Shown one piece after another: positions 1 through 64,000 of a DNA stretch of 64,000 bases. Where the stretch lies: assembly GCA_963743835.1 (NCBI GenBank), contig CAVUQX010000005.1, forward strand, positions 78,246-142,245. Reading direction: 5' to 3'. Under the pieces are notes generated by a model. The model made no database searches, was not told the DNA's origin, and saw nothing but the letters and a program-made list of their open reading frames with translations. Positions within the stretch are counted from its first letter, which is position 1; every line of letters starts with the position of its first letter. Source of the stretch: Candidatus Dormiibacterota bacterium (GTDB lineage: Bacteria > Chloroflexota > Dormibacteria > Aeolococcales > Aeolococcaceae). Made by a program: the position numbers and the translations under genes.

Positions 1-1
1 C

Positions 2-721
2 GCAGTGGTCTTCCACGCGGCTGCGCAGATCGATGTCCGCGAGTCGGTGCGCGACCCGCTGCACGACGCCGACGTCAACGTGGTCGGAACGGTGAATGTC
101 CTGCGCGCGTCGGTGGATGCGGGAACACGCCGCGTCGTCTTCGCCTCCAGCGGGGGCGCGATCTACGGCGATACCGACGTCATCCCCACACCCGAGGACC
201 ATCCCTGCCGGCCGGAGTCGCCGTACGGAACCGCGAAGCTCTGCGCGGAAGCGTATGGCGGTACCTTCAGCCGTCAGGCGGGTCTGGAATTCGTCGCGCT
301 GCGCTACGCCAACGTCTACGGGCCGCGTCAGGATCCGCACGGTGAGGCCGGAGTGGTCGCCATCTTCGCCACCCGGCTGCTGCATGGAGCGCCGGTGGTG
401 ATCAACGGCGACGGGACACAGACTCGGGACTACGTGTACGTTCAGGACGTGGTGCGTGCCAATCTCGCGGCGGTCGACGGACCCGCGGGGATCTACAACA
501 TCGGCACCGGCATCGAGACCGACGTCAACGCGCTCTATCGCATGCTCGCCGAGGCAACCGGCGTCACCGCGGCCGCCGAGAACGGTCCCGCGAAACCGGG
601 TGAGCAGCGACGCTCGTGCCTGGAGACCCAGGGGACGCGTGAGCGTCTCGGCTGGACTGCCTCAGTCACCTTCGACGAAGGGGTGCGCACCACGATCGAC
701 TATTTCAGGACGGCGAGCTAA
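2..721 (+). CDS. NAD-dependent epimerase/dehydratase (UDP-glucose 4-epimerase-like), 5'-truncated
   Basis: HAAAQIDV, SSGGAIYG, YxxxK (YGTAK), RYANVYGPRQ, GDGTQTRDYVYV extended-SDR motifs. Confidence 0.9.
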   Translation, partial: AVVFHAAAQIDVRESVRDPLHDADVNVVGTVNVLRASVDAGTRRVVFASSGGAIYGDTDVIPTPEDHPCRPESPYGTAKLCAEAYGGTFSRQAGLEFVALRYANVYGPRQDPHGEAGVVAIFATRLLHGAPVVINGDGTQTRDYVYVQDVVRANLAAVDGPAGIYNIGTGIETDVNALYRMLAEATGVTAAAENGPAKPGEQRRSCLETQGTRERLGWTASVTFDEGVRTTIDYFRTAS

Positions 722-1155
722 CCGTCGAGCTGCGACCGAGCGCGTTCCAGGTTGGCCGAACTTCGACTTCGCAGGGTCGTGCCTGCGTCGCGCAGCGCGT
801 TGTCCCTCGCAAAGCCGGGTGCTTCTGCAAGTCGCGCCGCCCAGCTCAGCTCATCGACGGCAAGCTCGAGCGCGGTGCGCGCCTCATCAAGGGTTGCATC
901 GACAGGGATCCCGGCGATGCGTTCCAGCGCCTGCGCGCAACCGTCCAGACGGCGCCTGACCGCATGGGGCGAGCTGGCGTCGTCGCCGGTGCCATGTGTC
1001 ATATCGAGCGCCTGGGCGGCCTCGGTCGCGGTACCGAGCACCGCGGCGAGCACCGCGCGCGGGTCTTCTTCGACAGTGGCGCCCGCTCCCATCATCCGGT
1101 AGGCGCCGTAGAGGAAAACGACCACAACAAGCGCGGCGATGACGTAGATCGCCAC
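718..1155 (-). CDS. hypothetical protein with N-terminal membrane anchor
   Basis: 145-aa ORF, hydrophobic N-terminus, directly downstream of infA. Confidence 0.65.
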   Translation of the reverse strand: MAIYVIAALVVVVFLYGAYRMMGAGATVEEDPRAVLAAVLGTATEAAQALDMTHGTGDDASSPHAVRRRLDGCAQALERIAGIPVDATLDEARTALELAVDELSWAARLAEAPGFARDNALRDAGTTLRSRSSANLERARSQLDG

Positions 1156-1170
1156 GGCCGGGTCCGCCGG

Positions 1171-1476
1171 TTACTTGTAGCGGAAGGTGATGCGCCCGCG
1201 CGAGAGGTCGTATGGGCTCAGCTCGACGCGCACGCGATCCCCGATGAGGATACGGATGTAGAACTTGCGCATCTTCCCCGAGGTGTACGCGAGCACATCC
1301 TGACCCGTCTGCAAGCGCACCTTGAACATCGCGTTGGGCAACGGCTCGACAACCGTAGCGTCCATCTCGATGGTCTCTTCCTTGACCTCGACCTGGGGAG
1401 TGCCGTCAGCGACGTCCCGTCGACGGACGGGGCCGCGCCTGCGGGTACTGCCGGGACGGGGTGGGCGTCGTGCCAA
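1171..1476 (-). CDS. infA: translation initiation factor IF-1 with Arg-rich N-terminal extension
   Basis: [54 protein letters not shown]; TTG start preceded by AGAGGAG. Confidence 0.95.
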
Positions 1477-1540
1477 ACAGGGTCTCCTCTAATCGGGTCG
1501 GGCGGTTCGCGAGCGTATCACGGAGCCGTTCCCTGATAAC

Positions 1541-4500
1541 GTGATCTCGATGGCCCCCCCGGTTCGATCTCCATTCCTCGATGCGCTGCGAGAGCGCGTG
1601 CTCGTCTTTGACGGCGCCATGGGCACCAGCCTGCATGCCGAGAACCCCGGCATCGAAGACTACGGCGGAGCGAGGCTGGAGGGGTGGATGGACGGTCTTT
1701 CCATCCATGCGCCGCAGATCGTCGAGCGGGTGCACCGCGGATTTCTTGAGGCGGGGTGCGACGTCATCGAGACCTGCACGTTCCAGGCGACGCGCCCGCG
1801 CCTCGAGGAGTGGGGTCAGGGCGACGTCACCACCGACCTGAACGTGTCGGCCGCGCGCCTCGCCCGGCGGATCGCCGACGAGTACGCCGTCGACGGGCGT
1901 CCGCGCTTCGTTGCCGGGAGCATGGGCCCCACCGGCTTCCTGCCCGCCTCGAGCGATCCGTCGATGAGCCGGCTGGGGTTCGCAGACCTCGTGCCGGTGT
2001 ACCGCGAGCAGGCCGCCTCGCTCATCGAGGGTGGCGTCGACGTCCTCATCATCGAGACGCAGCAGGACATTCTCGAGACCAAGGCAGCCGTCTTCGGCGC
2101 CCGCGAGGCCGCTGCCGCGGCGGGGCGCCCGGTCGCGATCATGACCACCGTCTCGCTGGACGTCACCGGCCGCATGCTGCTCGGCACCGACGCGGCGGCG
2201 GTGCTCGCCGTGCTCGAGTCGCTGCACGTCGACGTCATCGGGTTCAACTGCTCCACCGGGCCGGAGCACATGCGCGAACCCATCCGCTACATCACGTCGC
2301 ACACGACGCTGCCGGTCGCATGCATCCCCAATGCGGGATTGCCGATCAACGTCGACGGCCAGGCACACTACCCGCTGCAGCCGGTGCCCATGGCCACCGA
2401 GCTCGCGAGCTTCGTGAGCGAGTACGGGGTGAGCGTCGTCGGCGGCTGTTGCGGATCGACTCCCGAGCACATTCGCGAGCTGGTGACGCACGTGCGCGCG
2501 GCGACACGGGCGCAGGTGTCGCCGAACGTCGAACCGCGTCTGGCGAGCAGCATGCACGCGATCGACCTGCGTCAGCAGCCGGCGCCGTTGCTCATCGGTG
2601 AGCGGGTCAATGCACAGGGGTCGCGCGCGATCAAGCGTCTGCTCCTCGCGGACGACTACGACGGCATCCTGGGCATCGCGAGGACGCAGGTCGAAGGTGG
2701 CGCGCATGCGCTCGACCTGTGCGTCGCGGTCACCGAACGCAGCGATGAGGCCGAGCAGATGCGCTCGGTCGTCAAGACGCTGCAGATGAGCATCGATGCG
2801 CCGCTGGTCATCGACAGCACCGATGCCGACGTCATCAAGGCGGCGCTCGAGGTCTACCCGGGGCGCGGCATTGTCAACAGCGTCAACCTCGAGAACGGAC
2901 GTGTCCGCTGCGACGCCGTGCTGCCGTCGGTGCGTGACCACGGCGCCTGCGTGATCGCCCTGACCATCGATGAGCAGGGCATGGCACGGACCGCCGAACG
3001 CAAGGTCGAGATCGCGCGCCGCATCCACGACCTCGCCCGTGACGAATTTTCGCTGACGCCGGATCAGCTGATCTTCGACGCGCTCACCTTCACGCTCGCA
3101 ACCGGGGAGGCGGAGTGGATCGAACTCGGCGCGCGAGACCATCGAGGGCATTCGCGCCATCAAGCGCGAGCTTCCCGGCGTGCTCACGGTGCTCGGTGTG
3201 TCCAACGTGTCCTTCGGACTGGCGCCGCACACGCGCCCGATACTCAACAGCGTCTTCCTCCACCACTGTGTCGCGGCGGGGCTCGACGCCGCGATCATCA
3301 ACCCGACGCATGTCGTCCCGTATGGGGAGATCGACCCCCAGGCGCGACGTCTCGCCGAGGAGCTGGTCTTCAACAGCGCCCCCGACGCGCTCACCAAGTT
3401 CATCGCTCACTTCGATGACGGCGCGTCCAGTGGCGGGGCCGGCCTGCCCGAGACGTCGGACCCGTACGAGGGGATGTCGACCGTGGAACGCATCCACGCG
3501 CAGATCCTGCATCGGCGCAAGGACGGCATCGAGGAGCAGATCGACCTCGCGCTGCAGGACCTCGATGCGGTGAGCGTTCTGAACACGGTGCTTCTGCCCG
3601 CGATGAAGGACGTCGGCGACCGCTTCGGTTCCGGGGAGCTCATCCTGCCGTTCGTGCTGCAGAGCGCCGAGGTGATGAAGCGCGCGGTGGCGCACCTCGA
3701 GCAGTACCTGGAGAAACGTGAGGGGTATACCAAGGGCAAGGTTGTGCTGGCGACCGTGTACGGAGATGTGCACGACATTGGCAAGAACCTGGTCAACACC
3801 ATCCTCAGCAACAACGGCTACACCGTGTTCGACCTCGGCAAGCAGGTGCCGCTCAACACCATCATCGAGAAGGCGCTGGAGGTCGAAGCCGATGCGATCG
3901 GCCTGTCGGCGCTGCTCGTCAGCACCAGCAAGCAGATGCCCGCGTGCGTCAAGGAGCTCGACGAGCGTGGTCTCAGCTATCCGCTGATCATCGGTGGCGC
4001 TGCGATCAACCGCGGATTCGGCAGACGCATCCTCTACCTGGACCAGGATCGTGCGTACGAGCCCGGCGTCTTCTACTGCAAGGACGCCTTCGAAGGACTG
4101 GAGACCGTTGACCAGTTGCTCGATCCGGAGCGGCACGACGCGCTGCTGATGCGCGTCCTCGAGGAGGCGCGCGTGCATCGAGTGCGCGAGCACGAGAAGC
4201 TCGAGCGCCGCAACGCCGCGGCCGCCGGCGCCGCGGTAGTACCCACGCAGAGCGCGGTCCGGCGGAATGCGCCGATCCCCACCGTCCCGTTCTGGGGGGC
4301 GCGGGTGCTGCGCAACATTCCCATCTGGGACGTGTACCCGTTCATCGATCGCAACTCGCTCTACAAGATGAGCTGGCAGTTCCGCGGTGTTCGCGATCCC
4401 GCCAAATGGGAGGACCTCCTCCACAGTGAGCTCGAGCCGCGCCTGCAACGCTCGATGGAGGAGGCGGTGCGCGACGGCTGGCTGCAGCTCGAGGCCGTCT

Positions 4501-5105
4501 ACGGATACTGGCCGGCACTCGCCGACGGCAACACGGTGGTCGTGTACGACCCGACGGACATCGACGCCGAGCTCGGGAGGTTCACGTTCCCCCGCCAGTC
4601 CGAGCAGCATCGGCTTTGCCTCGCGGACTACATCCGCCCTGCCGAGGATGCTGCCGACGGTGAGCGAGACGTCATCGCGCTCCAGGTGGTCACCACAGGT
4701 CCGGGCGCGTCCGAGCTGTCCAACCGCCTGCAGGTCGATGGTGCCTACGACGACATGCTCCGGATTCATGGCTTCGCAACGCAGATGGCCGAGGCCACGG
4801 CCGAGTACGTGCATCACAGGATCCGTCGCGAGCTGCGCCTCGGCGAGGACCAAGGTCGCCGCTACTCCTGGGGCTACCCCTCATGCCCCGATCTCGAGGA
4901 CCACGAGATCCTCATGCGGATCGTCCCCGCCTCCGACATCGGCGTCACCCTCACCGAGGGGTACCAGTTCGTACCGGAGCAATCTACCGGCGCAATCGTC
5001 ATGCACCATCCCGAGGCTCGCTACTTCGCCGTGTATGGCGGGGCGGCGATCGAGGAGGACGCGCCAGGAGCGCCGGAACCGGTGCTCGTGGCGCCTGGAG
5101 TTTAG
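1541..5105 (+). CDS. metH: B12-dependent methionine synthase (one +1 indel at ~3122)
   Basis: DGAMGT, GFNCSTGP, GGCCG (Hcy domain); IGERVN (pterin domain); GDVHDIGKN (B12 domain); RYSWGYPSCPDL, PEQST (activation domain); split over ORFs 1541-3418 and 3180-5105. Confidence 0.95.
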
Positions 5106-5114
5106 AAAAGGTCC

Positions 5115-5252
5115 GGTCCGGGGGCCTGTCACGGCGGGGACCCCTCGCCGCTCAGCTGCCCGGTCTGACTCCCCATCGCACAGTGTTCTGGGACCGTCTT
5201 GCGCGGCGCCGGTCAGCAGGTCGGCGCTTCCCCCCGCCGTGCCACCCGGACC
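5115..5252 (-). ncRNA. structured repeat family A, copy 1 (putative ncRNA or non-autonomous element)
   Basis: Closely similar reverse complement of 51238-51373; nested stems with compensatory changes; lies between convergent gene ends. Confidence 0.6.
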
Positions 5253-5289
5253 AGTCATTTATGGATCCCAGTCGCGGCGTGCCTGTTGC

Positions 5290-5736
5290 CTACTTCGCTT
5301 GTTCCTTTGCCTTGGCGATCTCGGCCAGTTCGGCTCGCGCGGCAGCGGCGATGTCGGCGCCGGTATTGGCGTGTCCGTTGATGCCCCAGCCGCCTTCAGG
5401 TGATTCGGTGATGAGCACCCAGGTGCGCTCCGCAAGGGTTGGGTCCTCGGCTGCTGTGGCGACGATTTCGGTCAGCTCCTTCACGACGCCGAGCTGCTTG
5501 TCCCGGTCGAGGACGCCGATGGGCGTGAGGACCTGGACACGTACGTAGTTGCTGTCACCGGACACGTTCGACAGCGAATCCTCGGGAAGGTCGTGGATGA
5601 AGGCGGCGGTGTTGTCCTTGAAGAGTGAGATTGGCGGGACCTTCTCCCAGCGCATCACGGCGGCTGCGAGGTTCTGGGCGAGCTCGTGCTTCGCTTTGAA
5701 CGTTCCGGTGGCGGCGTAGACGTCGATCATCGGCAT
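5290..5736 (-). CDS. tautomerase family protein (4-OT/cis-CaaD-like)
   Basis: N-terminal Pro (MPMIDV), two beta-alpha-beta repeats, WVLITE..GGWGING. Confidence 0.8.
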   Translation of the reverse strand: MPMIDVYAATGTFKAKHELAQNLAAAVMRWEKVPPISLFKDNTAAFIHDLPEDSLSNVSGDSNYVRVQVLTPIGVLDRDKQLGVVKELTEIVATAAEDPTLAERTWVLITESPEGGWGINGHANTGADIAAAARAELAEIAKAKEQAK

Positions 5737-5755
5737 GGCCGGGCTCCTTCAGGAG

Positions 5756-5811
5756 TTATGGTGGTCGTCATAGTGACGCAGTGGAGCATGCACTATGACG
5801 ATCGTCATAGT
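5756..5811. promoter_or_regulatory. TetR-type operator palindromes
   Basis: Perfect 20-bp palindrome ACTATGACGATCGTCATAGT (5792-5811) and degenerate copy TTATGGTGGTCGTCATAG (5756-5773) between divergent genes. Confidence 0.75.
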
Positions 5812-5836
5812 CAAGGGGTCGGGCAAGGCCATCCGC

Positions 5837-6406
5837 ATGGCAGGTGACAGCCGCGAGCGGATGGTCCGGAGCGCTGCCTCGCTCATCGCCTCGAAGGGGG
5901 TCAGCGCAACCTCCTTCTCGGATGTCGTGGCCGACAGCGGCGCTCCTCGCGGCTCCATCTACCACCACTTTCCAGAGGGAAAGCAGCAGCTGGCGACGGA
6001 GGCGATCCAGTGGACATCGGATCGCGTCGTCGCATACCTTCGCGCCGGCACCGAGACGACCCCGGAAGCCGTTCTCGCCAGGTTCATCCAGCTCTGGCGT
6101 CAGGTCGTCGTCGCCTCCAGCGCATCGTCAGGCTGTGTCGTCGCCGGCGTCGCGCTCGACACCGGAGCCGAGGACGGTCTCATGGACGTCGCCCGCGAGA
6201 CCTTTCGCTCCTGGGAGGCGATCCTCGCCGGTCAGCTCGAGCAGACCGGCATCCCGGCCGGCCGAGCGCGAGGCATCTCCCTCGCAACGCTCGCCGGGAT
6301 GGAGGGTGCCCTGATCCTCTGTCGAGCCGAAGGCTCCGTTCAGCCCCTCGACGACGTGGCTGAGGAGCTGATGCGCCTTCTTCCGGCGGTCCCAGCTACG
6401 GGATAG
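5837..6406 (+). CDS. TetR/AcrR regulator (LmrA/YxaF-like)
   Basis: SRERMV..GAPRGSIYHHFPEGK HTH; GC motif; start placed downstream of the operator. Confidence 0.9.
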   Translation: MAGDSRERMVRSAASLIASKGVSATSFSDVVADSGAPRGSIYHHFPEGKQQLATEAIQWTSDRVVAYLRAGTETTPEAVLARFIQLWRQVVVASSASSGCVVAGVALDTGAEDGLMDVARETFRSWEAILAGQLEQTGIPAGRARGISLATLAGMEGALILCRAEGSVQPLDDVAEELMRLLPAVPATG

Positions 6407-6416
6407 CGATGCGGGC

Positions 6417-7076
6417 TCAAACCATCCCGTTCTGGTAGGCATAACGGACCGCCTGGGCGCGATCGCGCGCGCCTGTCTTGGAGAAGACGCGGTTGATATG
6501 CGTCTTGACCGTGGCATTGCTGAGGAAGAGCGCGGTCGCGATCTCGCTGTTCGACATCCCAGCGGCGATCAACTTCAGCACCTCGACCTCGCGCGAGCTC
6601 AGGCCGTCGGGAGGTGGCTGCGAGGGTACGGGCGTACGGGTTTGCCCCTCGAGTACCGCGGCGATGAGCCGCTGTTGAATCGCAGGGTCCAGGTGGGTTC
6701 TTCCGGCGGCAAGCGCGCGGATGGCCTGCTCGATCTCCTCGGCACTCGCGTCCTTGGTGAGATACCCACGCGCACCAGCCTTGAGCGCGGGAAACAATGA
6801 CTTGTCATCGGCGTAGGTCGTGAGGACCAGCACCTGCGTTTCGGGAAGTGATGCGCGGATGTGACGGGTGGCCTCGGCTCCTTCCATACCCGGCATCCGA
6901 AGATCCATGAGCACGACATCCGGACGCTCGCGTCTGGCGCTCTCCAGAGCGGCCACCCCATCACCCGCGCTCCCTACGACCTCAACTCCGTCGATGAGTC
7001 CGACGAGCATCGTCAGTCCATCGCGCACCACTCGCTGATCGTCTGCGATGAGCACGCGGATCGGCGCTTCGGTCAT
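6417..7076 (-). CDS. NarL/LuxR-family response regulator
   Basis: IADDQ, DVVLMDLRMP, GYLTKD, LSSREVEVL..SNATVKTH. Confidence 0.95.
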   Translation of the reverse strand: MTEAPIRVLIADDQRVVRDGLTMLVGLIDGVEVVGSAGDGVAALESARRERPDVVLMDLRMPGMEGAEATRHIRASLPETQVLVLTTYADDKSLFPALKAGARGYLTKDASAEEIEQAIRALAAGRTHLDPAIQQRLIAAVLEGQTRTPVPSQPPPDGLSSREVEVLKLIAAGMSNSEIATALFLSNATVKTHINRVFSKTGARDRAQAVRYAYQNGMV

Positions 7077-8300
7077 GCGGGCACGACGATCTCGACACGC
7101 CAGCCGTGCTCGATCGGGCCGGCCTGAACGGTGCCGCCCACCCGTTCGAGCCGCTCGCGCAAGCCGGCAAGCCCGCGCCCGCCGCCGACATCGCGCAGGC
7201 CTTCGGCAGCTCGAAGATCAGATCCGGATGAGACGCGATCCTCGACGATCAGACGGGTCGAATCCGTGTCATACCGGAGGCGAATGTCGACTGTGGCGCC
7301 CGGCGCGTATCGAGCCACATTGGTCAGCGCCTCCTGGACGCCGCGATACAGCGCGAGGCCGGCGTCCGGCGGGATCGTCCGCGCGGCTCCCTCAACGCTC
7401 AGCTGAACGTGGGCGTTCATGTCGTTCCTGAAGCTCGTGATCAGCGACCCAATCTGCGCGACCCCGGGGAGTTCCTCGCCGCGTAACGCGCCGACGGCCT
7501 GGCGAGCGCTGACCAGACCGTCCTTCACCAGCTCACCTGCGCGGTCGATGGCGGCGCGCGTTGGCCGCGTTGCACGATCGCGCTCGGCGAGCTTCCGTGC
7601 CGCCTGGAGCTGGATTGCCGCCGCAGAGAGTGAGTGTGCGAGCACGTCGTGCAGCTCACCGGCGATGCGGCTGCGTTCAGCCATGGCCGCAGCCCGCGTC
7701 TGCTCGTCGCGTGCGTCCTCGAGTTGAGCCAGCAGCAATTCCACTCGATCCTGATTCGCACGCGACTGTCTCATGAAATAGCCGACGAATCCGAGCATCG
7801 CCAGCAGGAGCGCGGCAGCGAGGAATGCCACGGGCGCGCTTCCGGCGAGTGCTGCCGCGCTGACCGACGCGATGGCAACAGCGATGCCGATCGCCACACC
7901 AGACTTCAACGGGAGACGGACGAGCGCCATCCACACGGCCGCGCCACCGGCGAGGTCGGTTGCACCCTGAGGCTGCAGCGCCACAAGAGCGGCACCGGCT
8001 GCGCCCATCACCGAGACCACCGATGCCTGGAACCAGCGCTGTCGCGCGGCGAAGCCAGGTCTGATCGCCTCAGCGAGGGCTCCCGCGAAAGCGACGAGCG
8101 CGAGCGTGACACCCAGGCCGGGGCCCTGGAATGCAGGGTAAGGACGCTCGGCAACTGCGCTCGCCACGACGACAACGATCACAGCGAGTCCCAGCGGTCG
8201 CAGCGCGTCTCGCTGGCGTTGCACTCGTTGTTCGGCACGCTCGCGAGCCTCAACGACCCGCCGAACTCTCGCCGTCTGAAGCCGTCGACAGGTCGGTCAT
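7073..8300 (-). CDS. HisKA_3 sensor histidine kinase (probable start ATG 8300 with +1 indel at ~8265)
   Basis: Multi-TM N-terminus, ERSRIAGELHDVLAHSL, QEALTN, GRGLAGLRER; removing one base at GAACTC 8263-8268 joins ATG 8300 (with GGAG upstream) in frame. Confidence 0.9.
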
Positions 8301-8397
8301 GCTGGTGAGCTCTCCGGTGGCGAGCATTCGCTGCAGACAATAGAACGCCCCCGGCCCATGCGAGGGATCCCGAGGCGTTCCAAGGCTGCGCGGTCGA

Positions 8398-8925
8398 TCA
8401 GAGTGCAGCACCGAAGGCGCTGATGGTCGCTGCGGGGACCGCCTGGACGACGCGGCCGCGGAGGGACACGGTCACCACGCGAACCGTGACTTCGCAGATC
8501 GCCATGGAGACCAGGGCCACCGGCCAGGCCGCTGCGCTGATCTGGTGGGAGATGCTGAAGCTGCGAATCGCCGGCTCGGCGCCGTGGGTCACGACGAACG
8601 CGAAGACGATCCTCGAGGAGATTCCGGCGATGAGAAGCGCGCCGGCGACCCAGCCAACTCCAGCGAGTGCGAAGCCGTCGTTCCCGCGGCGTACGTGGGT
8701 CGCGAACCCGCTCAGGAGACCGAGCGAAACGCCGGCGCCTGCCAGGAGCCCGATGAGCACGAGGTCGTTGCCGGACACCGGGATCGTGTGCAGGTACTGC
8801 CGGGCGACGAAGAACAAGATCACCAGCGGGATGACCAGCGCCCTGCGATCCAGCCGCTTCCCGCGGGCTTGCCAGCACACCATGAGGATGAATCCGGCGT
8901 TGATCAGGTAGTCCGTCGTGGTCAT
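8398..8925 (-). CDS. DUF1453/CcdC-like membrane protein
   Basis: 175-aa multi-TM protein, GGAGG RBS, adjacent to the two-component pair. Confidence 0.65.
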   Translation of the reverse strand: MTTTDYLINAGFILMVCWQARGKRLDRRALVIPLVILFFVARQYLHTIPVSGNDLVLIGLLAGAGVSLGLLSGFATHVRRGNDGFALAGVGWVAGALLIAGISSRIVFAFVVTHGAEPAIRSFSISHQISAAAWPVALVSMAICEVTVRVVTVSLRGRVVQAVPAATISAFGAAL

Positions 8926-9001
8926 CGGGGCTCCTCCGTGAATCTGCGGTGTCGTCCGAAGTGGACGATCGCCATGATTCGGCGGCGGCGCTCCGAAGTC
9001 G

Positions 9002-9061
9002 TCCGCCCTTGGGTTGGACTTCTGGGAGGCACTCAACCGGCTCGCTCAACCCGTGGGTTGA
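9002..9061. promoter_or_regulatory. putative NarL/LuxR binding sites
   Basis: 7-2-7 palindrome TCAACCC-GT-GGGTTGA (9046-9061) and degenerate TCCGCCC-TT-GGGTTGG (9002-9017) upstream of the DUF1453 gene. Confidence 0.55.
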
Positions 9062-9070
9062 TCAAGCGCG

Positions 9071-9097
9071 TGACACTCGGGCACGCCGAGTGTGTCA
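9071..9097 (-). terminator. hairpin after the 9111-9404 ORF
   Basis: ACACTCGG-gcacg-CCGAGTGT stem just past the stop codon; no clear U tract. Confidence 0.45.
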
Positions 9098-9110
9098 GGA
9101 GATCCTGGCT

Positions 9111-9404
9111 CTACTCGGTGTAGCGCCTGATGCGGTCGTCCTCTTCCCCGTGCTCCGCCTGGTACAGGCCGCACGATTCAGGCTCGGACACACACGGCGG
9201 CACGGGATGGCGTCCGGTGAACTTGTGGGTCCGCCGATCGACGTGACAGTCGGCCTTGTAGCGGGTCAGCAGACCGAATGGGCCGGCACTGTCCCTGATG
9301 ATCTGTTCGAGGTACGGGCAACGACGGCCGCGCGGCCGGGGCGGCGCCGACTGGCGCTGCGGCTCTGGCCTGCCGCGGGGCGGCGGCGGTGGTTCTGCTC
9401 GCAT
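9111..9404 (-). CDS. small Pro/Arg-rich, 4-Cys hypothetical protein
   Basis: 97-aa C-terminal part of ORF 9111-9917 (MRAEPPP..CPYLE..C..C..C); fills the gap and is followed by a hairpin. Confidence 0.5.
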   Translation of the reverse strand: MRAEPPPPPRGRPEPQRQSAPPRPRGRRCPYLEQIIRDSAGPFGLLTRYKADCHVDRRTHKFTGRHPVPPCVSEPESCGLYQAEHGEEDDRIRRYTE

Positions 9405-9427
9405 CGACCCCCCGAGTGTAGAACTCC

Positions 9428-9793
9428 TTACGGGGCGAGCATCGACTGGATGCGCGAGGCGAGTTCCTTGATCTTGAAAGGCTTCGCGAGCGTCTGGACG
9501 TTTCCGTAGGCCTCGAGCTTCGGCGCGGTCGACGCATTCACCAGGGCGCTGACCACCAGGACCTTCGGGTCGCTGCCGTGATTGGACCGGATCCGCTCGA
9601 GCACCTGCGTTCCGGAAAGGTCGCCAGGAAGCATCAGGTCGAGGAGCACCAGGTCCGGCTGGAACTCCACGAAGGCCGCCAGGCCCTCGTCGCCGCTCTT
9701 CGCCACCTTCACCTCGTAGCCCTCCATGGTGCAGAGCAGAGATTCGATGTCGGCGAGCGCGTAATAGTCCTCGATGATCAGGACTTTCTTCAT
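9428..9793 (-). CDS. single-domain response regulator (receiver)
   Basis: KKVLIIED, PDLVLLDLMLP, SA, LAKPF. Confidence 0.9.
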   Translation of the reverse strand: MKKVLIIEDYYALADIESLLCTMEGYEVKVAKSGDEGLAAFVEFQPDLVLLDLMLPGDLSGTQVLERIRSNHGSDPKVLVVSALVNASTAPKLEAYGNVQTLAKPFKIKELASRIQSMLAP

Positions 9794-9932
9794 GGCGGTA
9801 CTCGTCGCTGGGCTCATTTGGGGATCCGGCCGAATATAGCACGGGGGTTTCCGGCGCTCCCGGTGAGTGTGACCAACCCGTCAACCACACGGCGCACCGC
9901 CGACACAGGGGCGCCATCCGGCGCCGCCTCGA

Positions 9933-11099
9933 TCAGATCGTGCGGTCGATGAGGGTCCCGGTCCCGAGGCCGCCGCCGCAGCACATCGTCTGGAGCCCGT
10001 AGCGACCGTCGCGACGCTCGAGCTCGTGGAGCAGCGTGGTCATGAGCCGCGCCCCGCTGGCTCCGAGCGGATGGCCAAGCGCGATCGCCCCGCCGTTGAC
10101 GTTCACCCGCTCCATGTCGGGGTGATGCTCGCGCTCCCAGGCAAGGACCACCGGCGCGAATGCCTCGTTGACCTCGAAGAGGTCGATGTCATCGATCTTC
10201 AGCCCGGATCGCTCGAGCAGCTTGGCGGTGGCGGGAATCGGTCCGGTGAGCATGGTCACCGGGTCCACGCCGACCACCACCTGCGCGGCGATCCGAGCTC
10301 GGGGCGTGATCCCGAGCGCAGTGGCGCGTTCAAGTGACATCAGAAGCACCGCGGCCGCGCCGTCGGTGATCTGCGAGCTGTTGCCGGCGTGGAGGATGCC
10401 GTCCGGCCTGAAGGCAGGCTGCAGGGGGGCGAGTGACTCAACGGTGGTATCCGGACGGATGCCCTGGTCCTGGCTGATCACCCGACCGTCGCCATTGGCC
10501 CCGACGACCACGGGCGCGATCTCGCGGTCGAAGCGTCCATTCGCCTGGGCGTCACCCGCGCGGCGCTGCGATCGAGCGGCAAACTCGTCCGCCTGCTCGC
10601 GGGTGATGTGCCACATCTCCGCGATCATCTCGGCGGACAGCCCCTGGGGCACGAGGTTGTAGAGCTCGAGCAACTCCGGCGGGAACGGCGTGCCTGGTCC
10701 CTGGAACACGGTGGTGCCCATGGGCACGCGGCTCATGCTCTCGACGCCTGCGGCAATGGTGATGTCGCACACGCCCGACTGGATGAGGTTGGCGGCGAAA
10801 TGGATCGCCTGCTGCGACGACCCACACTGGCGGTCGACGGTGGTTGCGGGCACCTCGACCGGGAACCCTGCGGTGAGCACCGCCTGGCGCGCGATGTTGA
10901 CCGCCTGCTCGCCGGTCTGCATGACACACCCGAAGACGACGTCCTCGACCATCGCCGGGTCGATGGCCGCACGACTGGTGACCTCGCGCAGCACGTGGGC
11001 GGCGAGGATGACCGGATGGACGTCGCGGAGATCGCCGTTCCGCTGGTTGCCGCGGCCCATCGGGGTTCGGACGGCTTCGACGATCACGACGTCAGTCAT
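9933..11099 (-). CDS. acetyl-CoA C-acyltransferase (thiolase)
   Basis: [33 protein letters not shown]. Confidence 0.95.
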
Positions 11100-11149
11100 G
11101 GTTCACCTGTAGTTTGTTCGGAGCGCCCACCTTAGCAGCGGGAGCCGCG

Positions 11150-12751
11150 TCAGCCGCCAAAGCGGTAAACAGCTTCCACTACCGGTCGCGGCGCCGACGC
11201 GTCGAGGGCATTGGCAGGGCCTCGCTCCTGAGCCACGAGCTTCCATCCAGACGGCGGTGGCGCGTCGACGATGTCGTAGGCACTGAGCACGAGCACGTCA
11301 CCGGCAGCGGGATGCCCGGTATACAGCGTCGCGACCGGGATGACCTGCATCCCCAGAGCGGCGAGCCCCGGGGTGGCGTCGTCGGTCTCCTGCTGTCGCG
11401 GCGGTGGGGGCAGATACGCGAAGAACGCCTCGATGTACGGAGGATCGAGGTTGCTCGACAGGTAGATCGGGTGCGAGCCAGCAACCTCGCGCGCGGTGGT
11501 GATCGCCGCGATCTCGCCGGTGTCGAAGTCCACGGCCGCACGGTTGGGATAGGCGGCGTAGAGGTCGACCGTGTAGAAGGTCGCCTGAGCGACGACGCCC
11601 ACCGCCAGGATGCCGAACACAAAGGCTTTCGCACTGCTGCGGCCGGCGAGCACCGAGCGGAGGCCATCGGCGCCGAGCACGGCGAGGACAACCAGGAAGG
11701 GGAGCATTCCCGACGAACGCAGTGCGTGGGGCGTCCCATTGTTGGTCAGTGCCGCCGCCACCGGCGCGAGCACGATGCATACGACCAGGAATCGGACCAA
11801 CGGTTCTCGCCGCCGCTGCCAGCACACCAGGATCCCGGCGATCAGGAGCGGCGCCATGACCCAGAGCAGCATCCCGCCGACCTCGGTGTTCTGACGGGGA
11901 TTGCCGTCGCCCTGCGTGAAGAGGAAGTTGGGGCTGAAGTAGGCGAGGTAGTTGGCGAGAAAGCGATCGATCACCGTGCTGAGCGGGGCACCATCAGACC
12001 AGATGCTGATCGCGGTGAAGCGCCCGGTCAGAGCTCCAGGGTTGAGCAGCGCGTAGACGCCGAGCACGCCGTAACCGGCGGCGATCGGGACGAGTGCGCG
12101 CCACCAACCGGGCGTCTTTGCGAGACCCCAGCCAACCGCCAGGGCGATCGCGATCAGGAGGACCTCGAGCCGTGCGGTGGTGTAGCCGTAGATGGCGAAC
12201 GCGAGCAGGGTGCCGGCGATCCCGAACCGGCGAGGCGTCGGCTGCCGTCCGGCGAGGCACCAGACTGCAGCCGACAGCAGCGCCACCCAGGAGATGGTCT
12301 CGAAGCCGACCCGGCTTTCGATGACCAGCCAGGGAGTGAAGCCGGTCAGCGCCAGGGTGCCCAGCGTGATCCACCTCGAGCCGGTCATCCGCCAGGCGGC
12401 GGCGGTGAGGAACCCCACCACCGCGAGACCGAAGAGCGCCGCCGGGAAACGCTCCACCGCGACCGTCAGGGGTAGAAAGCGGACCAGTGCCGCGACCGCA
12501 TAGACATAGATCGGGTTCTTGTATTCGCCAAACGCCTCGAAGAAGAGGGGGAAGTGGATCCCGTGCTCGTCGACGCCGAAGTGGGCGATCGTCCAGGCGT
12601 TGTACCCGATCGACGCTTCGTCGACATAGAGACCCGGGGGCGACCCGGAGAGGTCGACAAGGCTGCGCACCACCACCACGGCCCCGAGGACGGCGACCGC
12701 GCCGACCCAGATCCGGCGGTGCGACCGGCCGGCGTCCGGTTCAGCCGTCAC
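11150..12751 (-). CDS. GT-C fold glycosyltransferase (ArnT/PMT, GT39/83-like)
   Basis: PPGLYVDEASIGYNAW, DEHG..P, YK.P.Y.Y, many TM helices. Confidence 0.8.
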   Translation of the reverse strand: MTAEPDAGRSHRRIWVGAVAVLGAVVVVRSLVDLSGSPPGLYVDEASIGYNAWTIAHFGVDEHGIHFPLFFEAFGEYKNPIYVYAVAALVRFLPLTVAVERFPAALFGLAVVGFLTAAAWRMTGSRWITLGTLALTGFTPWLVIESRVGFETISWVALLSAAVWCLAGRQPTPRRFGIAGTLLAFAIYGYTTARLEVLLIAIALAVGWGLAKTPGWWRALVPIAAGYGVLGVYALLNPGALTGRFTAISIWSDGAPLSTVIDRFLANYLAYFSPNFLFTQGDGNPRQNTEVGGMLLWVMAPLLIAGILVCWQRRREPLVRFLVVCIVLAPVAAALTNNGTPHALRSSGMLPFLVVLAVLGADGLRSVLAGRSSAKAFVFGILAVGVVAQATFYTVDLYAAYPNRAAVDFDTGEIAAITTAREVAGSHPIYLSSNLDPPYIEAFFAYLPPPPRQQETDDATPGLAALGMQVIPVATLYTGHPAAGDVLVLSAYDIVDAPPPSGWKLVAQERGPANALDASAPRPVVEAVYRFGG

Positions 12752-13471
12752 GCAACCGCGGCGGCGACGAAATCCGCGAACAGCCGGCGCGCCCAGTCAC
12801 GCTCGAGGTAGAGCTCCTCGGGGTGGCACTGGAGTCCGACGACGAATCGTCGCCCCGGGTGCTCCACCGCCTCGACGAGCCCGTCGTGCGCGCGGGCGGT
12901 GACCACGAGATCCTCACCCAGGTTGCGCAGCGCCTGGTGATGCATGCTGTTGACGTCGACGAGCTTCGCACCCGCGATGGCGTGGAGTCGCGATTCCGGC
13001 GTCGACGTCGATGTTGTGCGTGAGCTCCTGACGGGAGCCGTCCTGCGAGTGATTGTGGTCGGTCGCACCCTGCGTTCCGACGTCCTGCCAGAGCGTCCCG
13101 CCCAGCGCGACGTTGAGCAGCTGCGCCCCGCGGCAGATCGCGAGCACCGGTTTGTCCGCGGCGAGCGCCCACTTCGCGAGCAACATCTCGGCGCGATCGA
13201 GCTCGTTGTCCACCTCGACGGCACAATCCGCGCGCGTCTCCTCTCCATAGAGCTTCGGCTCGACATCAGGACCACCGGGGAGGCACAGGCCGTCACAGAG
13301 GTCGAAGAGCGCGCGCAGTCGCGGCTCGGAGAGTGATGCGCTGATTCCCAATGGAGTCCCGCCGGCACTCTCGAGCGCGTCGAAGTAGGCGCGGTTGCGG
13401 GCGAGGTCGGCAGGAAGCCCCTTCTCGTGCAGCACGCGAAGCGTGAGACCGATCACCGGCGATCGAGGCAT
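12748..13471 (-). CDS. peptidase C26 / gamma-glutamyl-GABA hydrolase family (one indel at ~12993)
   Basis: LPGGPDV, AICRGAQ, VNSMHHQ, QCHPE glutamine-amidotransferase triad over two frames. Confidence 0.9.
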
Positions 13472-13491
13472 GGCAAGGATTCCTGATGTAT

Positions 13492-14817
13492 CTAGGACGT
13501 GAAGGTGAAGCGACCGATGTGCAACCACGGTGACAGTACCCCGGATTCGCCTTCGCCGAGCTCAAGGCGACGCTCGCGGCTCACCTGGAGGACGTTGGCG
13601 AGCGCCCCGACGATGCTCTGCGTGAAGCGGAGATCCTTGACGGGTCGCGTGATGCTGCCGTTCTCGATGAGGAACGTCCCCTCGCGGGTCATCCCGGTGA
13701 TCACCGTGCGCAGCGGATGCACGTCGCGCACGTACCAGAACCGGGTGATGTAGAGACCGCGAGACACCGAGCCGACCATCTCATGCCAGGGCGTGCTGCC
13801 GGCGTCCATGGCCACATGCCGGGGGAGTGGTCCCCAGGTGTTCGGCTGCGGCAAGGAGTGGCCCGTCGAGGTCGTCCCGTCATGCAGCGCGGTCGGCGTG
13901 TCGTAGACGACCGCGGAGCACACGCCGCGGTCGATGAGGGTGACCGGTCGCGTGGACACACCCTCGTCGTCGAAGGGAAAGGCGAAGATCTCCTGCGTTC
14001 GCGCGTCGTCGCGGATGGTGATCATGTCGCTCATCAGCTTCTCGCCGAAGCGCATGAAGCTTCGGTGCTCCTGCACCGCAAGTGCGCTGAACCCAGTCCA
14101 GGCGAGATGCTCGAGCAGGTCGGTCACCGCATATGGGGAGAGGATCACCTCGTAATCGCCTGGCCCGATCGCGGTGGCGCCGCGGCTGCGCTCGCACGTG
14201 TCGACCACCTCTGCGGCGAGCCCGGGCACATCGAGCACGTCGATGTCTGGCGAGTGGCGCGAGGCATAGCCGCCGGCATCGTCGCTCCGCGCCACGGAAA
14301 CAAGGCTCGCCTGTGTGGACGTTGCCGACCTGCGCAACCCGGCACTCGTGACGATCGCGGTGGTGGTCGTGCTCGTGCTCAGCGCTCCGTACGCGTTGAT
14401 CCCATGCGCGCCAGCCGCGTCCGTGATGATCGCGACGAGCTCGGCGCGGCTCTGCGGCGTCGCCGTCGCGGTCGCCTCGGCGAATGCGACGGGCTGATCG
14501 ACGTCATCCGGTGACGGAGCCGGCAGTGGCGACGCATCGGTCTCGGTGGTGACCCGCCGGCTGTCTTCAGCCGCGGCGAACGCAAATTCGATGGCGCGGC
14601 CGTCGTGACCGCGCACCTCACCGACACCGGTGCGCCCGCCGTCGATCAACCGGACCCTCACGTGCCGTGATCGCTCGGCGACACTCTGGTGAATCTGGTT
14701 GCCGGCGAACCGGGTCAGCTCGCTCTTCGTGTCGCTGATGACCACCTCTGCCTCACCACGAGCGAGCGACGCCAGAGCGCCGTCGCCCAAGGCGAGCAGG
14801 TCATCACCGCCGCTCAT
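13492..14817 (-). CDS. tldE: TldE/PmbA family protein
   Basis: LTRFAGNQIHQ, PFDDEG, TGMTREGTFLIENG; no HExxxH; follows tldD. Confidence 0.85.
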   Translation of the reverse strand: MSGGDDLLALGDGALASLARGEAEVVISDTKSELTRFAGNQIHQSVAERSRHVRVRLIDGGRTGVGEVRGHDGRAIEFAFAAAEDSRRVTTETDASPLPAPSPDDVDQPVAFAEATATATPQSRAELVAIITDAAGAHGINAYGALSTSTTTTAIVTSAGLRRSATSTQASLVSVARSDDAGGYASRHSPDIDVLDVPGLAAEVVDTCERSRGATAIGPGDYEVILSPYAVTDLLEHLAWTGFSALAVQEHRSFMRFGEKLMSDMITIRDDARTQEIFAFPFDDEGVSTRPVTLIDRGVCSAVVYDTPTALHDGTTSTGHSLPQPNTWGPLPRHVAMDAGSTPWHEMVGSVSRGLYITRFWYVRDVHPLRTVITGMTREGTFLIENGSITRPVKDLRFTQSIVGALANVLQVSRERRLELGEGESGVLSPWLHIGRFTFTS

Positions 14818-16256
14818 CGCGACGGCTCGACTCGGACGTTCTGGAAGCGGCATGGCGCCGCGCCGTGACCGACATGCATCAACTGCGATGGCTGACCCTT
14901 GCCACAGTTCACGACGCCGAACATCTGCCATTCGGCCGGCCCCGCGATCGCGTCGCAGGCTCCCCAGAACTCGGGCGTCTGGCCGCTGTAGATGGGATTG
15001 CGCACCAGCCGAACCCGCTTGCCGTCGACGATCTCCCATCCGTTCTGAGTGCCGAATTGGAAGTTGAGGCGGCGGTCATCGATGCTCCAGGACCGGTTGG
15101 TCTCGAGATAGACGCCGTGCTCGGTGGTGGCGATCATCTCCTCGAGGCTCGATGTCCCCGGCTCGAGGTTGATGTTGGTCATGCGGATGATCGGCAGACG
15201 CGACCAGCCGTCGGCGCGCATGCAGCCGTTGCTCACCTGACCGATCGCCTCAGCCGTCTCGCGTGATGAGAGGTAACCGGTGAAGAGACCCCGGTCGACG
15301 AGCAGCGAACGTTGGGCCGCAACCCCCTCGTCATCCCAGCCGAAGGTTCCGAGCCCCGGGGCACGGGTCGAATCGGCGGTCATGGTCACCTGCTCGCTGC
15401 CGTAGCGAAACGTCCCCAGCAGGTCTGGCGTCAGAAACGATGTGCCGGCGTAGGCGGCTTCGTGCCCGAGAACGCGGTCGAGCTCGGTCGGATGGCCGCA
15501 CGAACTCATGGACCTGGAGCGCCGTCTGGGTGGCGTCGAGGATGACGGTCATGGTTCCGGCGGGGCACTCGGCGGCGGTGAGCAGCGCGGCTGCCTCCTC
15601 GGCGATCCGTCCGGCGTTGCCGGGCAGGTCGAACGCCTCGATCGCCTCCCACCCTCCGCACACCTGGTGCCGCCCGAAGCTGTTGGGAAAGCTCCGCGTC
15701 TGGACCTCGTCGTCGCTGGTCGCGGTGGCATCCATCCCGCCACCGGCTTCGATAATGGTCTGGTCGAGCCGCGCGCCCTCGCTGCTCGCGAAATGCCGCA
15801 GCTCGCGAGACACTTCGAGCGAGCATTCCCGGACGCGGATCTGCGCGATGTGGGACATCGCCTCGTCGGTCCGCATCAGCAGATCCACCTTGTCGTCGAG
15901 CGAGACCGCAAGGGGATCGCGCACCACCGGGGTCCGGTACTCGCCCACCAGCGGCGGGGCGGGAGCCATTCGCACCGGAGTCCGGTTGACGCGCGACGAG
16001 GCCTTGGCGATGCGCACCGCATGCCGTGCGGTTTCCTCGATGCTCGCGGGGCTGAGGTCGTCGATGCCGGCGAACCCCCAGGATCCGTCCGCGATACGCG
16101 GATTCCGATGCCCTCGTCCTCGAACAGCTCCACGGATGCGACCACCCCGTTCTTGACGGTGAGTCGCTGCACGGTGCTGTTGATGATCCGGCAGTCGGCA
16201 TATGACGCGCCCGCGGCCGCGGCCGCATCCAGCGCTCGGTCGCTCAGGTCACGCAC
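14814..16256 (-). CDS. tldD: TldD metalloprotease (indels at ~16095 and ~15505)
   Basis: Restored HESCGHPTELDR, WDDEG, RMTNINL, CGKGQP. Confidence 0.9.
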
Positions 16257-16295
16257 GAGGGCGGAGTATACGGCCGGGGTGCTCCCGACCCTGGG

Positions 16296-18302
16296 CTAAC
16301 CGGCGCAATTGCCCGCGGTGCAGTACCAAGCGGCGGTGTCGAAATCAGGAACGAGGTCGTTCTGCACCACGCCGGAAAGGCTGGACGAGTACGTGTTGAC
16401 GATGACCTGCCGGTACAGCGGAACGGCCGGCAGCAGAGCCGCGAGGCGCTCGTCGGCGGCCGCGTAATCCTCTGCTCGGACGGTGACATCGGCGCTGTCG
16501 CGAGCACGATCGAGGTCTGAGTCGAGCTGCGCATCGTTGAGCCCGCTGAAGTTCATGCCGACGCCGCTGTTCGACGTGGAAGGGATCGCGTCCTCGCTGA
16601 GACATCCTCCGCCGCAGTCGCCGTGCCAGCTCGAGGAGTACGTGTCGGGCTCTCCGGGGATCCCCAGGCTCATCGTGAACAACGCCATGTCGAACGCATG
16701 CGTGGCGAGCGGCCCGCTGTCGGTGAATGGCGCGAAGAATGTCGCGGCAGGCACGTTGGGCTGGAAGGCCGCCGGGACGTTGATGCCGATGTTGGCCAGA
16801 TCAGTGCGAATCATCGACTCCACCCTGACGCGCAGCGGGTCGTCGCTGGTGGTGCCGAGGTTGATCACCACGCAGGTGCCATCCTTGGCGGCGCGGTAGT
16901 CCTGGCCGTCCGGTGCGGCACCGCACTTGGTGTTGCGCGCGTCGCCGGCGGCGTCGAGGAGGGCATTGGCCGCCGTCCGATCGAATCCCGTGGTGGTGAT
17001 CGATGTGCTGTCGAGATAGCTCGCGCCGAGGTTCATCCACGAGTTGGGCGGTACGGTGGTGAGCCCCGGCGCAACCGCCTTGATGATCGCCTCCCGGTCG
17101 ATGCCGAGCAGGATCGCCTTGCGGATCGTTGCGCTCGCGGTGTCCTCGTTCTCCAGCGCTGCGGGGTTGGCGCACAACCCGCCATTGGTCAGACAGTGGT
17201 TGAAGAGGAGCACCTCGGCACCCGAGCCGGTCACGGGGTCGACCGTGAGAGGGCGCGGTGTGCGCGCGGACGGCGGCGTCGAGCGATGCGAGGGCCGAGA
17301 GCCCGAGGTCGAGCCCGACCTCGACGGCACCGGAATGCACGTCCTTCTCCTCGGTCTCAAGGTCGGGTTCGATCCGGAAGACGATCTTGTCGAGGTGCGC
17401 CAGGCCGGTCTGGTTCCAGTAGTTGGCATTGCGCACCAGCACCACCTGGGCTCCGGGCTTGTAGCTCGCCATCACGAACGGTCCCGTGCCGTCGAGCGCG
17501 GTGCCGAGCGTCGCGGTGCCCTTGAATGCGGCGGCGTTGCCGGACCCCGCGGTCAGATCGAAGCTCGCCGTGCTCGACTCGAGGTCGCCATGCGCGGCGA
17601 GCACCGGGTCGAGCACCGCCGCAGGAAGGATGCCGTCGACGCCGCTGCCGAGCGCCAGGTATGGCCCGTACTGAGACTTGAAGTCGACGATCGCGGTGTC
17701 CGGATCCACCTCGGTGCATTTGATGACCTGGTTCCACCCGGTCGTGGACGCCAGCGGGGTCGGGCTCGTCTTGCCGAGCGCGCCGGAGGCGAGCCAGTGG
17801 AGTTGGAAGGTGTCACAGACGTCGTGGGCGGTGAGGCTGCTGCCGTCGTCCCAGCGAACGCCCTGGCGGAGATGCCAGGTCACGCACATCGCGGCGGCGG
17901 TGTCGGCGCAACCCTTGGTCTGGACGCCTCCGTTGGCCACGGTCGGCACCGAGGTGGCCAGGTCGGGGCTCCAGTAGTCCGCCTGCGAGGTGGAGGTCGT
18001 CGTCGTGGCAGTTGACCGATACCAGAGCAGCCCTTCCTCACGGGAGCCGCGATCACGCTCGCGAAGGGCAGCTGCCCGGTGATGCCGTCATCGAGCAGCG
18101 AGGTCGGCGCCTGCCAGACTCCGACCGTCAGCGTTCCTCCATCCGCCGCGGTGCCGCCGGGAAGGGCGGTGGGGGTGTGCGGCTTCGCCGGCGGCGTCGA
18201 CGTGCAGCCCGCGAGCAGGATTGCGAGGGCGGCCACCAGTGGCGTCGCCACGCGGCGCCGGGTTCGCCCGTCAGTCGCGTTTCGGGAGATGACTACATAC
18301 AC
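16296..18302 (-). CDS. peptide ABC transporter substrate-binding lipoprotein (family 5; two indels, start approximate)
   Basis: Lipobox LLAGC, LRQGVRWDDG..TAHDV, GTGPF, RNANYW, IDREAI, P.VPLY; split over three ORFs. Confidence 0.8.
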
Positions 18303-18396
18303 GAGCGTGCATTGTGCCCCGCCCGTATAGTGGAACCGGAGTGGTCGATGGGCTAATGGGGATATTCGCAGCGACGGCGGTATCTGGAGACGCGCC

Positions 18397-20343
18397 ATGA
18401 GGATCGGCCCCGGGAGACTTCCGCGCCGGCGCGACCCGAGGCGCCGATTTCGTAATCGGTTGCTGGTGGGAATGGTCGGGGTGGCACTGCTGCCCCTGGT
18501 CGCCTTTGCGGTCCTCGCCGTCTTCGAGCTCGACACAATCGCGAAGAGCACCGCCAATGCCACCGAGAGCGCGATCCTTCAGCGCCAGCAGGTGCTGCTG
18601 GACAGGGAGATCGACCATAGTGCAGGCCAGCTCGACTCGGCCATGGCCGACATCGACGCTGCGGTTCAAGGACTGGTTGGCGCCTTCTCCCTGGCCTTGG
18701 GTGGCGTCCCACCGAACGCAACCCTCCCGGCCGAGACGTACAGCCCGCTCGGCGCCGACTATCGGTCGGTGAGCGCGGGTGGTAGCACGTTGATCCTTCC
18801 CAACGACGAAACCACACCGGGTAAGCCGACCGCCGATGCGCGGTTCGTCCTGGCCAGCGAGAAGAAGGCACTGGTTACCCAGGTGCAGGCGATCTTCAAG
18901 CTCACCGCCATCAACTCGGTGTGGCTCGAGGATCCGAGCACCGAGGCGATTCGTGTCTTCCGGGCATTCACGCCCTCGACCACCTACGCGACCCACCCCT
19001 ATGACCCAGCGGTCCGCGACCGCAGTCTCAACTACTCGGAGGGCGGGACCACAGCGGCCATCGCGCCGGACGTGTGGAACGGGCAGGGAGTTCCCGGGCG
19101 CAGCGCAGACGGTCCGTTCTGGTCGGATCCGTACCCGCTGCTCGAGGACGGATCCACCGGGGTGAGCGCATGGTTCCAGGTTGGCCCGGCTCCTTCGACG
19201 ATCCGGGTCGGGGTCGACGTGTCGCTTGGCAAGCTGATGGCGCTCCTCATCCAGAGATCGCCGGCGACGGTGGACCCCCTGGTGGTCAGCGCCACCGGGC
19301 GCATCTTGTACGGCTCGCCTTCCAAGGATTTCCCCACAGCGACTGTCGGCAGCCCGATTCAGGTCCCCCAGCCGGGCCTGAAGACAACGCTCACCCGGAT
19401 CGAGACGACCGGCACGACACCGCCGCCGATCGCAACCACCTTCAACAAGGTCAGCACCGACCTCTTCACCGCACCGGTCTACAGCGGCCACTGGATCGTC
19501 CTCCAGCCGATCCCCGTGAGCTCGCTGGAGCCGAACCTCAGCGCGCTCACCATCGGCATCAACGACAGCGTCCACCGGCTGTTCCCGGTGACAGTGCTCC
19601 CGGTCCTCATCCTCCTCGTGGCGCTGGCATTCATCGCCACGACGCTGCTGTCGCGACGCATGTACCTACCGGTGCGGGCGCTCACCGACCACGCGGTCCT
19701 CGAGGAACGCACGCGGCTCGCGCGCGAGATCCACGACACGCTCGCCCAGCAGCTGACCGGCATCGTCCTCGAGCTCGAAGCCGCCGACGCGCTCCTGAAT
19801 CGCGGATCGGAGCAACGGGCGAAGACGTCCGTGGAAAAGGCTCGCGAGCTGGCGCGTGGAGCGCTCCAGGAAGCTCGGCGATCGGTCTGGGACCTTCGCC
19901 CGGCGCCGCTCTCGGCCGGCGGCCTCGTCGCCGCGATCGGCCATGAGGTCGAGGCGTGGGAGGAGCGCACCGGGATCCCGGCGCGGTTCAAGGCTCGGGC
20001 TGTGCCGCCGCATCCACCGCTCTCACCGACCGCCGAGGTCGCGCTCCTGCGCATCGGCCAGGAGGCGCTCTCCAACGCCGCACGGCACGGCCATCCCGAA
20101 CACGTCGATGTCGAGCTGCGCGCTCACGCGCAGGAGCTGATCCTCTCGATTCGTGACGACGGCATCGGCTTCGATCCCGCGGCGAGCTCGCCGCGCGAGG
20201 ATTGCTTCGGGCTCGATGGCATGGCTGAGCGCGCGCGCAATGCAGGCGGCACCCTCACGGTGGTGAGCACACCGGGTCAAGGGACCACGATCACCACCAG
20301 GCTTCCGTTCACCGAGGCCGTGCCCGAAGCGGTCAGTGCGTGA
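18397..20343 (+). CDS. HisKA_3 sensor kinase with large extracytoplasmic (Cache-like) domain
   Basis: Two TM helices, WSDPY, EERTRLAREIHDTLAQ, QEALSN, DDGIGF. Confidence 0.9.
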   Translation: MRIGPGRLPRRRDPRRRFRNRLLVGMVGVALLPLVAFAVLAVFELDTIAKSTANATESAILQRQQVLLDREIDHSAGQLDSAMADIDAAVQGLVGAFSLALGGVPPNATLPAETYSPLGADYRSVSAGGSTLILPNDETTPGKPTADARFVLASEKKALVTQVQAIFKLTAINSVWLEDPSTEAIRVFRAFTPSTTYATHPYDPAVRDRSLNYSEGGTTAAIAPDVWNGQGVPGRSADGPFWSDPYPLLEDGSTGVSAWFQVGPAPSTIRVGVDVSLGKLMALLIQRSPATVDPLVVSATGRILYGSPSKDFPTATVGSPIQVPQPGLKTTLTRIETTGTTPPPIATTFNKVSTDLFTAPVYSGHWIVLQPIPVSSLEPNLSALTIGINDSVHRLFPVTVLPVLILLVALAFIATTLLSRRMYLPVRALTDHAVLEERTRLAREIHDTLAQQLTGIVLELEAADALLNRGSEQRAKTSVEKARELARGALQEARRSVWDLRPAPLSAGGLVAAIGHEVEAWEERTGIPARFKARAVPPHPPLSPTAEVALLRIGQEALSNAARHGHPEHVDVELRAHAQELILSIRDDGIGFDPAASSPREDCFGLDGMAERARNAGGTLTVVSTPGQGTTITTRLPFTEAVPEAVSA

Positions 20344-20942
20344 TCAGCGTTCTCGTCGCCGATGACCATCCGGTGGTCCGGGACGGCCTCTGCACGATGC
20401 TCGAGCTCGAGCCCGACATCAAGGTGGTGGGACGAGCGTCGGACGGCGCCGAGGCCGTCGAGCAGGCACGCCGGACCCATCCCGACGTGATCCTCCTCGA
20501 CGTGCAGATGCCGGTGATGGACGGTATCGAAGCGCTCCGTAAGATCCGGGCGCGCGATCCCGAGGCGCGGGTGATCGTGCTCACGACATACCGCAACGAG
20601 GACTACATCTTCCCGTCGCTCAAGGCAGGGGCGCTCGGATACCTCCTCAAGGACGCGACGCGCGAAGAGCTCGCCGGCGCCATCCGTGCGGTGGCCGCGG
20701 GCGAGTTGCTCCTCGACCCGCAACTGGTCAGCGATGCCGCCGAGCACATGCCCTCGATCACCCGGCGGGAACGTGACGTGCTGCGTCTGATGGCCGACGG
20801 CAAGAACAACGCGGAGATCGCGGTGCTCCTGTTCCTCAGTGAGAACACGGTGAAGACGCACGTGAGCAACATCCTCGAGAAGCTCGGCTGCAAGGACCGG
20901 GCGGCGGCGGTGCTGTTCGCCTGGCGACGCCACATCATCTAG
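20340..20942 (+). CDS. NarL/LuxR-family response regulator
   Basis: ADDHPVVR, DVQMP, TRRE..SENTVKTH. Confidence 0.95.
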   Translation: MISVLVADDHPVVRDGLCTMLELEPDIKVVGRASDGAEAVEQARRTHPDVILLDVQMPVMDGIEALRKIRARDPEARVIVLTTYRNEDYIFPSLKAGALGYLLKDATREELAGAIRAVAAGELLLDPQLVSDAAEHMPSITRRERDVLRLMADGKNNAEIAVLLFLSENTVKTHVSNILEKLGCKDRAAAVLFAWRRHII

Positions 20943-20964
20943 GCCTCCATAAACTGTCCCGGCA

Positions 20965-22233
20965 ATGGAATCGCTCGGTATCGGCCTGCTCGGGCTCGGA
21001 ACGGTGGGTACCGCGGTCGCAAAGCGGCTCATCGACGAATGGGAATTGCTCGGCGAGCGTGCCGGTGCGACTCCCGCGCTGCGCTGCGTGGCGGTCCGCG
21101 ACACCTCGCGTTCCCGCGGCTTCGACCTCAAGAACGTCCGGATTGTCGGTGATCCCGAGGCCGTGGTCGCCGACCCAGCGGTGGCGATCGTGGTCGAAGC
21201 GATCGGCGGCACCGATCCCGCGACCTCCCTGATCGAGGCGTCTCTGCGCGCCGGCAAGACGGTGGTGACCGCCAACAAAGCGGTGATCGCGGCGTCCGGC
21301 TCACGGTTGAGCACCCTCGCCGCCGAGCACGGCGCGCGCCTGTATTTCGAAGCCACCGTGGGCGCGGGGCTGCCGATCATCGGGGTGCTGCGCGACAGCC
21401 TGCTCGGGGATCGCATCTCCGCACTCGACGGCGTCATCAACGGCACCACCAACGTCATCCTCACGCAGATGCGCGGCGCGGGTGTCACCTACGAGAGCGC
21501 GCTCGACGATGCCCGGCGTCGCGGTTTTGCCGAGGCGGATCCGTCGCTGGATGTCGACGGCTGGGATGCGGTCCACAAGCTGGTGATCCTCGCGTGGCTC
21601 GCGTTCGGTGTTCACGTCGCGCCCGACGACGTGGACCGCCGCGGGATCCGGGACGTCGCCGGAGCCGACGTGGGAGCGCTCGCCGAGCTCGGCTACCGCG
21701 TGCGTCTGCTGGCACATGCCGAGCGCGCGGTGGGGACCGCCGTCCATCTGCGCGTGCGTCCGACCGCCGTCGGGCCGGGGCACCTGCTCCACGACGTCGA
21801 TGATGCCGACAATGCTGTCATCATCTCGAGCGACCTCGAGGGGACGGTGATGCTGCGCGGGCTCGGCGCCGGAGGCTCGTCGACGGCGAGTGCGGTTGTG
21901 AGCGACGTGGTCAACGCAATACGGGAGCGTGGGGCTGCGGCTGTGCACCGTCCAGCCCTCGCGGTGCCCACGCTGCTCGGCGACGAGGATGTCGAGGTTG
22001 CGGGGTACGTCCGGCTGCGGCTCTCGGCCGAACCCGAGGCGCGCGCGCTGGTGCTCCAGGCACTCGAGGACCGTGGGGTGGCAGTCGATGCGGCCGTCGA
22101 CCTCACCGGCTCGGAGCTCATCGTGCTCACCGGTGTGGCCCCGCGTGCGGTTCACGATCGCGCGCTCGAGACGCTCGACACCTTGACCTCTGTCGACCAG
22201 ATCCTCGGCGCCCTGGACCGGGTCGAGGCGTAG
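20965..22233 (+). CDS. hom: homoserine dehydrogenase
   Basis: GLGTVG, VVTANK, FEATVGAGLP, NGTTN, GFAEADP. Confidence 0.95.
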   Translation: MESLGIGLLGLGTVGTAVAKRLIDEWELLGERAGATPALRCVAVRDTSRSRGFDLKNVRIVGDPEAVVADPAVAIVVEAIGGTDPATSLIEASLRAGKTVVTANKAVIAASGSRLSTLAAEHGARLYFEATVGAGLPIIGVLRDSLLGDRISALDGVINGTTNVILTQMRGAGVTYESALDDARRRGFAEADPSLDVDGWDAVHKLVILAWLAFGVHVAPDDVDRRGIRDVAGADVGALAELGYRVRLLAHAERAVGTAVHLRVRPTAVGPGHLLHDVDDADNAVIISSDLEGTVMLRGLGAGGSSTASAVVSDVVNAIRERGAAAVHRPALAVPTLLGDEDVEVAGYVRLRLSAEPEARALVLQALEDRGVAVDAAVDLTGSELIVLTGVAPRAVHDRALETLDTLTSVDQILGALDRVEA

Positions 22234-22239
22234 GCGGCC

Positions 22240-23299
22240 GTGACCACGCGCGCTCAGGGCGTCATCGCCCGCTGGGCCGATCGCCTTGCGCTGTCGCCCA
22301 TGGCGCCGCACATCAGCCTCGGCGAGGGCAGCACTCCGTGTGTGGAGTTGCTGACCATCGGCCCGTCGCTGGGCCTGGCGTCGTTGCATTTCAAGCTCGA
22401 GGGCCTGAATCCGACCGGGTCGTTCAAGGATCGCGGCATGGTGGTGGCGGTGGCCGCAGCGCTCCATGAAGGGAGCACCGCGATCATCTGCGCGTCGACC
22501 GGGAACACCAGCGCATCAGCGGCTGCGTACGGAGGGCGGTTCGGACTTCGGACTGTCGTCGTCGTACCCCAAGGGCACATCGCGTCGGGGAAGCTCGTCC
22601 AGGCACGAGTTCACGGGGCGACCGTGGTGAGCATCAGAGGCGGCTTCGACGTCGCGCTGCGGGTCGTGCGCGAGCTCTGCGAACGCCACCCGGTCACGCT
22701 CGTCAACAGCGTGAACCCGAACCGGATCGAGGGCCAGAAGACAGCCGCCTTCGAGATCGTGGATGAGCTCGGCGACGCGCCGGATGTGCTGGCCCTGCCG
22801 GTCGGCAACGCGGGCAACATCACCGCCTACTGGCGCGGGTTCCAAGAGGAGCATCGCGACGGCCGAGCCAGCAGGCTGCCGCGCATGTTCGGCGCCCAGG
22901 CCTCGGGAGCGGCCCCCCTCGTCCTGGGACGCCCGATCGACAACCCGCAGACGGTGGCGACGGCGATTCGCATCGGCAACCCTGCGTCCTGGCAGGGAGC
23001 GGTGGATGCTCGCGATCAATCCGAGGGGTTGATCGCGTCGGTCGATGATGCGGCAATCCTCGACGCGCAGCAGCGCCTGGCACGCCTCGAAGGCATCTTC
23101 TGCGAGCCCGCGTCGGCAGCGGCGCTGGCGGTTCTCGAGCGCGCCATCGCAGATGGGGTGGTGGCCCGTGGGACTCATGCGGTCTGTGTGCTGACCGGCA
23201 ACGGGTCTGAAGGACCCGGGCGCAGTTGAGGCGGCGCTGTCTCCGATCGCCGAGATCGCCCCGGACGCGAGCGCCCTGGCGCGCGTCATCCAGGTCTGA
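22240..23299 (+). CDS. thrC: threonine synthase (indel at ~23204)
   Basis: NPTGSFKDRG, ASTGNTS, PVGNAGN, EPASA; restored TGNGLKDP ending at TGA 23299. Confidence 0.95.
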
Positions 23300-23303
23300 G
23301 GGC

Positions 23304-24206
23304 ATGCGCGTCCGCGTTGCCGTTCCCGCCAGCGTCGCCAATCTGGGCCCGGGGTTCGACATCCTGGCACTGGCGCTCCAGTTGCAGAACGACATCCGCG
23401 CCGAGCAGGTCGACGGCAATGACCTCACCATCGATCCAGGGCCCGGAGCCCCCGACGAATTTCGTGATCCGTCGCTGAATCTCGTCTCGCGCGCGTACGT
23501 GTACGCGAGCGAGGTCGTCCTCGGCGTCCAGGGCGGGGGTGTGCACTTCACCTGCGTGAGCCGGATCCCGATCGGCCGCGGTCTCGGGTCCAGCGCGGCA
23601 GCGGTTCTCGCTGGAGTGCTCACTGCGAGCGCACTCCACCGGGCTCCATGGGACGAGAACGATGTGCTCAACCACGCAGGGGCCCTCGAAGGCCACCGGG
23701 ACAACGTAGCCGCGGCGCTCCTTGGCGGGCTCGCGATCTGCTCTCCAGGCGCGCCGGCCACACAACTGCCGGTTGCGGATGAATTGCGCGCCGTCCTTTT
23801 TATCCCCGATACCGAGTTTGAGACCGCGGAATCACGGAGGGTCGTGCCAATCGAGTTCAGCCGAGCCGATGCGATTTTCAATGCGAGCCGCTGCGCGCTC
23901 CTTGTGCGGGCTCTCGCGTTAGGCGACCACGCCTCACTTCGGATCGCGATGCAGGATCGCTGGCACCAAGACGCACGCTTTGCGCTCATCCCTGGAGCGC
24001 GAGCGATCGTCGATGCCGCGAACGAGGCCGGCGCGTCGGGTGCTGCGCTCGCGGGTGCTGGACCATCGATCATCGCGTTGACGCCCCTCGACCCGGAGCC
24101 CATCGTGGTGGCCATGGCTGACGCGGCCGAGGCAGCAGGCGTTGCAGGGCACACCATGGTTCTCCCACCGCGCAACTACGGCACGCGCGTGGACATCTCG
24201 GCATGA
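23304..24206 (+). CDS. thrB: homoserine kinase
   Basis: VPASVANLGPGFD, PIGRGLGSSAA, EGHRDN. Confidence 0.95.
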   Translation: MRVRVAVPASVANLGPGFDILALALQLQNDIRAEQVDGNDLTIDPGPGAPDEFRDPSLNLVSRAYVYASEVVLGVQGGGVHFTCVSRIPIGRGLGSSAAAVLAGVLTASALHRAPWDENDVLNHAGALEGHRDNVAAALLGGLAICSPGAPATQLPVADELRAVLFIPDTEFETAESRRVVPIEFSRADAIFNASRCALLVRALALGDHASLRIAMQDRWHQDARFALIPGARAIVDAANEAGASGAALAGAGPSIIALTPLDPEPIVVAMADAAEAAGVAGHTMVLPPRNYGTRVDISA

Positions 24207-24225
24207 CGCGTGCGGACGTCTCGCC

Positions 24226-25443
24226 ATGACCCGGGTGGTGCAGAAATACGGCGGTTCGAGCGTCGCCACGCCGATGAAGCTGCGCCGAGTGGCGCGCCGC
24301 ATCCGCGAATCGCTGGGCGCCGGCAGCGAGGTCGTGGTGGTGGTCAGCGCCATGGGCGACACCACTGACGAGCTCATCGCGCTCGCCCACCGCATCACCG
24401 GCGATCCGCCGTCACGTGAGATGGACATGCTGCTGAGCAGCGGGGAGACGATCACGGCGCCGCTGCTGGCGATGGCCCTGCATGCCGCCGGCACGCCCGC
24501 GATCTCGCTGACCGGCGCCCAGGCGGGCATCCGCACCAGCAGCGCGCACCGCACCGCACGAATCGTCGACATCGTGCCGCAGCGGGTGCTCGACGAGCTC
24601 AAGCGTGGCAACGTGGTGGTGGTCGCGGGGTTCCAGGGCGCGACCGAGGACATGGACGTCACCACCCTCGGCCGCGGCGGATCGGACACGACCGCCGTGG
24701 CGCTGGCGGTGGCGATCCGTGCTCATCACTGCGAGATCTTCACCGACGTCCCCGGCGTGCACACCGCAGACCCCCGCATCGTTCCCAACGCCCGCGTGAT
24801 CGCCGCCATCGATTACGACGAGATGCTCGAGCTTGCCTCGGCCGGGGCTCGCGTGATGCATCCGCGCGCCGTCGAGATCGGCGAGGCCTACTCGATGGAA
24901 ATACGCGTCCGATCCACGTTCGACAACGAACCGGGGACAATCATCGCGAAGCGGGACAAGATGGAAATACGCCAGAAGGTGCGCGCCATCGCGCACGAGA
25001 CCGATGTCGCGAAGGTGACGATCCTTCGCGTGCCTGACAAACCGGGGGTCGCCGCGGCGGTCTTCGGTCCATTCGGCGATGCGGGCATCGACATCGACAT
25101 CGTCCTCCAGAACGTGAGCCACGACGGCACCACCGACCTGAGCTTCACCATCGCGGAGTTGCACCTGCCCAGGGCTCGTCGCATGCTCCCGTCGGTGGCG
25201 AAGAGCGTGCAGGCGCAGGGCTACACGGCCACCGCCGGCATCGCCAAGGTCACCGTCATCGGCAGCGGGCTCCGGGGAACGCCCGGGATCTACGCGAAGA
25301 TCTTCCGCGCGCTCGCCGACTCGGGGATCAACATCCAGATGATCGCCACCAGCGAGATACACGTGACCTGCATCATCGATCGTCCGCGCGTCCGAGATGC
25401 CGTGCGTGCCCTGCATACCGCGTTCGAGCTGGAAAGGATTTGA
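24226..25443 (+). CDS. lysC: aspartate kinase
   Basis: [28 protein letters not shown], two ACT domains. Confidence 0.95.
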
Positions 25444-26527
25444 GTCTCAGTGTCGGCATCGTCGGACTGCCAAACGCCGGGAAGTCGACGCTTTTCAACG
25501 CGATGACCCAGGCCGGCGCTGCGGTCGGCAACTACCCGTTCACCACCATCGAGCCGAACACGGGGGTCGTGCCTGTCCCGACTCGCGCCTCGACCGGCTG
25601 GCCGCGCTGTTCCAGCCGCCCAAGGTGATCCCTGCCACCGTGACGTTCACCGATATCGCCGGACTGGTGCGCGGCGCGAGCCGTGGCGAGGGCCTCGGCA
25701 ACCGCTTCCTCGGACACATTCGCGAGGCTGATGCGACAGCCCTCGTGGTTCGCGCGTTCGAGGATCCCGATGTCACGCACGTCGAGGGGGACGTGGATCC
25801 GGTTCGCGACATCGACGTGCTCGAGCTCGAGCTCCAGCTCGCCGACCTCGAGACCGTCACCAAGCGTTTGGAGCGCACCGAGAAGAGCGCGCGCCTGCAG
25901 AAGGAGAAGGAACCCGATTTGATCGCGCTCCTGCGTCGCGTCCAGGAACACCTCGACCAGGGCCGGCCGGTGCGGACGATGACGCTGACCGCTGAGGAGC
26001 GGTCGATGCTCCGCGAGTTCTGGTTGCTCACCGGCAAGCCGCTGATGGTCGTCGTCAACGTGGCGGAGTCCGCGGCGGGGCAGCCCGTGCCCGACGAGAT
26101 CGTGCAGCGCGCGCGGCTCGCGGGAGGTGACGCCATCGCGGTGTCTGCGCGTATCGAGAACGACATCGCCGAGCTCGATGCCGCTGATCGAGCCGCATTT
26201 CTGCATGACCTCAATCTCGACGAGCCGGGGCTGTACCGGGTTGCGCGCAGCGCGTATCGATTGCTCCGGCTGATCACGTTCTTCACCGCCGGGGAGACCG
26301 AGGTGCGCGCCTGGAACCTCCGCGAGGGCGAGACCGCGCTCGACGCCGCGGCGAGCGTCCACAGCGACATTGCGCGAGGCTTCATCCGCGCCGAGGTGGC
26401 CGACGCCGAGGAGTTGCTCGATGCGGGCTCGTACGCGGTGCTGCGCGAGCGCGGCAAGCAGCGGCTCGAAGGTCGCGACTATGTCATGCGCGACGGCGAC
26501 GTCATTCACGTGCGATTCAATGTCTGA
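25440..26527 (+). CDS. ychF: redox-regulated ATPase YchF (indel at ~25579)
   Basis: [37 protein letters not shown]-domain EGRDY. Confidence 0.95.
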
Positions 26528-27314
26528 CCCACGGGGGGGTTCCCCCGTGGGCGCCCCCGTCTATAACGGTGACCGGCTCGAGCTGATCATCGACGCACCC
26601 GTCCCCGGGGTGGAGAACATGCGTCGCGACCTGGAGCTGCTGGACGCCTGCGCGCGGGGCGAGATTCCGGGTGCGGTGCGTCTGTACGGTTTCGCGCCAG
26701 CGTGTCTGAGTCTCGGTCGGATGCAACCGATCGACGACGTCGACCTCGACGCCTGCGCGCGAGACGGTGTCGACGTGGTGCGCCGGCCGAGCGGTGGCAG
26801 GGCCGTGCTGCACGACCAGGAGGTGACCTACGCCGTGGTCTGCCGTTCGACGGATCCAAACTTCGGTGGGCGCGTGCTGGAGTCGTGCTCACGGATCCAC
26901 GAGGCCGTCGCGGCAGGGCTGGCGACACTCGGTGTGCACACGACTCCCCGCGCGCTGCCTGCCAACCTCAGGCGCGACGCCCGCGCGGTCGCAGCACTCG
27001 CGGATTGCTTTGCCCGCCCCGCTGCCCACGAACTGCTCGACGATCGTGGACGGAAACTCGTCGGCAGTGCGCAAGCGAGACGCGCCGGCGCGCTGCTCCA
27101 GCATGGATCGGTGCTGCTCGAGTCCCCGCGCGCAGCGCGGTACCTCCGTGGCGGCGTTGCGCTTTCACCGGGCGGCATTGGGGTTCGCGAAATGCTGGGG
27201 CGCCTCGTGAGCCGTGACGAGCTTGTCGATGCGCTCGCGGCGGGGTTCGGCAGCGTTCTGAGGAGATCGGCCCGGAAAGAGCCTGTCACGGGAGGTCCGG
27301 CCTCGACGCACTAA
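26520..27314 (+). CDS. lipoate-protein ligase family (LipM-like octanoyltransferase)
   Basis: NM..D, VRRPSGGRAVLHD, CF, KLVGSAQ, LQHGS. Confidence 0.85.
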   Translation: MSDPRGGSPVGAPVYNGDRLELIIDAPVPGVENMRRDLELLDACARGEIPGAVRLYGFAPACLSLGRMQPIDDVDLDACARDGVDVVRRPSGGRAVLHDQEVTYAVVCRSTDPNFGGRVLESCSRIHEAVAAGLATLGVHTTPRALPANLRRDARAVAALADCFARPAAHELLDDRGRKLVGSAQARRAGALLQHGSVLLESPRAARYLRGGVALSPGGIGVREMLGRLVSRDELVDALAAGFGSVLRRSARKEPVTGGPASTH

Positions 27315-28755
27315 TGAGCCCTTCTTCTTGCGCGTGCATCGGCAGCCGGAACACGAGAACGAAGGCGGCTGCCAGTGGTACCAGGCTGGCCAGGGCGGTG
27401 ACCCGCAATGCCTCGGGCGGGACATGGTGGGCGAAGACTGAGAAGAAGATCGTGCCGAGCACAGCGACTCCGAGCGCGGTCGAGAGTTGTTGGACGGCTT
27501 CCATGACGCCTGAGGCAGATCCAACCTCCTCCATGGTCACGCTGGTGAGGATGAACTGGAAAAGCTGACCGATGCTGGCACCGACGCCCGCACCGATGAA
27601 GAACAGGCCTGGGACGAGGTCCCAGGTCGAGGCCGTGCGCGCTCCGGTGAGGATCAGAACGACCCCGATCGCGCCGGCGGCGATGAGCAGGATTCCGATG
27701 TGGAGGAGGTGACGTCCGAGCCGCTTGACGGCCGCGGAGGAGCCGACCATCCCGAGAATCAATCCCACGACCATCGGCGTTAACGTCAGCGCGGCGTGGA
27801 TCGGTGACCAGCCTTCGCCGAGCTGGCCGAAGAGCGATACGCACAGGAGCAGGCCGCCGAACGCGCCAAAGAGGGCCATGACGACTGCGATGCCGCTGAG
27901 GAAGGTGCGATTGGTGAGCAGTGAGGGTTCGATCAACGGGCTCTTGCTGCGCCGCTCGTGCCATAGGAAGGCGACGAGCAGGATTGCGCCGGCCGCCAGC
28001 ATTGCGAATGACCAGGCGGGCCAGCCGTCGGTCTGACCCTGGATAAGGGGGTAGATGATCGCGACCAGCGCCAGGCCGACGAGCCACACGCCCCCGACGT
28101 CGAGCTTGACGTTGGGGTGAGTGGCGCCACGCGGCAGCGAGCGGATCGCGAGAAGCAGGGCCAGCGCGCCGATCGGAACATTGATGAGGAATACCATTCG
28201 CCACCCGGTGCCCCAGAGATTGGCATCGATGAGTGCGCCGGCGATGATCGGCGCGGCGAGCATCGGCACACCCGTGGCTGGACCGAACAGACCCAGTGCC
28301 TTGGCGATTTCGGCGTCGTCGGTGAAGACCTGCTTCATCAAGCCGAAACCCTGCGGGATCATGAGCGCGCCGAAAGCGCCTTGGAGCGCGCGGAAGGCAA
28401 TCAGCACGCCGATGCTCGGCGCCGCGGCGCAGGCAGCCGAGAAGAGGGTGAACCCGGCCGAGCCGGTGAGAAATAGGCGACGACGGCCGAGGATGTCCCC
28501 GAGTCGTGCGCCGGCGATCAGCAGGACGGCGAAGGCGAGGGTATAGGCAGCGCTGAGCCACTGGATGCTGGTCGCGCCTCCCCCGAGGTCGCGATGGATC
28601 GAGGGGGAGGCGACGTTGACGATCGTGGCGTCGAGCAGATCCATGATGTTGCCGGCCAGCACGACGGCCGCCACCACCCAGCGCAAGCGATAACGCTGAG
28701 CGCTGGTGGTGCCGGCGTCGGCCGGCGGGGAAACCGGCATGGGGGTGGTGGCCAT
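27286..28755 (-). CDS. DHA2 (14-TMS) MFS efflux transporter
   Basis: LDATIVNVA, GARLGDILGRRR, WRMVFLINVPIG; true stop may be 27311. Confidence 0.9.
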   Translation of the reverse strand: MATTPMPVSPPADAGTTSAQRYRLRWVVAAVVLAGNIMDLLDATIVNVASPSIHRDLGGGATSIQWLSAAYTLAFAVLLIAGARLGDILGRRRLFLTGSAGFTLFSAACAAAPSIGVLIAFRALQGAFGALMIPQGFGLMKQVFTDDAEIAKALGLFGPATGVPMLAAPIIAGALIDANLWGTGWRMVFLINVPIGALALLLAIRSLPRGATHPNVKLDVGGVWLVGLALVAIIYPLIQGQTDGWPAWSFAMLAAGAILLVAFLWHERRSKSPLIEPSLLTNRTFLSGIAVVMALFGAFGGLLLCVSLFGQLGEGWSPIHAALTLTPMVVGLILGMVGSSAAVKRLGRHLLHIGILLIAAGAIGVVLILTGARTASTWDLVPGLFFIGAGVGASIGQLFQFILTSVTMEEVGSASGVMEAVQQLSTALGVAVLGTIFFSVFAHHVPPEALRVTALASLVPLAAAFVLVFRLPMHAQEEGLISASRPDLP

Positions 28756-28778
28756 GGACGCGTCCTCGAGGTCATGCA

Positions 28779-28823
28779 CGAACGATGTTCGATACGAACA
28801 CTGTACGTGACGGACGCCGTTCC
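28779..28823. promoter_or_regulatory. three tandem TetR-type operators, 16-bp period
   Basis: CGAACgatGTTCG (28779), CGAACactGTACG (28795), CGGACgccGTTCC (28811) between divergent MFS and TetR. Confidence 0.65.
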
Positions 28824-28846
28824 TGTCAAGTAGAGTTCAGTCCGCC

Positions 28847-29573
28847 ATGTCCCTCGCCGGCGGTCCGCCTCCGACGAACCCGAGAAGAAGTCATCGCTCG
28901 AACTCGGGACCGCCCCGCAAAGGCGCCGCTCAGCGAGGAGGCCGTCGTCGACGCGGCCCTGGCCATCCTTCAGTCGGACGGTCTGGAAGCAGTCACCATG
29001 CGTCGGGTCGCATCCGCCCTGGACACGGGAGCCGCCTCGCTCTACGTCTACGTGTCCGGGCGCGAAGGCCTTCTTCAGGCCATGCTGGATCGGGTCACTG
29101 CCACGATCGAGCTCGAGGCCCCGGACCCTTCACGTTGGCGTGCTCAGCTGCATTCGCTGCTGCAGCGCATGCATCAAGCACTCGTCACTCATCCAGGAAT
29201 CGCCGCGCTGACGCTGGAGGATCCACCTACGACCGACGTGGTGCTGCATCTGACCGAGAATCTGCTTGGGATCCTGCTCGCGGGTGGGCTTGACCCCCAG
29301 GACGCCATCTGGGCTAGCGACATCTTCGTGTTGTTGGTGACGGCCATCGCCAGTGAGGACGATGTGCGGCGTGCTCGCGGCCGCGACGACGACGCCCACC
29401 GCCGGGAACAGATTGACGAGATCTACAAGACCTTCGCCGCACTCCCCCCCGAGCAGTTCCCGCTCATCTCCGCCCACGCCGCACAGATGGTCGCCGGCGA
29501 TCACAACGAGCGATTCCGCTTTGCCATTGACGTTGTCATTGACGGCGTCATCGCGAGAGCAGCCCAGCGTTAA
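28847..29573 (+). CDS. TetR/AcrR regulator (TetR_C type; indel at ~28901)
   Basis: RPAKAPLS..VTMRRVA..GAASLYVYV; ATG 28847 joins in frame after removing one base in GAACTC. Confidence 0.85.
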
Positions 29574-29640
29574 TCCGTGCCCTCCGGCAGGAGGGCGCCC
29601 AGCGCCTCGCGGCTTCGACGCGTGGCATGCATCCTCGTTA

Positions 29641-29669
29641 TTGAATACCCCTGCATGATGTGCTAGCGT
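29641..29669 (+). promoter_or_regulatory. sigma70-like promoter
   Basis: TTGAAT-17 bp-TAGCGT with TG extension. Confidence 0.5.
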
Positions 29670-29890
29670 TCCGCGCAGGCCACAAGATGTAGGGCTGCAC
29701 CCCTTATGTCTCACGGCTCGTCGGGCAGCGGGCGCCGGGCCCTCCCATCGCTCAGGCCATGGCTCCTTTCGTGGCCGCTCTCATCCGGAGGCCCGCTGCC
29801 TGCTCCAAGCTCGGTGCTCGATGGTCGGTCCACGCGGGGCTTTCGACGTCGGGCTGGCCCCGTAGCCCCTGATACGCTTCGAAGACCTCA

Positions 29891-30388
29891 ATGGCCAAGA
29901 AGACCCGAAAGCAGAAGCAGCGCGCGGCGACGCGGCGACCGGGGGCGACGGCGCCGGCGGCCCCCGGGGCCGGTGCACGCCAGGTCGCACCGTCGGCCCC
30001 AGCCGCTCAACGTCTCGCCCCGGCCACATCGCGCGCGACGCAGCCCCAGGTATTGCCGGAGACGGTGCTGCCACTCGCGGGCACCGAGCTCGACATCGAG
30101 TCAGAGCAGGTCGAGGAGTACGAGACCGCGAACAACCAAGTGGCGGTGGCAGACAGCTCGGCACGCCGCCGGGTGCAGCGCGTCAATCCGGCAGCCCAAC
30201 CACGCGCGCCGAGGGGTCAGGTGAACGCCGCCGCGATGTTTCTGCCGCTCGACAGCGACGACGCCGCGATCCCCTTCGACCGGGTTCCCTATGTGCCGCG
30301 CGACCTTCGTCGCGTTGCGATCATGGCCGCGCTCATGATCGTGCTCATCCTCATTGCTGCGGTCGTGGTGACACGCATCAATCCGTGA
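29891..30388 (+). CDS. tail-anchored hypothetical membrane protein
   Basis: Basic, low-complexity N-terminus; single C-terminal TM (VAIMAALMIVLILIAAVVV) followed by 5 residues. Confidence 0.7.
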   Translation: MAKKTRKQKQRAATRRPGATAPAAPGAGARQVAPSAPAAQRLAPATSRATQPQVLPETVLPLAGTELDIESEQVEEYETANNQVAVADSSARRRVQRVNPAAQPRAPRGQVNAAAMFLPLDSDDAAIPFDRVPYVPRDLRRVAIMAALMIVLILIAAVVVTRINP

Positions 30389-30404
30389 GCATCGAGACAC
30401 CCGC

Positions 30405-31579
30405 GTGCGAGTGATCCTCTATACAGGCAAGGGCGGCGTCGGCAAGACCACCGTGGCGGCGGCCACCGCCGTCAGGTGCGCGAGTTCTCGGCTACAAGAA
30501 CTCTGGTCATCAGCACCGACGCTGCGCACAGTCTCGGCGATAGTGTCGACCAGGAAATCGGCGATCAGCCGACCGAGCTTGCGCCGAACCTCTGGGGACA
30601 GGAGGTCAACGCGCTCCACGAGCTCGAGGAGCACTGGGACCGCATCCACATCTACCTGACGTCACTGTTCGCGTCCCAGGGCGTCGATGACATCGTCGCC
30701 GAGGAAATGGCATCGCCTCCAGGCATGGAGGAGGTCGCCAGCCTCATGTGGATCAAGAAGCACAAGCGCGAGGGCAAGTTCGACGTCCTCATCGTCGATT
30801 GCGCCCCCACCGGCGAGACGCTGCAGTTGCTTGCGTTTCCCGACGTGGCCAAGTGGTATCTCGACCGCATCTTCCCGATTCACCGGATGATGAACAAGGT
30901 CGCCCGGCCGGTGATGCAGCCGTTCATCAGCATCCCGCTGCCGAGCGATGAGATCTTCAGCAACGTGAAGGACCTCCTCCTCGACCTCGAGGGGATGAAG
31001 AAGATCCTCGGCGATCCCAAGGTGTGCACCACGCGCATCGTGCTGAACCTCGAGAAGATGGTGGTGAAGGAGGCGCAGCGCGCCTTCACCTACCTGAGCC
31101 TCTATGACTATCTCACCGACCTGGTGGTGGTCAACCGCGTGCTGCCTCCTGAGGTCACCGACGCGTACTTCGACTCGTGGCGCGAGGCGCAGCAGCGGTA
31201 CTCGCTGATGGTGGAGACCGCGTTCTCGCCCATCCCAACCCTTCGCACCAAGCTGTTCGACCACGAGATCGTCGGGCTCGACTCGCTCGCGGAGATGGGC
31301 GAGTCGATCTACGGCGACCTTGATCCCTCGCAGATCTTCTATCACTCCGTGCCGCAGCGCATCCGCAAGGTCGGCAACACGTATGAGCTTCAGCTGCACC
31401 TCCCGTTCGTGGGCAAGGAGGACGTCGACATCAAGCATCGTGAGGGCGAGCTGTTCGTCAGCGTCGGGCCCTACAAACGCGAGATCTCACTGCCGCGCGT
31501 GCTCAACGGCAAGCGCGTGACCAAGGGCCGGCTGGACGAGGGGATGCTCTCTGTGACCTTCGCGGATCGCACGCCGTGA
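30405..31579 (+). CDS. ArsA/GET3-family ATPase with C-terminal alpha-crystallin domain (Get3d-like; two indels at 30482-30503)
   Basis: GKGGVGKTT, STDAAHSL, PGMEE, DCAPTGETL, VVVNR, C-terminal HSP20-like beta domain. Confidence 0.9.
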
Positions 31580-31839
31580 GCGACGCGCTGTGGGCACAGG
31601 CAACACGGCTCGTCGATGAGGCATCGCGGCTCCTCGGGACCTCCTTCAGCGACATCGTGCCTCCCGAGGCACAGCGACATCTCCTGATCGCTCAGCGCGA
31701 GCTGCTGCTCGCGCTCGCCGCGGTGATCGATCATCACACCCAGGAGCAGGAGACCACCGAGTCCCCGTCGCGCGGACGGAGACGCTCACGGAGCGGAACA
31801 GAGCGCTCGCGGCGGCCGTCGCGGGTCGAGCTCGAGTAG
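31576..31839 (+). CDS. small helical hypothetical protein coupled to the ArsA-like ATPase
   Basis: GTGA overlap; PPEAQRHL..AQRELLLA; C-terminal RVELE. Confidence 0.7.
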   Translation: MSDALWAQATRLVDEASRLLGTSFSDIVPPEAQRHLLIAQRELLLALAAVIDHHTQEQETTESPSRGRRRSRSGTERSRRPSRVELE

Positions 31840-31849
31840 CCGTCGCCGG

Positions 31850-32587
31850 GTGACAAACCCCGGTACCTACCTGGCGATCATCCTCTACACGCTGCCGGGT
31901 TTCGTGTTCGGATCGGTGATACACGAGCTCAGCCACGCGGCCATCGCACTGCGACTCGGCGACCCGACTCCTCGCCGCGACCGACGAATGACGCTCGACC
32001 CGCGCCGCAACCTCGATCCGTTCGGATGCCTCGCTCTGCTCATCGCCGGGGTGGGATGGGGGCGCCCGGTCCCGCTCGATCCCCTATATCTCCGCACCGG
32101 CAGGCAGCGAGCGCAGGTTGCCGCTGCGGGGCCACTCGCGCATCTCGTGGTTGCCGCGATCTTCGCCGTGGCGCTGCGCGTGGAGCTCCAGGGCTCCGGC
32201 ATCGACGCCACCGGGTTCGACATCCTCGCGCAGTTCACCCTGCAGGGCGTGATCCTCGGTGTGCTGCTGCAGGGATTTCTGGTCAACATCGCGCTTTTCG
32301 TCTTCAACGCGCTGCCGCTGCCCGGACTCGACGGCTACGCGGTGCTGCGGGCGCTCCTTTTCGGCGCGGCACCGCGCGTCTTCCTCTACCTCGAGCAATA
32401 TCGCTACGCGATCTATGCCCTCGCGGCCCTCGCGGTGCTGCTGCCACCGCCGCTGACGCACGGTGCCGTCGACGTGTCGTCCGCGATGTCGGCCGGCCCG
32501 GCAACGCTCGCCTTCGAGCATCTGCTCGAGCCCGGCATGCGTCCGAGCTTCATCGGGCTGCCGAACGTGTTTCACCTGCTGTCATGA
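31850..32587 (+). CDS. site-2 protease (peptidase M50)
   Basis: HELSH, GDPTP, AAGP, FNALPLPGLDG. Confidence 0.9.
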   Translation: MTNPGTYLAIILYTLPGFVFGSVIHELSHAAIALRLGDPTPRRDRRMTLDPRRNLDPFGCLALLIAGVGWGRPVPLDPLYLRTGRQRAQVAAAGPLAHLVVAAIFAVALRVELQGSGIDATGFDILAQFTLQGVILGVLLQGFLVNIALFVFNALPLPGLDGYAVLRALLFGAAPRVFLYLEQYRYAIYALAALAVLLPPPLTHGAVDVSSAMSAGPATLAFEHLLEPGMRPSFIGLPNVFHLLS

Positions 32588-32615
32588 GGCGTTTGGTCAT
32601 GAACTCCGTCGTGTC

Positions 32616-33125
32616 ATGAGTTCCGTATTCATCAACGGCGTGGAGTGGCCGGTCGAGGGCGCCCAGGTCGCGATCGTGGAGCGAGGGCGAGTGCTCCTCC
32701 AGCTCCGACCGTGGCCGCCGGGCTGGGAGCTTCCGGGCGGCCACGTCGAGCCGGACGAGGACCCGGCGGTCACCGGAGCACGCGAGACCGAGGAGGAAAC
32801 GGGTTACCGGGTGCGCATCGCCGGCGTCGTCGGTGTGTACTCGTGGCGAGGACTCCGCTCGGCCGGTGACGTCGTCTACCTCGGTGAGGTCATCGGCGGG
32901 GCGCCGCGACGCAGCATCGAGGCGTGGGCACTGCGCATGGCGCCTCCCGACGCGCTGCCGCGAACCGTCTTTCCGTGGGTTCGCGAACGGGCGCGTGACG
33001 CGGTCGACGTCGCGGGCGGCGGCGAGGCCGTGCATCGCGTGCAACCGGTGACCATCCGCCACGTGCTCGGGTTCGCGACCGCGTGGCTGCACGCGCCGTT
33101 CGACCGCTTGATGCGGCGCCGATGA
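32616..33125 (+). CDS. NUDIX hydrolase
   Basis: WELPGGHVEPDE....ARETEEETG Nudix box. Confidence 0.9.
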   Translation: MSSVFINGVEWPVEGAQVAIVERGRVLLQLRPWPPGWELPGGHVEPDEDPAVTGARETEEETGYRVRIAGVVGVYSWRGLRSAGDVVYLGEVIGGAPRRSIEAWALRMAPPDALPRTVFPWVRERARDAVDVAGGGEAVHRVQPVTIRHVLGFATAWLHAPFDRLMRRR

Positions 33126-34111
33126 CCACCGCACTGCTCTTCATCGCGAGCCTGCTCCTGGTCGTCATCGCTTCGGAGCTGTTCACCAATGCGATCGAAT
33201 GGGCCGGCTATCTCCTCAACCTCGGGACCGGGGCGACCGGCAGCCTGCTCGCCGCACTCGGCACGTCGCTGCCGGAAACCGTCGTCCCGGTCGTGGCGCT
33301 GGCGACGCACTCCCATGGAGCCGACAAGGTCGCCACCGGTGCGGTGCTGGGCTCGCCGTTCCTGCTGCTGACGCTCGGGGCCGGCGCCACCGGCATCGCG
33401 GTGGTGATTCGCGGTGGCACGCGGCGTCTCGTCATCGACCGGCGTCAGGCGCGGCGGGACCTGGGCGTCTTCATCGGCGCCTTCACCGTCGCGGTGGTCG
33501 CGAGCGTGCTGCCCAGCGGTCCGCGGATCGGCGTCGGTGCGCTGCTGCTCATTGCCTACGCCGTGTACGTGGTTGCGACGCTTCGTGGGAGCGCGGCCGC
33601 GGGTGAGCGCCCGGAGCCGTTGCATATCGTGCGCTGGCGGCCCGGCGAGCCACATCCGGTGCTCGTGACGATGCAGCTTCTCATCGCGATCGCGCTTCTG
33701 GTGGTGGGCTCGCAACTCTTCGTCACCGCACTTGATCAGACCGCGTCGGCGCTGCAGATTCCCCAGCTCCTGCTCGCGCTGGTCGTCGTGCCGGTTGCGA
33801 CCGAGCTGCCGGAGACGCTCAACAGCGTGCTGTGGGTTCGCACCAGCGACGACATGCTCGCCTTCGGCAACGTCGCGGGCTCTGCGGCGTTTCAGGCGTG
33901 CATCCTCACCGCGATCGGGATCGTCTTCACCACCTGGCAACCGGGTTCGGCGGGACTCATCAGCGCCACCCTCACGCTGCTCACCGCCGCCTTCCTCCTC
34001 GCGCTCCTCTGGCGCGGTCAGGCGCGAGGTGCGCTGCTCGCCCTTGCCGCAGTGCCATGGGTTGTGTACGTGGTGGCGCAGATTGCAACGGGTGGACGCC
34101 TCGGGCTCTGA
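33122..34111 (+). CDS. sodium:calcium antiporter (CaCA family)
   Basis: GTSLPE and ATELPE alpha repeats, GNVAG. Confidence 0.85.
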   Translation: MTTALLFIASLLLVVIASELFTNAIEWAGYLLNLGTGATGSLLAALGTSLPETVVPVVALATHSHGADKVATGAVLGSPFLLLTLGAGATGIAVVIRGGTRRLVIDRRQARRDLGVFIGAFTVAVVASVLPSGPRIGVGALLLIAYAVYVVATLRGSAAAGERPEPLHIVRWRPGEPHPVLVTMQLLIAIALLVVGSQLFVTALDQTASALQIPQLLLALVVVPVATELPETLNSVLWVRTSDDMLAFGNVAGSAAFQACILTAIGIVFTTWQPGSAGLISATLTLLTAAFLLALLWRGQARGALLALAAVPWVVYVVAQIATGGRLGL

Positions 34112-34129
34112 GAGCCGCACAATCGAACC

Positions 34130-35005
34130 GTGATCCAGGTGCACACGACCGGCGACGTCGAGGAATACGCCGCCGCGGCCGACACGTTTCTCAAGGCCGA
34201 CCCCTGCGCGCGCAATGTGCTGCTGACGATCATCGACATCGTGCGCGCTGCGCCGCGTACGTACAGCAGCGCGCCCAGCTTCTGGTGGGTCACCGACGGC
34301 GCGGCGGTGGTCGGCGCGGCGAACTGGACCCCGCCGCACAACCTGCTGGTGTCGGCGCTTCCTTCAGCCGCGGCACCGGCGCTGGCAGACGCGGCTGTGA
34401 AGCGCGCGATATCGCTCGGCCTGCGGCCGCCCGGCGTCTCCGGCCCGGTGGAATGGGCGCGCGCGGTGGCCGCGGCGTGGGCGGCCATCACCGGCGACGT
34501 CATCGAACGTGACCGGACGATTCTCCTCAATGAGCTGGGCGCACTCGTCGAGGTGCCGATACCACACGGCGAACGTCGGGCCGGCCGCGCCGAGGACGTT
34601 CCGTTGATCGGCGAATGGCTGCAGACCTTCAGTGTCGAGATCGAGCACCCCGTACCGGCCAACCCCCAAGCAATCGCCGACCACATGATTCGCAGCGGGC
34701 ATCTGGACGTCTGGATCGACGACGGTCAGATCGTCTCCATGGTCGGGTTTCGACATGCCGGCGGGTTCGCGCGCATCGGTCCCGTCTACACGCCCCCCGA
34801 GCATCGGAACCGCGGGTATGCGCGACGCCTCACCTACGAGGTGACTGTCGGCGCACTGCAGCAGCCGGGCGTCGACCACGCCATGCTCTTCACTGATGCG
34901 GCCAATCCTGTCTCCAACTCGATCTACCGCCAGGCCGGATACGAGCCGCGGGGCGAACACGTCGAGATCGACTTCGCCAAGCGTACGGTCGAGCCCGGGC
35001 CCTAG
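34130..35005 (+). CDS. GNAT N-acetyltransferase
   Basis: RIGPVYTPPEHRNRGYA, LFTDAANPVSNSIY. Confidence 0.9.
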   Translation: MIQVHTTGDVEEYAAAADTFLKADPCARNVLLTIIDIVRAAPRTYSSAPSFWWVTDGAAVVGAANWTPPHNLLVSALPSAAAPALADAAVKRAISLGLRPPGVSGPVEWARAVAAAWAAITGDVIERDRTILLNELGALVEVPIPHGERRAGRAEDVPLIGEWLQTFSVEIEHPVPANPQAIADHMIRSGHLDVWIDDGQIVSMVGFRHAGGFARIGPVYTPPEHRNRGYARRLTYEVTVGALQQPGVDHAMLFTDAANPVSNSIYRQAGYEPRGEHVEIDFAKRTVEPGP

Positions 35006-35015
35006 AGTCCGCACC

Positions 35016-35922
35016 ATGAATCTCGAGGGCAAGGTCGCCATCGTCACCGGGAGCGGGCGGGGTATCGGCCGCTCGTATGCGCTCGCACTCGCGCAGGCGG
35101 GATGCGCCGTGGTCGTGAACGACGTCGACGGCGACGTCGCCGAGTTCAACCGCCGACGAGATCGCCCGTGCAGGCGGCAGGGTCGTCGCGGAGGTGTGTG
35201 CCGTCGGATCGGCGGAGGCCGCGGACCAGCTCGTCTCCGGCGCGGTGAAGGCCTTCGGTCACCTCGATGTCATGTGCACCAACGCCGGCATCCTTCGCGA
35301 CCGTGTCCTCTGGAACATGAGCGACGACGACTTCGACCTCGTGATCGAGACCCACCTGCGCGGCACGTTCACCTGCGCGCGCGCCGCGGTTCGCCGGATG
35401 CGGGAGCAGGGAACTGGCGGTCGGATCGTTGTGGTCTCGTCCATCGCGGGGCAGCGCGGAAACTTCGGCCAGACCAACTACGCGGCAGCCAAGGCAGGGA
35501 TCGCCGCCTACGCGCGCACCTGGGCTATGGAATGCGCGAAGCACAACATCACCGTCAACGCCATCGTCCCCAATGCGATCACCCGGATGATCTCGACGAT
35601 TCCTGGGATGGCTTCGCTGGTGGCGGCCGCGGAGAAGGGCGAGCCACTTCCGGCAACGGTGCGCAAGCATATGGGCATGGGCACGCCCGACGACGTGGCG
35701 CCCCTGCTCGTGTTCCTGAGCTCGGATCAGGCGGCGGATGTCACCGGTCAATGCGTCGGTCTTGGCGGTGACAAGCTCTCACTCTGGGCACACCCGAAGG
35801 AGGTGTCCGTCGCCTACCGCGACGGCGGCTGGACGGCGGACGCGATCGCCGAGGTCTGGTCGACCTCGGTCGGCTCGCGGCTCGAGACATACGGCATCCC
35901 ATTCCTCGGTGGAACCACCTGA
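35016..35922 (+). CDS. SDR family oxidoreductase (indel at ~35145)
   Basis: TGSGRGIG, NAGILRD, GNFGQTNYAAAKAG. Confidence 0.9.
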
Positions 35923-35956
35923 GCTGAGCTGATATATCACCTGGCGGGTCAGGACT

Positions 35957-36712
35957 TTAGGGTGGCGGCTGCTCGGGCGGCGGTGGTTCTTCAGGCGGGG
36001 GTTGCTCCGGAGAGTCGGGAATCGCGACGGCGACACCCGCCGGGACCGGTTTAACGATCAGCGCCGCGACGTTGTAGACAACCGCGACCGCGAGGATCAC
36101 CAGCGCCATGATCAACCCGATCCCCGCGTTGATGTTGAAGAGCGAGGCGGGATCGAGGCCGGGAATGCTCGTGCCCTCGCTCGACGAGATCTTCGACAGC
36201 AGCGCATCGCGGACGTGGAAGTGATCGAGGATGAGGAGGCCTCCCGCACCCGCGGCAAAGATCGCGGTCACCAGGGATCTGCTCCTCGCCGCCACGAGGC
36301 CGAGTACTCCGAGCATTGACGTCAGCAGCGCGAGGAAGACGCTGATCAGCGCAAGAAAGGCGAGGAGCTGCGGCCCGATGTTCGCAGAGGAGGTGTCGGC
36401 ACCCGCGGCGTTGTTCTGGTTGCACGCCGCCGGCACGGGCCCGACCGCCGGGTTCTTCCCGAATGCGATCTGCCAGCCGCTGTAGGTGAGGATGTTGGCA
36501 CTACCGAGGGCGTTGACGCAGGCATTCACCTGGGCGGCTTGGGCGCCGGTCACTCCCTGGGTCGACTCGATCGACGAGATCGCCGCCCTCGTGGTCGTCG
36601 GGTTGCACGACACCCCGGCGAAGACCAGGAAGAACGAGAGGATGACCAGCAGGAGGAGCACGGGGCTGACGCGGCGGGCGCCGGGCTCACCGAACAGAGA
36701 GCGCGGGCTCAC
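35957..36712 (-). CDS. hypothetical membrane protein, Pro-rich tail
   Basis: 251 aa, about 4 TM segments, 3 Cys in the extracellular loop. Confidence 0.7.
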   Translation of the reverse strand: MSPRSLFGEPGARRVSPVLLLLVILSFFLVFAGVSCNPTTTRAAISSIESTQGVTGAQAAQVNACVNALGSANILTYSGWQIAFGKNPAVGPVPAACNQNNAAGADTSSANIGPQLLAFLALISVFLALLTSMLGVLGLVAARSRSLVTAIFAAGAGGLLILDHFHVRDALLSKISSSEGTSIPGLDPASLFNINAGIGLIMALVILAVAVVYNVAALIVKPVPAGVAVAIPDSPEQPPPEEPPPPEQPPP

Positions 36713-36733
36713 GCTGAAATGGAAGCAGTGATC

Positions 36734-37093
36734 TCAGCCGACCCGATCGCCAGGAGCGCAGGGATGATCGGGACGGAGCAGTACCACACCCTCTGATCCC
36801 TCCTGGTATACGCCGAGCACGAGCACCTCGCTCCGGACCGGACCGATCTGCCGCGAGGGTAGGTTGACGACGGCGACCACCGAGCTCCCAGTGAGCTGTT
36901 CGGGGGTGTACAGCTCCGTCAGACGCGCCGACGATTGCCGCGTGCCCAGCGGTCCGAAGTCGATGAGCATGCGGTAGGCGGGGCGCCGCGCCTCCGGGAA
37001 CGGCTCGCAGCGCACCACCGTGCCAACGCGGATGTCGACGCCGAAGAACTGCGCCGCATCGATCTCCGCCGACGCGGGGCTCGCTCCACTCAC
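36734..37093 (-). CDS. csaA: tRNA-binding / chaperone CsaA
   Basis: DIRVGTV..FPEARRPAY..DFG, VNLP.RQIG..SEVLVLG. Confidence 0.9.
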   Translation of the reverse strand: MSGASPASAEIDAAQFFGVDIRVGTVVRCEPFPEARRPAYRMLIDFGPLGTRQSSARLTELYTPEQLTGSSVVAVVNLPSRQIGPVRSEVLVLGVYQEGSEGVVLLRPDHPCAPGDRVG

Positions 37094-37167
37094 GCGTCGC
37101 AGTGTATCGGCACACCTATACTCGCCCGCGATACCTGGCTCCGTTCGGAGGGAATGTCATCGCGGGA

Positions 37168-37849
37168 TTGCGCCGCCTCGCCGTCGTCACAACCGCAGCG
37201 CTGCTGCTCGTCGCTTGCGGAGCACCGTCGCTCAACGCCGGCACGTTGCTGAAGACGACCAAGACCGTCCTCGACAGCACTCCCTCGTTCCATTTCGTGC
37301 TGACCAGCGCCAACGTGACCGGCTCCGGCGCCCAGCTCACCGGCGGCAACGGCGACATGAAGCGGCCGGACAGCATGTCCGGCGTGCTGCAGGTATCGAT
37401 CTTCGGCCTGGCGGTGAGCGTTCCGGTGGTCTCGGTGGGCGGCACGTTCGCCGTCAAGCTGCCGACCGGCTCCGGGTTCACCACAGCGAATCCGGCCGAC
37501 TACGGCTTTGCTGACCCCGCCAAGCTCATCGACCCGAACAACGGGCTGTCCTCGCTACTCCTCAAATGCCAGTCGCCACAGGTCGAGAGCGACGATCGAT
37601 ACAACGGCGAGGCATTGCACGAGATCGGCTGCTCACTCCCGGGAAGCGCGGTCGCCGCCCTGCTCACCAGCGCTGACCCCTCGAAGAGCGTCGCCGCAAC
37701 GTTCGGCATCGACACCGGCACGAACTCAGCTCCGCCGGGTCGTGCTCACCGGGCCGTTCATCAGCAAGACCACGGACACCACCTACACGCTCGTTCTTAC
37801 CAACTATGGCGAGAACGTGTCAGTGACGCCGCCACCCGCCCTCGGGTGA
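37168..37849 (+). CDS. LppX/LprAFG-family lipoprotein (indel at ~37723; start approximate)
   Basis: Lipobox LVACG, SFHF, DPAKLIDPNNGLSSLL, C-terminal YGENVSVTPP in the shifted frame. Confidence 0.75.
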
Positions 37850-39672
37850 ACGCGCGCCGCCGCTGGATCCTCGCCATTGCGGCGGCATCGGTGCTCGTCG
37901 CCGCGATGGACACGTACGTCATCGTGCTCGCGCTGCCCGCGATCATGTCCGACGTCGGCATTGGCGTCGATCAGCTCCAGGCGGCGACCCCGATCGTCAG
38001 CGGCTTCCTGCTCGGCTACGTGGTGGTCATGCCACTTCTCGGGCGGCTCTCCGACCTGTACGGCCGACGCCCGCTGCTCATCCTCTGCCTCGCGGTCTTC
38101 GCGGGAGGTTCGCTGGTCACCGCGTCGGCTACCGACCTCGGCTCGGTGGTCGCGGGCCGGGCGCTCCAGGGCCTTGGCGGCGGGGGGCTCGTCCCGGTCA
38201 CGCTGGCGCTGGTGGCGGATCTCTGGCCGGCGGAACGCCGCAGCGTGCCGCTTGGCGTCATCGGCGCGGTGCAGGAGTTGGGGAGCGTGCTCGGGCCGCT
38301 CTACGGCGGGCTCATCCTCACGGTCGCGTCCTGGCAGATGATCTTCTGGCTCAACATCCCGATCGCCGGCGTCCTCGCGCTTGGGCTGTTTGCGGCATCG
38401 GGGCGCGGTGATCGACCGAGCGCCTCCTCGGGGGCCCAGCGGCTTGCGGCCTCGCCGGATCAGCCGCGTCAGGCGCAGGGTGCATCCTCGCCGGTCGAGC
38501 GGCCGATAGACCGGGTCTCAATAGCGCTCGCCGGGATCGCACTCGTGGCCGGGTGCCTGTCGATCGCCGCTCCGGGGCTCCTTCGGGATAACAACACGAT
38601 CGGTCTGGCGTACACCGCACTCGGCGGTCTGGTCTGGCTGACGCCGATCGCGCTGGCCGCGGCGGCCGCCGCGCTGGCGCTCATCCTCTGGGAGGCGCGT
38701 GGCCATCGGTCAACTCGCGAACTGGTCGCGGTGCGCCGCCTGCCGGCCCTGGCCGCGGCGGTGGACTGGCCGGGAGCGGTCCTCCTCGGGATCGCGCTCT
38801 CGACGATCATCGTCAGCTTTTCCGCTGAGGATCCCTCCACCGGGGCCATCTCGCCGGCTGCCCTCTGGCTGCTGCCGCTCGGCGTCGTCGCCATGGCGTG
38901 CTTCGTGGTGAGGGAGCGGCGGGCGCGGCAGCCGCTCGTTGCGGCGTCCGAGCTGCGCTCGCCCGGCGCCTATGGCTCGCTGCTCACCAATCTCGCCGTC
39001 GGCGCGGCATTGATGGCTGCGCTGCTCGACATCCCGGTCCTCGCCCGATCGACCGTCGACCCCAACTCGCAGCTTGGAGCGGCCCTGGTATTGCTCCGGC
39101 TTCTGGTCGGCGTGCCCATCGGGGCGATGGCCGGGGGCTTGCTTTCCCAGCGCCTCGGCAATCGCCTGGTCGCCGCCGCCGGCATGGCGATCACCGCCGC
39201 CGCCTTCCTCGCGATGACCCGCTGGACGGCCACGACCCTCGGCGATCCGTTTGGACCGGGCTGGCTGCATCCGAGCGACCCGGTGCTGGTCGCCTGCGGG
39301 CTGGGCTTCGGCCTGGCCATCGCCCCGGTCAACGCCTCGATGCTCGCCTCGGTGCGCGAGCAGATGCACGGACTGGCGTCGGCGCTGGTGGTCGTGGCGC
39401 GCATGATCGGGATGCTCGTGGGCATCTCCATCCTCACCGCGGTGAGCCTGCACATCTTCTACACGACCGCGTCGTCGTTTCCCTCGCCGTCGGCGCTCTG
39501 CCCGACGTCGCCGCTGAACTGCCCCCCCTACGAACGAGATGTGACCGCCGCGATCGTGTCGGAGTTGCACATCGTGTTCCTCGGCGCCGGCCTCTGTGCC
39601 GCGCTCGCCGCGATCCTCGCGGCGGTGCTGCTTCGCGGCCGGCCTTCACGCCTGGCCGCCGCAATGCCGTGA
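37846..39672 (+). CDS. MFS transporter (P55/Rv1410c-like)
   Basis: AAMDTYVIV, ATPIVSGFLLGYV..MPLLGRLSD, GAVQELGSVLGPLYG, VVARMIGMLVG; GTGA-coupled to the lipoprotein. Confidence 0.85.
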   Translation: MNARRRWILAIAAASVLVAAMDTYVIVLALPAIMSDVGIGVDQLQAATPIVSGFLLGYVVVMPLLGRLSDLYGRRPLLILCLAVFAGGSLVTASATDLGSVVAGRALQGLGGGGLVPVTLALVADLWPAERRSVPLGVIGAVQELGSVLGPLYGGLILTVASWQMIFWLNIPIAGVLALGLFAASGRGDRPSASSGAQRLAASPDQPRQAQGASSPVERPIDRVSIALAGIALVAGCLSIAAPGLLRDNNTIGLAYTALGGLVWLTPIALAAAAAALALILWEARGHRSTRELVAVRRLPALAAAVDWPGAVLLGIALSTIIVSFSAEDPSTGAISPAALWLLPLGVVAMACFVVRERRARQPLVAASELRSPGAYGSLLTNLAVGAALMAALLDIPVLARSTVDPNSQLGAALVLLRLLVGVPIGAMAGGLLSQRLGNRLVAAAGMAITAAAFLAMTRWTATTLGDPFGPGWLHPSDPVLVACGLGFGLAIAPVNASMLASVREQMHGLASALVVVARMIGMLVGISILTAVSLHIFYTTASSFPSPSALCPTSPLNCPPYERDVTAAIVSELHIVFLGAGLCAALAAILAAVLLRGRPSRLAAAMP

Positions 39673-41066
39673 CCGCCCTCATTCGTGTGGTCACCCCGGA
39701 GCCCCCGGAGCTCGAGGATCTGCTCGAGGCCATCGCGACCGCGGCGCGCGGCCTCGGCGTCGAGACCTACCTGGTCGGCGGGTTCGTCAGGGACCGCCTG
39801 CTCGGGGGAGGGCAGGGCAAGGACATTGACCTGGTCACCGTTGGTGCGGATCCGATGCCGCTGCTGGCAGAGGTCGCCTCCACCTTCGGCTGGCACCATC
39901 CCGAGCGGTTCGAGCGGTTCGGGACGGCCCAGATCCGAGGGGGCACCTGGATCGTCGAGGGAGTTCGCGCCCGTGCGGAGCGCTACGACCCCGAGTTCCG
40001 CAAACCGGACGTCCGGCCCGGCACGCTCCTCGAGGACATCTCGCGCCGTGACTTCACCGTGAACGCGCTCTGCCAGAGCCTCGAAGGGGAGGTGATCGAC
40101 CTCACCGGGAAGGGCCTGACCGATCTTGTCGACGGCGTGCTCCGGACACCCGGCGATCCTGCCGAGACCTTCGCCGAGGATCCACTGCGCATGTTCCGGG
40201 CCGCCCGGTTCGTCGCCCGTCTCGGCTTTGCGCTCGCCCCGGGGACGGTCGAGGCGATGCGAGCCCAGGCGCCACGAACGTCGATCCTGTCCATCGAGCG
40301 GGTGAGCGACGAGATCCGCCGCCTGCTCGTCGCGCCGTATCCCAGCGCCGGCATCTCGGTGCTCCTGAACGGTGGGGTGCTCGAGATCGTCCTGCCCGAG
40401 CTCGTCGCCGGGATCGGGGTCGAGCAGGGCGGCTTCCACACTCACGACGTCTACGGGCACTCACTGCTGACCGTCGATGCCACGCTTCCCGACCTGGTGA
40501 CGCGCTCGGCCGCGTTGCTCCACGACATCGCCAAACCTCCGACTCACGCCCTCGCGGCGGACGGCCGCCACACTTTCTACGACCATCCGCAGATCGGCGC
40601 GGAGATGGCCCGGACCATCCTCACCCGCTGGCGATTCAGCAACGACGAGATCAGCGACGTGAGCCGGCTCGTCCGCCTGCACCTGCGCCCGATCCAGTAC
40701 GACCGCGAGACCTTCGGCGACGCCGCAGTGCGCAGGCTGATCAGGGATGCCGGGCCGCTGCGCGCGAAGATGCTCGATCTCGCGCGAGCGGACACCCGCG
40801 CGTCCGCATATCCCACGCTCGAGGAGTTGGATGAGCTCGACGACCGGATGGCACGGCTCGACGCCGGCGGCGTGGTCTCTGCGATGGCGGATCCGCTCAG
40901 CGGCGAGGAGCTCATGGCCATGGCGGGTCGCGGGCCGGGTCCGTGGGTCGGTCTCGCCAAGGCGGCGATCCGCGACGCGGTCATCGAGGGCGTGATCCCT
41001 CCCGGCGATGGCGCGGCTGCTCGCGCATGGGTCGAGGCGCACCCCGAGATCCTGCGAGACCAGTGA
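39669..41066 (+). CDS. cca: CCA tRNA nucleotidyltransferase with HD domain
   Basis: VGGFVRD..DID, RRDFTVNA, EDPLRMFRAARF, LLHDIAKP. Confidence 0.9.
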   Translation: MTALIRVVTPEPPELEDLLEAIATAARGLGVETYLVGGFVRDRLLGGGQGKDIDLVTVGADPMPLLAEVASTFGWHHPERFERFGTAQIRGGTWIVEGVRARAERYDPEFRKPDVRPGTLLEDISRRDFTVNALCQSLEGEVIDLTGKGLTDLVDGVLRTPGDPAETFAEDPLRMFRAARFVARLGFALAPGTVEAMRAQAPRTSILSIERVSDEIRRLLVAPYPSAGISVLLNGGVLEIVLPELVAGIGVEQGGFHTHDVYGHSLLTVDATLPDLVTRSAALLHDIAKPPTHALAADGRHTFYDHPQIGAEMARTILTRWRFSNDEISDVSRLVRLHLRPIQYDRETFGDAAVRRLIRDAGPLRAKMLDLARADTRASAYPTLEELDELDDRMARLDAGGVVSAMADPLSGEELMAMAGRGPGPWVGLAKAAIRDAVIEGVIPPGDGAAARAWVEAHPEILRDQ

Positions 41067-41147
41067 ACGCGCACCCGTGCGCAGCTTTGCACGAGACCTG
41101 TCCGCCGATCGGTGGCAACGGCAACAAAGTAGAATGCGCGGTTCGAG

Positions 41148-41531
41148 ATGTTGAGCAAGGTACGCAGCGCTAAACGCCTTTTCGTCGACCTGCCGCGCAC
41201 GCTGCGGCTGGCGTACTGCCTGATGTTCGACGCGCGTGTGCCCCGGTACATGAAGCTCGCGTTCGGCGGCGGCCTCGCGTTGATCGCATTGCCGGTGGTC
41301 GATCTGCCCGAGTCCCTGCCGGTTATCGGTGAGCTCGATGTGCTCGCCCTCAGCCTGCTTGCAACCCGCGCCTTCATCGCCGCCTCTCCGCGTCACGTCG
41401 TCGCGGAGCAGGAGATGTTGATCACCCAACGCCGCAGCCGCTTCGATGACGACGTTCGCAACGGCGAGCGGATCGCGCTGATGATCTACCGGCGCCTGCG
41501 TCCCGAAGAGCAGGAGGCGACCATCTCGTGA
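41148..41531 (+). CDS. YkvA/DUF1232-like protein
   Basis: D.RVP..K..PVVDLPESLPVIGELD. Confidence 0.65.
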   Translation: MLSKVRSAKRLFVDLPRTLRLAYCLMFDARVPRYMKLAFGGGLALIALPVVDLPESLPVIGELDVLALSLLATRAFIAASPRHVVAEQEMLITQRRSRFDDDVRNGERIALMIYRRLRPEEQEATIS

Positions 41532-41974
41532 AAGTTTTGTTTCTGAAAGAAGTGGCAGGAACAGCCAAGCCAGGCGACGTGCGCGAGGTGACGCCGGGAT
41601 ACGCACGGAACTTCCTGTTCCCCAAGCACCTGGCGGTGATCGCCGACCAGAACACGGTCGACCAGATTCGCCGCCGCGAGGAGGCAACCCGCCGGCGCGT
41701 CGAGAAAGCGCTCATCGACGCGAGGGAAACCGCACAGCGGCTGCGCAAGCTGACCGTCACGGTGTACGCCAAGGCCGGCGAGGCCGGTCGCCTCTTCGGC
41801 ACCGTGACCACGGCCGACGTCGCCAAGCAATTGAAGCGCGAGGCGGGGATCGACATCGACAAGCGGAAGATCGAGATCGATCCGCCGATCCGATCCCTCG
41901 GTCCCCACGAGGCCACCATCGAGCTCCACCCGGAGGTCACGGAGACACTCAAGGTCGTCGTCGCGGCCCAATGA
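41528..41974 (+). CDS. rplI: 50S ribosomal protein L9
   Basis: GYARNFLFPK, GRLFGTVT, IDKRKI. Confidence 0.97.
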   Translation: MKVLFLKEVAGTAKPGDVREVTPGYARNFLFPKHLAVIADQNTVDQIRRREEATRRRVEKALIDARETAQRLRKLTVTVYAKAGEAGRLFGTVTTADVAKQLKREAGIDIDKRKIEIDPPIRSLGPHEATIELHPEVTETLKVVVAAQ

Positions 41975-43344
41975 CCTCTCTCCCGCAGACCGAGTTGGTG
42001 GGACGCGGGGCGACTGCGGGGGCGGTGCCGATGCGTGTCCCCCCGCACGACAACGAGGCGGAGCAGGCGGTGCTCGGCGGCATCCTCATCGACCGCGAGG
42101 CCCTCTCGATCGTGCGCGACGTGCTCGTCCCCGAGGACTTCTACGCAGAGCGGCACGCGGTGCTGTATCGCGCCGCGCTGGCGCTCGACGATCGTGGCGA
42201 AGCCATCGACACGGTCACGCTGCGCGACCAGCTCGAGCGCGGTCCCGGAATCGGCCGCGCCGGCGGCATGGACTACATCGCGGAGCTGACCCTGGTCGTG
42301 CCCAGCTCGGCAAGCGTCAAGCACTACGCGGACATCGTCATCGCCCACGCGCTCCGGCGGCGCCTCATCGAGGCGGGGGGCAAGGTGAGCCGCCTCGGGT
42401 TCGACAACACCACCCCGGTGGCCGAGGCGATCGACCAGGCGGAGCAGGAGGTGTTCAAGATTGGGCAGGAGAGTCGCGGCTCAGAGATGCGCAACATCGC
42501 GCCGGTGGTGCGCGAATGGTGGGACGTGCTCGAGAAGCGCATCGAGCACAAGCAACTGGTGACCGGCGTGCCCACCAATTTCTCGAAGCTCGACATGCTC
42601 ACCCAGGGGCTGCAGCCCGGGGAGCTCATCATCCTGGCGGCGCGGCCGGCGGTCGGCAAGACGTCGTTCGCCCTCAACATCGCGCGCAACGCCGCGGTGC
42701 TCGCGCGCAGGCCGGTGGTGGTCTTCTCGCTGGAGATGTCGCGGCAGTCGCTCGTGCAGCGGCTCATCTGCAGCGAGGCGCACGTCGACTCCTACATGCT
42801 CCGCACCGGCCAGGCTGATTCGATGGCGTTCCAGAAGATTGCCAAGGCGATGGACACGCTCACCCATGCCGACCTCTGGATCGACAACTCGCCGGGCCTC
42901 GCCATCAACACGCTCCGCGCTCGCGCCCGGCGAATGAAGGCGCAGCACAAGATCGAGCTGATCGTCATCGACTACCTGCAGCTGATGCAGGGAGGACGGC
43001 GCGATTCCCGGGTCCAGGAGGTATCGGACATCTCGTCGGGGCTGAAATCGATCGCCAAGGAGTTGAACATCCCGGTGCTCGCGCTTTCGCAACTCTCGCG
43101 GGCGGCCGAGCAGCGCGACGGCAAGCGCCCGCAGCTCAGCGACCTTCGCGACAGCGGTTCGATCGAGCAGGACGCGGACGTCGTGCTCTTCCTCTACCGG
43201 GAGGGCATGCACAACCGCGAGGTCGACAGGGCCAAGACCGAGCTGATCGTCGCCAAGAACCGCAATGGCCCGGTCGACGACCTGCCCCTGGTGTTCATCG
43301 CCGAGCAAACGGCCTTTCGAGAGCCTTACCTGGCGGCCGAGTAA
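41971..43344 (+). CDS. dnaB: replicative DNA helicase
   Basis: EAEQAVLG, AARPAVGKT, FSLEM, IDYLQL, DLRDSGSIEQDAD, AKNRNGP. Confidence 0.97.
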   Translation: MTSLPQTELVGRGATAGAVPMRVPPHDNEAEQAVLGGILIDREALSIVRDVLVPEDFYAERHAVLYRAALALDDRGEAIDTVTLRDQLERGPGIGRAGGMDYIAELTLVVPSSASVKHYADIVIAHALRRRLIEAGGKVSRLGFDNTTPVAEAIDQAEQEVFKIGQESRGSEMRNIAPVVREWWDVLEKRIEHKQLVTGVPTNFSKLDMLTQGLQPGELIILAARPAVGKTSFALNIARNAAVLARRPVVVFSLEMSRQSLVQRLICSEAHVDSYMLRTGQADSMAFQKIAKAMDTLTHADLWIDNSPGLAINTLRARARRMKAQHKIELIVIDYLQLMQGGRRDSRVQEVSDISSGLKSIAKELNIPVLALSQLSRAAEQRDGKRPQLSDLRDSGSIEQDADVVLFLYREGMHNREVDRAKTELIVAKNRNGPVDDLPLVFIAEQTAFREPYLAAE

Positions 43345-43431
43345 CGCGCCGTCTGCGCTTTGCGTTGCAAGGAGCAGTGGCCGTGTCACGGTACGGCTGA
43401 TGGCACATAGGACCGGTACCACCCTGATTCA

Positions 43432-44589
43432 ATGGAGCCGATGAGACAAGCTCTCCGTATCGCCCGAGCCGTGATCGGGTCCCCCTGGACCCGGGTCAGC
43501 GGAACGGTCGTCGGGCTGGCCATCCTGGCGCGGACCATCAACCTGCCGCAGGCGGTGGCAAGCCTCGCGCATGCCGATCCCCTGTGGATCGCCGCCGCTC
43601 TCGGGCTCACCATGCTCGCGGTCGCCGCCAGCGTCGTCGAATGGGGGGTGCTCCTGCGCACCGCCAACGCGCCTGCCGGCGCCGGCCCGGGTGCGGTGCT
43701 GAGCTGGCGCCGGCTGAGCTCCTCTTACCTCCAGGGCATGTTCTTCACCCAGATGCTGCCCGCCGGTGTCGGCGGCGATTGCATGCGCACCGTCGAGATG
43801 GGCCGCCAGGTCGGCCACGGGAACGTCCTCGCCTCGCTTGCCGGCAGCCGCCTTGCAGGCATGCTGGGGATGACCTGCTGGGGGATCGCCGCCGCGATCC
43901 TGCTCCGGGCGCTGCTTGGCACCGGGGTCGTGATCGTGATCGCGGCGCTCGCCATGGCCGTGGTGATCATCTGGCTCATGGCACTGAGCGCCGACCGCCT
44001 CGTGCCCCATCGGTTGCTCGCCCGCGTCTCGGGAGCACTGAGCCGTGGCGTCCGTTCCTTCAGTGATGCCTTCGCCGGCTACCGCCGCCACCCCCACGCC
44101 GTCGCCCAGTCGCTGCTGGTCGGCGCTGCCGGGTGGGGCTTCAACCTGCTGGCCCTGAGCGTCGCCGCCCGTGCGATCGGGGTGAACCTGAGCTGGACGG
44201 TCCTCGCCGTCACCATCCCGATCACGCTGCTGGTCGCGCTCGCGCCCTTCAGCATCAATGGGCTCGGCCTCCGCGAAGGGGTCCTGGTCGCCCTGCTCTC
44301 CCACAGCGGCGTCTCGGTCGCGCATGCCGGCGCGATCTCGGTGCTCATCGATCTGCAGATGATCCCGTTCGCCGTCCTCGGCGCCGTGCTCTGGTCGCGG
44401 CACCGTCGGAGCAGCCGCTCCCCGGTGGAGCTCGCCATCGAGGTCGCCGCCACCGACGATGTCGCGCTCGCGGGACTGAAGCCTGGTGCGCCTAGACTTC
44501 AGCGGCGTGACCCGGCAGTTCAGCGACTTCCTGGCAGCCCACGCGGCGCGGATCGCCGACCTGTGGGCGAGGCAGATATCACCGGCTGA
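43432..44589 (+). CDS. lysylphosphatidylglycerol synthase TM / flippase-like protein (3' end uncertain)
   Basis: LPAGVGGD..R, PFSINGLGLRE, multiple TM helices. Confidence 0.8.
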   Translation: MEPMRQALRIARAVIGSPWTRVSGTVVGLAILARTINLPQAVASLAHADPLWIAAALGLTMLAVAASVVEWGVLLRTANAPAGAGPGAVLSWRRLSSSYLQGMFFTQMLPAGVGGDCMRTVEMGRQVGHGNVLASLAGSRLAGMLGMTCWGIAAAILLRALLGTGVVIVIAALAMAVVIIWLMALSADRLVPHRLLARVSGALSRGVRSFSDAFAGYRRHPHAVAQSLLVGAAGWGFNLLALSVAARAIGVNLSWTVLAVTIPITLLVALAPFSINGLGLREGVLVALLSHSGVSVAHAGAISVLIDLQMIPFAVLGAVLWSRHRRSSRSPVELAIEVAATDDVALAGLKPGAPRLQRRDPAVQRLPGSPRGADRRPVGEADITG

Positions 44590-45621
44590 CGCCGGTGAAC
44601 CCCTCGATCGCGCCCGCGGACCGCGCCAGTTCGTCAACGCCGTGCTGGTCGCGCTGACCGCAGACGACTTTCGTCCCCTCATCGCCTATCACCACCTGGA
44701 CTGGAGACGGGTATCGAGCGGCGGCTGGGCAAGGCGCTCGCCAATCTCACCGCACTCCGCCAGGTCACCGCCGAGGCGGTGCGTGAGGAGCGGCTCGACC
44801 CCGAGGAGACGCTGGCCCTTGCGTCCATGACCGCCGACGACATCGAGGCCGTCGGACAGCACCTCGCCGCGTCCTCGGTGGCAGCCCTGGAGCACCGCCT
44901 GATCAGTGCGACCTCGGAGTCGTCGGCGCGGGGCACATCGCTATCGATCACCATGCACGAGCTCCGCCGCCCGCTGACGATCCTCAACAGTTACGGGCAG
45001 CTGCTCAGCGCCGGCATGCTCGGCGCGCTCCCCGAGACTGCGATCGTGGCCATCGAGGGCATCACCGCGAGCACCGAGATGATGGTGCGCATGGTCAACG
45101 CCCTGGCTGAGCTGGCGCGCCTCGAGGACCCCGACGACCACCTGGCGCTCGAGGTCATGGACGCGGAGGACGTGGTTGCCGAGGCCATCGAGCACGTTGC
45201 CATGGAGGCGAAGCTGCGGGAGTCGCCCATCAGCAGCGAGTGCGCCCATGGGATGACCATCAAGGGCGACCGGCGGCGGCTGATCCTCGCGCTCACCAAC
45301 CTGCTCGGCAACGCCGTCAAGCACGGGCCCACGGGGTCGCCAATCGAGGTGCTCGCCGCGCGCGAGGGCGATTCGGTGCGCTTCACGGTCCGCGACCATG
45401 GAACCGGCTTCCCGGTCGTCGACACCGGGCACCTCTTCGACAAGTACTTCCGGTCGGTCGCCGAGCGGCAGCGGAAGGTTCCAGGGAGCGGGCTCGGCCT
45501 CTACATCGTGCGCACGGTGGCCGAGCGGCATGGCGGAACCGTGGCGGCGCGCAGCGTCCCGGGCAGCGGCGCCGAGTTCGACATGACGATCCCGCTGCAT
45601 CGAGAGGAGACGAGTGCATGA
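44486..45621 (+). CDS. cytoplasmic HisKA sensor kinase (indel at ~44700)
   Basis: HELRRPL, NLLGNAVKH, DHGTG, GSGLGL; N-terminal helical domain in ORF 44486-44830. Confidence 0.85.
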
Positions 45622-47039
45622 TCACGACCGCGACCAGGACCGAACGCGACTCGATGGGTGAGTTCGAGGTCCCGGCGGACGCCTACTACGGCGCCAACAC
45701 CATGCGCGCGAAGGTCAACTTTCCGATCAGCGATCTGCGCCTGCCCCGCGGGTTCATCCGCGCCATCGGGCTCATCAAGCAGCAGGCGGCCCTGGTCAAC
45801 CGCGAGCTGGGGCTGCTCGACGAGAACCTTGCCGGCGCGATCATCCGTGCCGCCCAGGACGTCGTCGACGGGGCGCTCGACGGGGAGTTCATCGTCGATG
45901 TGTTCCAGACCGGGAGCGGGACCTCGACGAACATGAACGCCAACGAGGTGATCGCCAACCGGGCCATCGAGTTGCTCGGTGGGGAGCGCGGCTCGCGAAC
46001 CCCGGTGCATCCCAACGACCACGTCAACCTCGGCCAATCGAGCAACGACGTGATTCCCACCGCGATTCAGGTGGCTGCCGCGGTCTCAATCCGCGAGGAG
46101 ACCATCCCCGCGCTGGAGATCCTCGAGGCATCGCTGCGGCGCAAGTCCGAGGAGTTCTGGCCGGTGATCAAGACCGGCCGCACCCACCTTCAGGACGCGA
46201 CGCCGATCCGGCTCGGGCAGGAGTTCCTCGGCTACGCGGGGCAGACGGAGCGGGCGCGCCTGCGCTGCGATGAGGCGGTTGCCACGCTCGCCGAGCTGCC
46301 GCTCGGGGGAACTGCGGTCGGGACCGGCGTCGGCACCCACCCGGAGTTCCCGCCCAGGGTGATCGCGCTGCTCGCGTCCGACCTGGGCATCCCGTTCCGG
46401 GAGACCGGGAATCACTTCAGCGGCCAGTCGACCCTCGACGCCGTCGTCTCAGCGAGTGGCGCGCTGCGCGCCGTCGCCGTTTCCATGTTCAAGATCGCCA
46501 ACGACCTCCGCCTGCTCGGGTGCGGCCCGCGCGCGGGGATCGCGGAGATCGCGATTCCGGCGGTGCAGCCGGGCTCGTCGATCATGCCCGGGAAGGTGAA
46601 CCCGGTCATCTGCGAGTCGGTGACGATGGTGGCAGCGCAGGTGATCGGCAACGACGCGACCATCGCCTTCTGTGGGTCCGCCGGGTCGCTTCTTGAGTTG
46701 AATGTGATGATGCCGGTCGCCGCTTATGACGTCCTCCAGTCGGCATCGCTGCTCGCCGCGTCTGCGCGCAACCTCGCCAGCCAGTGTGTGGACGGGATCA
46801 CCGCCACCGAGAACGGCCCGGCGATGGTCGAGCGCGGTCTGATGCTTTGCACCGCGCTTGCGCCGGTCATCGGGTACGACGCCGCGGCGGCGATCGCCAA
46901 GGAGGCGTACAACACCGGCCGGACGGTGCGCGAGGTCGCCCGCGAACGAAGCGGTCTCAGCGAGACCGAGTTGACACGGCTGCTCGACCCCGAGGCGATG
47001 ACCCACCCCGGACGCGACTCCGGGGCCGCCGGAGGCTGA
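45618..47039 (+). CDS. fumC: class II fumarate hydratase
   Basis: QTGSGTSTNMN, GRTHLQDATP, GSSIMPGKVNP. Confidence 0.95.
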   Translation: MITTATRTERDSMGEFEVPADAYYGANTMRAKVNFPISDLRLPRGFIRAIGLIKQQAALVNRELGLLDENLAGAIIRAAQDVVDGALDGEFIVDVFQTGSGTSTNMNANEVIANRAIELLGGERGSRTPVHPNDHVNLGQSSNDVIPTAIQVAAAVSIREETIPALEILEASLRRKSEEFWPVIKTGRTHLQDATPIRLGQEFLGYAGQTERARLRCDEAVATLAELPLGGTAVGTGVGTHPEFPPRVIALLASDLGIPFRETGNHFSGQSTLDAVVSASGALRAVAVSMFKIANDLRLLGCGPRAGIAEIAIPAVQPGSSIMPGKVNPVICESVTMVAAQVIGNDATIAFCGSAGSLLELNVMMPVAAYDVLQSASLLAASARNLASQCVDGITATENGPAMVERGLMLCTALAPVIGYDAAAAIAKEAYNTGRTVREVARERSGLSETELTRLLDPEAMTHPGRDSGAAGG

Positions 47040-47040
47040 C

Positions 47041-47901
47041 ATGACAGCCGGGCGCACCCTGGCGGTCGTGGGTGCGGGCGCGATGGGCAGTCAGATCGCC
47101 TACCAGGCAGCGCTGCACGGGTACGACGTCCGCCTGATCAGCCGCAGCGACGACCGGTTGCGCAGCGCCAGCATGACGTGCGCGACGCTGCTCCGCCGTC
47201 GTGTCGAGAAGGGAAAGCTCGACGGCGATGCCTGCGAGTCGGCGCTCGCCAGGGTAACCCTCGGATCCGACTTCGCCGCGGTCGCCGGCGCCGGCACGAT
47301 CATCGAGTTGGTCGCCGAGGATCGCGACGTGAAGCGCGAGGTGTACGCGCGCATCTGCGAGCATTCGGACGATACCGCCATCATCGGCACGAACTCGTCG
47401 ACGCTGCCGTCGTCGTTGCTCGAGGATGCGGTCACGCACTCCGGGCGATTCCTCAACATCCACTTCTTCAACCCCGCGCTGCTGATGACGCTCGTGGAGG
47501 TGGTCCCCGGTCCACATACGGCCGAGGATGCGATCGTGCGCGCCATGGACTTCGCCCGGGCGATCGGGAAGACGCCGGTCCGGCTGGCTCGCGAGGAGTA
47601 TGGCTTCATCGCGAATCGCATCCTGTTCATCGCCATCCAGGAGGCCATGCACCTCGTGCAGGGCGGCTACCTCTCCGTCGAGGAGTGCGACCTCGCGGTG
47701 CGCAACGCGCTGGGCTGGCCGATGGGACCGTTTCAACTCTCGGACCTGGTCGGGCTCGACGTGGTCGAGGCCATCCTCGACGAGGGCTTCCGTCAGACCG
47801 GGGACCAGCGCTGGGAGCCGGTCGAGATGCTCCGCGATCTTGTTGCGCGCGGAAAGCTTGGTCACAAAACCGGTGGAGGGTTCACGACCGCGCCGTCCTG
47901 A
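47041..47901 (+). CDS. 3-hydroxyacyl-CoA dehydrogenase family
   Basis: GAGAMG, NSSTL, HFFNP..LVE, MGPF..D.VGLD. Confidence 0.9.
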   Translation: MTAGRTLAVVGAGAMGSQIAYQAALHGYDVRLISRSDDRLRSASMTCATLLRRRVEKGKLDGDACESALARVTLGSDFAAVAGAGTIIELVAEDRDVKREVYARICEHSDDTAIIGTNSSTLPSSLLEDAVTHSGRFLNIHFFNPALLMTLVEVVPGPHTAEDAIVRAMDFARAIGKTPVRLAREEYGFIANRILFIAIQEAMHLVQGGYLSVEECDLAVRNALGWPMGPFQLSDLVGLDVVEAILDEGFRQTGDQRWEPVEMLRDLVARGKLGHKTGGGFTTAPS

Positions 47902-47956
47902 GTGCGCTGTCAGACCTGCGATGCGGAAGGGTGCAGCGCCGACCGCAGAGACGGGT

Positions 47957-48817
47957 TCACAACAGTGCGAAGGCCTCGAGCACGTCGGCGACACCACCGT
48001 CCTGCGGTGGCGCGCAGGTGGCGTCAGCGGCGGCGAGCACGTCAGGGCGTGAAGTCGACACGGCCACAGAGTATCCCGCTGCGGTCAGCAGTTCGACGTC
48101 GTTGGGAGCGTCGCCCACCGCGAGCGCGTCAGCCAGCTTGTAGCCGAGGCGCGCGCAGACGATCTCGCAGCCGACGGCTTTGCTGATATCCGGATCGAGG
48201 ATCTCGACAAACTCGGGATTCGAGCGGGTGACACGTGCGCCGCCGGCGAGCTCTCGCGTCATCAGCGCGGTCGCGCGATCCACCTCGGCGGGATCCTCGA
48301 TGACGCATGCTGCCTTGGTCGTGCCGTGCTCCAGCAGTGGATCGAGGTCAGGGATGACCCGGAAGTGCACGCCGCTGATGTGCGCGTACAGCCGCGCCTC
48401 AGGGCGATCCCGCTCGCAGAGCAGTTCGTCGTTTTGATATGCCTGGAAGTGCCAGTCCTGCTCGCGAGCGATGTGCAGCGCCCGACGCGCCGGCACCGCC
48501 TGGAGTGGCTGCTCAAAGATGGTGCTCCCCGGCGATCCATCCTGACGAGGCGTTTCCCGGACCATCGCGCCCTGGTAGCAGACCAGCGGTTCGACCACGC
48601 TGAGCTCGACCGCCCAGTACAGTGCGGAGCGGTACATGCGTCCGGTGGCCACGATCACCGGCATGCGCGCGGCCACCGCGCGAACTGCCTCGCGCACGCG
48701 AGGTTGCAGGTTCTGCTGGTAGTCGATGGTCGTGCCGTCGAGATCGAGCACCACCACACGAGGGACGAATGCCCCGGGAAGGGAGCGCATCGCGCTGATG
48801 TCGACAGGCAGGCTCAT
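47957..48817 (-). CDS. Cof-type HAD-IIB hydrolase
   Basis: DLDGT, ATGR, GDAPND. Confidence 0.9.
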   Translation of the reverse strand: MSLPVDISAMRSLPGAFVPRVVVLDLDGTTIDYQQNLQPRVREAVRAVAARMPVIVATGRMYRSALYWAVELSVVEPLVCYQGAMVRETPRQDGSPGSTIFEQPLQAVPARRALHIAREQDWHFQAYQNDELLCERDRPEARLYAHISGVHFRVIPDLDPLLEHGTTKAACVIEDPAEVDRATALMTRELAGGARVTRSNPEFVEILDPDISKAVGCEIVCARLGYKLADALAVGDAPNDVELLTAAGYSVAVSTSRPDVLAAADATCAPPQDGGVADVLEAFALL

Positions 48818-49036
48818 CCGGTCCCCGAACACGCTGAGGCGGTCTTCTGGCATCACAAGGATCATACGAACCCGCGCCAGCGGGTTCCTCCAGCGTCATG
48901 ACGATCATACGAAGGCGTGAACGGTTGAATTCGGGGTAGACTGACTACTGTCTTGCGTTCGTCCTCTCGCGCGCGGTTTGGTAGACCGCTCGCCGCAAGG
49001 CCCCGTCCCGTCGCAACGGCGCCGGTCGATGAGGCC

Positions 49037-50203
49037 TTGAGCACAATCATTCCCGAACCGGTCAGCTTCAGCGAGCTCGCCTTGAGCGTCGCCATGCAGA
49101 ACACGGTTGCCGAGCTCGGGTACACGATGGCGACGCCGATCCAGGCCGGCTCACTGCCCTTCGCGATGGCCGGGCGCGACGTCATCGGCCAGGCCCAGAC
49201 CGGGAGCGGCAAGACCGCCGCCTTTGGCATTCCGATCATCGAGCGACTCGATCCTCGGGACGGACCGGTGCAGGCGCTGGTGCTCTGCCCGACGCGCGAG
49301 CTGGCGGTCCAGGTGCACGACGAGCTCACCCGGCTCGGCAAGCGTCACGAGCTGCGGAGCGTTGCGATCTATGGCGGCGACTCGATCGGACGTCAAATGG
49401 AAGAGCTGCGCCAGGGCGCGCACATCGTCGTGGCGACCCCGGGCCGGCTCGGCGACCACATCCAGCGCCGATCGCTCACGCTCGCCAACGTGCGCGTCTG
49501 CGTGCTCGATGAGGCCGACCGCATGCTCGACATGGGTTTCGCGCCCGACGTCGAACGCATCCTCCGGCAGTGCCCTCCACAGCGACAGACGCTGCTGTTC
49601 AGCGCGACCATGCCCGAGTGGGTGCGCAGGCTTGCGCTCCGCCACATGCACGACCCGGAGACCGTGGAGATCAGCACCCGGCCCGAGATCCCGTCCGAGG
49701 TGCGTCAGCTCTATGTGCAGACGACCTGGGCGAACAAGACGGATGCGCTGGCGCAGATCCTCGATCAGCCCGACGTTGTGATGGCGCTGATCTTCGTGGA
49801 GACGAAGCGCACTGCCGACGTTCTGCAGGCGCAACTCGGTGGGCGCGGCTACCAGGTGGGGCTGCTGCATGGCGACCTCACCCAGCGGGAGCGGGATCGC
49901 GCGATGCAGCAATTCCGCGCTTCGCATATCAAGTACCTCATCGCCACCAACGTCGCGGCGCGCGGGCTCGACATCGACGACATCTCACACGTGATCAACT
50001 ACGACGTCCCGCTCACCCCGGACGAATACCTGCACCGCGTCGGCAGGACGGGACGCGCCGGCCGGGCAGGCGTCGCTGTCACATTGATCACTCCCAGCGA
50101 GATCCTCAAGCTGCGCGACGTGGAGAAGCACGCGCGCACGCATATCGAGCCGGCAACCCTCGAGGAGGATTTCCCCGCGCTCGTGGTCAGCGCCGAAGCT
50201 TAA
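49037..50203 (+). CDS. DEAD-box RNA helicase (start approximate)
   Basis: TPIQ, AQTGSGKT, PTRELA, DEAD, SAT, ARGLD, HRVGRTGR. Confidence 0.95.
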   Translation: MSTIIPEPVSFSELALSVAMQNTVAELGYTMATPIQAGSLPFAMAGRDVIGQAQTGSGKTAAFGIPIIERLDPRDGPVQALVLCPTRELAVQVHDELTRLGKRHELRSVAIYGGDSIGRQMEELRQGAHIVVATPGRLGDHIQRRSLTLANVRVCVLDEADRMLDMGFAPDVERILRQCPPQRQTLLFSATMPEWVRRLALRHMHDPETVEISTRPEIPSEVRQLYVQTTWANKTDALAQILDQPDVVMALIFVETKRTADVLQAQLGGRGYQVGLLHGDLTQRERDRAMQQFRASHIKYLIATNVAARGLDIDDISHVINYDVPLTPDEYLHRVGRTGRAGRAGVAVTLITPSEILKLRDVEKHARTHIEPATLEEDFPALVVSAEA

Positions 50204-50219
50204 AGTCCGCCCGACAGAG

Positions 50220-50999
50220 ATGCTGCCGGCCATCCACGACTCGGGTACTGGCGAAGCGGTGCTCTTCCTTCACGCGTTCACCCTCGACGCCTCGCAGTGG
50301 GACCACCAGGTCGCCGCACTGTCCGACCGCGTGCGCTGCATCCGGCCCGACGTGTGGGGCTGCGGCGACTCGCCGGCGCCGCCCGACGCCGAGCCCACCC
50401 TCGACGGATTCGCGACCGCGGTGCTCGATGCGCTCGATGCCCGACACCTCGACCGCATCGCTGTCGTCGGCCTCTCGATGGGCGGTTACCTCGCTTTGGC
50501 CCTCTGGCGCCTGGCACCGGAACGCATCCGCGCGCTGGTGCTCTGCAACACGCGCGCCGGTGCGGACACCGCGGAAGCGCGGAGTGACCGCCTCGCGATG
50601 GCCGAACTCGTCGAGCGCGAGCAATCCGTCGAGCCGATCGTCGAGCCGATGGTGGCGCGGCTGCTGAGCCCCCACGCACAGGCGGAGGCGCATATCGTCG
50701 ACCCGGTGCGCGGACGCATCCGCCGATGCACGTCCGCGGGAATCGCATTCGCGCAGCGCGCCATGGCGGGTCGACCCGACAGCACCGCGCTGCTCGCATC
50801 GATCAACGTCCCCACCCTGGTCATCGCCGGCACCCAGGACGCGATCATCCCAACCTCGGAAGTTCTTGCCATAGCTGACGATATCCCGAAAGCACGGTTC
50901 GTCGAGCTCGACTGTGGCCACGTGAGCAACCTCGAGCTCCCTCGCGTGGTCAGCGATGAGCTCGCTTCCTTCCTCGTCCCGGCGACAATGTCGTCATGA
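50220..50999 (+). CDS. alpha/beta hydrolase
   Basis: GLSMGG nucleophile elbow, G..D, GH. Confidence 0.85.
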   Translation: MLPAIHDSGTGEAVLFLHAFTLDASQWDHQVAALSDRVRCIRPDVWGCGDSPAPPDAEPTLDGFATAVLDALDARHLDRIAVVGLSMGGYLALALWRLAPERIRALVLCNTRAGADTAEARSDRLAMAELVEREQSVEPIVEPMVARLLSPHAQAEAHIVDPVRGRIRRCTSAGIAFAQRAMAGRPDSTALLASINVPTLVIAGTQDAIIPTSEVLAIADDIPKARFVELDCGHVSNLELPRVVSDELASFLVPATMSS

Positions 51000-51187
51000 G
51001 CCAACTCCCCCAGGATCTCCTCGACATCCTCGCCTGTCCGAGTTGCCGCGGACCGCTCGTGGTCGAGCCGGAGTCACTGCGATGCGATGTCTGCCGGCTG
51101 CGCTACCGCGCCGACAACGGCATCCCGGTGATGCTGATCAGCGAAGCGGAACACTTCGACAGTGAGGCGCCGCCTGCGACGGACTGA
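50996..51187 (+). CDS. Trm112-like (UPF0434) protein
   Basis: LLDILACPSC..L.C..C..Y...GIPVML..EA. Confidence 0.9.
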   Translation: MSQLPQDLLDILACPSCRGPLVVEPESLRCDVCRLRYRADNGIPVMLISEAEHFDSEAPPATD

Positions 51188-51237
51188 ACCGGAGAGTGCG
51201 GAGCCTAGTCTGCAAGCGGCCGCTGATATCTCAGGGC

Positions 51238-51373
51238 CGTCCGGGTGGCGGGGCGGGGGGAAGCGCCGATCTGCTGACCGGCGCCGCGCAGGACGGTCCC
51301 AGAACACTGGTCGGTTGGGAGTCAGACCGGGCAGCTGAGCGGCGAGGGGCCCCGCTCCGACAGGCCCCGGACG
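51238..51373 (+). ncRNA. structured repeat family A, copy 2
   Basis: Homologous to 5115-5252 (reverse complement); lies within a segment flanked by the 13-bp direct repeat GAGAGTGCGGAGC. Confidence 0.6.
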
Positions 51374-51386
51374 AGAGTGCGGAGCT

Positions 51387-52574
51387 TCACGCGACGCCGA
51401 CCGCTTCGGTGGCGACCGATGACGGAGCGGCGCAGAAGCCCTCGTAGTCGATGGGTTCGGTGATCGTGGGATTTTCCCCGCACACCGGGCACTGGGGGTC
51501 TCGCGGAACGCGGAATTCGCGGAACTTCATGGCCAGCGCATCGATGTGGAGCAGCCGTCCGGTGAGCAGGTCACCGGCGCCCGTGATCAGCTTGATGACC
51601 TCGGTCGCCTGGAGGACGCCGACGATCCCCGGGAGCACCCCGAGCACACCCGCTTCGGCGCAGGACGGAGCCTCCTCCGGCGGTGGCGGCGAGGGGTAGC
51701 GGCAGCGGTAGCATGGCGACTGGAAGGGCACGACCGTGGTGACCTGTCCTTCGAAGCGGAAGATCCCGCCGTCGACCATCGGCTTTTTGGCAAAGATGGC
51801 CACATCATTGGCGAGGTACCGCGTCGGGAAGTTGTCGCAGCCGTTGACGATGATGTCGTACTGATCGAAGATCTCGCGCGCGTTCTCGCCGCTGAGCACC
51901 ACGTTGTGCTCGACCACGCGGACATCGCTGTTGAGCGCCGTGAGCGCGATGCGGGCGGACGCAGTCTTGAGCATGCCGATCCGATCCTCGGTATGGAGGA
52001 TCTGGCGCTGCAGGTTGCTGCGGTCGACGGTGTCGAAATCGACGAAGCCGATCGTGCCAACGCCCGCGGCCGCGAGATAAAGCGCGGCGGGACTCCCAAG
52101 CCCACCCGCACCGATGAGGAGCACCCGCGCATCGAGCAGCTTCGCCTGTCCCTCGACGCCGATCTCGGGAATGAGCAGGTGGCGGCTGTAGCGCTGCTGT
52201 TGCTGTGCGGTCAGGACCCGCGGGACGATGAAGTCGAAACCGGCCTGCTTCCAGGCACCGTACCCGCCCGCCATCGATTGCACGTTGGTGTAGCCGAGCT
52301 CCTGCAGGGCTCGCGCGGCGAGCAGGGACCGAACCCCACCCGCGCAGTACAGGGTGATCGGGGTATCTCGCTTGGGCACCGAGTCCTCGATCCGGGTCTC
52401 GATGAATCCCTTGCTCAAATGCATTGCGCCGGGGATGTAGCCCTCGTCGAACTCGCTGCGCTCACGTACGTCGATCAGGGTCCGGGATCCCGCCGCGGCG
52501 CGAACCTGTTGTGGAGAGACCTCGGGGACGGTGCTCCGTGCGTCGTCGAGGAGGTCGCGAGAAGACTTGGCCAT
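51387..52574 (-). CDS. moeB: rhodanese-MoeB/ThiF adenylyltransferase
   Basis: N-terminal rhodanese (YCAGGVRS), RYSRH, GAGGLG, SNLQRQ, CYRC, CPVC. Confidence 0.9.
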   Translation of the reverse strand: MAKSSRDLLDDARSTVPEVSPQQVRAAAGSRTLIDVRERSEFDEGYIPGAMHLSKGFIETRIEDSVPKRDTPITLYCAGGVRSLLAARALQELGYTNVQSMAGGYGAWKQAGFDFIVPRVLTAQQQQRYSRHLLIPEIGVEGQAKLLDARVLLIGAGGLGSPAALYLAAAGVGTIGFVDFDTVDRSNLQRQILHTEDRIGMLKTASARIALTALNSDVRVVEHNVVLSGENAREIFDQYDIIVNGCDNFPTRYLANDVAIFAKKPMVDGGIFRFEGQVTTVVPFQSPCYRCRYPSPPPPEEAPSCAEAGVLGVLPGIVGVLQATEVIKLITGAGDLLTGRLLHIDALAMKFREFRVPRDPQCPVCGENPTITEPIDYEGFCAAPSSVATEAVGVA

Positions 52575-52629
52575 GCAACCAGTCTACCCAAAACCTATCG
52601 AAACTTGACCCAGACGGTCTGGATTCGCT

Positions 52630-52968
52630 TCAGCCTTTCCGGGGACGGCCAACCGGCCGGCGTCCGGTCGTGGTGCGGGTCGCGGGGGTGGACCCGGTGG
52701 CAGTGCGAGTCCGCGGCCGGCCGACGGGACGCTTGGCGGCTGCCGTACCTGCTGCTGCCTTCGGCGGCCTGCCGATGGGGCGCTTCGCCGGGGTGGTGGT
52801 CGCGACCGACGCCACCGGGGCCGGTGCCATGGCGGCGAGGATGGTGCGTTCCGTTTCCTCGAGCCGTTCGGCCAGCGCCAGGACACGACGACGAGCGGCG
52901 CGGGTCGCGGTCAGCGCATCTGCCAGCGAGACCGGCGCACCGCCAGCCCGCTTCTTTTTTCCAGCCAT
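52630..52968 (-). CDS. small basic protein with three AT-hook-like motifs
   Basis: KRPIGRPPK, KRPVGRPRT, RRPVGRPRK after an amphipathic helix. Confidence 0.7.
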   Translation of the reverse strand: MAGKKKRAGGAPVSLADALTATRAARRRVLALAERLEETERTILAAMAPAPVASVATTTPAKRPIGRPPKAAAGTAAAKRPVGRPRTRTATGSTPATRTTTGRRPVGRPRKG

Positions 52969-52999
52969 GATCGGAGGGACCCTACCATAGACTGCGACG

Positions 53000-54527
53000 G
53001 TGCATCCGACGCATGCGGCGCGCCCACTCACTGCCCTGCTCAGCGCGGCCGGAATCGACAGCGCACTTCCACCATCCGCGGCCGGGCTCGAGGTCGGCGC
53101 GATCGAGTCGGACTTCGCGGGCGGTCACCGCCGGGAGCCTTTTTGTGGCCATATCCGGTCTGCGCGCCGACGGCCATCAATTCATCGCCGACGCGATCCA
53201 GCGTGGGGCGGTGGCGGTGGTGGCCGAGCGGGCCCCCTCGGCTCCTGACAGCACCGGAGTCCCGGTGATCACGGTCGGCAACTCGAGGCTGGCGCTGTCC
53301 GATCTGGCCGCTGCCTTCTACGACCACCCGAGCCGAAGCCTCTGCGTCGTGGGGATCACGGGGACCGACGGCAAGACGACGACCGCGACGCTGCTCTGGC
53401 ACGCTTGGCGCGCTGCCGGCCTTGCTGCAGCGTCGATCACGACCGTCGACCGGCGCACCGGCGACGACCTTGCTGCCAACCCCTCGCGGCAGACGACCCC
53501 GGAGGCGCCGGAGCTGCAGGCCGAGCTCGCACGGATCCGCGATGCGGGTTGCACGCATGTCGCGCTCGAGACCTCGTCCCATGCGCTCGAGATGTTTCGC
53601 GCCGATGGCGTCGACTTCCGCGCCGCCGTCTTTACGCGGATCACCACCGAGCACCTCGAGCTCCACGGCAGCCGCGACCGCTACCTGAAGGCCAAGGCCC
53701 GGCTCCTCGAGCGCGTTTCGATGAGATCCGACGGCATCGCCGTGCTCGATGCCGGTGATCCGTTCGGCTTTCCTCGACTCGCCGCCATCCCGGTCGCCAC
53801 CCGGCTCACGTACACCGACCGGCCCGACGTCGCCGCTGATCTGCGGGCTGAGGAGATCGTCGCCGAGTCCTCGGCCGTTCGCTTCACCGCGCGGACACCG
53901 TGGGGCACCCTCCCGATCCGGCTCGGCATCGCCGGGAGCTTCAACGTCCGCAACGCGTTGGCGGCGCTGGCGGCAGCCTGCGCGACCGGGGCAGACCTCG
54001 GGAACGTGGTGCGAGGCCTCGAGGCGGCTGCGGCGGTCACCGGACGCATGGACCTCGTGGAGCTTGGTCAACCGTTCGTGGTGGTGGTGGACTATGCCCA
54101 CACTGCCGACGCGCTCGAGACCGTGCTCCGGGAGCTGCGCCGGACGACATCGGGCCGGCTCTGGGTGGTCTTTGGGTCGGCCGGCGAACGCGACGTGGAG
54201 AAGCGACCGGCGATGGGATCGGTTGCGGCGCGCCTTGCCGACATCAGCGTCATCACCGACGAGGACCCGCGCGGGGAGGACCGCACCCTCATCCTCGAGC
54301 AGATCGCGCAGGGAGCGGTGGACGCGGGTGGCGATCGCGGCCGAAACGTTCTGGTCGTCCCGGACCGTGAGGAGGCAATCGGCTATGCGATCGCCAATGC
54401 CGCCCCGGGCGACACGGTGCTCGCCGCCGGCAAGGGCCACGAGAAGACGCTCGAGACCGCGTCCGGCGAGGTCCCATGGAATGAGCGGGCGATGGTGATC
54501 GCTGCGATCCGGCGGCGGATCAGCTGA
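53000..54527 (+). CDS. murE: UDP-MurNAc-tripeptide synthetase (indel at ~53113)
   Basis: Restored DSR, GITGTDGKTT, TTPEA, ETSSH, DYAHT, AGKGHE. Confidence 0.95.
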
Positions 54528-55167
54528 TCGGGTGTCGGTTCGGGGTTCCCGGCCGCCGGGGGTACTGCTCGGGCGTGGGCGTCACCTTGCGGACCCGGAG
54601 CACACCCTGAGCCGGGGCCTCAGGAGCGCTCCCGCCGCACGCTGACGCGGCCGCGACGCACGCCGCCAGCGCCCCAGGCGCGCCCGCGACCAGCGCGCAG
54701 AGCTGTCTGCCCACCCGGACCAGCGGCAGCGCCAGCTCGCAGAGCACCGGCGGCGGGGCGGTCGCGCGAGATGTCGCCAGGTCGAACCCCTCGCGTAAGC
54801 CGGCACGGTGTCCAGCGTCCTCGGCGCGGATCGCCTCGACCACGACACCGGTGAGGCCGAGCAGGCCGGCTGCATGAATGAGGAACCCGGTCTTGCGCCG
54901 GTCGGAATCGATCAGGGTCACCGACACGTCAGGCCTGAGGATCGCGACCACCAGTCCCGGCACGCCGCCTCCCGACCCGATGTCGACGACCCTGCTTCCA
55001 GCGGGTGGATCGGCGACCTCGAGCAACTCCTGCACCTCGACAACATTGCGCGCCCACATCTGGTCTCGCGGGATCGAGGTGAGGTTGAGCCGCTCAGTCC
55101 ACCGGTCGAGCTCGTCGAGGTAAGCGTTGAGTGTCGCGGTCACGTCGCTGGTCGGCAGCGGTCCCAT
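54520..55167 (-). CDS. rsmG: 16S rRNA m7G527 methyltransferase
   Basis: NLTSI, DIGSGGGVPG, RAE, SRA, TPEQYPRRPG. Confidence 0.9.
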   Translation of the reverse strand: MGPLPTSDVTATLNAYLDELDRWTERLNLTSIPRDQMWARNVVEVQELLEVADPPAGSRVVDIGSGGGVPGLVVAILRPDVSVTLIDSDRRKTGFLIHAAGLLGLTGVVVEAIRAEDAGHRAGLREGFDLATSRATAPPPVLCELALPLVRVGRQLCALVAGAPGALAACVAAASACGGSAPEAPAQGVLRVRKVTPTPEQYPRRPGTPNRHPIS

Positions 55168-55267
55168 GGTGGCGAGCGTAGCGTCCGTCCCGGAGCATGG
55201 CGGGTCGGTGACGGAGGCTCCGTTGGCTCCCCGACTGGCCGCCTCCATGCGATCATGCAGTGGAGCG

Positions 55268-55462
55268 ATGGAGACGAACCCGGAAACCTCCGACCGGTGC
55301 CCGAGCTGCAAGGGCGAGATGCTTTCGGTGTTGTACTACGGCGCCGACGGTGAGTTGGTCGGCGGCCACCGCATCTGCCCCGGCTGCGGACCTCGCTCCG
55401 CGGTGGAATTGGCCGCACCGGACGAGATCCGCCGCCGTCTGCTGGAGCGCAAGGCCTCGTAG
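55268..55462 (+). CDS. small Zn-ribbon hypothetical protein
   Basis: CPSC...CPGC, GGAG RBS, 64 aa. Confidence 0.6.
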   Translation: METNPETSDRCPSCKGEMLSVLYYGADGELVGGHRICPGCGPRSAVELAAPDEIRRRLLERKAS

Positions 55463-55482
55463 CTCTCCTGGCGATCGCGCAA

Positions 55483-55570
55483 GAGGCCCCACGCTGCTTG
55501 GCTAGGCCCCACGCTGTTTCGACGGACAGGGAGGCGCGCTGCTGCTTCGCCGCGTGAGGCCCCACTCTGC
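55483..55570. repeat. three AGGCCCCAC(G/T)CTG copies, fragments of the repeat family B end
   Basis: Copies at 55484, 55504 and 55557; 55510-55530 matches the reverse complement of 60182-60202. Confidence 0.7.
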
Positions 55571-55574
55571 GGCA

Positions 55575-55710
55575 ACGGACAGGAAATCATCCGGGCTGCT
55601 GCTCAGCTTGGCCGCTCCCTCGTTCGCGCAAGCAGATTGTCGCGCTCTCTCGGTCGCTTTCAAATTCGCTGCAGCCCGGACGATTTCCTGCCCGTAGGGC
55701 GCGTTGTGCC
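55575..55710 (-). repeat. hairpin repeat family B, copy 1 (MITE/REP-like)
   Basis: 25-bp stem 55575-55599/55671-55695; loop nearly identical to 60103-60165. Confidence 0.8.
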
Positions 55711-55830
55711 CTGGCGAGCGGTCGCCAATCGGCTTCCCGTCCGACTTAGCACCCTGGGGCCTCAAACCAGCGCCGGATAGCCTCCCTTCCGTCGCCTTGA
55801 TGGCTCCTCGCATGTTTCGCCCGCGGTCGT

Positions 55831-55857
55831 GTCACGCGGGTGTCACGGCTGGTCACG
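55831..55857 (+). promoter_or_regulatory. GTCACG direct repeats (OmpR/MtrA-type box candidate)
   Basis: GTCACG at 55831, 55842 and 55852, upstream of the cell-wall hydrolase. Confidence 0.45.
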
Positions 55858-55908
55858 GCGCGATGACATGGGCGGGCGGCCGCCGCAGCCGATGGGAGAC
55901 TGGCCGCG

Positions 55909-57114
55909 ATGCGTCTCTCCAGGTTTTCGTGTGCCCGTCACCGTCTCGCGCTCGCGCTGCCGTTCGCGCTGGCGCTGACACTGATCGCCGCGCCGGCCGC
56001 CGCGGGACCGTCACCGACTCCGACGCCAAGCCTCACCCAGGCGCAACAGGCGGCTGCGGCCGCCAAGATCGACGCGCAGAACGCCAAGGACGCCGCCAAC
56101 AACGCTGACAACGCGCTTGCTCTGGCGCGCAGCGCGCTTGCGGCTGCGAACGCGCATCTGGCGCAGATCAATACTGAGATCAGTGCGCTCGACGTGACCA
56201 TCGCGGCCGACACGGCGACTCTGCACACGGTCGATGCGGAGCTCAAGGCGGATCGCGGCCACCTCTCCGCGTACCTCCGCCAGTCTTACGAGAACGGCGG
56301 GTCGCAGGCGATGCTCGCGTATATCATCTCGGCGAACACGATCGCCGCGGCGATCCAGCGCGACGTGCAGGTGAACGAGATCTCATCGGCGAGCCAGCAG
56401 CTGGTGGCTCGCATCGGTGTCGAAGAGCAACAGGCCACCCGCACGCTTGCTCACCACACCGCTGCCCTCGCGCAGCTTGCCGCCGAGGAAGAGCAGTCGC
56501 GGACCGAGCAGGCAATCATCAAGGTTCAGACGCAGACCCTGCTGCAGGCCGACATCACGGCGCACGCTCACGTGTCCCAGGCGCAGAAGGCGCTGGCCAC
56601 AGCGGTCGCGGCTCTGGCTGCCGCCCGCGCACGAGACGCGATCTACAAGCCCGTTCCCGGTCCGCTCTTCACGGTCGACACCAACCTGACCACCCCGAGC
56701 GGGGAGACCGCCGCAAGCCTGAATCAATTCCTGAACGGTTCAGCACTAGCCGGGCTCGGGGCCAGCTTCATCAAAGCCGAGACGGCGTACCACGTCAGCG
56801 CGCGCTACTTCGTGGCCCACGCGATCCTCGAGTCCGCCTGGGGCACCAGCTGGATCGCGCAGAACAAGTACAACCTCTTTGGCTTCGGCGCCGATGATGC
56901 GAACCCCAACGGTGATGCGATGACCTTCACGAGCTTCGACGCGTGCATTCAGTACGTCGCGCAGTTCATCGAGGTCAACTACCTCGCACTCGGCGGCCAG
57001 TTTTATCACGGCCCAACGCTGCGCGGTATGAACGTCGACTACGCGAGCGATCCCAACTGGGCCGAGAAGATCGCCAGCATCGCTGACACGATTCCTCCTC
57101 TCGCTGTCCCCTGA
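55909..57114 (+). CDS. secreted coiled-coil + glucosaminidase (GH73-like) peptidoglycan hydrolase
   Basis: Signal peptide, PcsB/CwlO-like coiled coil, HAILESAWG, NLFG, YASDPNWAEKI. Confidence 0.85.
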   Translation: MRLSRFSCARHRLALALPFALALTLIAAPAAAGPSPTPTPSLTQAQQAAAAAKIDAQNAKDAANNADNALALARSALAAANAHLAQINTEISALDVTIAADTATLHTVDAELKADRGHLSAYLRQSYENGGSQAMLAYIISANTIAAAIQRDVQVNEISSASQQLVARIGVEEQQATRTLAHHTAALAQLAAEEEQSRTEQAIIKVQTQTLLQADITAHAHVSQAQKALATAVAALAAARARDAIYKPVPGPLFTVDTNLTTPSGETAASLNQFLNGSALAGLGASFIKAETAYHVSARYFVAHAILESAWGTSWIAQNKYNLFGFGADDANPNGDAMTFTSFDACIQYVAQFIEVNYLALGGQFYHGPTLRGMNVDYASDPNWAEKIASIADTIPPLAVP

Positions 57115-57218
57115 TCGCGGGATCACCACCTGATCACGGCGGTATCCCTCTGCACCCCCTTGCGACAAACAGGTTACTGGCGGCGGTTCCAGCATCGAGA
57201 ACGTATCCTCGCCGAAGG

Positions 57219-57605
57219 ATGTGGCGATTGGTATTTGTGATCTGCCTGCTGGCGTCGGCGTGTAGTCCAGCCACGCTGACCATGAGCGGAACATCTCCAA
57301 CCACACCGGTTGCGCAATCCGGCTCATACCGGTACTCGGTCTCGACGTCCGATCTTCCCCCTCCACCAGATGAGTGCCCCAACATCTCGTACAGCTGCGT
57401 GAGGGCGGCCACGGATTGCACGTACGGGCTGGCCCTCCGGCTTTCCAGTGACAGTGGCGCAATCGACTACGTCACCGCCGAAAGCGGTCGTACGTTCCTG
57501 AGCACCGGGAGCTGGACGGGAGAGGACGTCATCGTGGTCTCGGCCACCAAGGTCACGCCCAGATTTGGCTGTGCCTGGTCGCTCACGCTCACCCCAACCG
57601 GGTAG
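57219..57605 (+). CDS. hypothetical lipoprotein
   Basis: Lipobox LASAC; 4 further Cys. Confidence 0.55.
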   Translation: MWRLVFVICLLASACSPATLTMSGTSPTTPVAQSGSYRYSVSTSDLPPPPDECPNISYSCVRAATDCTYGLALRLSSDSGAIDYVTAESGRTFLSTGSWTGEDVIVVSATKVTPRFGCAWSLTLTPTG

Positions 57606-57717
57606 TCACAAGGAGATCCCACCGGCTTGTGGGTCCCGCGGTTCTCGTCATATTTGGCCGGAACGTGATCGCCGCCGGCATTCCCCCGCTCGCCGTTCCC
57701 TGATCGGCGGCGTTTTA

Positions 57718-58215
57718 CTACTGCGCTGGGGTTGGTGATGAAGGCGCCGGCACCGAGAGTGTGGCGGCCTGAGCGTGCGCTCTCAAGAGTCCCGCAATTG
57801 TCATCAAGAGCGCGCCTGCGACGGCGGCCAACGCGCCGCGGAGAAACACGTAGTAGCCGAGGTAGAGGAGATAGGGCTCTCCATACACCACCCCGTCCTG
57901 CATCCATGTTCCAGGGAGCTTAATCGCGAGCCCGAGCGTCACCAGCGATGCTGCGAGAGCGATGACGCCGGTAGCCTGGCGGCGAACTCCCACGAGGTGA
58001 CATGCGGCGACGAGGCCGAGTGCGACGACGGTACCGAGAACAAGCCAGACGTCGGAACCACTGACGATGCTCAACGTGACCTGGGTCGGAGCGTCCAGGC
58101 CGTCGCCCCAATTTCCTCCTGTGTACGGGAGGAATGCGGCCGCAAACATGACGACCGCAGCCGCGACGCAAACTACGGCGCCGAAAGCGCTAACCCATCG
58201 CGACGCGGTTCGCAT
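57718..58215 (-). CDS. hypothetical 4-TM membrane protein
   Basis: Hydrophobic helices, FLPY motif. Confidence 0.6.
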   Translation of the reverse strand: MRTASRWVSAFGAVVCVAAAVVMFAAAFLPYTGGNWGDGLDAPTQVTLSIVSGSDVWLVLGTVVALGLVAACHLVGVRRQATGVIALAASLVTLGLAIKLPGTWMQDGVVYGEPYLLYLGYYVFLRGALAAVAGALLMTIAGLLRAHAQAATLSVPAPSSPTPAQ

Positions 58216-58306
58216 GCCGGTATCGTCGCCGTCCGTCCCCTGTCTCGATCGACGGTCACACACCTGTCGCAGCGTTTTCTGCGCGCGCGTGGGCTAGTCT
58301 GCCCGC

Positions 58307-60061
58307 ATGCAGCACCCGATCGGCGAGCACGCGCTTCTCGCCGATTCCAGGACTGCGGCGCTCATCGACCCCGACGGCAACGTGGCATGGCTCTGCTGGC
58401 CGTGGATCGATTCCACCCCGCTGTTCTTCTCGATACTCGACGAAGCTCGCGGCGGCATGTTCTCGGTGCGCCCGGCACGGCCGGATGCGCGTGTGGTGTC
58501 GCGCCGCTACCACTCCCGATCGCTGGTGCTCGAAACCGTATGGCAGGTTGGCAGCGCCCGGCTCATCGTTGACGATGCACTCGACCTGGCGAATGGGCCG
58601 CTCCTGATTCGCGCCGTCCGCGCGGAAGGCGGCGCTGTGGCCGTGATGGTCCGCCTCGGCGCGTCGTCGTGGCCGGGGACCGCCGTGGAGGTTCGCGTGC
58701 ACGATGACTTCCTCGAGCTGGAAGGCGCAGCCCGCGTGGCGGTGCATGCGCCATCGGGGTGGACGGCGGCGGCGAACGGCGCGACCTGCGAATTCACCAT
58801 CGATCCCGGGGCTCCGGCAACCGTCACGCTCGGCAGCGCAGGCGCGCCGCGACATGCGGCCGCAGCTGTCACCTCGACTCTGACCGAGTGGCGAGGAATG
58901 ATCCCGGTACTCACCGCGCCCGAGCAGATGCCGGACGTCGGCGATCTCCTTGCCACCACGGCCGCGGTCCTGGTGGGGCTTCGCCGTCGCGATGGAGGCA
59001 TCGTCGCGGCTCCGACCACGTCGCTCCCACAGTGGCCTCGGTCGGCGCGGACGTGGGACTACCGGTACTGCTGGCTCCGCGACTCGTCACTGGCCGCGCT
59101 CGCGATGCTGCGGCTCGGGCTCGTTGAGACCGCGCGCTCGCTCGCCGCGTTCATCGGCAATGTGGTGACCGAGAACGGACCACTGCCGCTGGTCCGCGTC
59201 GACGGAAGCCCACCACCGGCTGAGACCGAAATGCTCGAGCTGGCCGGGTACCGGGGTGCTCGCCCAGTCCGTATCGGCAATGCCGCGGCAGGGCAGGCGC
59301 AGCTCGACGTCCCGGGCGAGGTCATCGAGCTCGCAGCGTCGCTCGCCCACGTGTCCGCGTTGCCGGAGGAGCTCGGTGCCGCGGTGCCGATCCTCGCCGG
59401 CTCGCTGGTGCAGCACTGGCGTGAACCCGACCACGGGATCTGGGAGATACGCGGCGCCCCGGCGCGCTACACGCATTCCCTGGTGACGGCGGCGAGCGGG
59501 CTCGACGGTGCGGCGGCGCTCGCCGACCAGAAGGTGGTTTCGGGTGATGCCGCCGTGTGGCGAGGAACCGCCGCCGCGATTGCCCGCGATATCGGTACGA
59601 CCGGTGGGCCGCTCGAGCTCCGGCTCGACGGTTGGGGTGCCGACGCCGCGCTCGCCCAGGCAGCGCTGCTCGGCGGCCTCGACTTTGCGGCCGCGCGGAT
59701 CGGTCCCACCCTCGACCTGATCGTGGCACGCCTGGACAGAGGAGGCCTCATCGATCGCCACGAGAGCCAGGCGGACGCGCTCGCCGACCCATGCGCGCCC
59801 TTTGTGTTTCCGACCTTCTGGCTTGCCGGTGCGCTCGCCGCCACGGGCCGCGACGGCTCACCGTGGCTCGCTGCCGCGCTCGCTACCCGGGGGCCTCTCG
59901 GGCTCTTCGGTGAGGTCGCTGATCCCGTGGAGCGCTCTGCGCTCGGCAACTATCCGCAGGTGCAGAGCCATGCGGCCTTCGTGCTCGCAGTGGTTCCGGC
60001 GGACCGCCAAGCCACAACGCACGATCCGGACGGGAGATCGTCTGGGCGGCGGGTTATGTAA
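58307..60061 (+). CDS. glycoside hydrolase family 15 (trehalase/glucoamylase-like)
   Basis: AAPTTSLP, WDYRYCWLRD, PVRIGN, PDHGIWE.R, GLFGE, GNYPQ..SH. Confidence 0.9.
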   Translation: MQHPIGEHALLADSRTAALIDPDGNVAWLCWPWIDSTPLFFSILDEARGGMFSVRPARPDARVVSRRYHSRSLVLETVWQVGSARLIVDDALDLANGPLLIRAVRAEGGAVAVMVRLGASSWPGTAVEVRVHDDFLELEGAARVAVHAPSGWTAAANGATCEFTIDPGAPATVTLGSAGAPRHAAAAVTSTLTEWRGMIPVLTAPEQMPDVGDLLATTAAVLVGLRRRDGGIVAAPTTSLPQWPRSARTWDYRYCWLRDSSLAALAMLRLGLVETARSLAAFIGNVVTENGPLPLVRVDGSPPPAETEMLELAGYRGARPVRIGNAAAGQAQLDVPGEVIELAASLAHVSALPEELGAAVPILAGSLVQHWREPDHGIWEIRGAPARYTHSLVTAASGLDGAAALADQKVVSGDAAVWRGTAAAIARDIGTTGGPLELRLDGWGADAALAQAALLGGLDFAAARIGPTLDLIVARLDRGGLIDRHESQADALADPCAPFVFPTFWLAGALAATGRDGSPWLAAALATRGPLGLFGEVADPVERSALGNYPQVQSHAAFVLAVVPADRQATTHDPDGRSSGRRVM

Positions 60062-60202
60062 AGGCACAACGCACCCTCCGGACAGGAGATCGTCCGGTTC
60101 GCAGCGAATTTGATAGCGACCGAGAGAGCGCGACAATCTGCTTGCGCGAACGAGGGAGCGGCCAAGCGGACCGGACGATCTCCTGTCCGTCGTAACAGCG
60201 TG
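60011..60202 (+). repeat. hairpin repeat family B, copy 2 with tandem partial 5' duplicate
   Basis: 24-bp stem 60079-60102/60166-60189; partial copy at 60011-60045. Confidence 0.8.
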
Positions 60203-60221
60203 TGTCATGGCCCGGAGCCGA

Positions 60222-60878
60222 TTAGGCGTCACACGAGGAGGCGACCGGCGGGATTCCGGGATCGTGCACCCCGACGGCCACCCCTCCCGGCACCACGGCG
60301 ACGCACTCGATATCGGCGCGGAGCACGCGGAGCCTCGGATCGATCTCGAAAAGCCGATCAAGGGAGAGTGCCCCATCGATCTCCGACGCCAGGCCGCTGC
60401 TGGCGAAGCCCGGGAGGCCGAGCATTCCGAGATCCACCTCGGGAACCTGCGCCGCGATCAGCGGCCCGGTCCGCCCCGACTGGAGCGACAGGCTGATGTG
60501 CGCGACGGCGGTCGGCGTGAACGGACCGGCCGATATGGTCGCCGAGACCACCACGAGCCCCCCGCGGCTGCGCACCCGGAGGTTGCGGAACTCATTGGGG
60601 TGCGGGTTGTTGGCGACCGCGAGCACGGTGAGATCCTGCTCGCTCATCACCACCACACCGTGGGGGCCCTGGATGAGCTCAGCCGCCATCTGGGTGCCGA
60701 GTGAGATCGCGATCGCTGTCTCGGTGGATCCGTGGGACGGGCCGGCCGGCGGCGCCCCGAGCTCCGGTGCCGCCAGGGCCCGATCGGCAAGGAAGACCGA
60801 GCCACCGATGGCGATGAGGAGCACGAGCAGTCCGAGGCAGCAGCCGCGCACGATCCCACGCTGGTCAGAGAGGCTCAC
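60222..60878 (-). CDS. hypothetical membrane-anchored protein
   Basis: RGCCLG + N-terminal TM; GTG start with GGAGG nearby. Confidence 0.65.
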   Translation of the reverse strand: MSLSDQRGIVRGCCLGLLVLLIAIGGSVFLADRALAAPELGAPPAGPSHGSTETAIAISLGTQMAAELIQGPHGVVVMSEQDLTVLAVANNPHPNEFRNLRVRSRGGLVVVSATISAGPFTPTAVAHISLSLQSGRTGPLIAAQVPEVDLGMLGLPGFASSGLASEIDGALSLDRLFEIDPRLRVLRADIECVAVVPGGVAVGVHDPGIPPVASSCDA

Positions 60879-60883
60879 GCCTC

Positions 60884-63322
60884 CTATGTTCGCCCCCCGG
60901 GCTCGCTCGCGCGTGCCTGCGGGACCGGATACAGGATCAGCCGGGTTCGCGCGTGACGGCGCACCTCCTGCGGGCTCCAGTACAACGGGAACTGGCGGTT
61001 GGTCCGCCACCGCCGGGACAGATCCCGGTAATGGCGGGATCCCGGCTGCCCGGACTGGCCAGGCAGGTGGATGCCGCCGCTCGCATCCCAGTTGCCGACG
61101 TCGATGACCTGGCGCCAAGACGGGGCGGACAGCCGGGTGGCGAAGGGCTCGCCGGGCACCGGCGAGGTCGCCAGGACCGTGTCGGTGTTGCCGCCAACCC
61201 TGATCGACGGGGCGTTGAAGAATCGTGCCAGTCCGCGACGGCGGCCGAAGGCGTGGATCAGCTCGAGCCGGTGGACCCGGCCCCAGCGCCAGCGCCGCGA
61301 GTTACGACCCAGGCTGCTGCGGAGGTCGGTCGTCGCGTCGTCGAGCGATCTCGAGATCACCTCCGCCCAGGTGGTGAGGCCCTCGAAGAGGCCGTCATCG
61401 CCGAGCTCCCACCGCTCGATGAGTGACGGGGTGAGCCGGCCGACGATGTTTCCCGGGTACTGGAACACCGGGTGGGACAGGTCGACGCCCGCAAGGATGC
61501 GCCACGCGTTGCCGCAGATCGGGCTCAGCGAATGCTCTGCCAGCCGAGCCATGAACGCCTCGTAGAGGGTCGGTTCCATCCGTCCCGGGTCCATGACCGC
61601 GTCCCACTGCGCCAGGCGCTGGCGGGCCGACTCCGCCGTCGGGTTGGTGCAGTGGATCCTTCCGAGGAGGCGGACCACCTGGCGAGCCGGAGGGCACACC
61701 AGGTCCATCTGAGCGCGCGCCATATAGGGGAGGTCGACCACGCGCTCGCTGAGCAACTCGCCGATCCGCAACGCGCGGTAGCCCGACATGTAATCGGTGC
61801 CGATGTAGAAAGGGAAGTCATCGCCTGCGATGCGATTGTTGGCGGTGATGATCTGCTGCTCGGGGGGATCGAAGATCTGCGGAACCTCGTCGATGGTCAG
61901 GTACCGAGTCCAGACCGCGTTTCCCGTCCAGCCCTGCACCGGCAGACCACTCGGCTTGGTTCTGCGAACCGGGATCCGCCCTGAGAGCAGGTAGCCGATG
62001 TGGCCGTCGACATCCGCGTACAGCACGTTCTGGGACGGTGCGTCGAAGGTTGTGAACGCTTCCTTGAAGCTCTTCCAGTCTTCTGCACGCTGCAGGCGGA
62101 GCAGGCCTTCGGCCGCGCCACCCGGCTGCAGCGCGGTCCACTGCAGTGCGAGCCCTCGCCAGATGCCGCGCTCGGGGTCCTCGATCCGCTCGACGACCGG
62201 ACCGTGGCGGGTCACCACCACCTCCTCCAGGACGTCGGACGAGTTCTTGACGTGGATGATCTCGCGCAGCCGCCGGGTGGGCTCGAAGCCCCGTTCGGTG
62301 CGGAATTTATCGGCCGCCGGCGTGTCGAACTCCTCGATCACCAGGTCCTGGCAGTCAGCGAAGGAGTTGGTGAATCCCCAGGCGATCCGGGTGTTGTGAC
62401 CGATGATCACGAATGGCATCCCGGGCATGGTCACGCCGGTGGCTTCGAAGTCATCCCCGGCCTGGACGTGCGCCGCGTACCAGATCGACGGCATGCCCGG
62501 GACCAGGTGCGGGTCGTTGCAGAGGATCGGCCGGCCAGACGTCGTTCGCAGCCCGGAGACGACCCAGGAGTTGCTCATGCCTCCTGCGGTCGGGATCCAG
62601 CGCGCCGCTTCGCGGAACATGGTCAGCAGCTGCGATCGCGTGTCGCCGCCGGCCGCGCGAACGGTGGTCGCCAGGACGGTCGGGTTGGCGTCCGGGTAGA
62701 CGATGTCGAGGCGCGCAGCGTGCTCGGGGCCGATCGCGCGGAGCAGCTCCAGACGCTGCAGCTCGGTGTCCCAGTTCATGCTCAATCCGAGCGCCAGCAA
62801 CTTGAGCGCGGCGAGGCTGTGCATCGGCTCCCACGGCTCCGGGGTCACGCCGAGGAGCCGGTATTCGATGGGCAGGGCGCGGCCCGACTGCGCGATGCAG
62901 TTGACCCCCGCCGCATACGCTTTGAGCATCCGCCGGGCCTCGGGGCCGAGGCGAAGCTCCTCCTCGCGGGCGACCCGCTGCAACCCGACCCGCCGGATGA
63001 AGCGGTCGATGTTCACGCCCTCAGCACCGATCAGCTCGCTGATCCGTCCCGTCGCCACACGCCGCGTGACCTCCATCTGCCAGAGCCGGTCCTGGCCATG
63101 CACGACACCCATCGCGTACGCGGCGTCCTCCATGGAGGTCGCGATGACGTGGGGAACGCCCCATCGATCACGGCCGACGGTGACCTCCACGAGCAGACCG
63201 GTGCATCCGAGCCGGCCCCTCACCTGCGGGAGGGACACGCCGAAGGTGCGATGGCGCGCGACCAGCAGAGCGGCGCAGACAGCGACCACCACGGCCGCCG
63301 CGACGATGAGGGCAATGATCAT
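60884..63322 (-). CDS. penicillin acylase family (Ntn hydrolase)
   Basis: RDRWGVPH, HGQDRLWQM, SNSW (Ser nucleophile), NDPHL, PGQSG. Confidence 0.93.
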   Translation of the reverse strand: MIIALIVAAAVVVAVCAALLVARHRTFGVSLPQVRGRLGCTGLLVEVTVGRDRWGVPHVIATSMEDAAYAMGVVHGQDRLWQMEVTRRVATGRISELIGAEGVNIDRFIRRVGLQRVAREEELRLGPEARRMLKAYAAGVNCIAQSGRALPIEYRLLGVTPEPWEPMHSLAALKLLALGLSMNWDTELQRLELLRAIGPEHAARLDIVYPDANPTVLATTVRAAGGDTRSQLLTMFREAARWIPTAGGMSNSWVVSGLRTTSGRPILCNDPHLVPGMPSIWYAAHVQAGDDFEATGVTMPGMPFVIIGHNTRIAWGFTNSFADCQDLVIEEFDTPAADKFRTERGFEPTRRLREIIHVKNSSDVLEEVVVTRHGPVVERIEDPERGIWRGLALQWTALQPGGAAEGLLRLQRAEDWKSFKEAFTTFDAPSQNVLYADVDGHIGYLLSGRIPVRRTKPSGLPVQGWTGNAVWTRYLTIDEVPQIFDPPEQQIITANNRIAGDDFPFYIGTDYMSGYRALRIGELLSERVVDLPYMARAQMDLVCPPARQVVRLLGRIHCTNPTAESARQRLAQWDAVMDPGRMEPTLYEAFMARLAEHSLSPICGNAWRILAGVDLSHPVFQYPGNIVGRLTPSLIERWELGDDGLFEGLTTWAEVISRSLDDATTDLRSSLGRNSRRWRWGRVHRLELIHAFGRRRGLARFFNAPSIRVGGNTDTVLATSPVPGEPFATRLSAPSWRQVIDVGNWDASGGIHLPGQSGQPGSRHYRDLSRRWRTNRQFPLYWSPQEVRRHARTRLILYPVPQARASEPGGRT

Positions 63323-63359
63323 TTGAGGCGGTCTGGGAACGTACTACACTCGCGAGCCC

Positions 63360-64000
63360 ATGGCCTTACGAACTCCGCTTTACGACCGGCACATCGCGGC
63401 AGGGGCGCGCATGGTTGAGTTCGGCGGCTTCGACATGCCGCTGCAGTACTCGACCATACGCGAGGAGCACATCGCCGTCCGGACCCGGTGCGGCCTGTTC
63501 GACCTGTCGCACATGGGCGAGGTTCAGTTCACCGGCGACCGCGCCTTCGATGTGGTCCAGCGACTGGTCACCAACGACATCGCCCGCCTCGAGGTGGGCG
63601 GCGCCCTGTATGGCGTGATGTGCAACGAGGAGGGCGGGATCGTCGACGACGTCGTCGTGTACCGCGCACCCTCCGGCTATATGGTCGTGATCAACGCCGC
63701 CTGCCGGCCGAAGGACGTCGCCTGGATGGGCGAGCACAGCAGCGAGTGCAGCTTCGAGGACATCGGAGACGCGGTGGCGCTCCTGGCGGTGCAGGGTCCC
63801 CGAGCAGTCGCGCTCGTGAACCGGCTGTGCGCCGCCGACGTCGCCGAGGTTCGGCCGTTCCACTCCACTGACACCCAGGTGGCGGGCGTTGAGGCGACGG
63901 TATCCAGAACCGGCTACACCGGCGAGGACGGCTTCGAGCTGTACGTCGAATCAAGCGACGCCCCGGGGCTGTGGGACACGCTCCTCGACGCCGGCGCGGC
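63360..64000 (+). CDS. gcvT: glycine cleavage system T protein, 3'-truncated
   Basis: LRTPLY..H, MVEFGGFDMPLQY, EH.AVR..GLFDLSHMG, LAVQGP, SRTGYTGEDGFE (read directly; not in the ORF track). Confidence 0.95.
   Translation, partial: MALRTPLYDRHIAAGARMVEFGGFDMPLQYSTIREEHIAVRTRCGLFDLSHMGEVQFTGDRAFDVVQRLVTNDIARLEVGGALYGVMCNEEGGIVDDVVVYRAPSGYMVVINAACRPKDVAWMGEHSSECSFEDIGDAVALLAVQGPRAVALVNRLCAADVAEVRPFHSTDTQVAGVEATVSRTGYTGEDGFELYVESSDAPGLWDTLLDAGA

What the first reader, a model, noticed from the sequence alone, without database searches (positions are those of the whole stretch)
5115..5252. Uncharacterised ~137-nt structured element in two copies with compensatory base pairs (family A)
Seen: 5252->5115 and 51238->51373 share a scaffold (..GGAAGCGCCGA[C/T]CTGCTGACCGGCGCCGCGCA[A/G]GACGGTCCCAGAACACTG-variable-GGGAGTCAGACCGGGCAGCTGAGCGGCGAGGGG..). 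Stem differences preserve pairing: the outer stem is GGTCCGGG/CCCGGACC versus CGTCCGGG/CCCGGACG, and the second is CACGGCGGGG/CCCCGCCGTG versus CGGGGCGGGG/CCCCGCTCCG. That gives three double compensatory changes plus one G.U, which indicates the strand. Inside are a GCGCCG/CGGCGC hairpin and a long arm (CCGC/GCGG, CGGTC/GACCG) with sequence-conserved internal loops and a variable tip. Both copies sit between convergent stop codons with no transposase nearby. Inference: a multi-copy ncRNA, ribozyme or guide/bridge-RNA-like non-autonomous element served by a protein in trans.
Basis: partly seen in the sequence, partly recalled or inferred. Interest (0 to 1): 0.8.

Follow-up and report, generated by a model that had tools for sequence, protein, structure and literature searches.

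The report
Gene-invading hairpin repeat of Dormibacteria
A small hairpin-forming DNA repeat, found in only one genus of uncultured soil bacteria, sits between genes and also in frame inside housekeeping genes, much like the "selfish" palindromic elements of Rickettsia.

Summary
The two window copies are 90% identical, and they belong to a family of 11 copies in this genome and 6-10 copies in four related genomes. No Rfam family matches. The element is one long imperfect hairpin: three stems (P1, P2, P3), two sequence-conserved asymmetric internal loops and a swappable tip. The tip gives short forms of about 80 nt and long forms of about 125-170 nt. Pairing is strongly supported: 94.5% of cells are paired against 40-50% in slid controls, and 17 of 32 pairs show double changes. 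It is not an ordinary ncRNA gene. Six of the 11 copies lie in frame inside ORFs, in either orientation: the Lon linker, DnaE2 (twice), and the tails of NadC, NuoE and S16. Sister-family Lon and DnaE2 orthologues lack the inserts. The family was found only in this genus (36/36 genomes), not in 39 sister-family or 150 phylum-sample genomes. In the Lon linker of 30 species, 16 carry it in sense, 9 carry a different lineage in antisense, and 4 keep deletion scars. These states are scattered over the gene tree, and elements can be 97-99% identical where flanks are about 86% identical. No transposase lies next to any copy. Best reading: a non-autonomous, Rickettsia-RPE-like mobile palindromic element whose mobilising mechanism is unknown.

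The parts
5112..5256 (-). Copy c1, long form, matching the whole covariance model. The hairpin extends outward to about 5100-5270 in this subfamily.
   Evidence: R1 score 144.8 bits. BLAST matches of 1-171 nt at 91-95% in G010 and G016. MFE -82.7 kcal/mol against -76.8 for the complement.
5245..5252 (-). c1 P1 5' arm GGTCCGGG, which pairs with 5115-5122 CCCGGACC.
   Evidence: The outer P1 pairs covary (GC:70 and CG:12 at pair 8-180).
5232..5241 (-). c1 P2 5' arm C-ACGG-CGGGG, which pairs with 5130-5139 CCCCG-CCGT-G. The middle 4 bp are the hypervariable, always complementary block.
5227..5231 (-). c1 internal loop B, 5' side GGAAG. It lies opposite 5140-5145 AGGGGT. The loop is purine-rich, asymmetric and conserved in sequence.
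5123..5129 (-). c1 internal loop A, 3' side ACAGGCC. It lies opposite 5242-5244 TGG.
5222..5226 (-). c1 P3 5' arm CGCCG, which pairs with 5146-5150 CGGCG.
   Evidence: Other copies covary to CCCCG/CGGGG.
5151..5221 (-). c1 variable apical arm. Short forms carry an 18-20 nt GCGC hairpin here instead.
51234..51376 (+). Copy c2, long form, matching the whole model.
   Evidence: R1 score 141.5 bits.
51238..51245 (+). c2 P1 5' arm CGTCCGGG, which pairs with 51366-51373 CCCGGACG.
51249..51258 (+). c2 P2 5' arm CGGGGCGGGG, which pairs with 51350-51359 CCCCGCTCCG and includes one G.U.
51264..51268 (+). c2 P3 5' arm CGCCG, which pairs with 51340-51344 CGGCG. Loop B is 51259-51263 with 51345-51349. Loop A is 51246-51248 with 51360-51365. 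The arm is 51269-51339.

Best explanation
Family A is a genus-specific, non-autonomous palindromic insertion element, of the same kind as the Rickettsia palindromic elements (RPE) and hairpin-type bacterial MITEs. One strand folds into a long hairpin. A conserved core carries stems P1, P2 and P3 and two asymmetric loops whose sequence is conserved. That core carries a swappable apical module, giving short (about 80 nt) and long (about 125-170 nt) forms. Shown here: copies were inserted into intergenic spacers, which includes the two window copies in 3' spacers between convergent genes. Copies were also inserted in frame, in either orientation, into disordered linkers and C-terminal tails of housekeeping proteins, where they are read through as low-complexity peptide. 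Copies are gained, lost by internal deletion and replaced at the same sites among closely related species. Inferred: the conserved loops and the sequence-independent pairing are what a trans-acting protein recognises on a single-stranded (DNA) hairpin of one defined strand during mobilisation. Conservation would then reflect selection on the element lineage rather than a host function. The enzyme and the integration chemistry are unknown. In intergenic copies the hairpin probably also acts passively as a 3'-end structure in transcripts.
For: (1) Dispersed multi-copy family. There are 11 R1 matches in the own genome and 10, 6, 8 and 6 in four near-complete relatives. (2) The hairpin is real. 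On 84 distinct sequences, 94.5% of cells are paired against 40.3-49.7% when partners are slid. 17 of 32 pairs have both sides changed, in 278 cells, and 0 of 500 shuffles reach the observed values. The Lon set, retrieved by the flanking protein only, gives 93.3% against 39-43%, with 12 pairs changed on both sides. (3) Strand preference. In stems P1, P2, P3 and P5 there are 24 G.T/T.G cells against 3 A.C/C.A. The given strand folds 3-6 kcal/mol better than its complement in 3 of 3 copies tested. (4) Insertion into genes. Six of the 11 copies lie inside ORFs: the Lon linker, DnaE2 twice, and the NadC, NuoE and S16 tails. A degenerate piece lies in LigD, and a full copy lies in the LigD of G032. 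Sister-family Lon orthologues (4 of 5 aligned) and DnaE2 orthologues (5 of 5 at site a; 4 of 4 covering site b) lack the inserts. (5) Restricted distribution. BLAST finds it in 36 of 36 genus genomes. The model finds nothing in 39 sister-family genomes or in 150 other genomes of the phylum sample, which span 97 other genera. (6) Gain, loss and turnover. The c1 site is filled in G000, G010, G016 and G214. G017 holds an internal-deletion remnant, G006 holds a short form, and G001 has a 38-nt spacer with no element. Of 30 Lon orthologues, 16 carry it in sense, 9 carry a different lineage in antisense, 4 keep scars and 1 contig is cut. Well-supported branches on trees of both flanks force at least 6 state changes. 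(7) The antisense elements of G017 and G019 are 99% identical, while flanks are about 86% identical and 0.63 identical at third codon positions. Element identity tracks host divergence only weakly, with r=0.19-0.31. (8) No enzyme lies beside copies. None of the neighbours examined is a transposase.
Against: No target-site duplication or terminal TA was seen at the one filled/empty comparison. No parent IS with these ends was found. Y1/HUH transposase was found in 0 of 6 genomes and reverse transcriptase in 0 of 5. IS110 was found in only 3 of 5 genomes, never adjacent, and it is missing from the complete genome G030, which still has 6 copies. So no mobilising protein is identified. Copy number is low and most sites are shared across the genus, which is unlike a bursting MITE. 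In 12 Lon orthologues the element is more conserved (0.91/0.89/0.80 at codon positions 1/2/3) than third positions of the flanking domains (0.59-0.63) or than the surrounding linker (0.42-0.60). That could mean a host-level function rather than selfish turnover. The patchy Lon states could also arise from short-patch homologous recombination between species plus deletions, with no element-specific mobility. All sequences come from metagenome-assembled genomes, and polishing with mixed reads could inflate identity between copies. The 100% conservation of the 5' core in alignment A4 is partly circular, because 80 loci were chosen by an exact 5' pattern.
Confidence: 0.6

Rival explanations
1. It is a host-useful structured nucleic-acid module kept by purifying selection at each site. 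The conserved loops would bind a host protein, for example one involved in chromosome organisation, or an RNA-binding regulator of stress and repair genes. Mobility would be only its origin.
For: The loops and the 3' core, which played no part in choosing the sequences, are 95-100% conserved over 84 sequences. Element third codon positions are 0.80 identical against 0.59-0.63 in the flanking Lon domains, and the surrounding linker is hypervariable. One Lon orthologue shows compensatory double changes: GGCA/TGCC in G000 against GGAG/CTCC in most others, and no other copy in G000 carries GGCA. Several host genes are stress or repair genes: lon, ligD and dnaE2/imuB.
Against: Four of 29 informative Lon orthologues have deleted the element and left only scars. 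Nine carry it in the opposite orientation, where neither the mRNA nor a fixed DNA strand presents the same loops. Sister species differ in state. Copies occur in sense and antisense inside ORFs at 3:3 in this genome. No candidate binding protein is known. Near-identity across diverged hosts is explained equally well by recent spread.
Confidence: 0.15
2. It is a cis-acting RNA element of transcripts, such as a 3'-UTR stabiliser, a terminator hairpin or an RNase processing site, as shown for ERIC and Correia elements. It would work on the strand the reader proposed.
For: G.U pairs outnumber A.C 24 to 3 in the solid stems, and the given strand folds better. Copies c1-c4 lie 8-52 nt after a stop codon of a gene on the same strand. 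c1 and c4 end in a short T run. Element-like sequence occurs in contigs of three metatranscriptome runs; that call does not show transcription.
Against: The terminator scan found 0 sites around c1, and most copies have no T run. Three of those four 3' spacers are convergent, so orientation is uninformative there. Six of 11 copies are inside ORFs, half of them antisense to the mRNA. Nine of 25 Lon copies are antisense.
Confidence: 0.12
3. It is a self-cleaving ribozyme, or a guide/bridge RNA (IS110) or omega RNA (IS200/605) that serves a nuclease or recombinase.
For: Only the general look: a conserved core with a variable, always-paired 4-bp block, and sequence-conserved internal loops.
Against: No Rfam family matched at gathering score on the window or at E up to 10 on the element. 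No copy lies beside an IS110, TnpB or IscB gene. IS110 is absent from G000 (72% complete) and from the complete G030. The variable 4-bp block shows no relation to flanking target sequence by inspection of 8 loci. The in-frame, read-through location is incompatible with self-cleavage of the mRNA.
Confidence: 0.02

Closest known systems
Rickettsia palindromic elements (RPE)
   Same: Genus-restricted palindromic repeats of about 105-146 bp that fold into long stem-loops. They occur in intergenic DNA and are fused in frame into conserved housekeeping genes. No transposase is known and target duplication is uncertain (PMC2229807 and PMC10969869, passages read).
   Different: There is no sequence relationship, and the element here is GC-rich. 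Copy number is far lower: 6-11 per genome here against the 44 integrations quoted for R. conorii. The core has two invariant asymmetric loops and a hypervariable paired block. Short and long apical modules are exchanged at the same site. Insertions recur in both orientations in one linker (lon). The host is a free-living soil lineage, not an obligate intracellular one.
Hairpin-type bacterial MITEs (Correia/NEMIS, ERIC/IRU, Coxiella QMITE2)
   Same: Small non-autonomous repeats with inverted ends and long and short size variants. They lie mostly in 3' or intergenic positions, sometimes inside ORFs, and their sites are conserved between strains (PMC2229807 passages; PMC5896051 abstract).
   Different: Those have TA termini and/or direct target duplications, tens to hundreds of copies, and in some cases an identified IS relative. 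None of these was found here.
REP/BIME elements with RAYT (Y1 HUH) transposases
   Same: GC-rich imperfect palindromes that act as single-stranded hairpins recognised on one strand. They often lie between convergent genes.
   Different: REPs are 20-40 nt, carry a GTAG or CGTC tag (PMC3733652, abstract only) and occur in high copy number beside a RAYT gene. Here the element is 80-170 nt, has no such tag, has 6-11 copies, and Y1_Tnp was found in 0 of 6 genomes.
Integron attC sites
   Same: Both have a folded single-strand substrate with two paired boxes, asymmetric unpaired bases that mark the strand, and a variable terminal structure that sets a total length of about 57-141 nt. This description of attC is recalled knowledge.
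   Different: No RYYYAAC/GTTRRRY boxes are visible in the sequence, there are no cassette arrays, and copies are dispersed in and beside housekeeping genes.

Membership tests
Any Rfam 15 RNA family (including ribozymes, HEARO/omega RNA, Y RNA and Chloroflexi motifs) | Covariance-model match at or near the gathering score | tested here: not met
   0 matches on the 64-kb window at gathering score. With E up to 10 on 5000-5400, the only match was sX9 at E=0.97, outside the element.
RPE-like palindromic insertion element | Dispersed palindromic repeat of about 100-150 nt that folds as one long stem-loop | tested here: met
RPE-like palindromic insertion element | In-frame insertions in conserved protein genes that are absent from orthologues of related taxa | tested here: met
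   Lon and DnaE2 twice are shown against orthologues that lack the insert. For the NadC, NuoE and S16 tails the evidence is ORF continuity only.
RPE-like palindromic insertion element | Sequence homology to Rickettsia RPE families | not tested
   No RPE sequence was available from a tool, so the claim is of kind, not of homology.
MITE (IS-derived) | Terminal inverted repeats that match an autonomous IS in the same or related genomes | tested here: not met
   All half-matches pair up within 200 nt or less. The one 1.26-kb inverted pair encloses DnaE2 coding sequence. There is no match in the plasmid or phage collections. ISfinder could not be searched.
MITE (IS-derived) | Direct target-site duplication | tested here: inconclusive
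   No direct repeat was seen at the c1 junctions (TAG|AAAAGG ... CCAG|TCATTT) when compared with G015 and G001. The 'empty' sites are diverged, or are themselves remnants.
MITE (IS-derived) | High copy number | tested here: not met
   6-11 copies per genome in 5 genomes.
REP/RAYT system | RAYT (Y1_Tnp, PF01797) gene present | tested here: not met
   0 of 6 genomes, two of which are single-contig. The control genomes gave hits.
IS110 bridge-RNA or IS200/605 omega-RNA element | The RNA is encoded next to its recombinase or nuclease gene | tested here: not met
   The neighbours of all 11 own copies, and 32 flanking ORFs in relatives, are housekeeping genes. IS110 genes in G019 lie at 2.24 and 2.47 Mb, away from the copies.
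Intrinsic terminator | GC-rich stem followed directly by a U tract | tested here: not met
   0 terminator-like sites in 4900-5500. Only c1 and c4 have a 4-T run after an outer stem extension.
Integron attC | R''/R' boxes (GTTRRRY) and cassette arrays beside intI | tested here: not met
   The element ends read GCGGG.../...CCCGC and copies are dispersed. intI itself was not searched for.

The most novel reading that the evidence does not exclude
The element is a still-active hairpin element that encodes no enzyme and repeatedly 'homes' to the same few safe sites. These sites are disordered linkers and tails of conserved housekeeping proteins and a few 3' spacers. It inserts in either orientation, replaces resident copies, and spreads between species of the genus. 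It would be mobilised by a yet-unidentified protein that reads two invariant asymmetric loops on a single-stranded hairpin. That would be a site-specific intragenic mobile element of a kind not described before, and a natural source of in-frame linker variation.
Probability: 0.25. Interest if true: 0.7.

Novelty: new member of a known kind. Interest (0 to 1): 0.5.

Why it matters
In-frame 'selfish' palindromes in essential genes are mostly known from Rickettsia. Finding the same behaviour in a free-living, uncultured soil lineage suggests it is a more general way for small mobile DNA to persist, by hiding in disordered protein linkers and tails. The lon linker also gives a rare natural series of insertion states among about 30 species: sense copy, antisense copy and deletion scar. 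That series could be used to work out how such elements move when they encode no enzyme. For annotators it explains odd low-complexity inserts in Lon, DnaE2, LigD, NuoE, NadC and S16 of these genomes. It also warns against calling the repeat an sRNA gene.

Tried and rejected
- **Rfam:** scans gave nothing.
- **Loose regex:** a regex for the half-motifs over the genome matched hundreds of unrelated GC-rich sites and was useless. It was replaced by covariance model R1.
- **Y RNA idea:** it was prompted by the CUGGUCCG 5' end and UUUU 3' end of c1 and c4. No TROVE/Ro gene was found in the 72%-complete genome, there was no Rfam hit, and only one subfamily has that end, so the idea was dropped.
- **Candidate mobilising proteins:** Y1 HUH transposase was not found and reverse transcriptase was not found. 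IS110 is present in 3 of 5 genomes, is not adjacent to any copy, and is not in all carriers.
- **Replication-strand bias:** the 10 copies of the single-contig genome G019 are a mix of + and -, and the DnaE2 pair is one of each, so there is no pattern. dnaA and GC skew were not examined.
- **In-situ inversion at lon:** rejected. Sense and antisense copies of sister species are 78-85% alike when compared in the same element orientation and only 62-64% alike as reverse complements.
- **Variable 4-bp block as a guide to the target:** no match to flanks by inspection of 8 loci.
- **Other collections:** viral contigs gave 0 pattern matches. Plasmids and phages gave no BLAST match.
- **Public RNA runs:** only small shares of the words were held, and only contigs were available. 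Element-like sequence is present in three metatranscriptome runs with other flanks, but this shows neither transcription nor ends.
- **Promoter and terminator scan:** 0 sites.
- **Inner long arm:** no consensus fold was obtained.
- **Not used:** the one metagenome-contig scan.

Full report
**1. Observation**

The two stretches are present as described. They align at 90.4% over 136 nt with E=1.6e-38. Both copies lie between convergent stop codons. Copy 1 is between a MetH-like ORF and a tautomerase-like ORF. Copy 2 is between a Trm112-like ORF and a ThiF/rhodanese ORF. No transposase family appears among the Pfam hits of coding-like ORFs in window 1-13000 and 44000-59000. Seven of the 20 ORFs scanned had no hit.

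**2. Family and anatomy**

BLAST finds 9 places in the own assembly, which is 2.93 Mb in 6 contigs and 72% complete. A covariance model built from nine copies (R1) finds 11. The copies come in two sizes.

- Long forms measure 124-135 nt after the 11 flank bases of the model are trimmed. One subfamily has an outward stem extension that brings it to about 170 nt.
- Short forms measure about 78-83 nt.

All copies share one core, written here 5' to 3':

- P1: GCGGG, or GGTCCGGG in one subfamily
- loop A, 5' side: UGG
- P2: C-NNNN-CGGGG
- loop B, 5' side: GG(A/C)AG
- P3: CGCCG
- the apical module
- P3': CGGCG
- loop B, 3' side: AGGGG(U)
- P2': CCCCG-N'N'N'N'-G
- loop A, 3' side: ACAGG(A/C)
- P1': CCCGC

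The four-base-pair NNNN block takes nine different values among the 11 copies of this genome and is complementary in every one.

The pairing test used 89 matches, 84 of them distinct. They came from this genome, from relatives and from public records.

| Measure | Value |
|---|---|
| Cells forming standard pairs | 94.5% |
| Same, with 3' partners slid by 1-3 columns | 40.3-49.7% |
| Pairs with changes on both sides | 17 of 32 (278 cells) |
| Shuffles reaching the observed values | 0 of 500 |

One caveat applies. Eighty of the loci behind this alignment were picked by an exact match to a 5' core pattern, so the invariance of the 5' core is partly circular. The 3' core was not used for selection and is 95-100% conserved. 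The Lon set described below was collected without reference to the element.

P3 and a CCGG/CCGG stem are supported by covariation. The interior of the long arm has no consensus fold.

**3. Strand**

In the well-supported stems, 24 cells are G.T or T.G and 3 are A.C or C.A. These counts are cells, not independent events. The given strand folds 3-6 kcal/mol more stably than its complement in all three copies tested. So the structure that is maintained is that of one strand of the element.

**4. Not a known RNA family**

Rfam 15 gives no match on the window at gathering score. On 5000-5400 at E up to 10, the only match lies outside the element, at E 0.97. No match was found in the plasmid or phage collections. 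Viral contigs gave no pattern match.

**5. Where the copies sit**

Five of the 11 copies in this genome are intergenic.

- c1 and c2 are the window copies.
- c3 lies after a C39-like peptidase gene and upstream of glnA.
- c4 lies between a glyoxalase-like gene and a second glnA.
- c6 lies 58 nt upstream of mdh.

The other six lie inside ORFs.

- One is in the linker of a 909-aa Lon, between the N domain and the AAA+ domain. It is in sense orientation and encodes ...EAGGGTGGSAD...ERRGDPVPTGPAA....
- Two are in a 1272-aa DnaE2-like polymerase next to an ImuB-like gene, one in sense and one in antisense.
- One is in the C-terminal extension of the NadC ORF, in antisense.
- One is in the C-terminal extension of the NuoE ORF, in antisense.
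- One is in the Ala/Pro/Glu-rich tail of ribosomal protein S16. It is in sense orientation and in the same reading frame as in Lon.

A degenerate piece lies in the LigD linker, and G032 has a full copy at that place inside an 827-aa LigD ORF.

Sister-family orthologues lack the inserts. In Lon, 4 of 5 aligned have a short linker, and the fifth has a long low-complexity linker with no recognisable element. In DnaE2, 5 of 5 aligned orthologues lack the insert at site a. At site b the four that cover it lack it. For NadC, NuoE and S16 I rely only on ORF continuity past the Pfam domain.

The flanking genes of the copies in relatives are the same housekeeping genes. None of the 32 ORFs scanned is a transposase.

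**6. Distribution**

Record titles of public contigs that carry the core pattern are almost all 'Candidatus Dormibacterota/Dormibacteraeota' MAGs. The model confirms 72 of the 80 loci fetched. The 8 misses all carry titles other than Dormibacterota. Two confirmed loci carry other labels (L047, L085).

| Group searched | Method | Genomes with a match |
|---|---|---|
| Same genus | BLAST | 36 of 36 |
| Sister family | R1 model | 0 of 39 |
| Phylum sample (97 other genera, including 5 same-family genomes of other genera) | R1 model with stricter filters | 0 of 150 |

Copy number in four near-complete genus genomes is 10, 6, 8 and 6. The tool's tallies for the sister family include the two genomes flagged as unpublished (G039, G044). 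No alignment or tree of mine uses them.

**7. Dynamics**

*The c1 site.* The spacer after metH is filled only in G000, G010, G016 and G214. G017 keeps a remnant that lost everything between two GGTG repeats. G015 keeps only part of one end. G006 has a short form in the same spacer. G001 has a 38-nt spacer with no element. I saw no target-site duplication.

*The lon linker.* I fetched 30 genus orthologues by their AAA+ domain only. Their states are as follows.

| State in the lon linker | Orthologues |
|---|---|
| Element in sense | 16 |
| Element in antisense | 9 |
| Short in-frame scar only (for example QEA|PGPAA) | 4 |
| Contig cut | 1 |

- The sense and antisense copies are different lineages of the family, so they are not inversions of one another. 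They are 78-85% identical in the same element orientation and 62-64% identical as reverse complements.
- They sit at opposite ends of the linker. Some genomes carry a scar of the other type.
- On maximum-likelihood trees of the coding DNA on either side of the linker, the states are scattered. Well-supported branches force at least 6 changes. Strongly supported sister pairs differ: G016/G017, G018/G009 and G032/G002.
- The antisense elements of G017 and G019 are 99% identical over about 165 nt. Their flanks are about 86% identical, and 0.63 identical at third codon positions. The identity drops within about 15 nt of the element ends.
- Over all pairs, element identity correlates weakly with host divergence, with r of 0.31 and 0.19.

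*Other sites.* Short and long forms replace each other at orthologous sites: nuoE, nadC and the c1 spacer.

**8. Conservation**

In 12 Lon orthologues, mean pairwise nucleotide identity differs sharply between the element and its surroundings.

| Region | Codon positions 1 / 2 / 3 |
|---|---|
| Element | 0.91 / 0.89 / 0.80 |
| Surrounding linker | 0.42-0.64 over all positions |
| Flanking domains | 0.93-0.98 / 0.93-0.98 / 0.59-0.63 |

The Lon-embedded copies keep 93.3% of cells paired, with 12 pairs changed on both sides. There are two possible causes. The element may be constrained at nucleotide level wherever it sits, or copies may be younger than the genes around them because they are replaced. 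The Lon turnover favours the second, but it does not exclude the first.

**9. Search for a partner protein**

| Family | Genomes with a match |
|---|---|
| Y1 HUH transposase | 0 of 6 (including two single-contig genomes) |
| Reverse transcriptase | 0 of 5 |
| TROVE/Ro | 0 of 1 |
| IS110 | 3 of 5 |

IS110 was not found in G000 or in the complete genome G030, which still carries six copies, and it is never adjacent to a copy. No mobilising enzyme is identified.

**10. Expression**

Only contigs of public runs were available, and only small shares of the stretch were held. Contigs from three metatranscriptome runs contain element-like sequence with other flanks, including short forms. This shows neither transcription nor RNA ends. 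No promoter-like or terminator-like site was found at c1.

**11. Verdict**

The interpretation as an ncRNA, ribozyme or guide RNA is not supported.

The best reading is a genus-specific, non-autonomous palindromic insertion element of the RPE/hairpin-MITE kind. The comparison rests on passages of PMC2229807 and PMC10969869, on the abstract of PMC5896051 and on the abstract of PMC3733652 as listed. The original RPE papers were not read.

It differs from that kind in four ways:

- low copy number
- an invariant-loop core with a swappable tip
- no visible target duplication
- recurrent occupation of the same intragenic linker in both orientations

Two full-text searches that included the Dormibacterota names listed no paper on repeats or ncRNAs of this lineage. 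Their term settings (any 2 of 5 or 6 terms) did not restrict the listing to this lineage, so this is weak evidence that the family is unpublished. Supplements were not consulted.

Noticed in passing
window 1493-3415 (+) and 3072-5102 (+): The B12-dependent methionine synthase is split over two overlapping reading frames. One carries S-methyl_trans and Pterin_bind; the other carries B12-binding and Met_synt_B12. This is either a natural split or a frameshift in the assembly.
   Followed up: no
L010:1875-2075 (-) and L010:1490-2014 (-) (G000 contig C3): rpsP (S16) starts in one frame (MVKIRLKRMG...) and continues in another (...IGFYDPLPNP...). This is an apparent frameshift, possibly a homopolymer error of the assembly. 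The long Ala/Pro/Glu tail carries the element.
   Followed up: partly
L138:187-4005 (-) and L138:4369-5919 (-) (G000 contig C4): This is an ImuB-like plus DnaE2-like mutagenesis cassette. The polymerase carries two element inserts 1.26 kb apart in inverted orientation, and both have the same variable block GTCG/CGAC.
   Followed up: partly
L198 and L203, just 5' of the antisense element in lon: Imperfect 18-nt tandem repeats of the element's 5' end (unit about GGGTGGCGACTCAGGAGC) encode PAPESP-like peptide repeats. The copy number differs between G017 and G019.
   Followed up: no
L162 (G017), spacer after metH: A remnant of the c1-type element in which everything between two GGTG tetranucleotides is deleted, leaving P1 around an 8-nt loop. 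It looks like slippage across the hairpin.
   Followed up: partly
G010:C12:186013-186146 and 186191-186324; G016:C15:612821-612959 with 612980-613018: Two c2-type copies lie in tandem 45 nt apart in G010. In G016 a full copy lies next to an inverted partial copy. These are local duplications of the element.
   Followed up: no
L047 and L085: Two public MAG contigs titled 'Candidatus Acidiferrales' and 'Candidatus Saccharimonadales' carry full copies. L047's copy lies inside a long ORF in the element's sense orientation and is identical over the aligned 138 nt to the copy in L034. This suggests mislabelled or misbinned contigs.
   Followed up: no
every genus genome: Most of these genomes show a second Lon match (about 61-68% identical in the AAA+ region), probably a paralogue. 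I did not check whether it carries the element.
   Followed up: no
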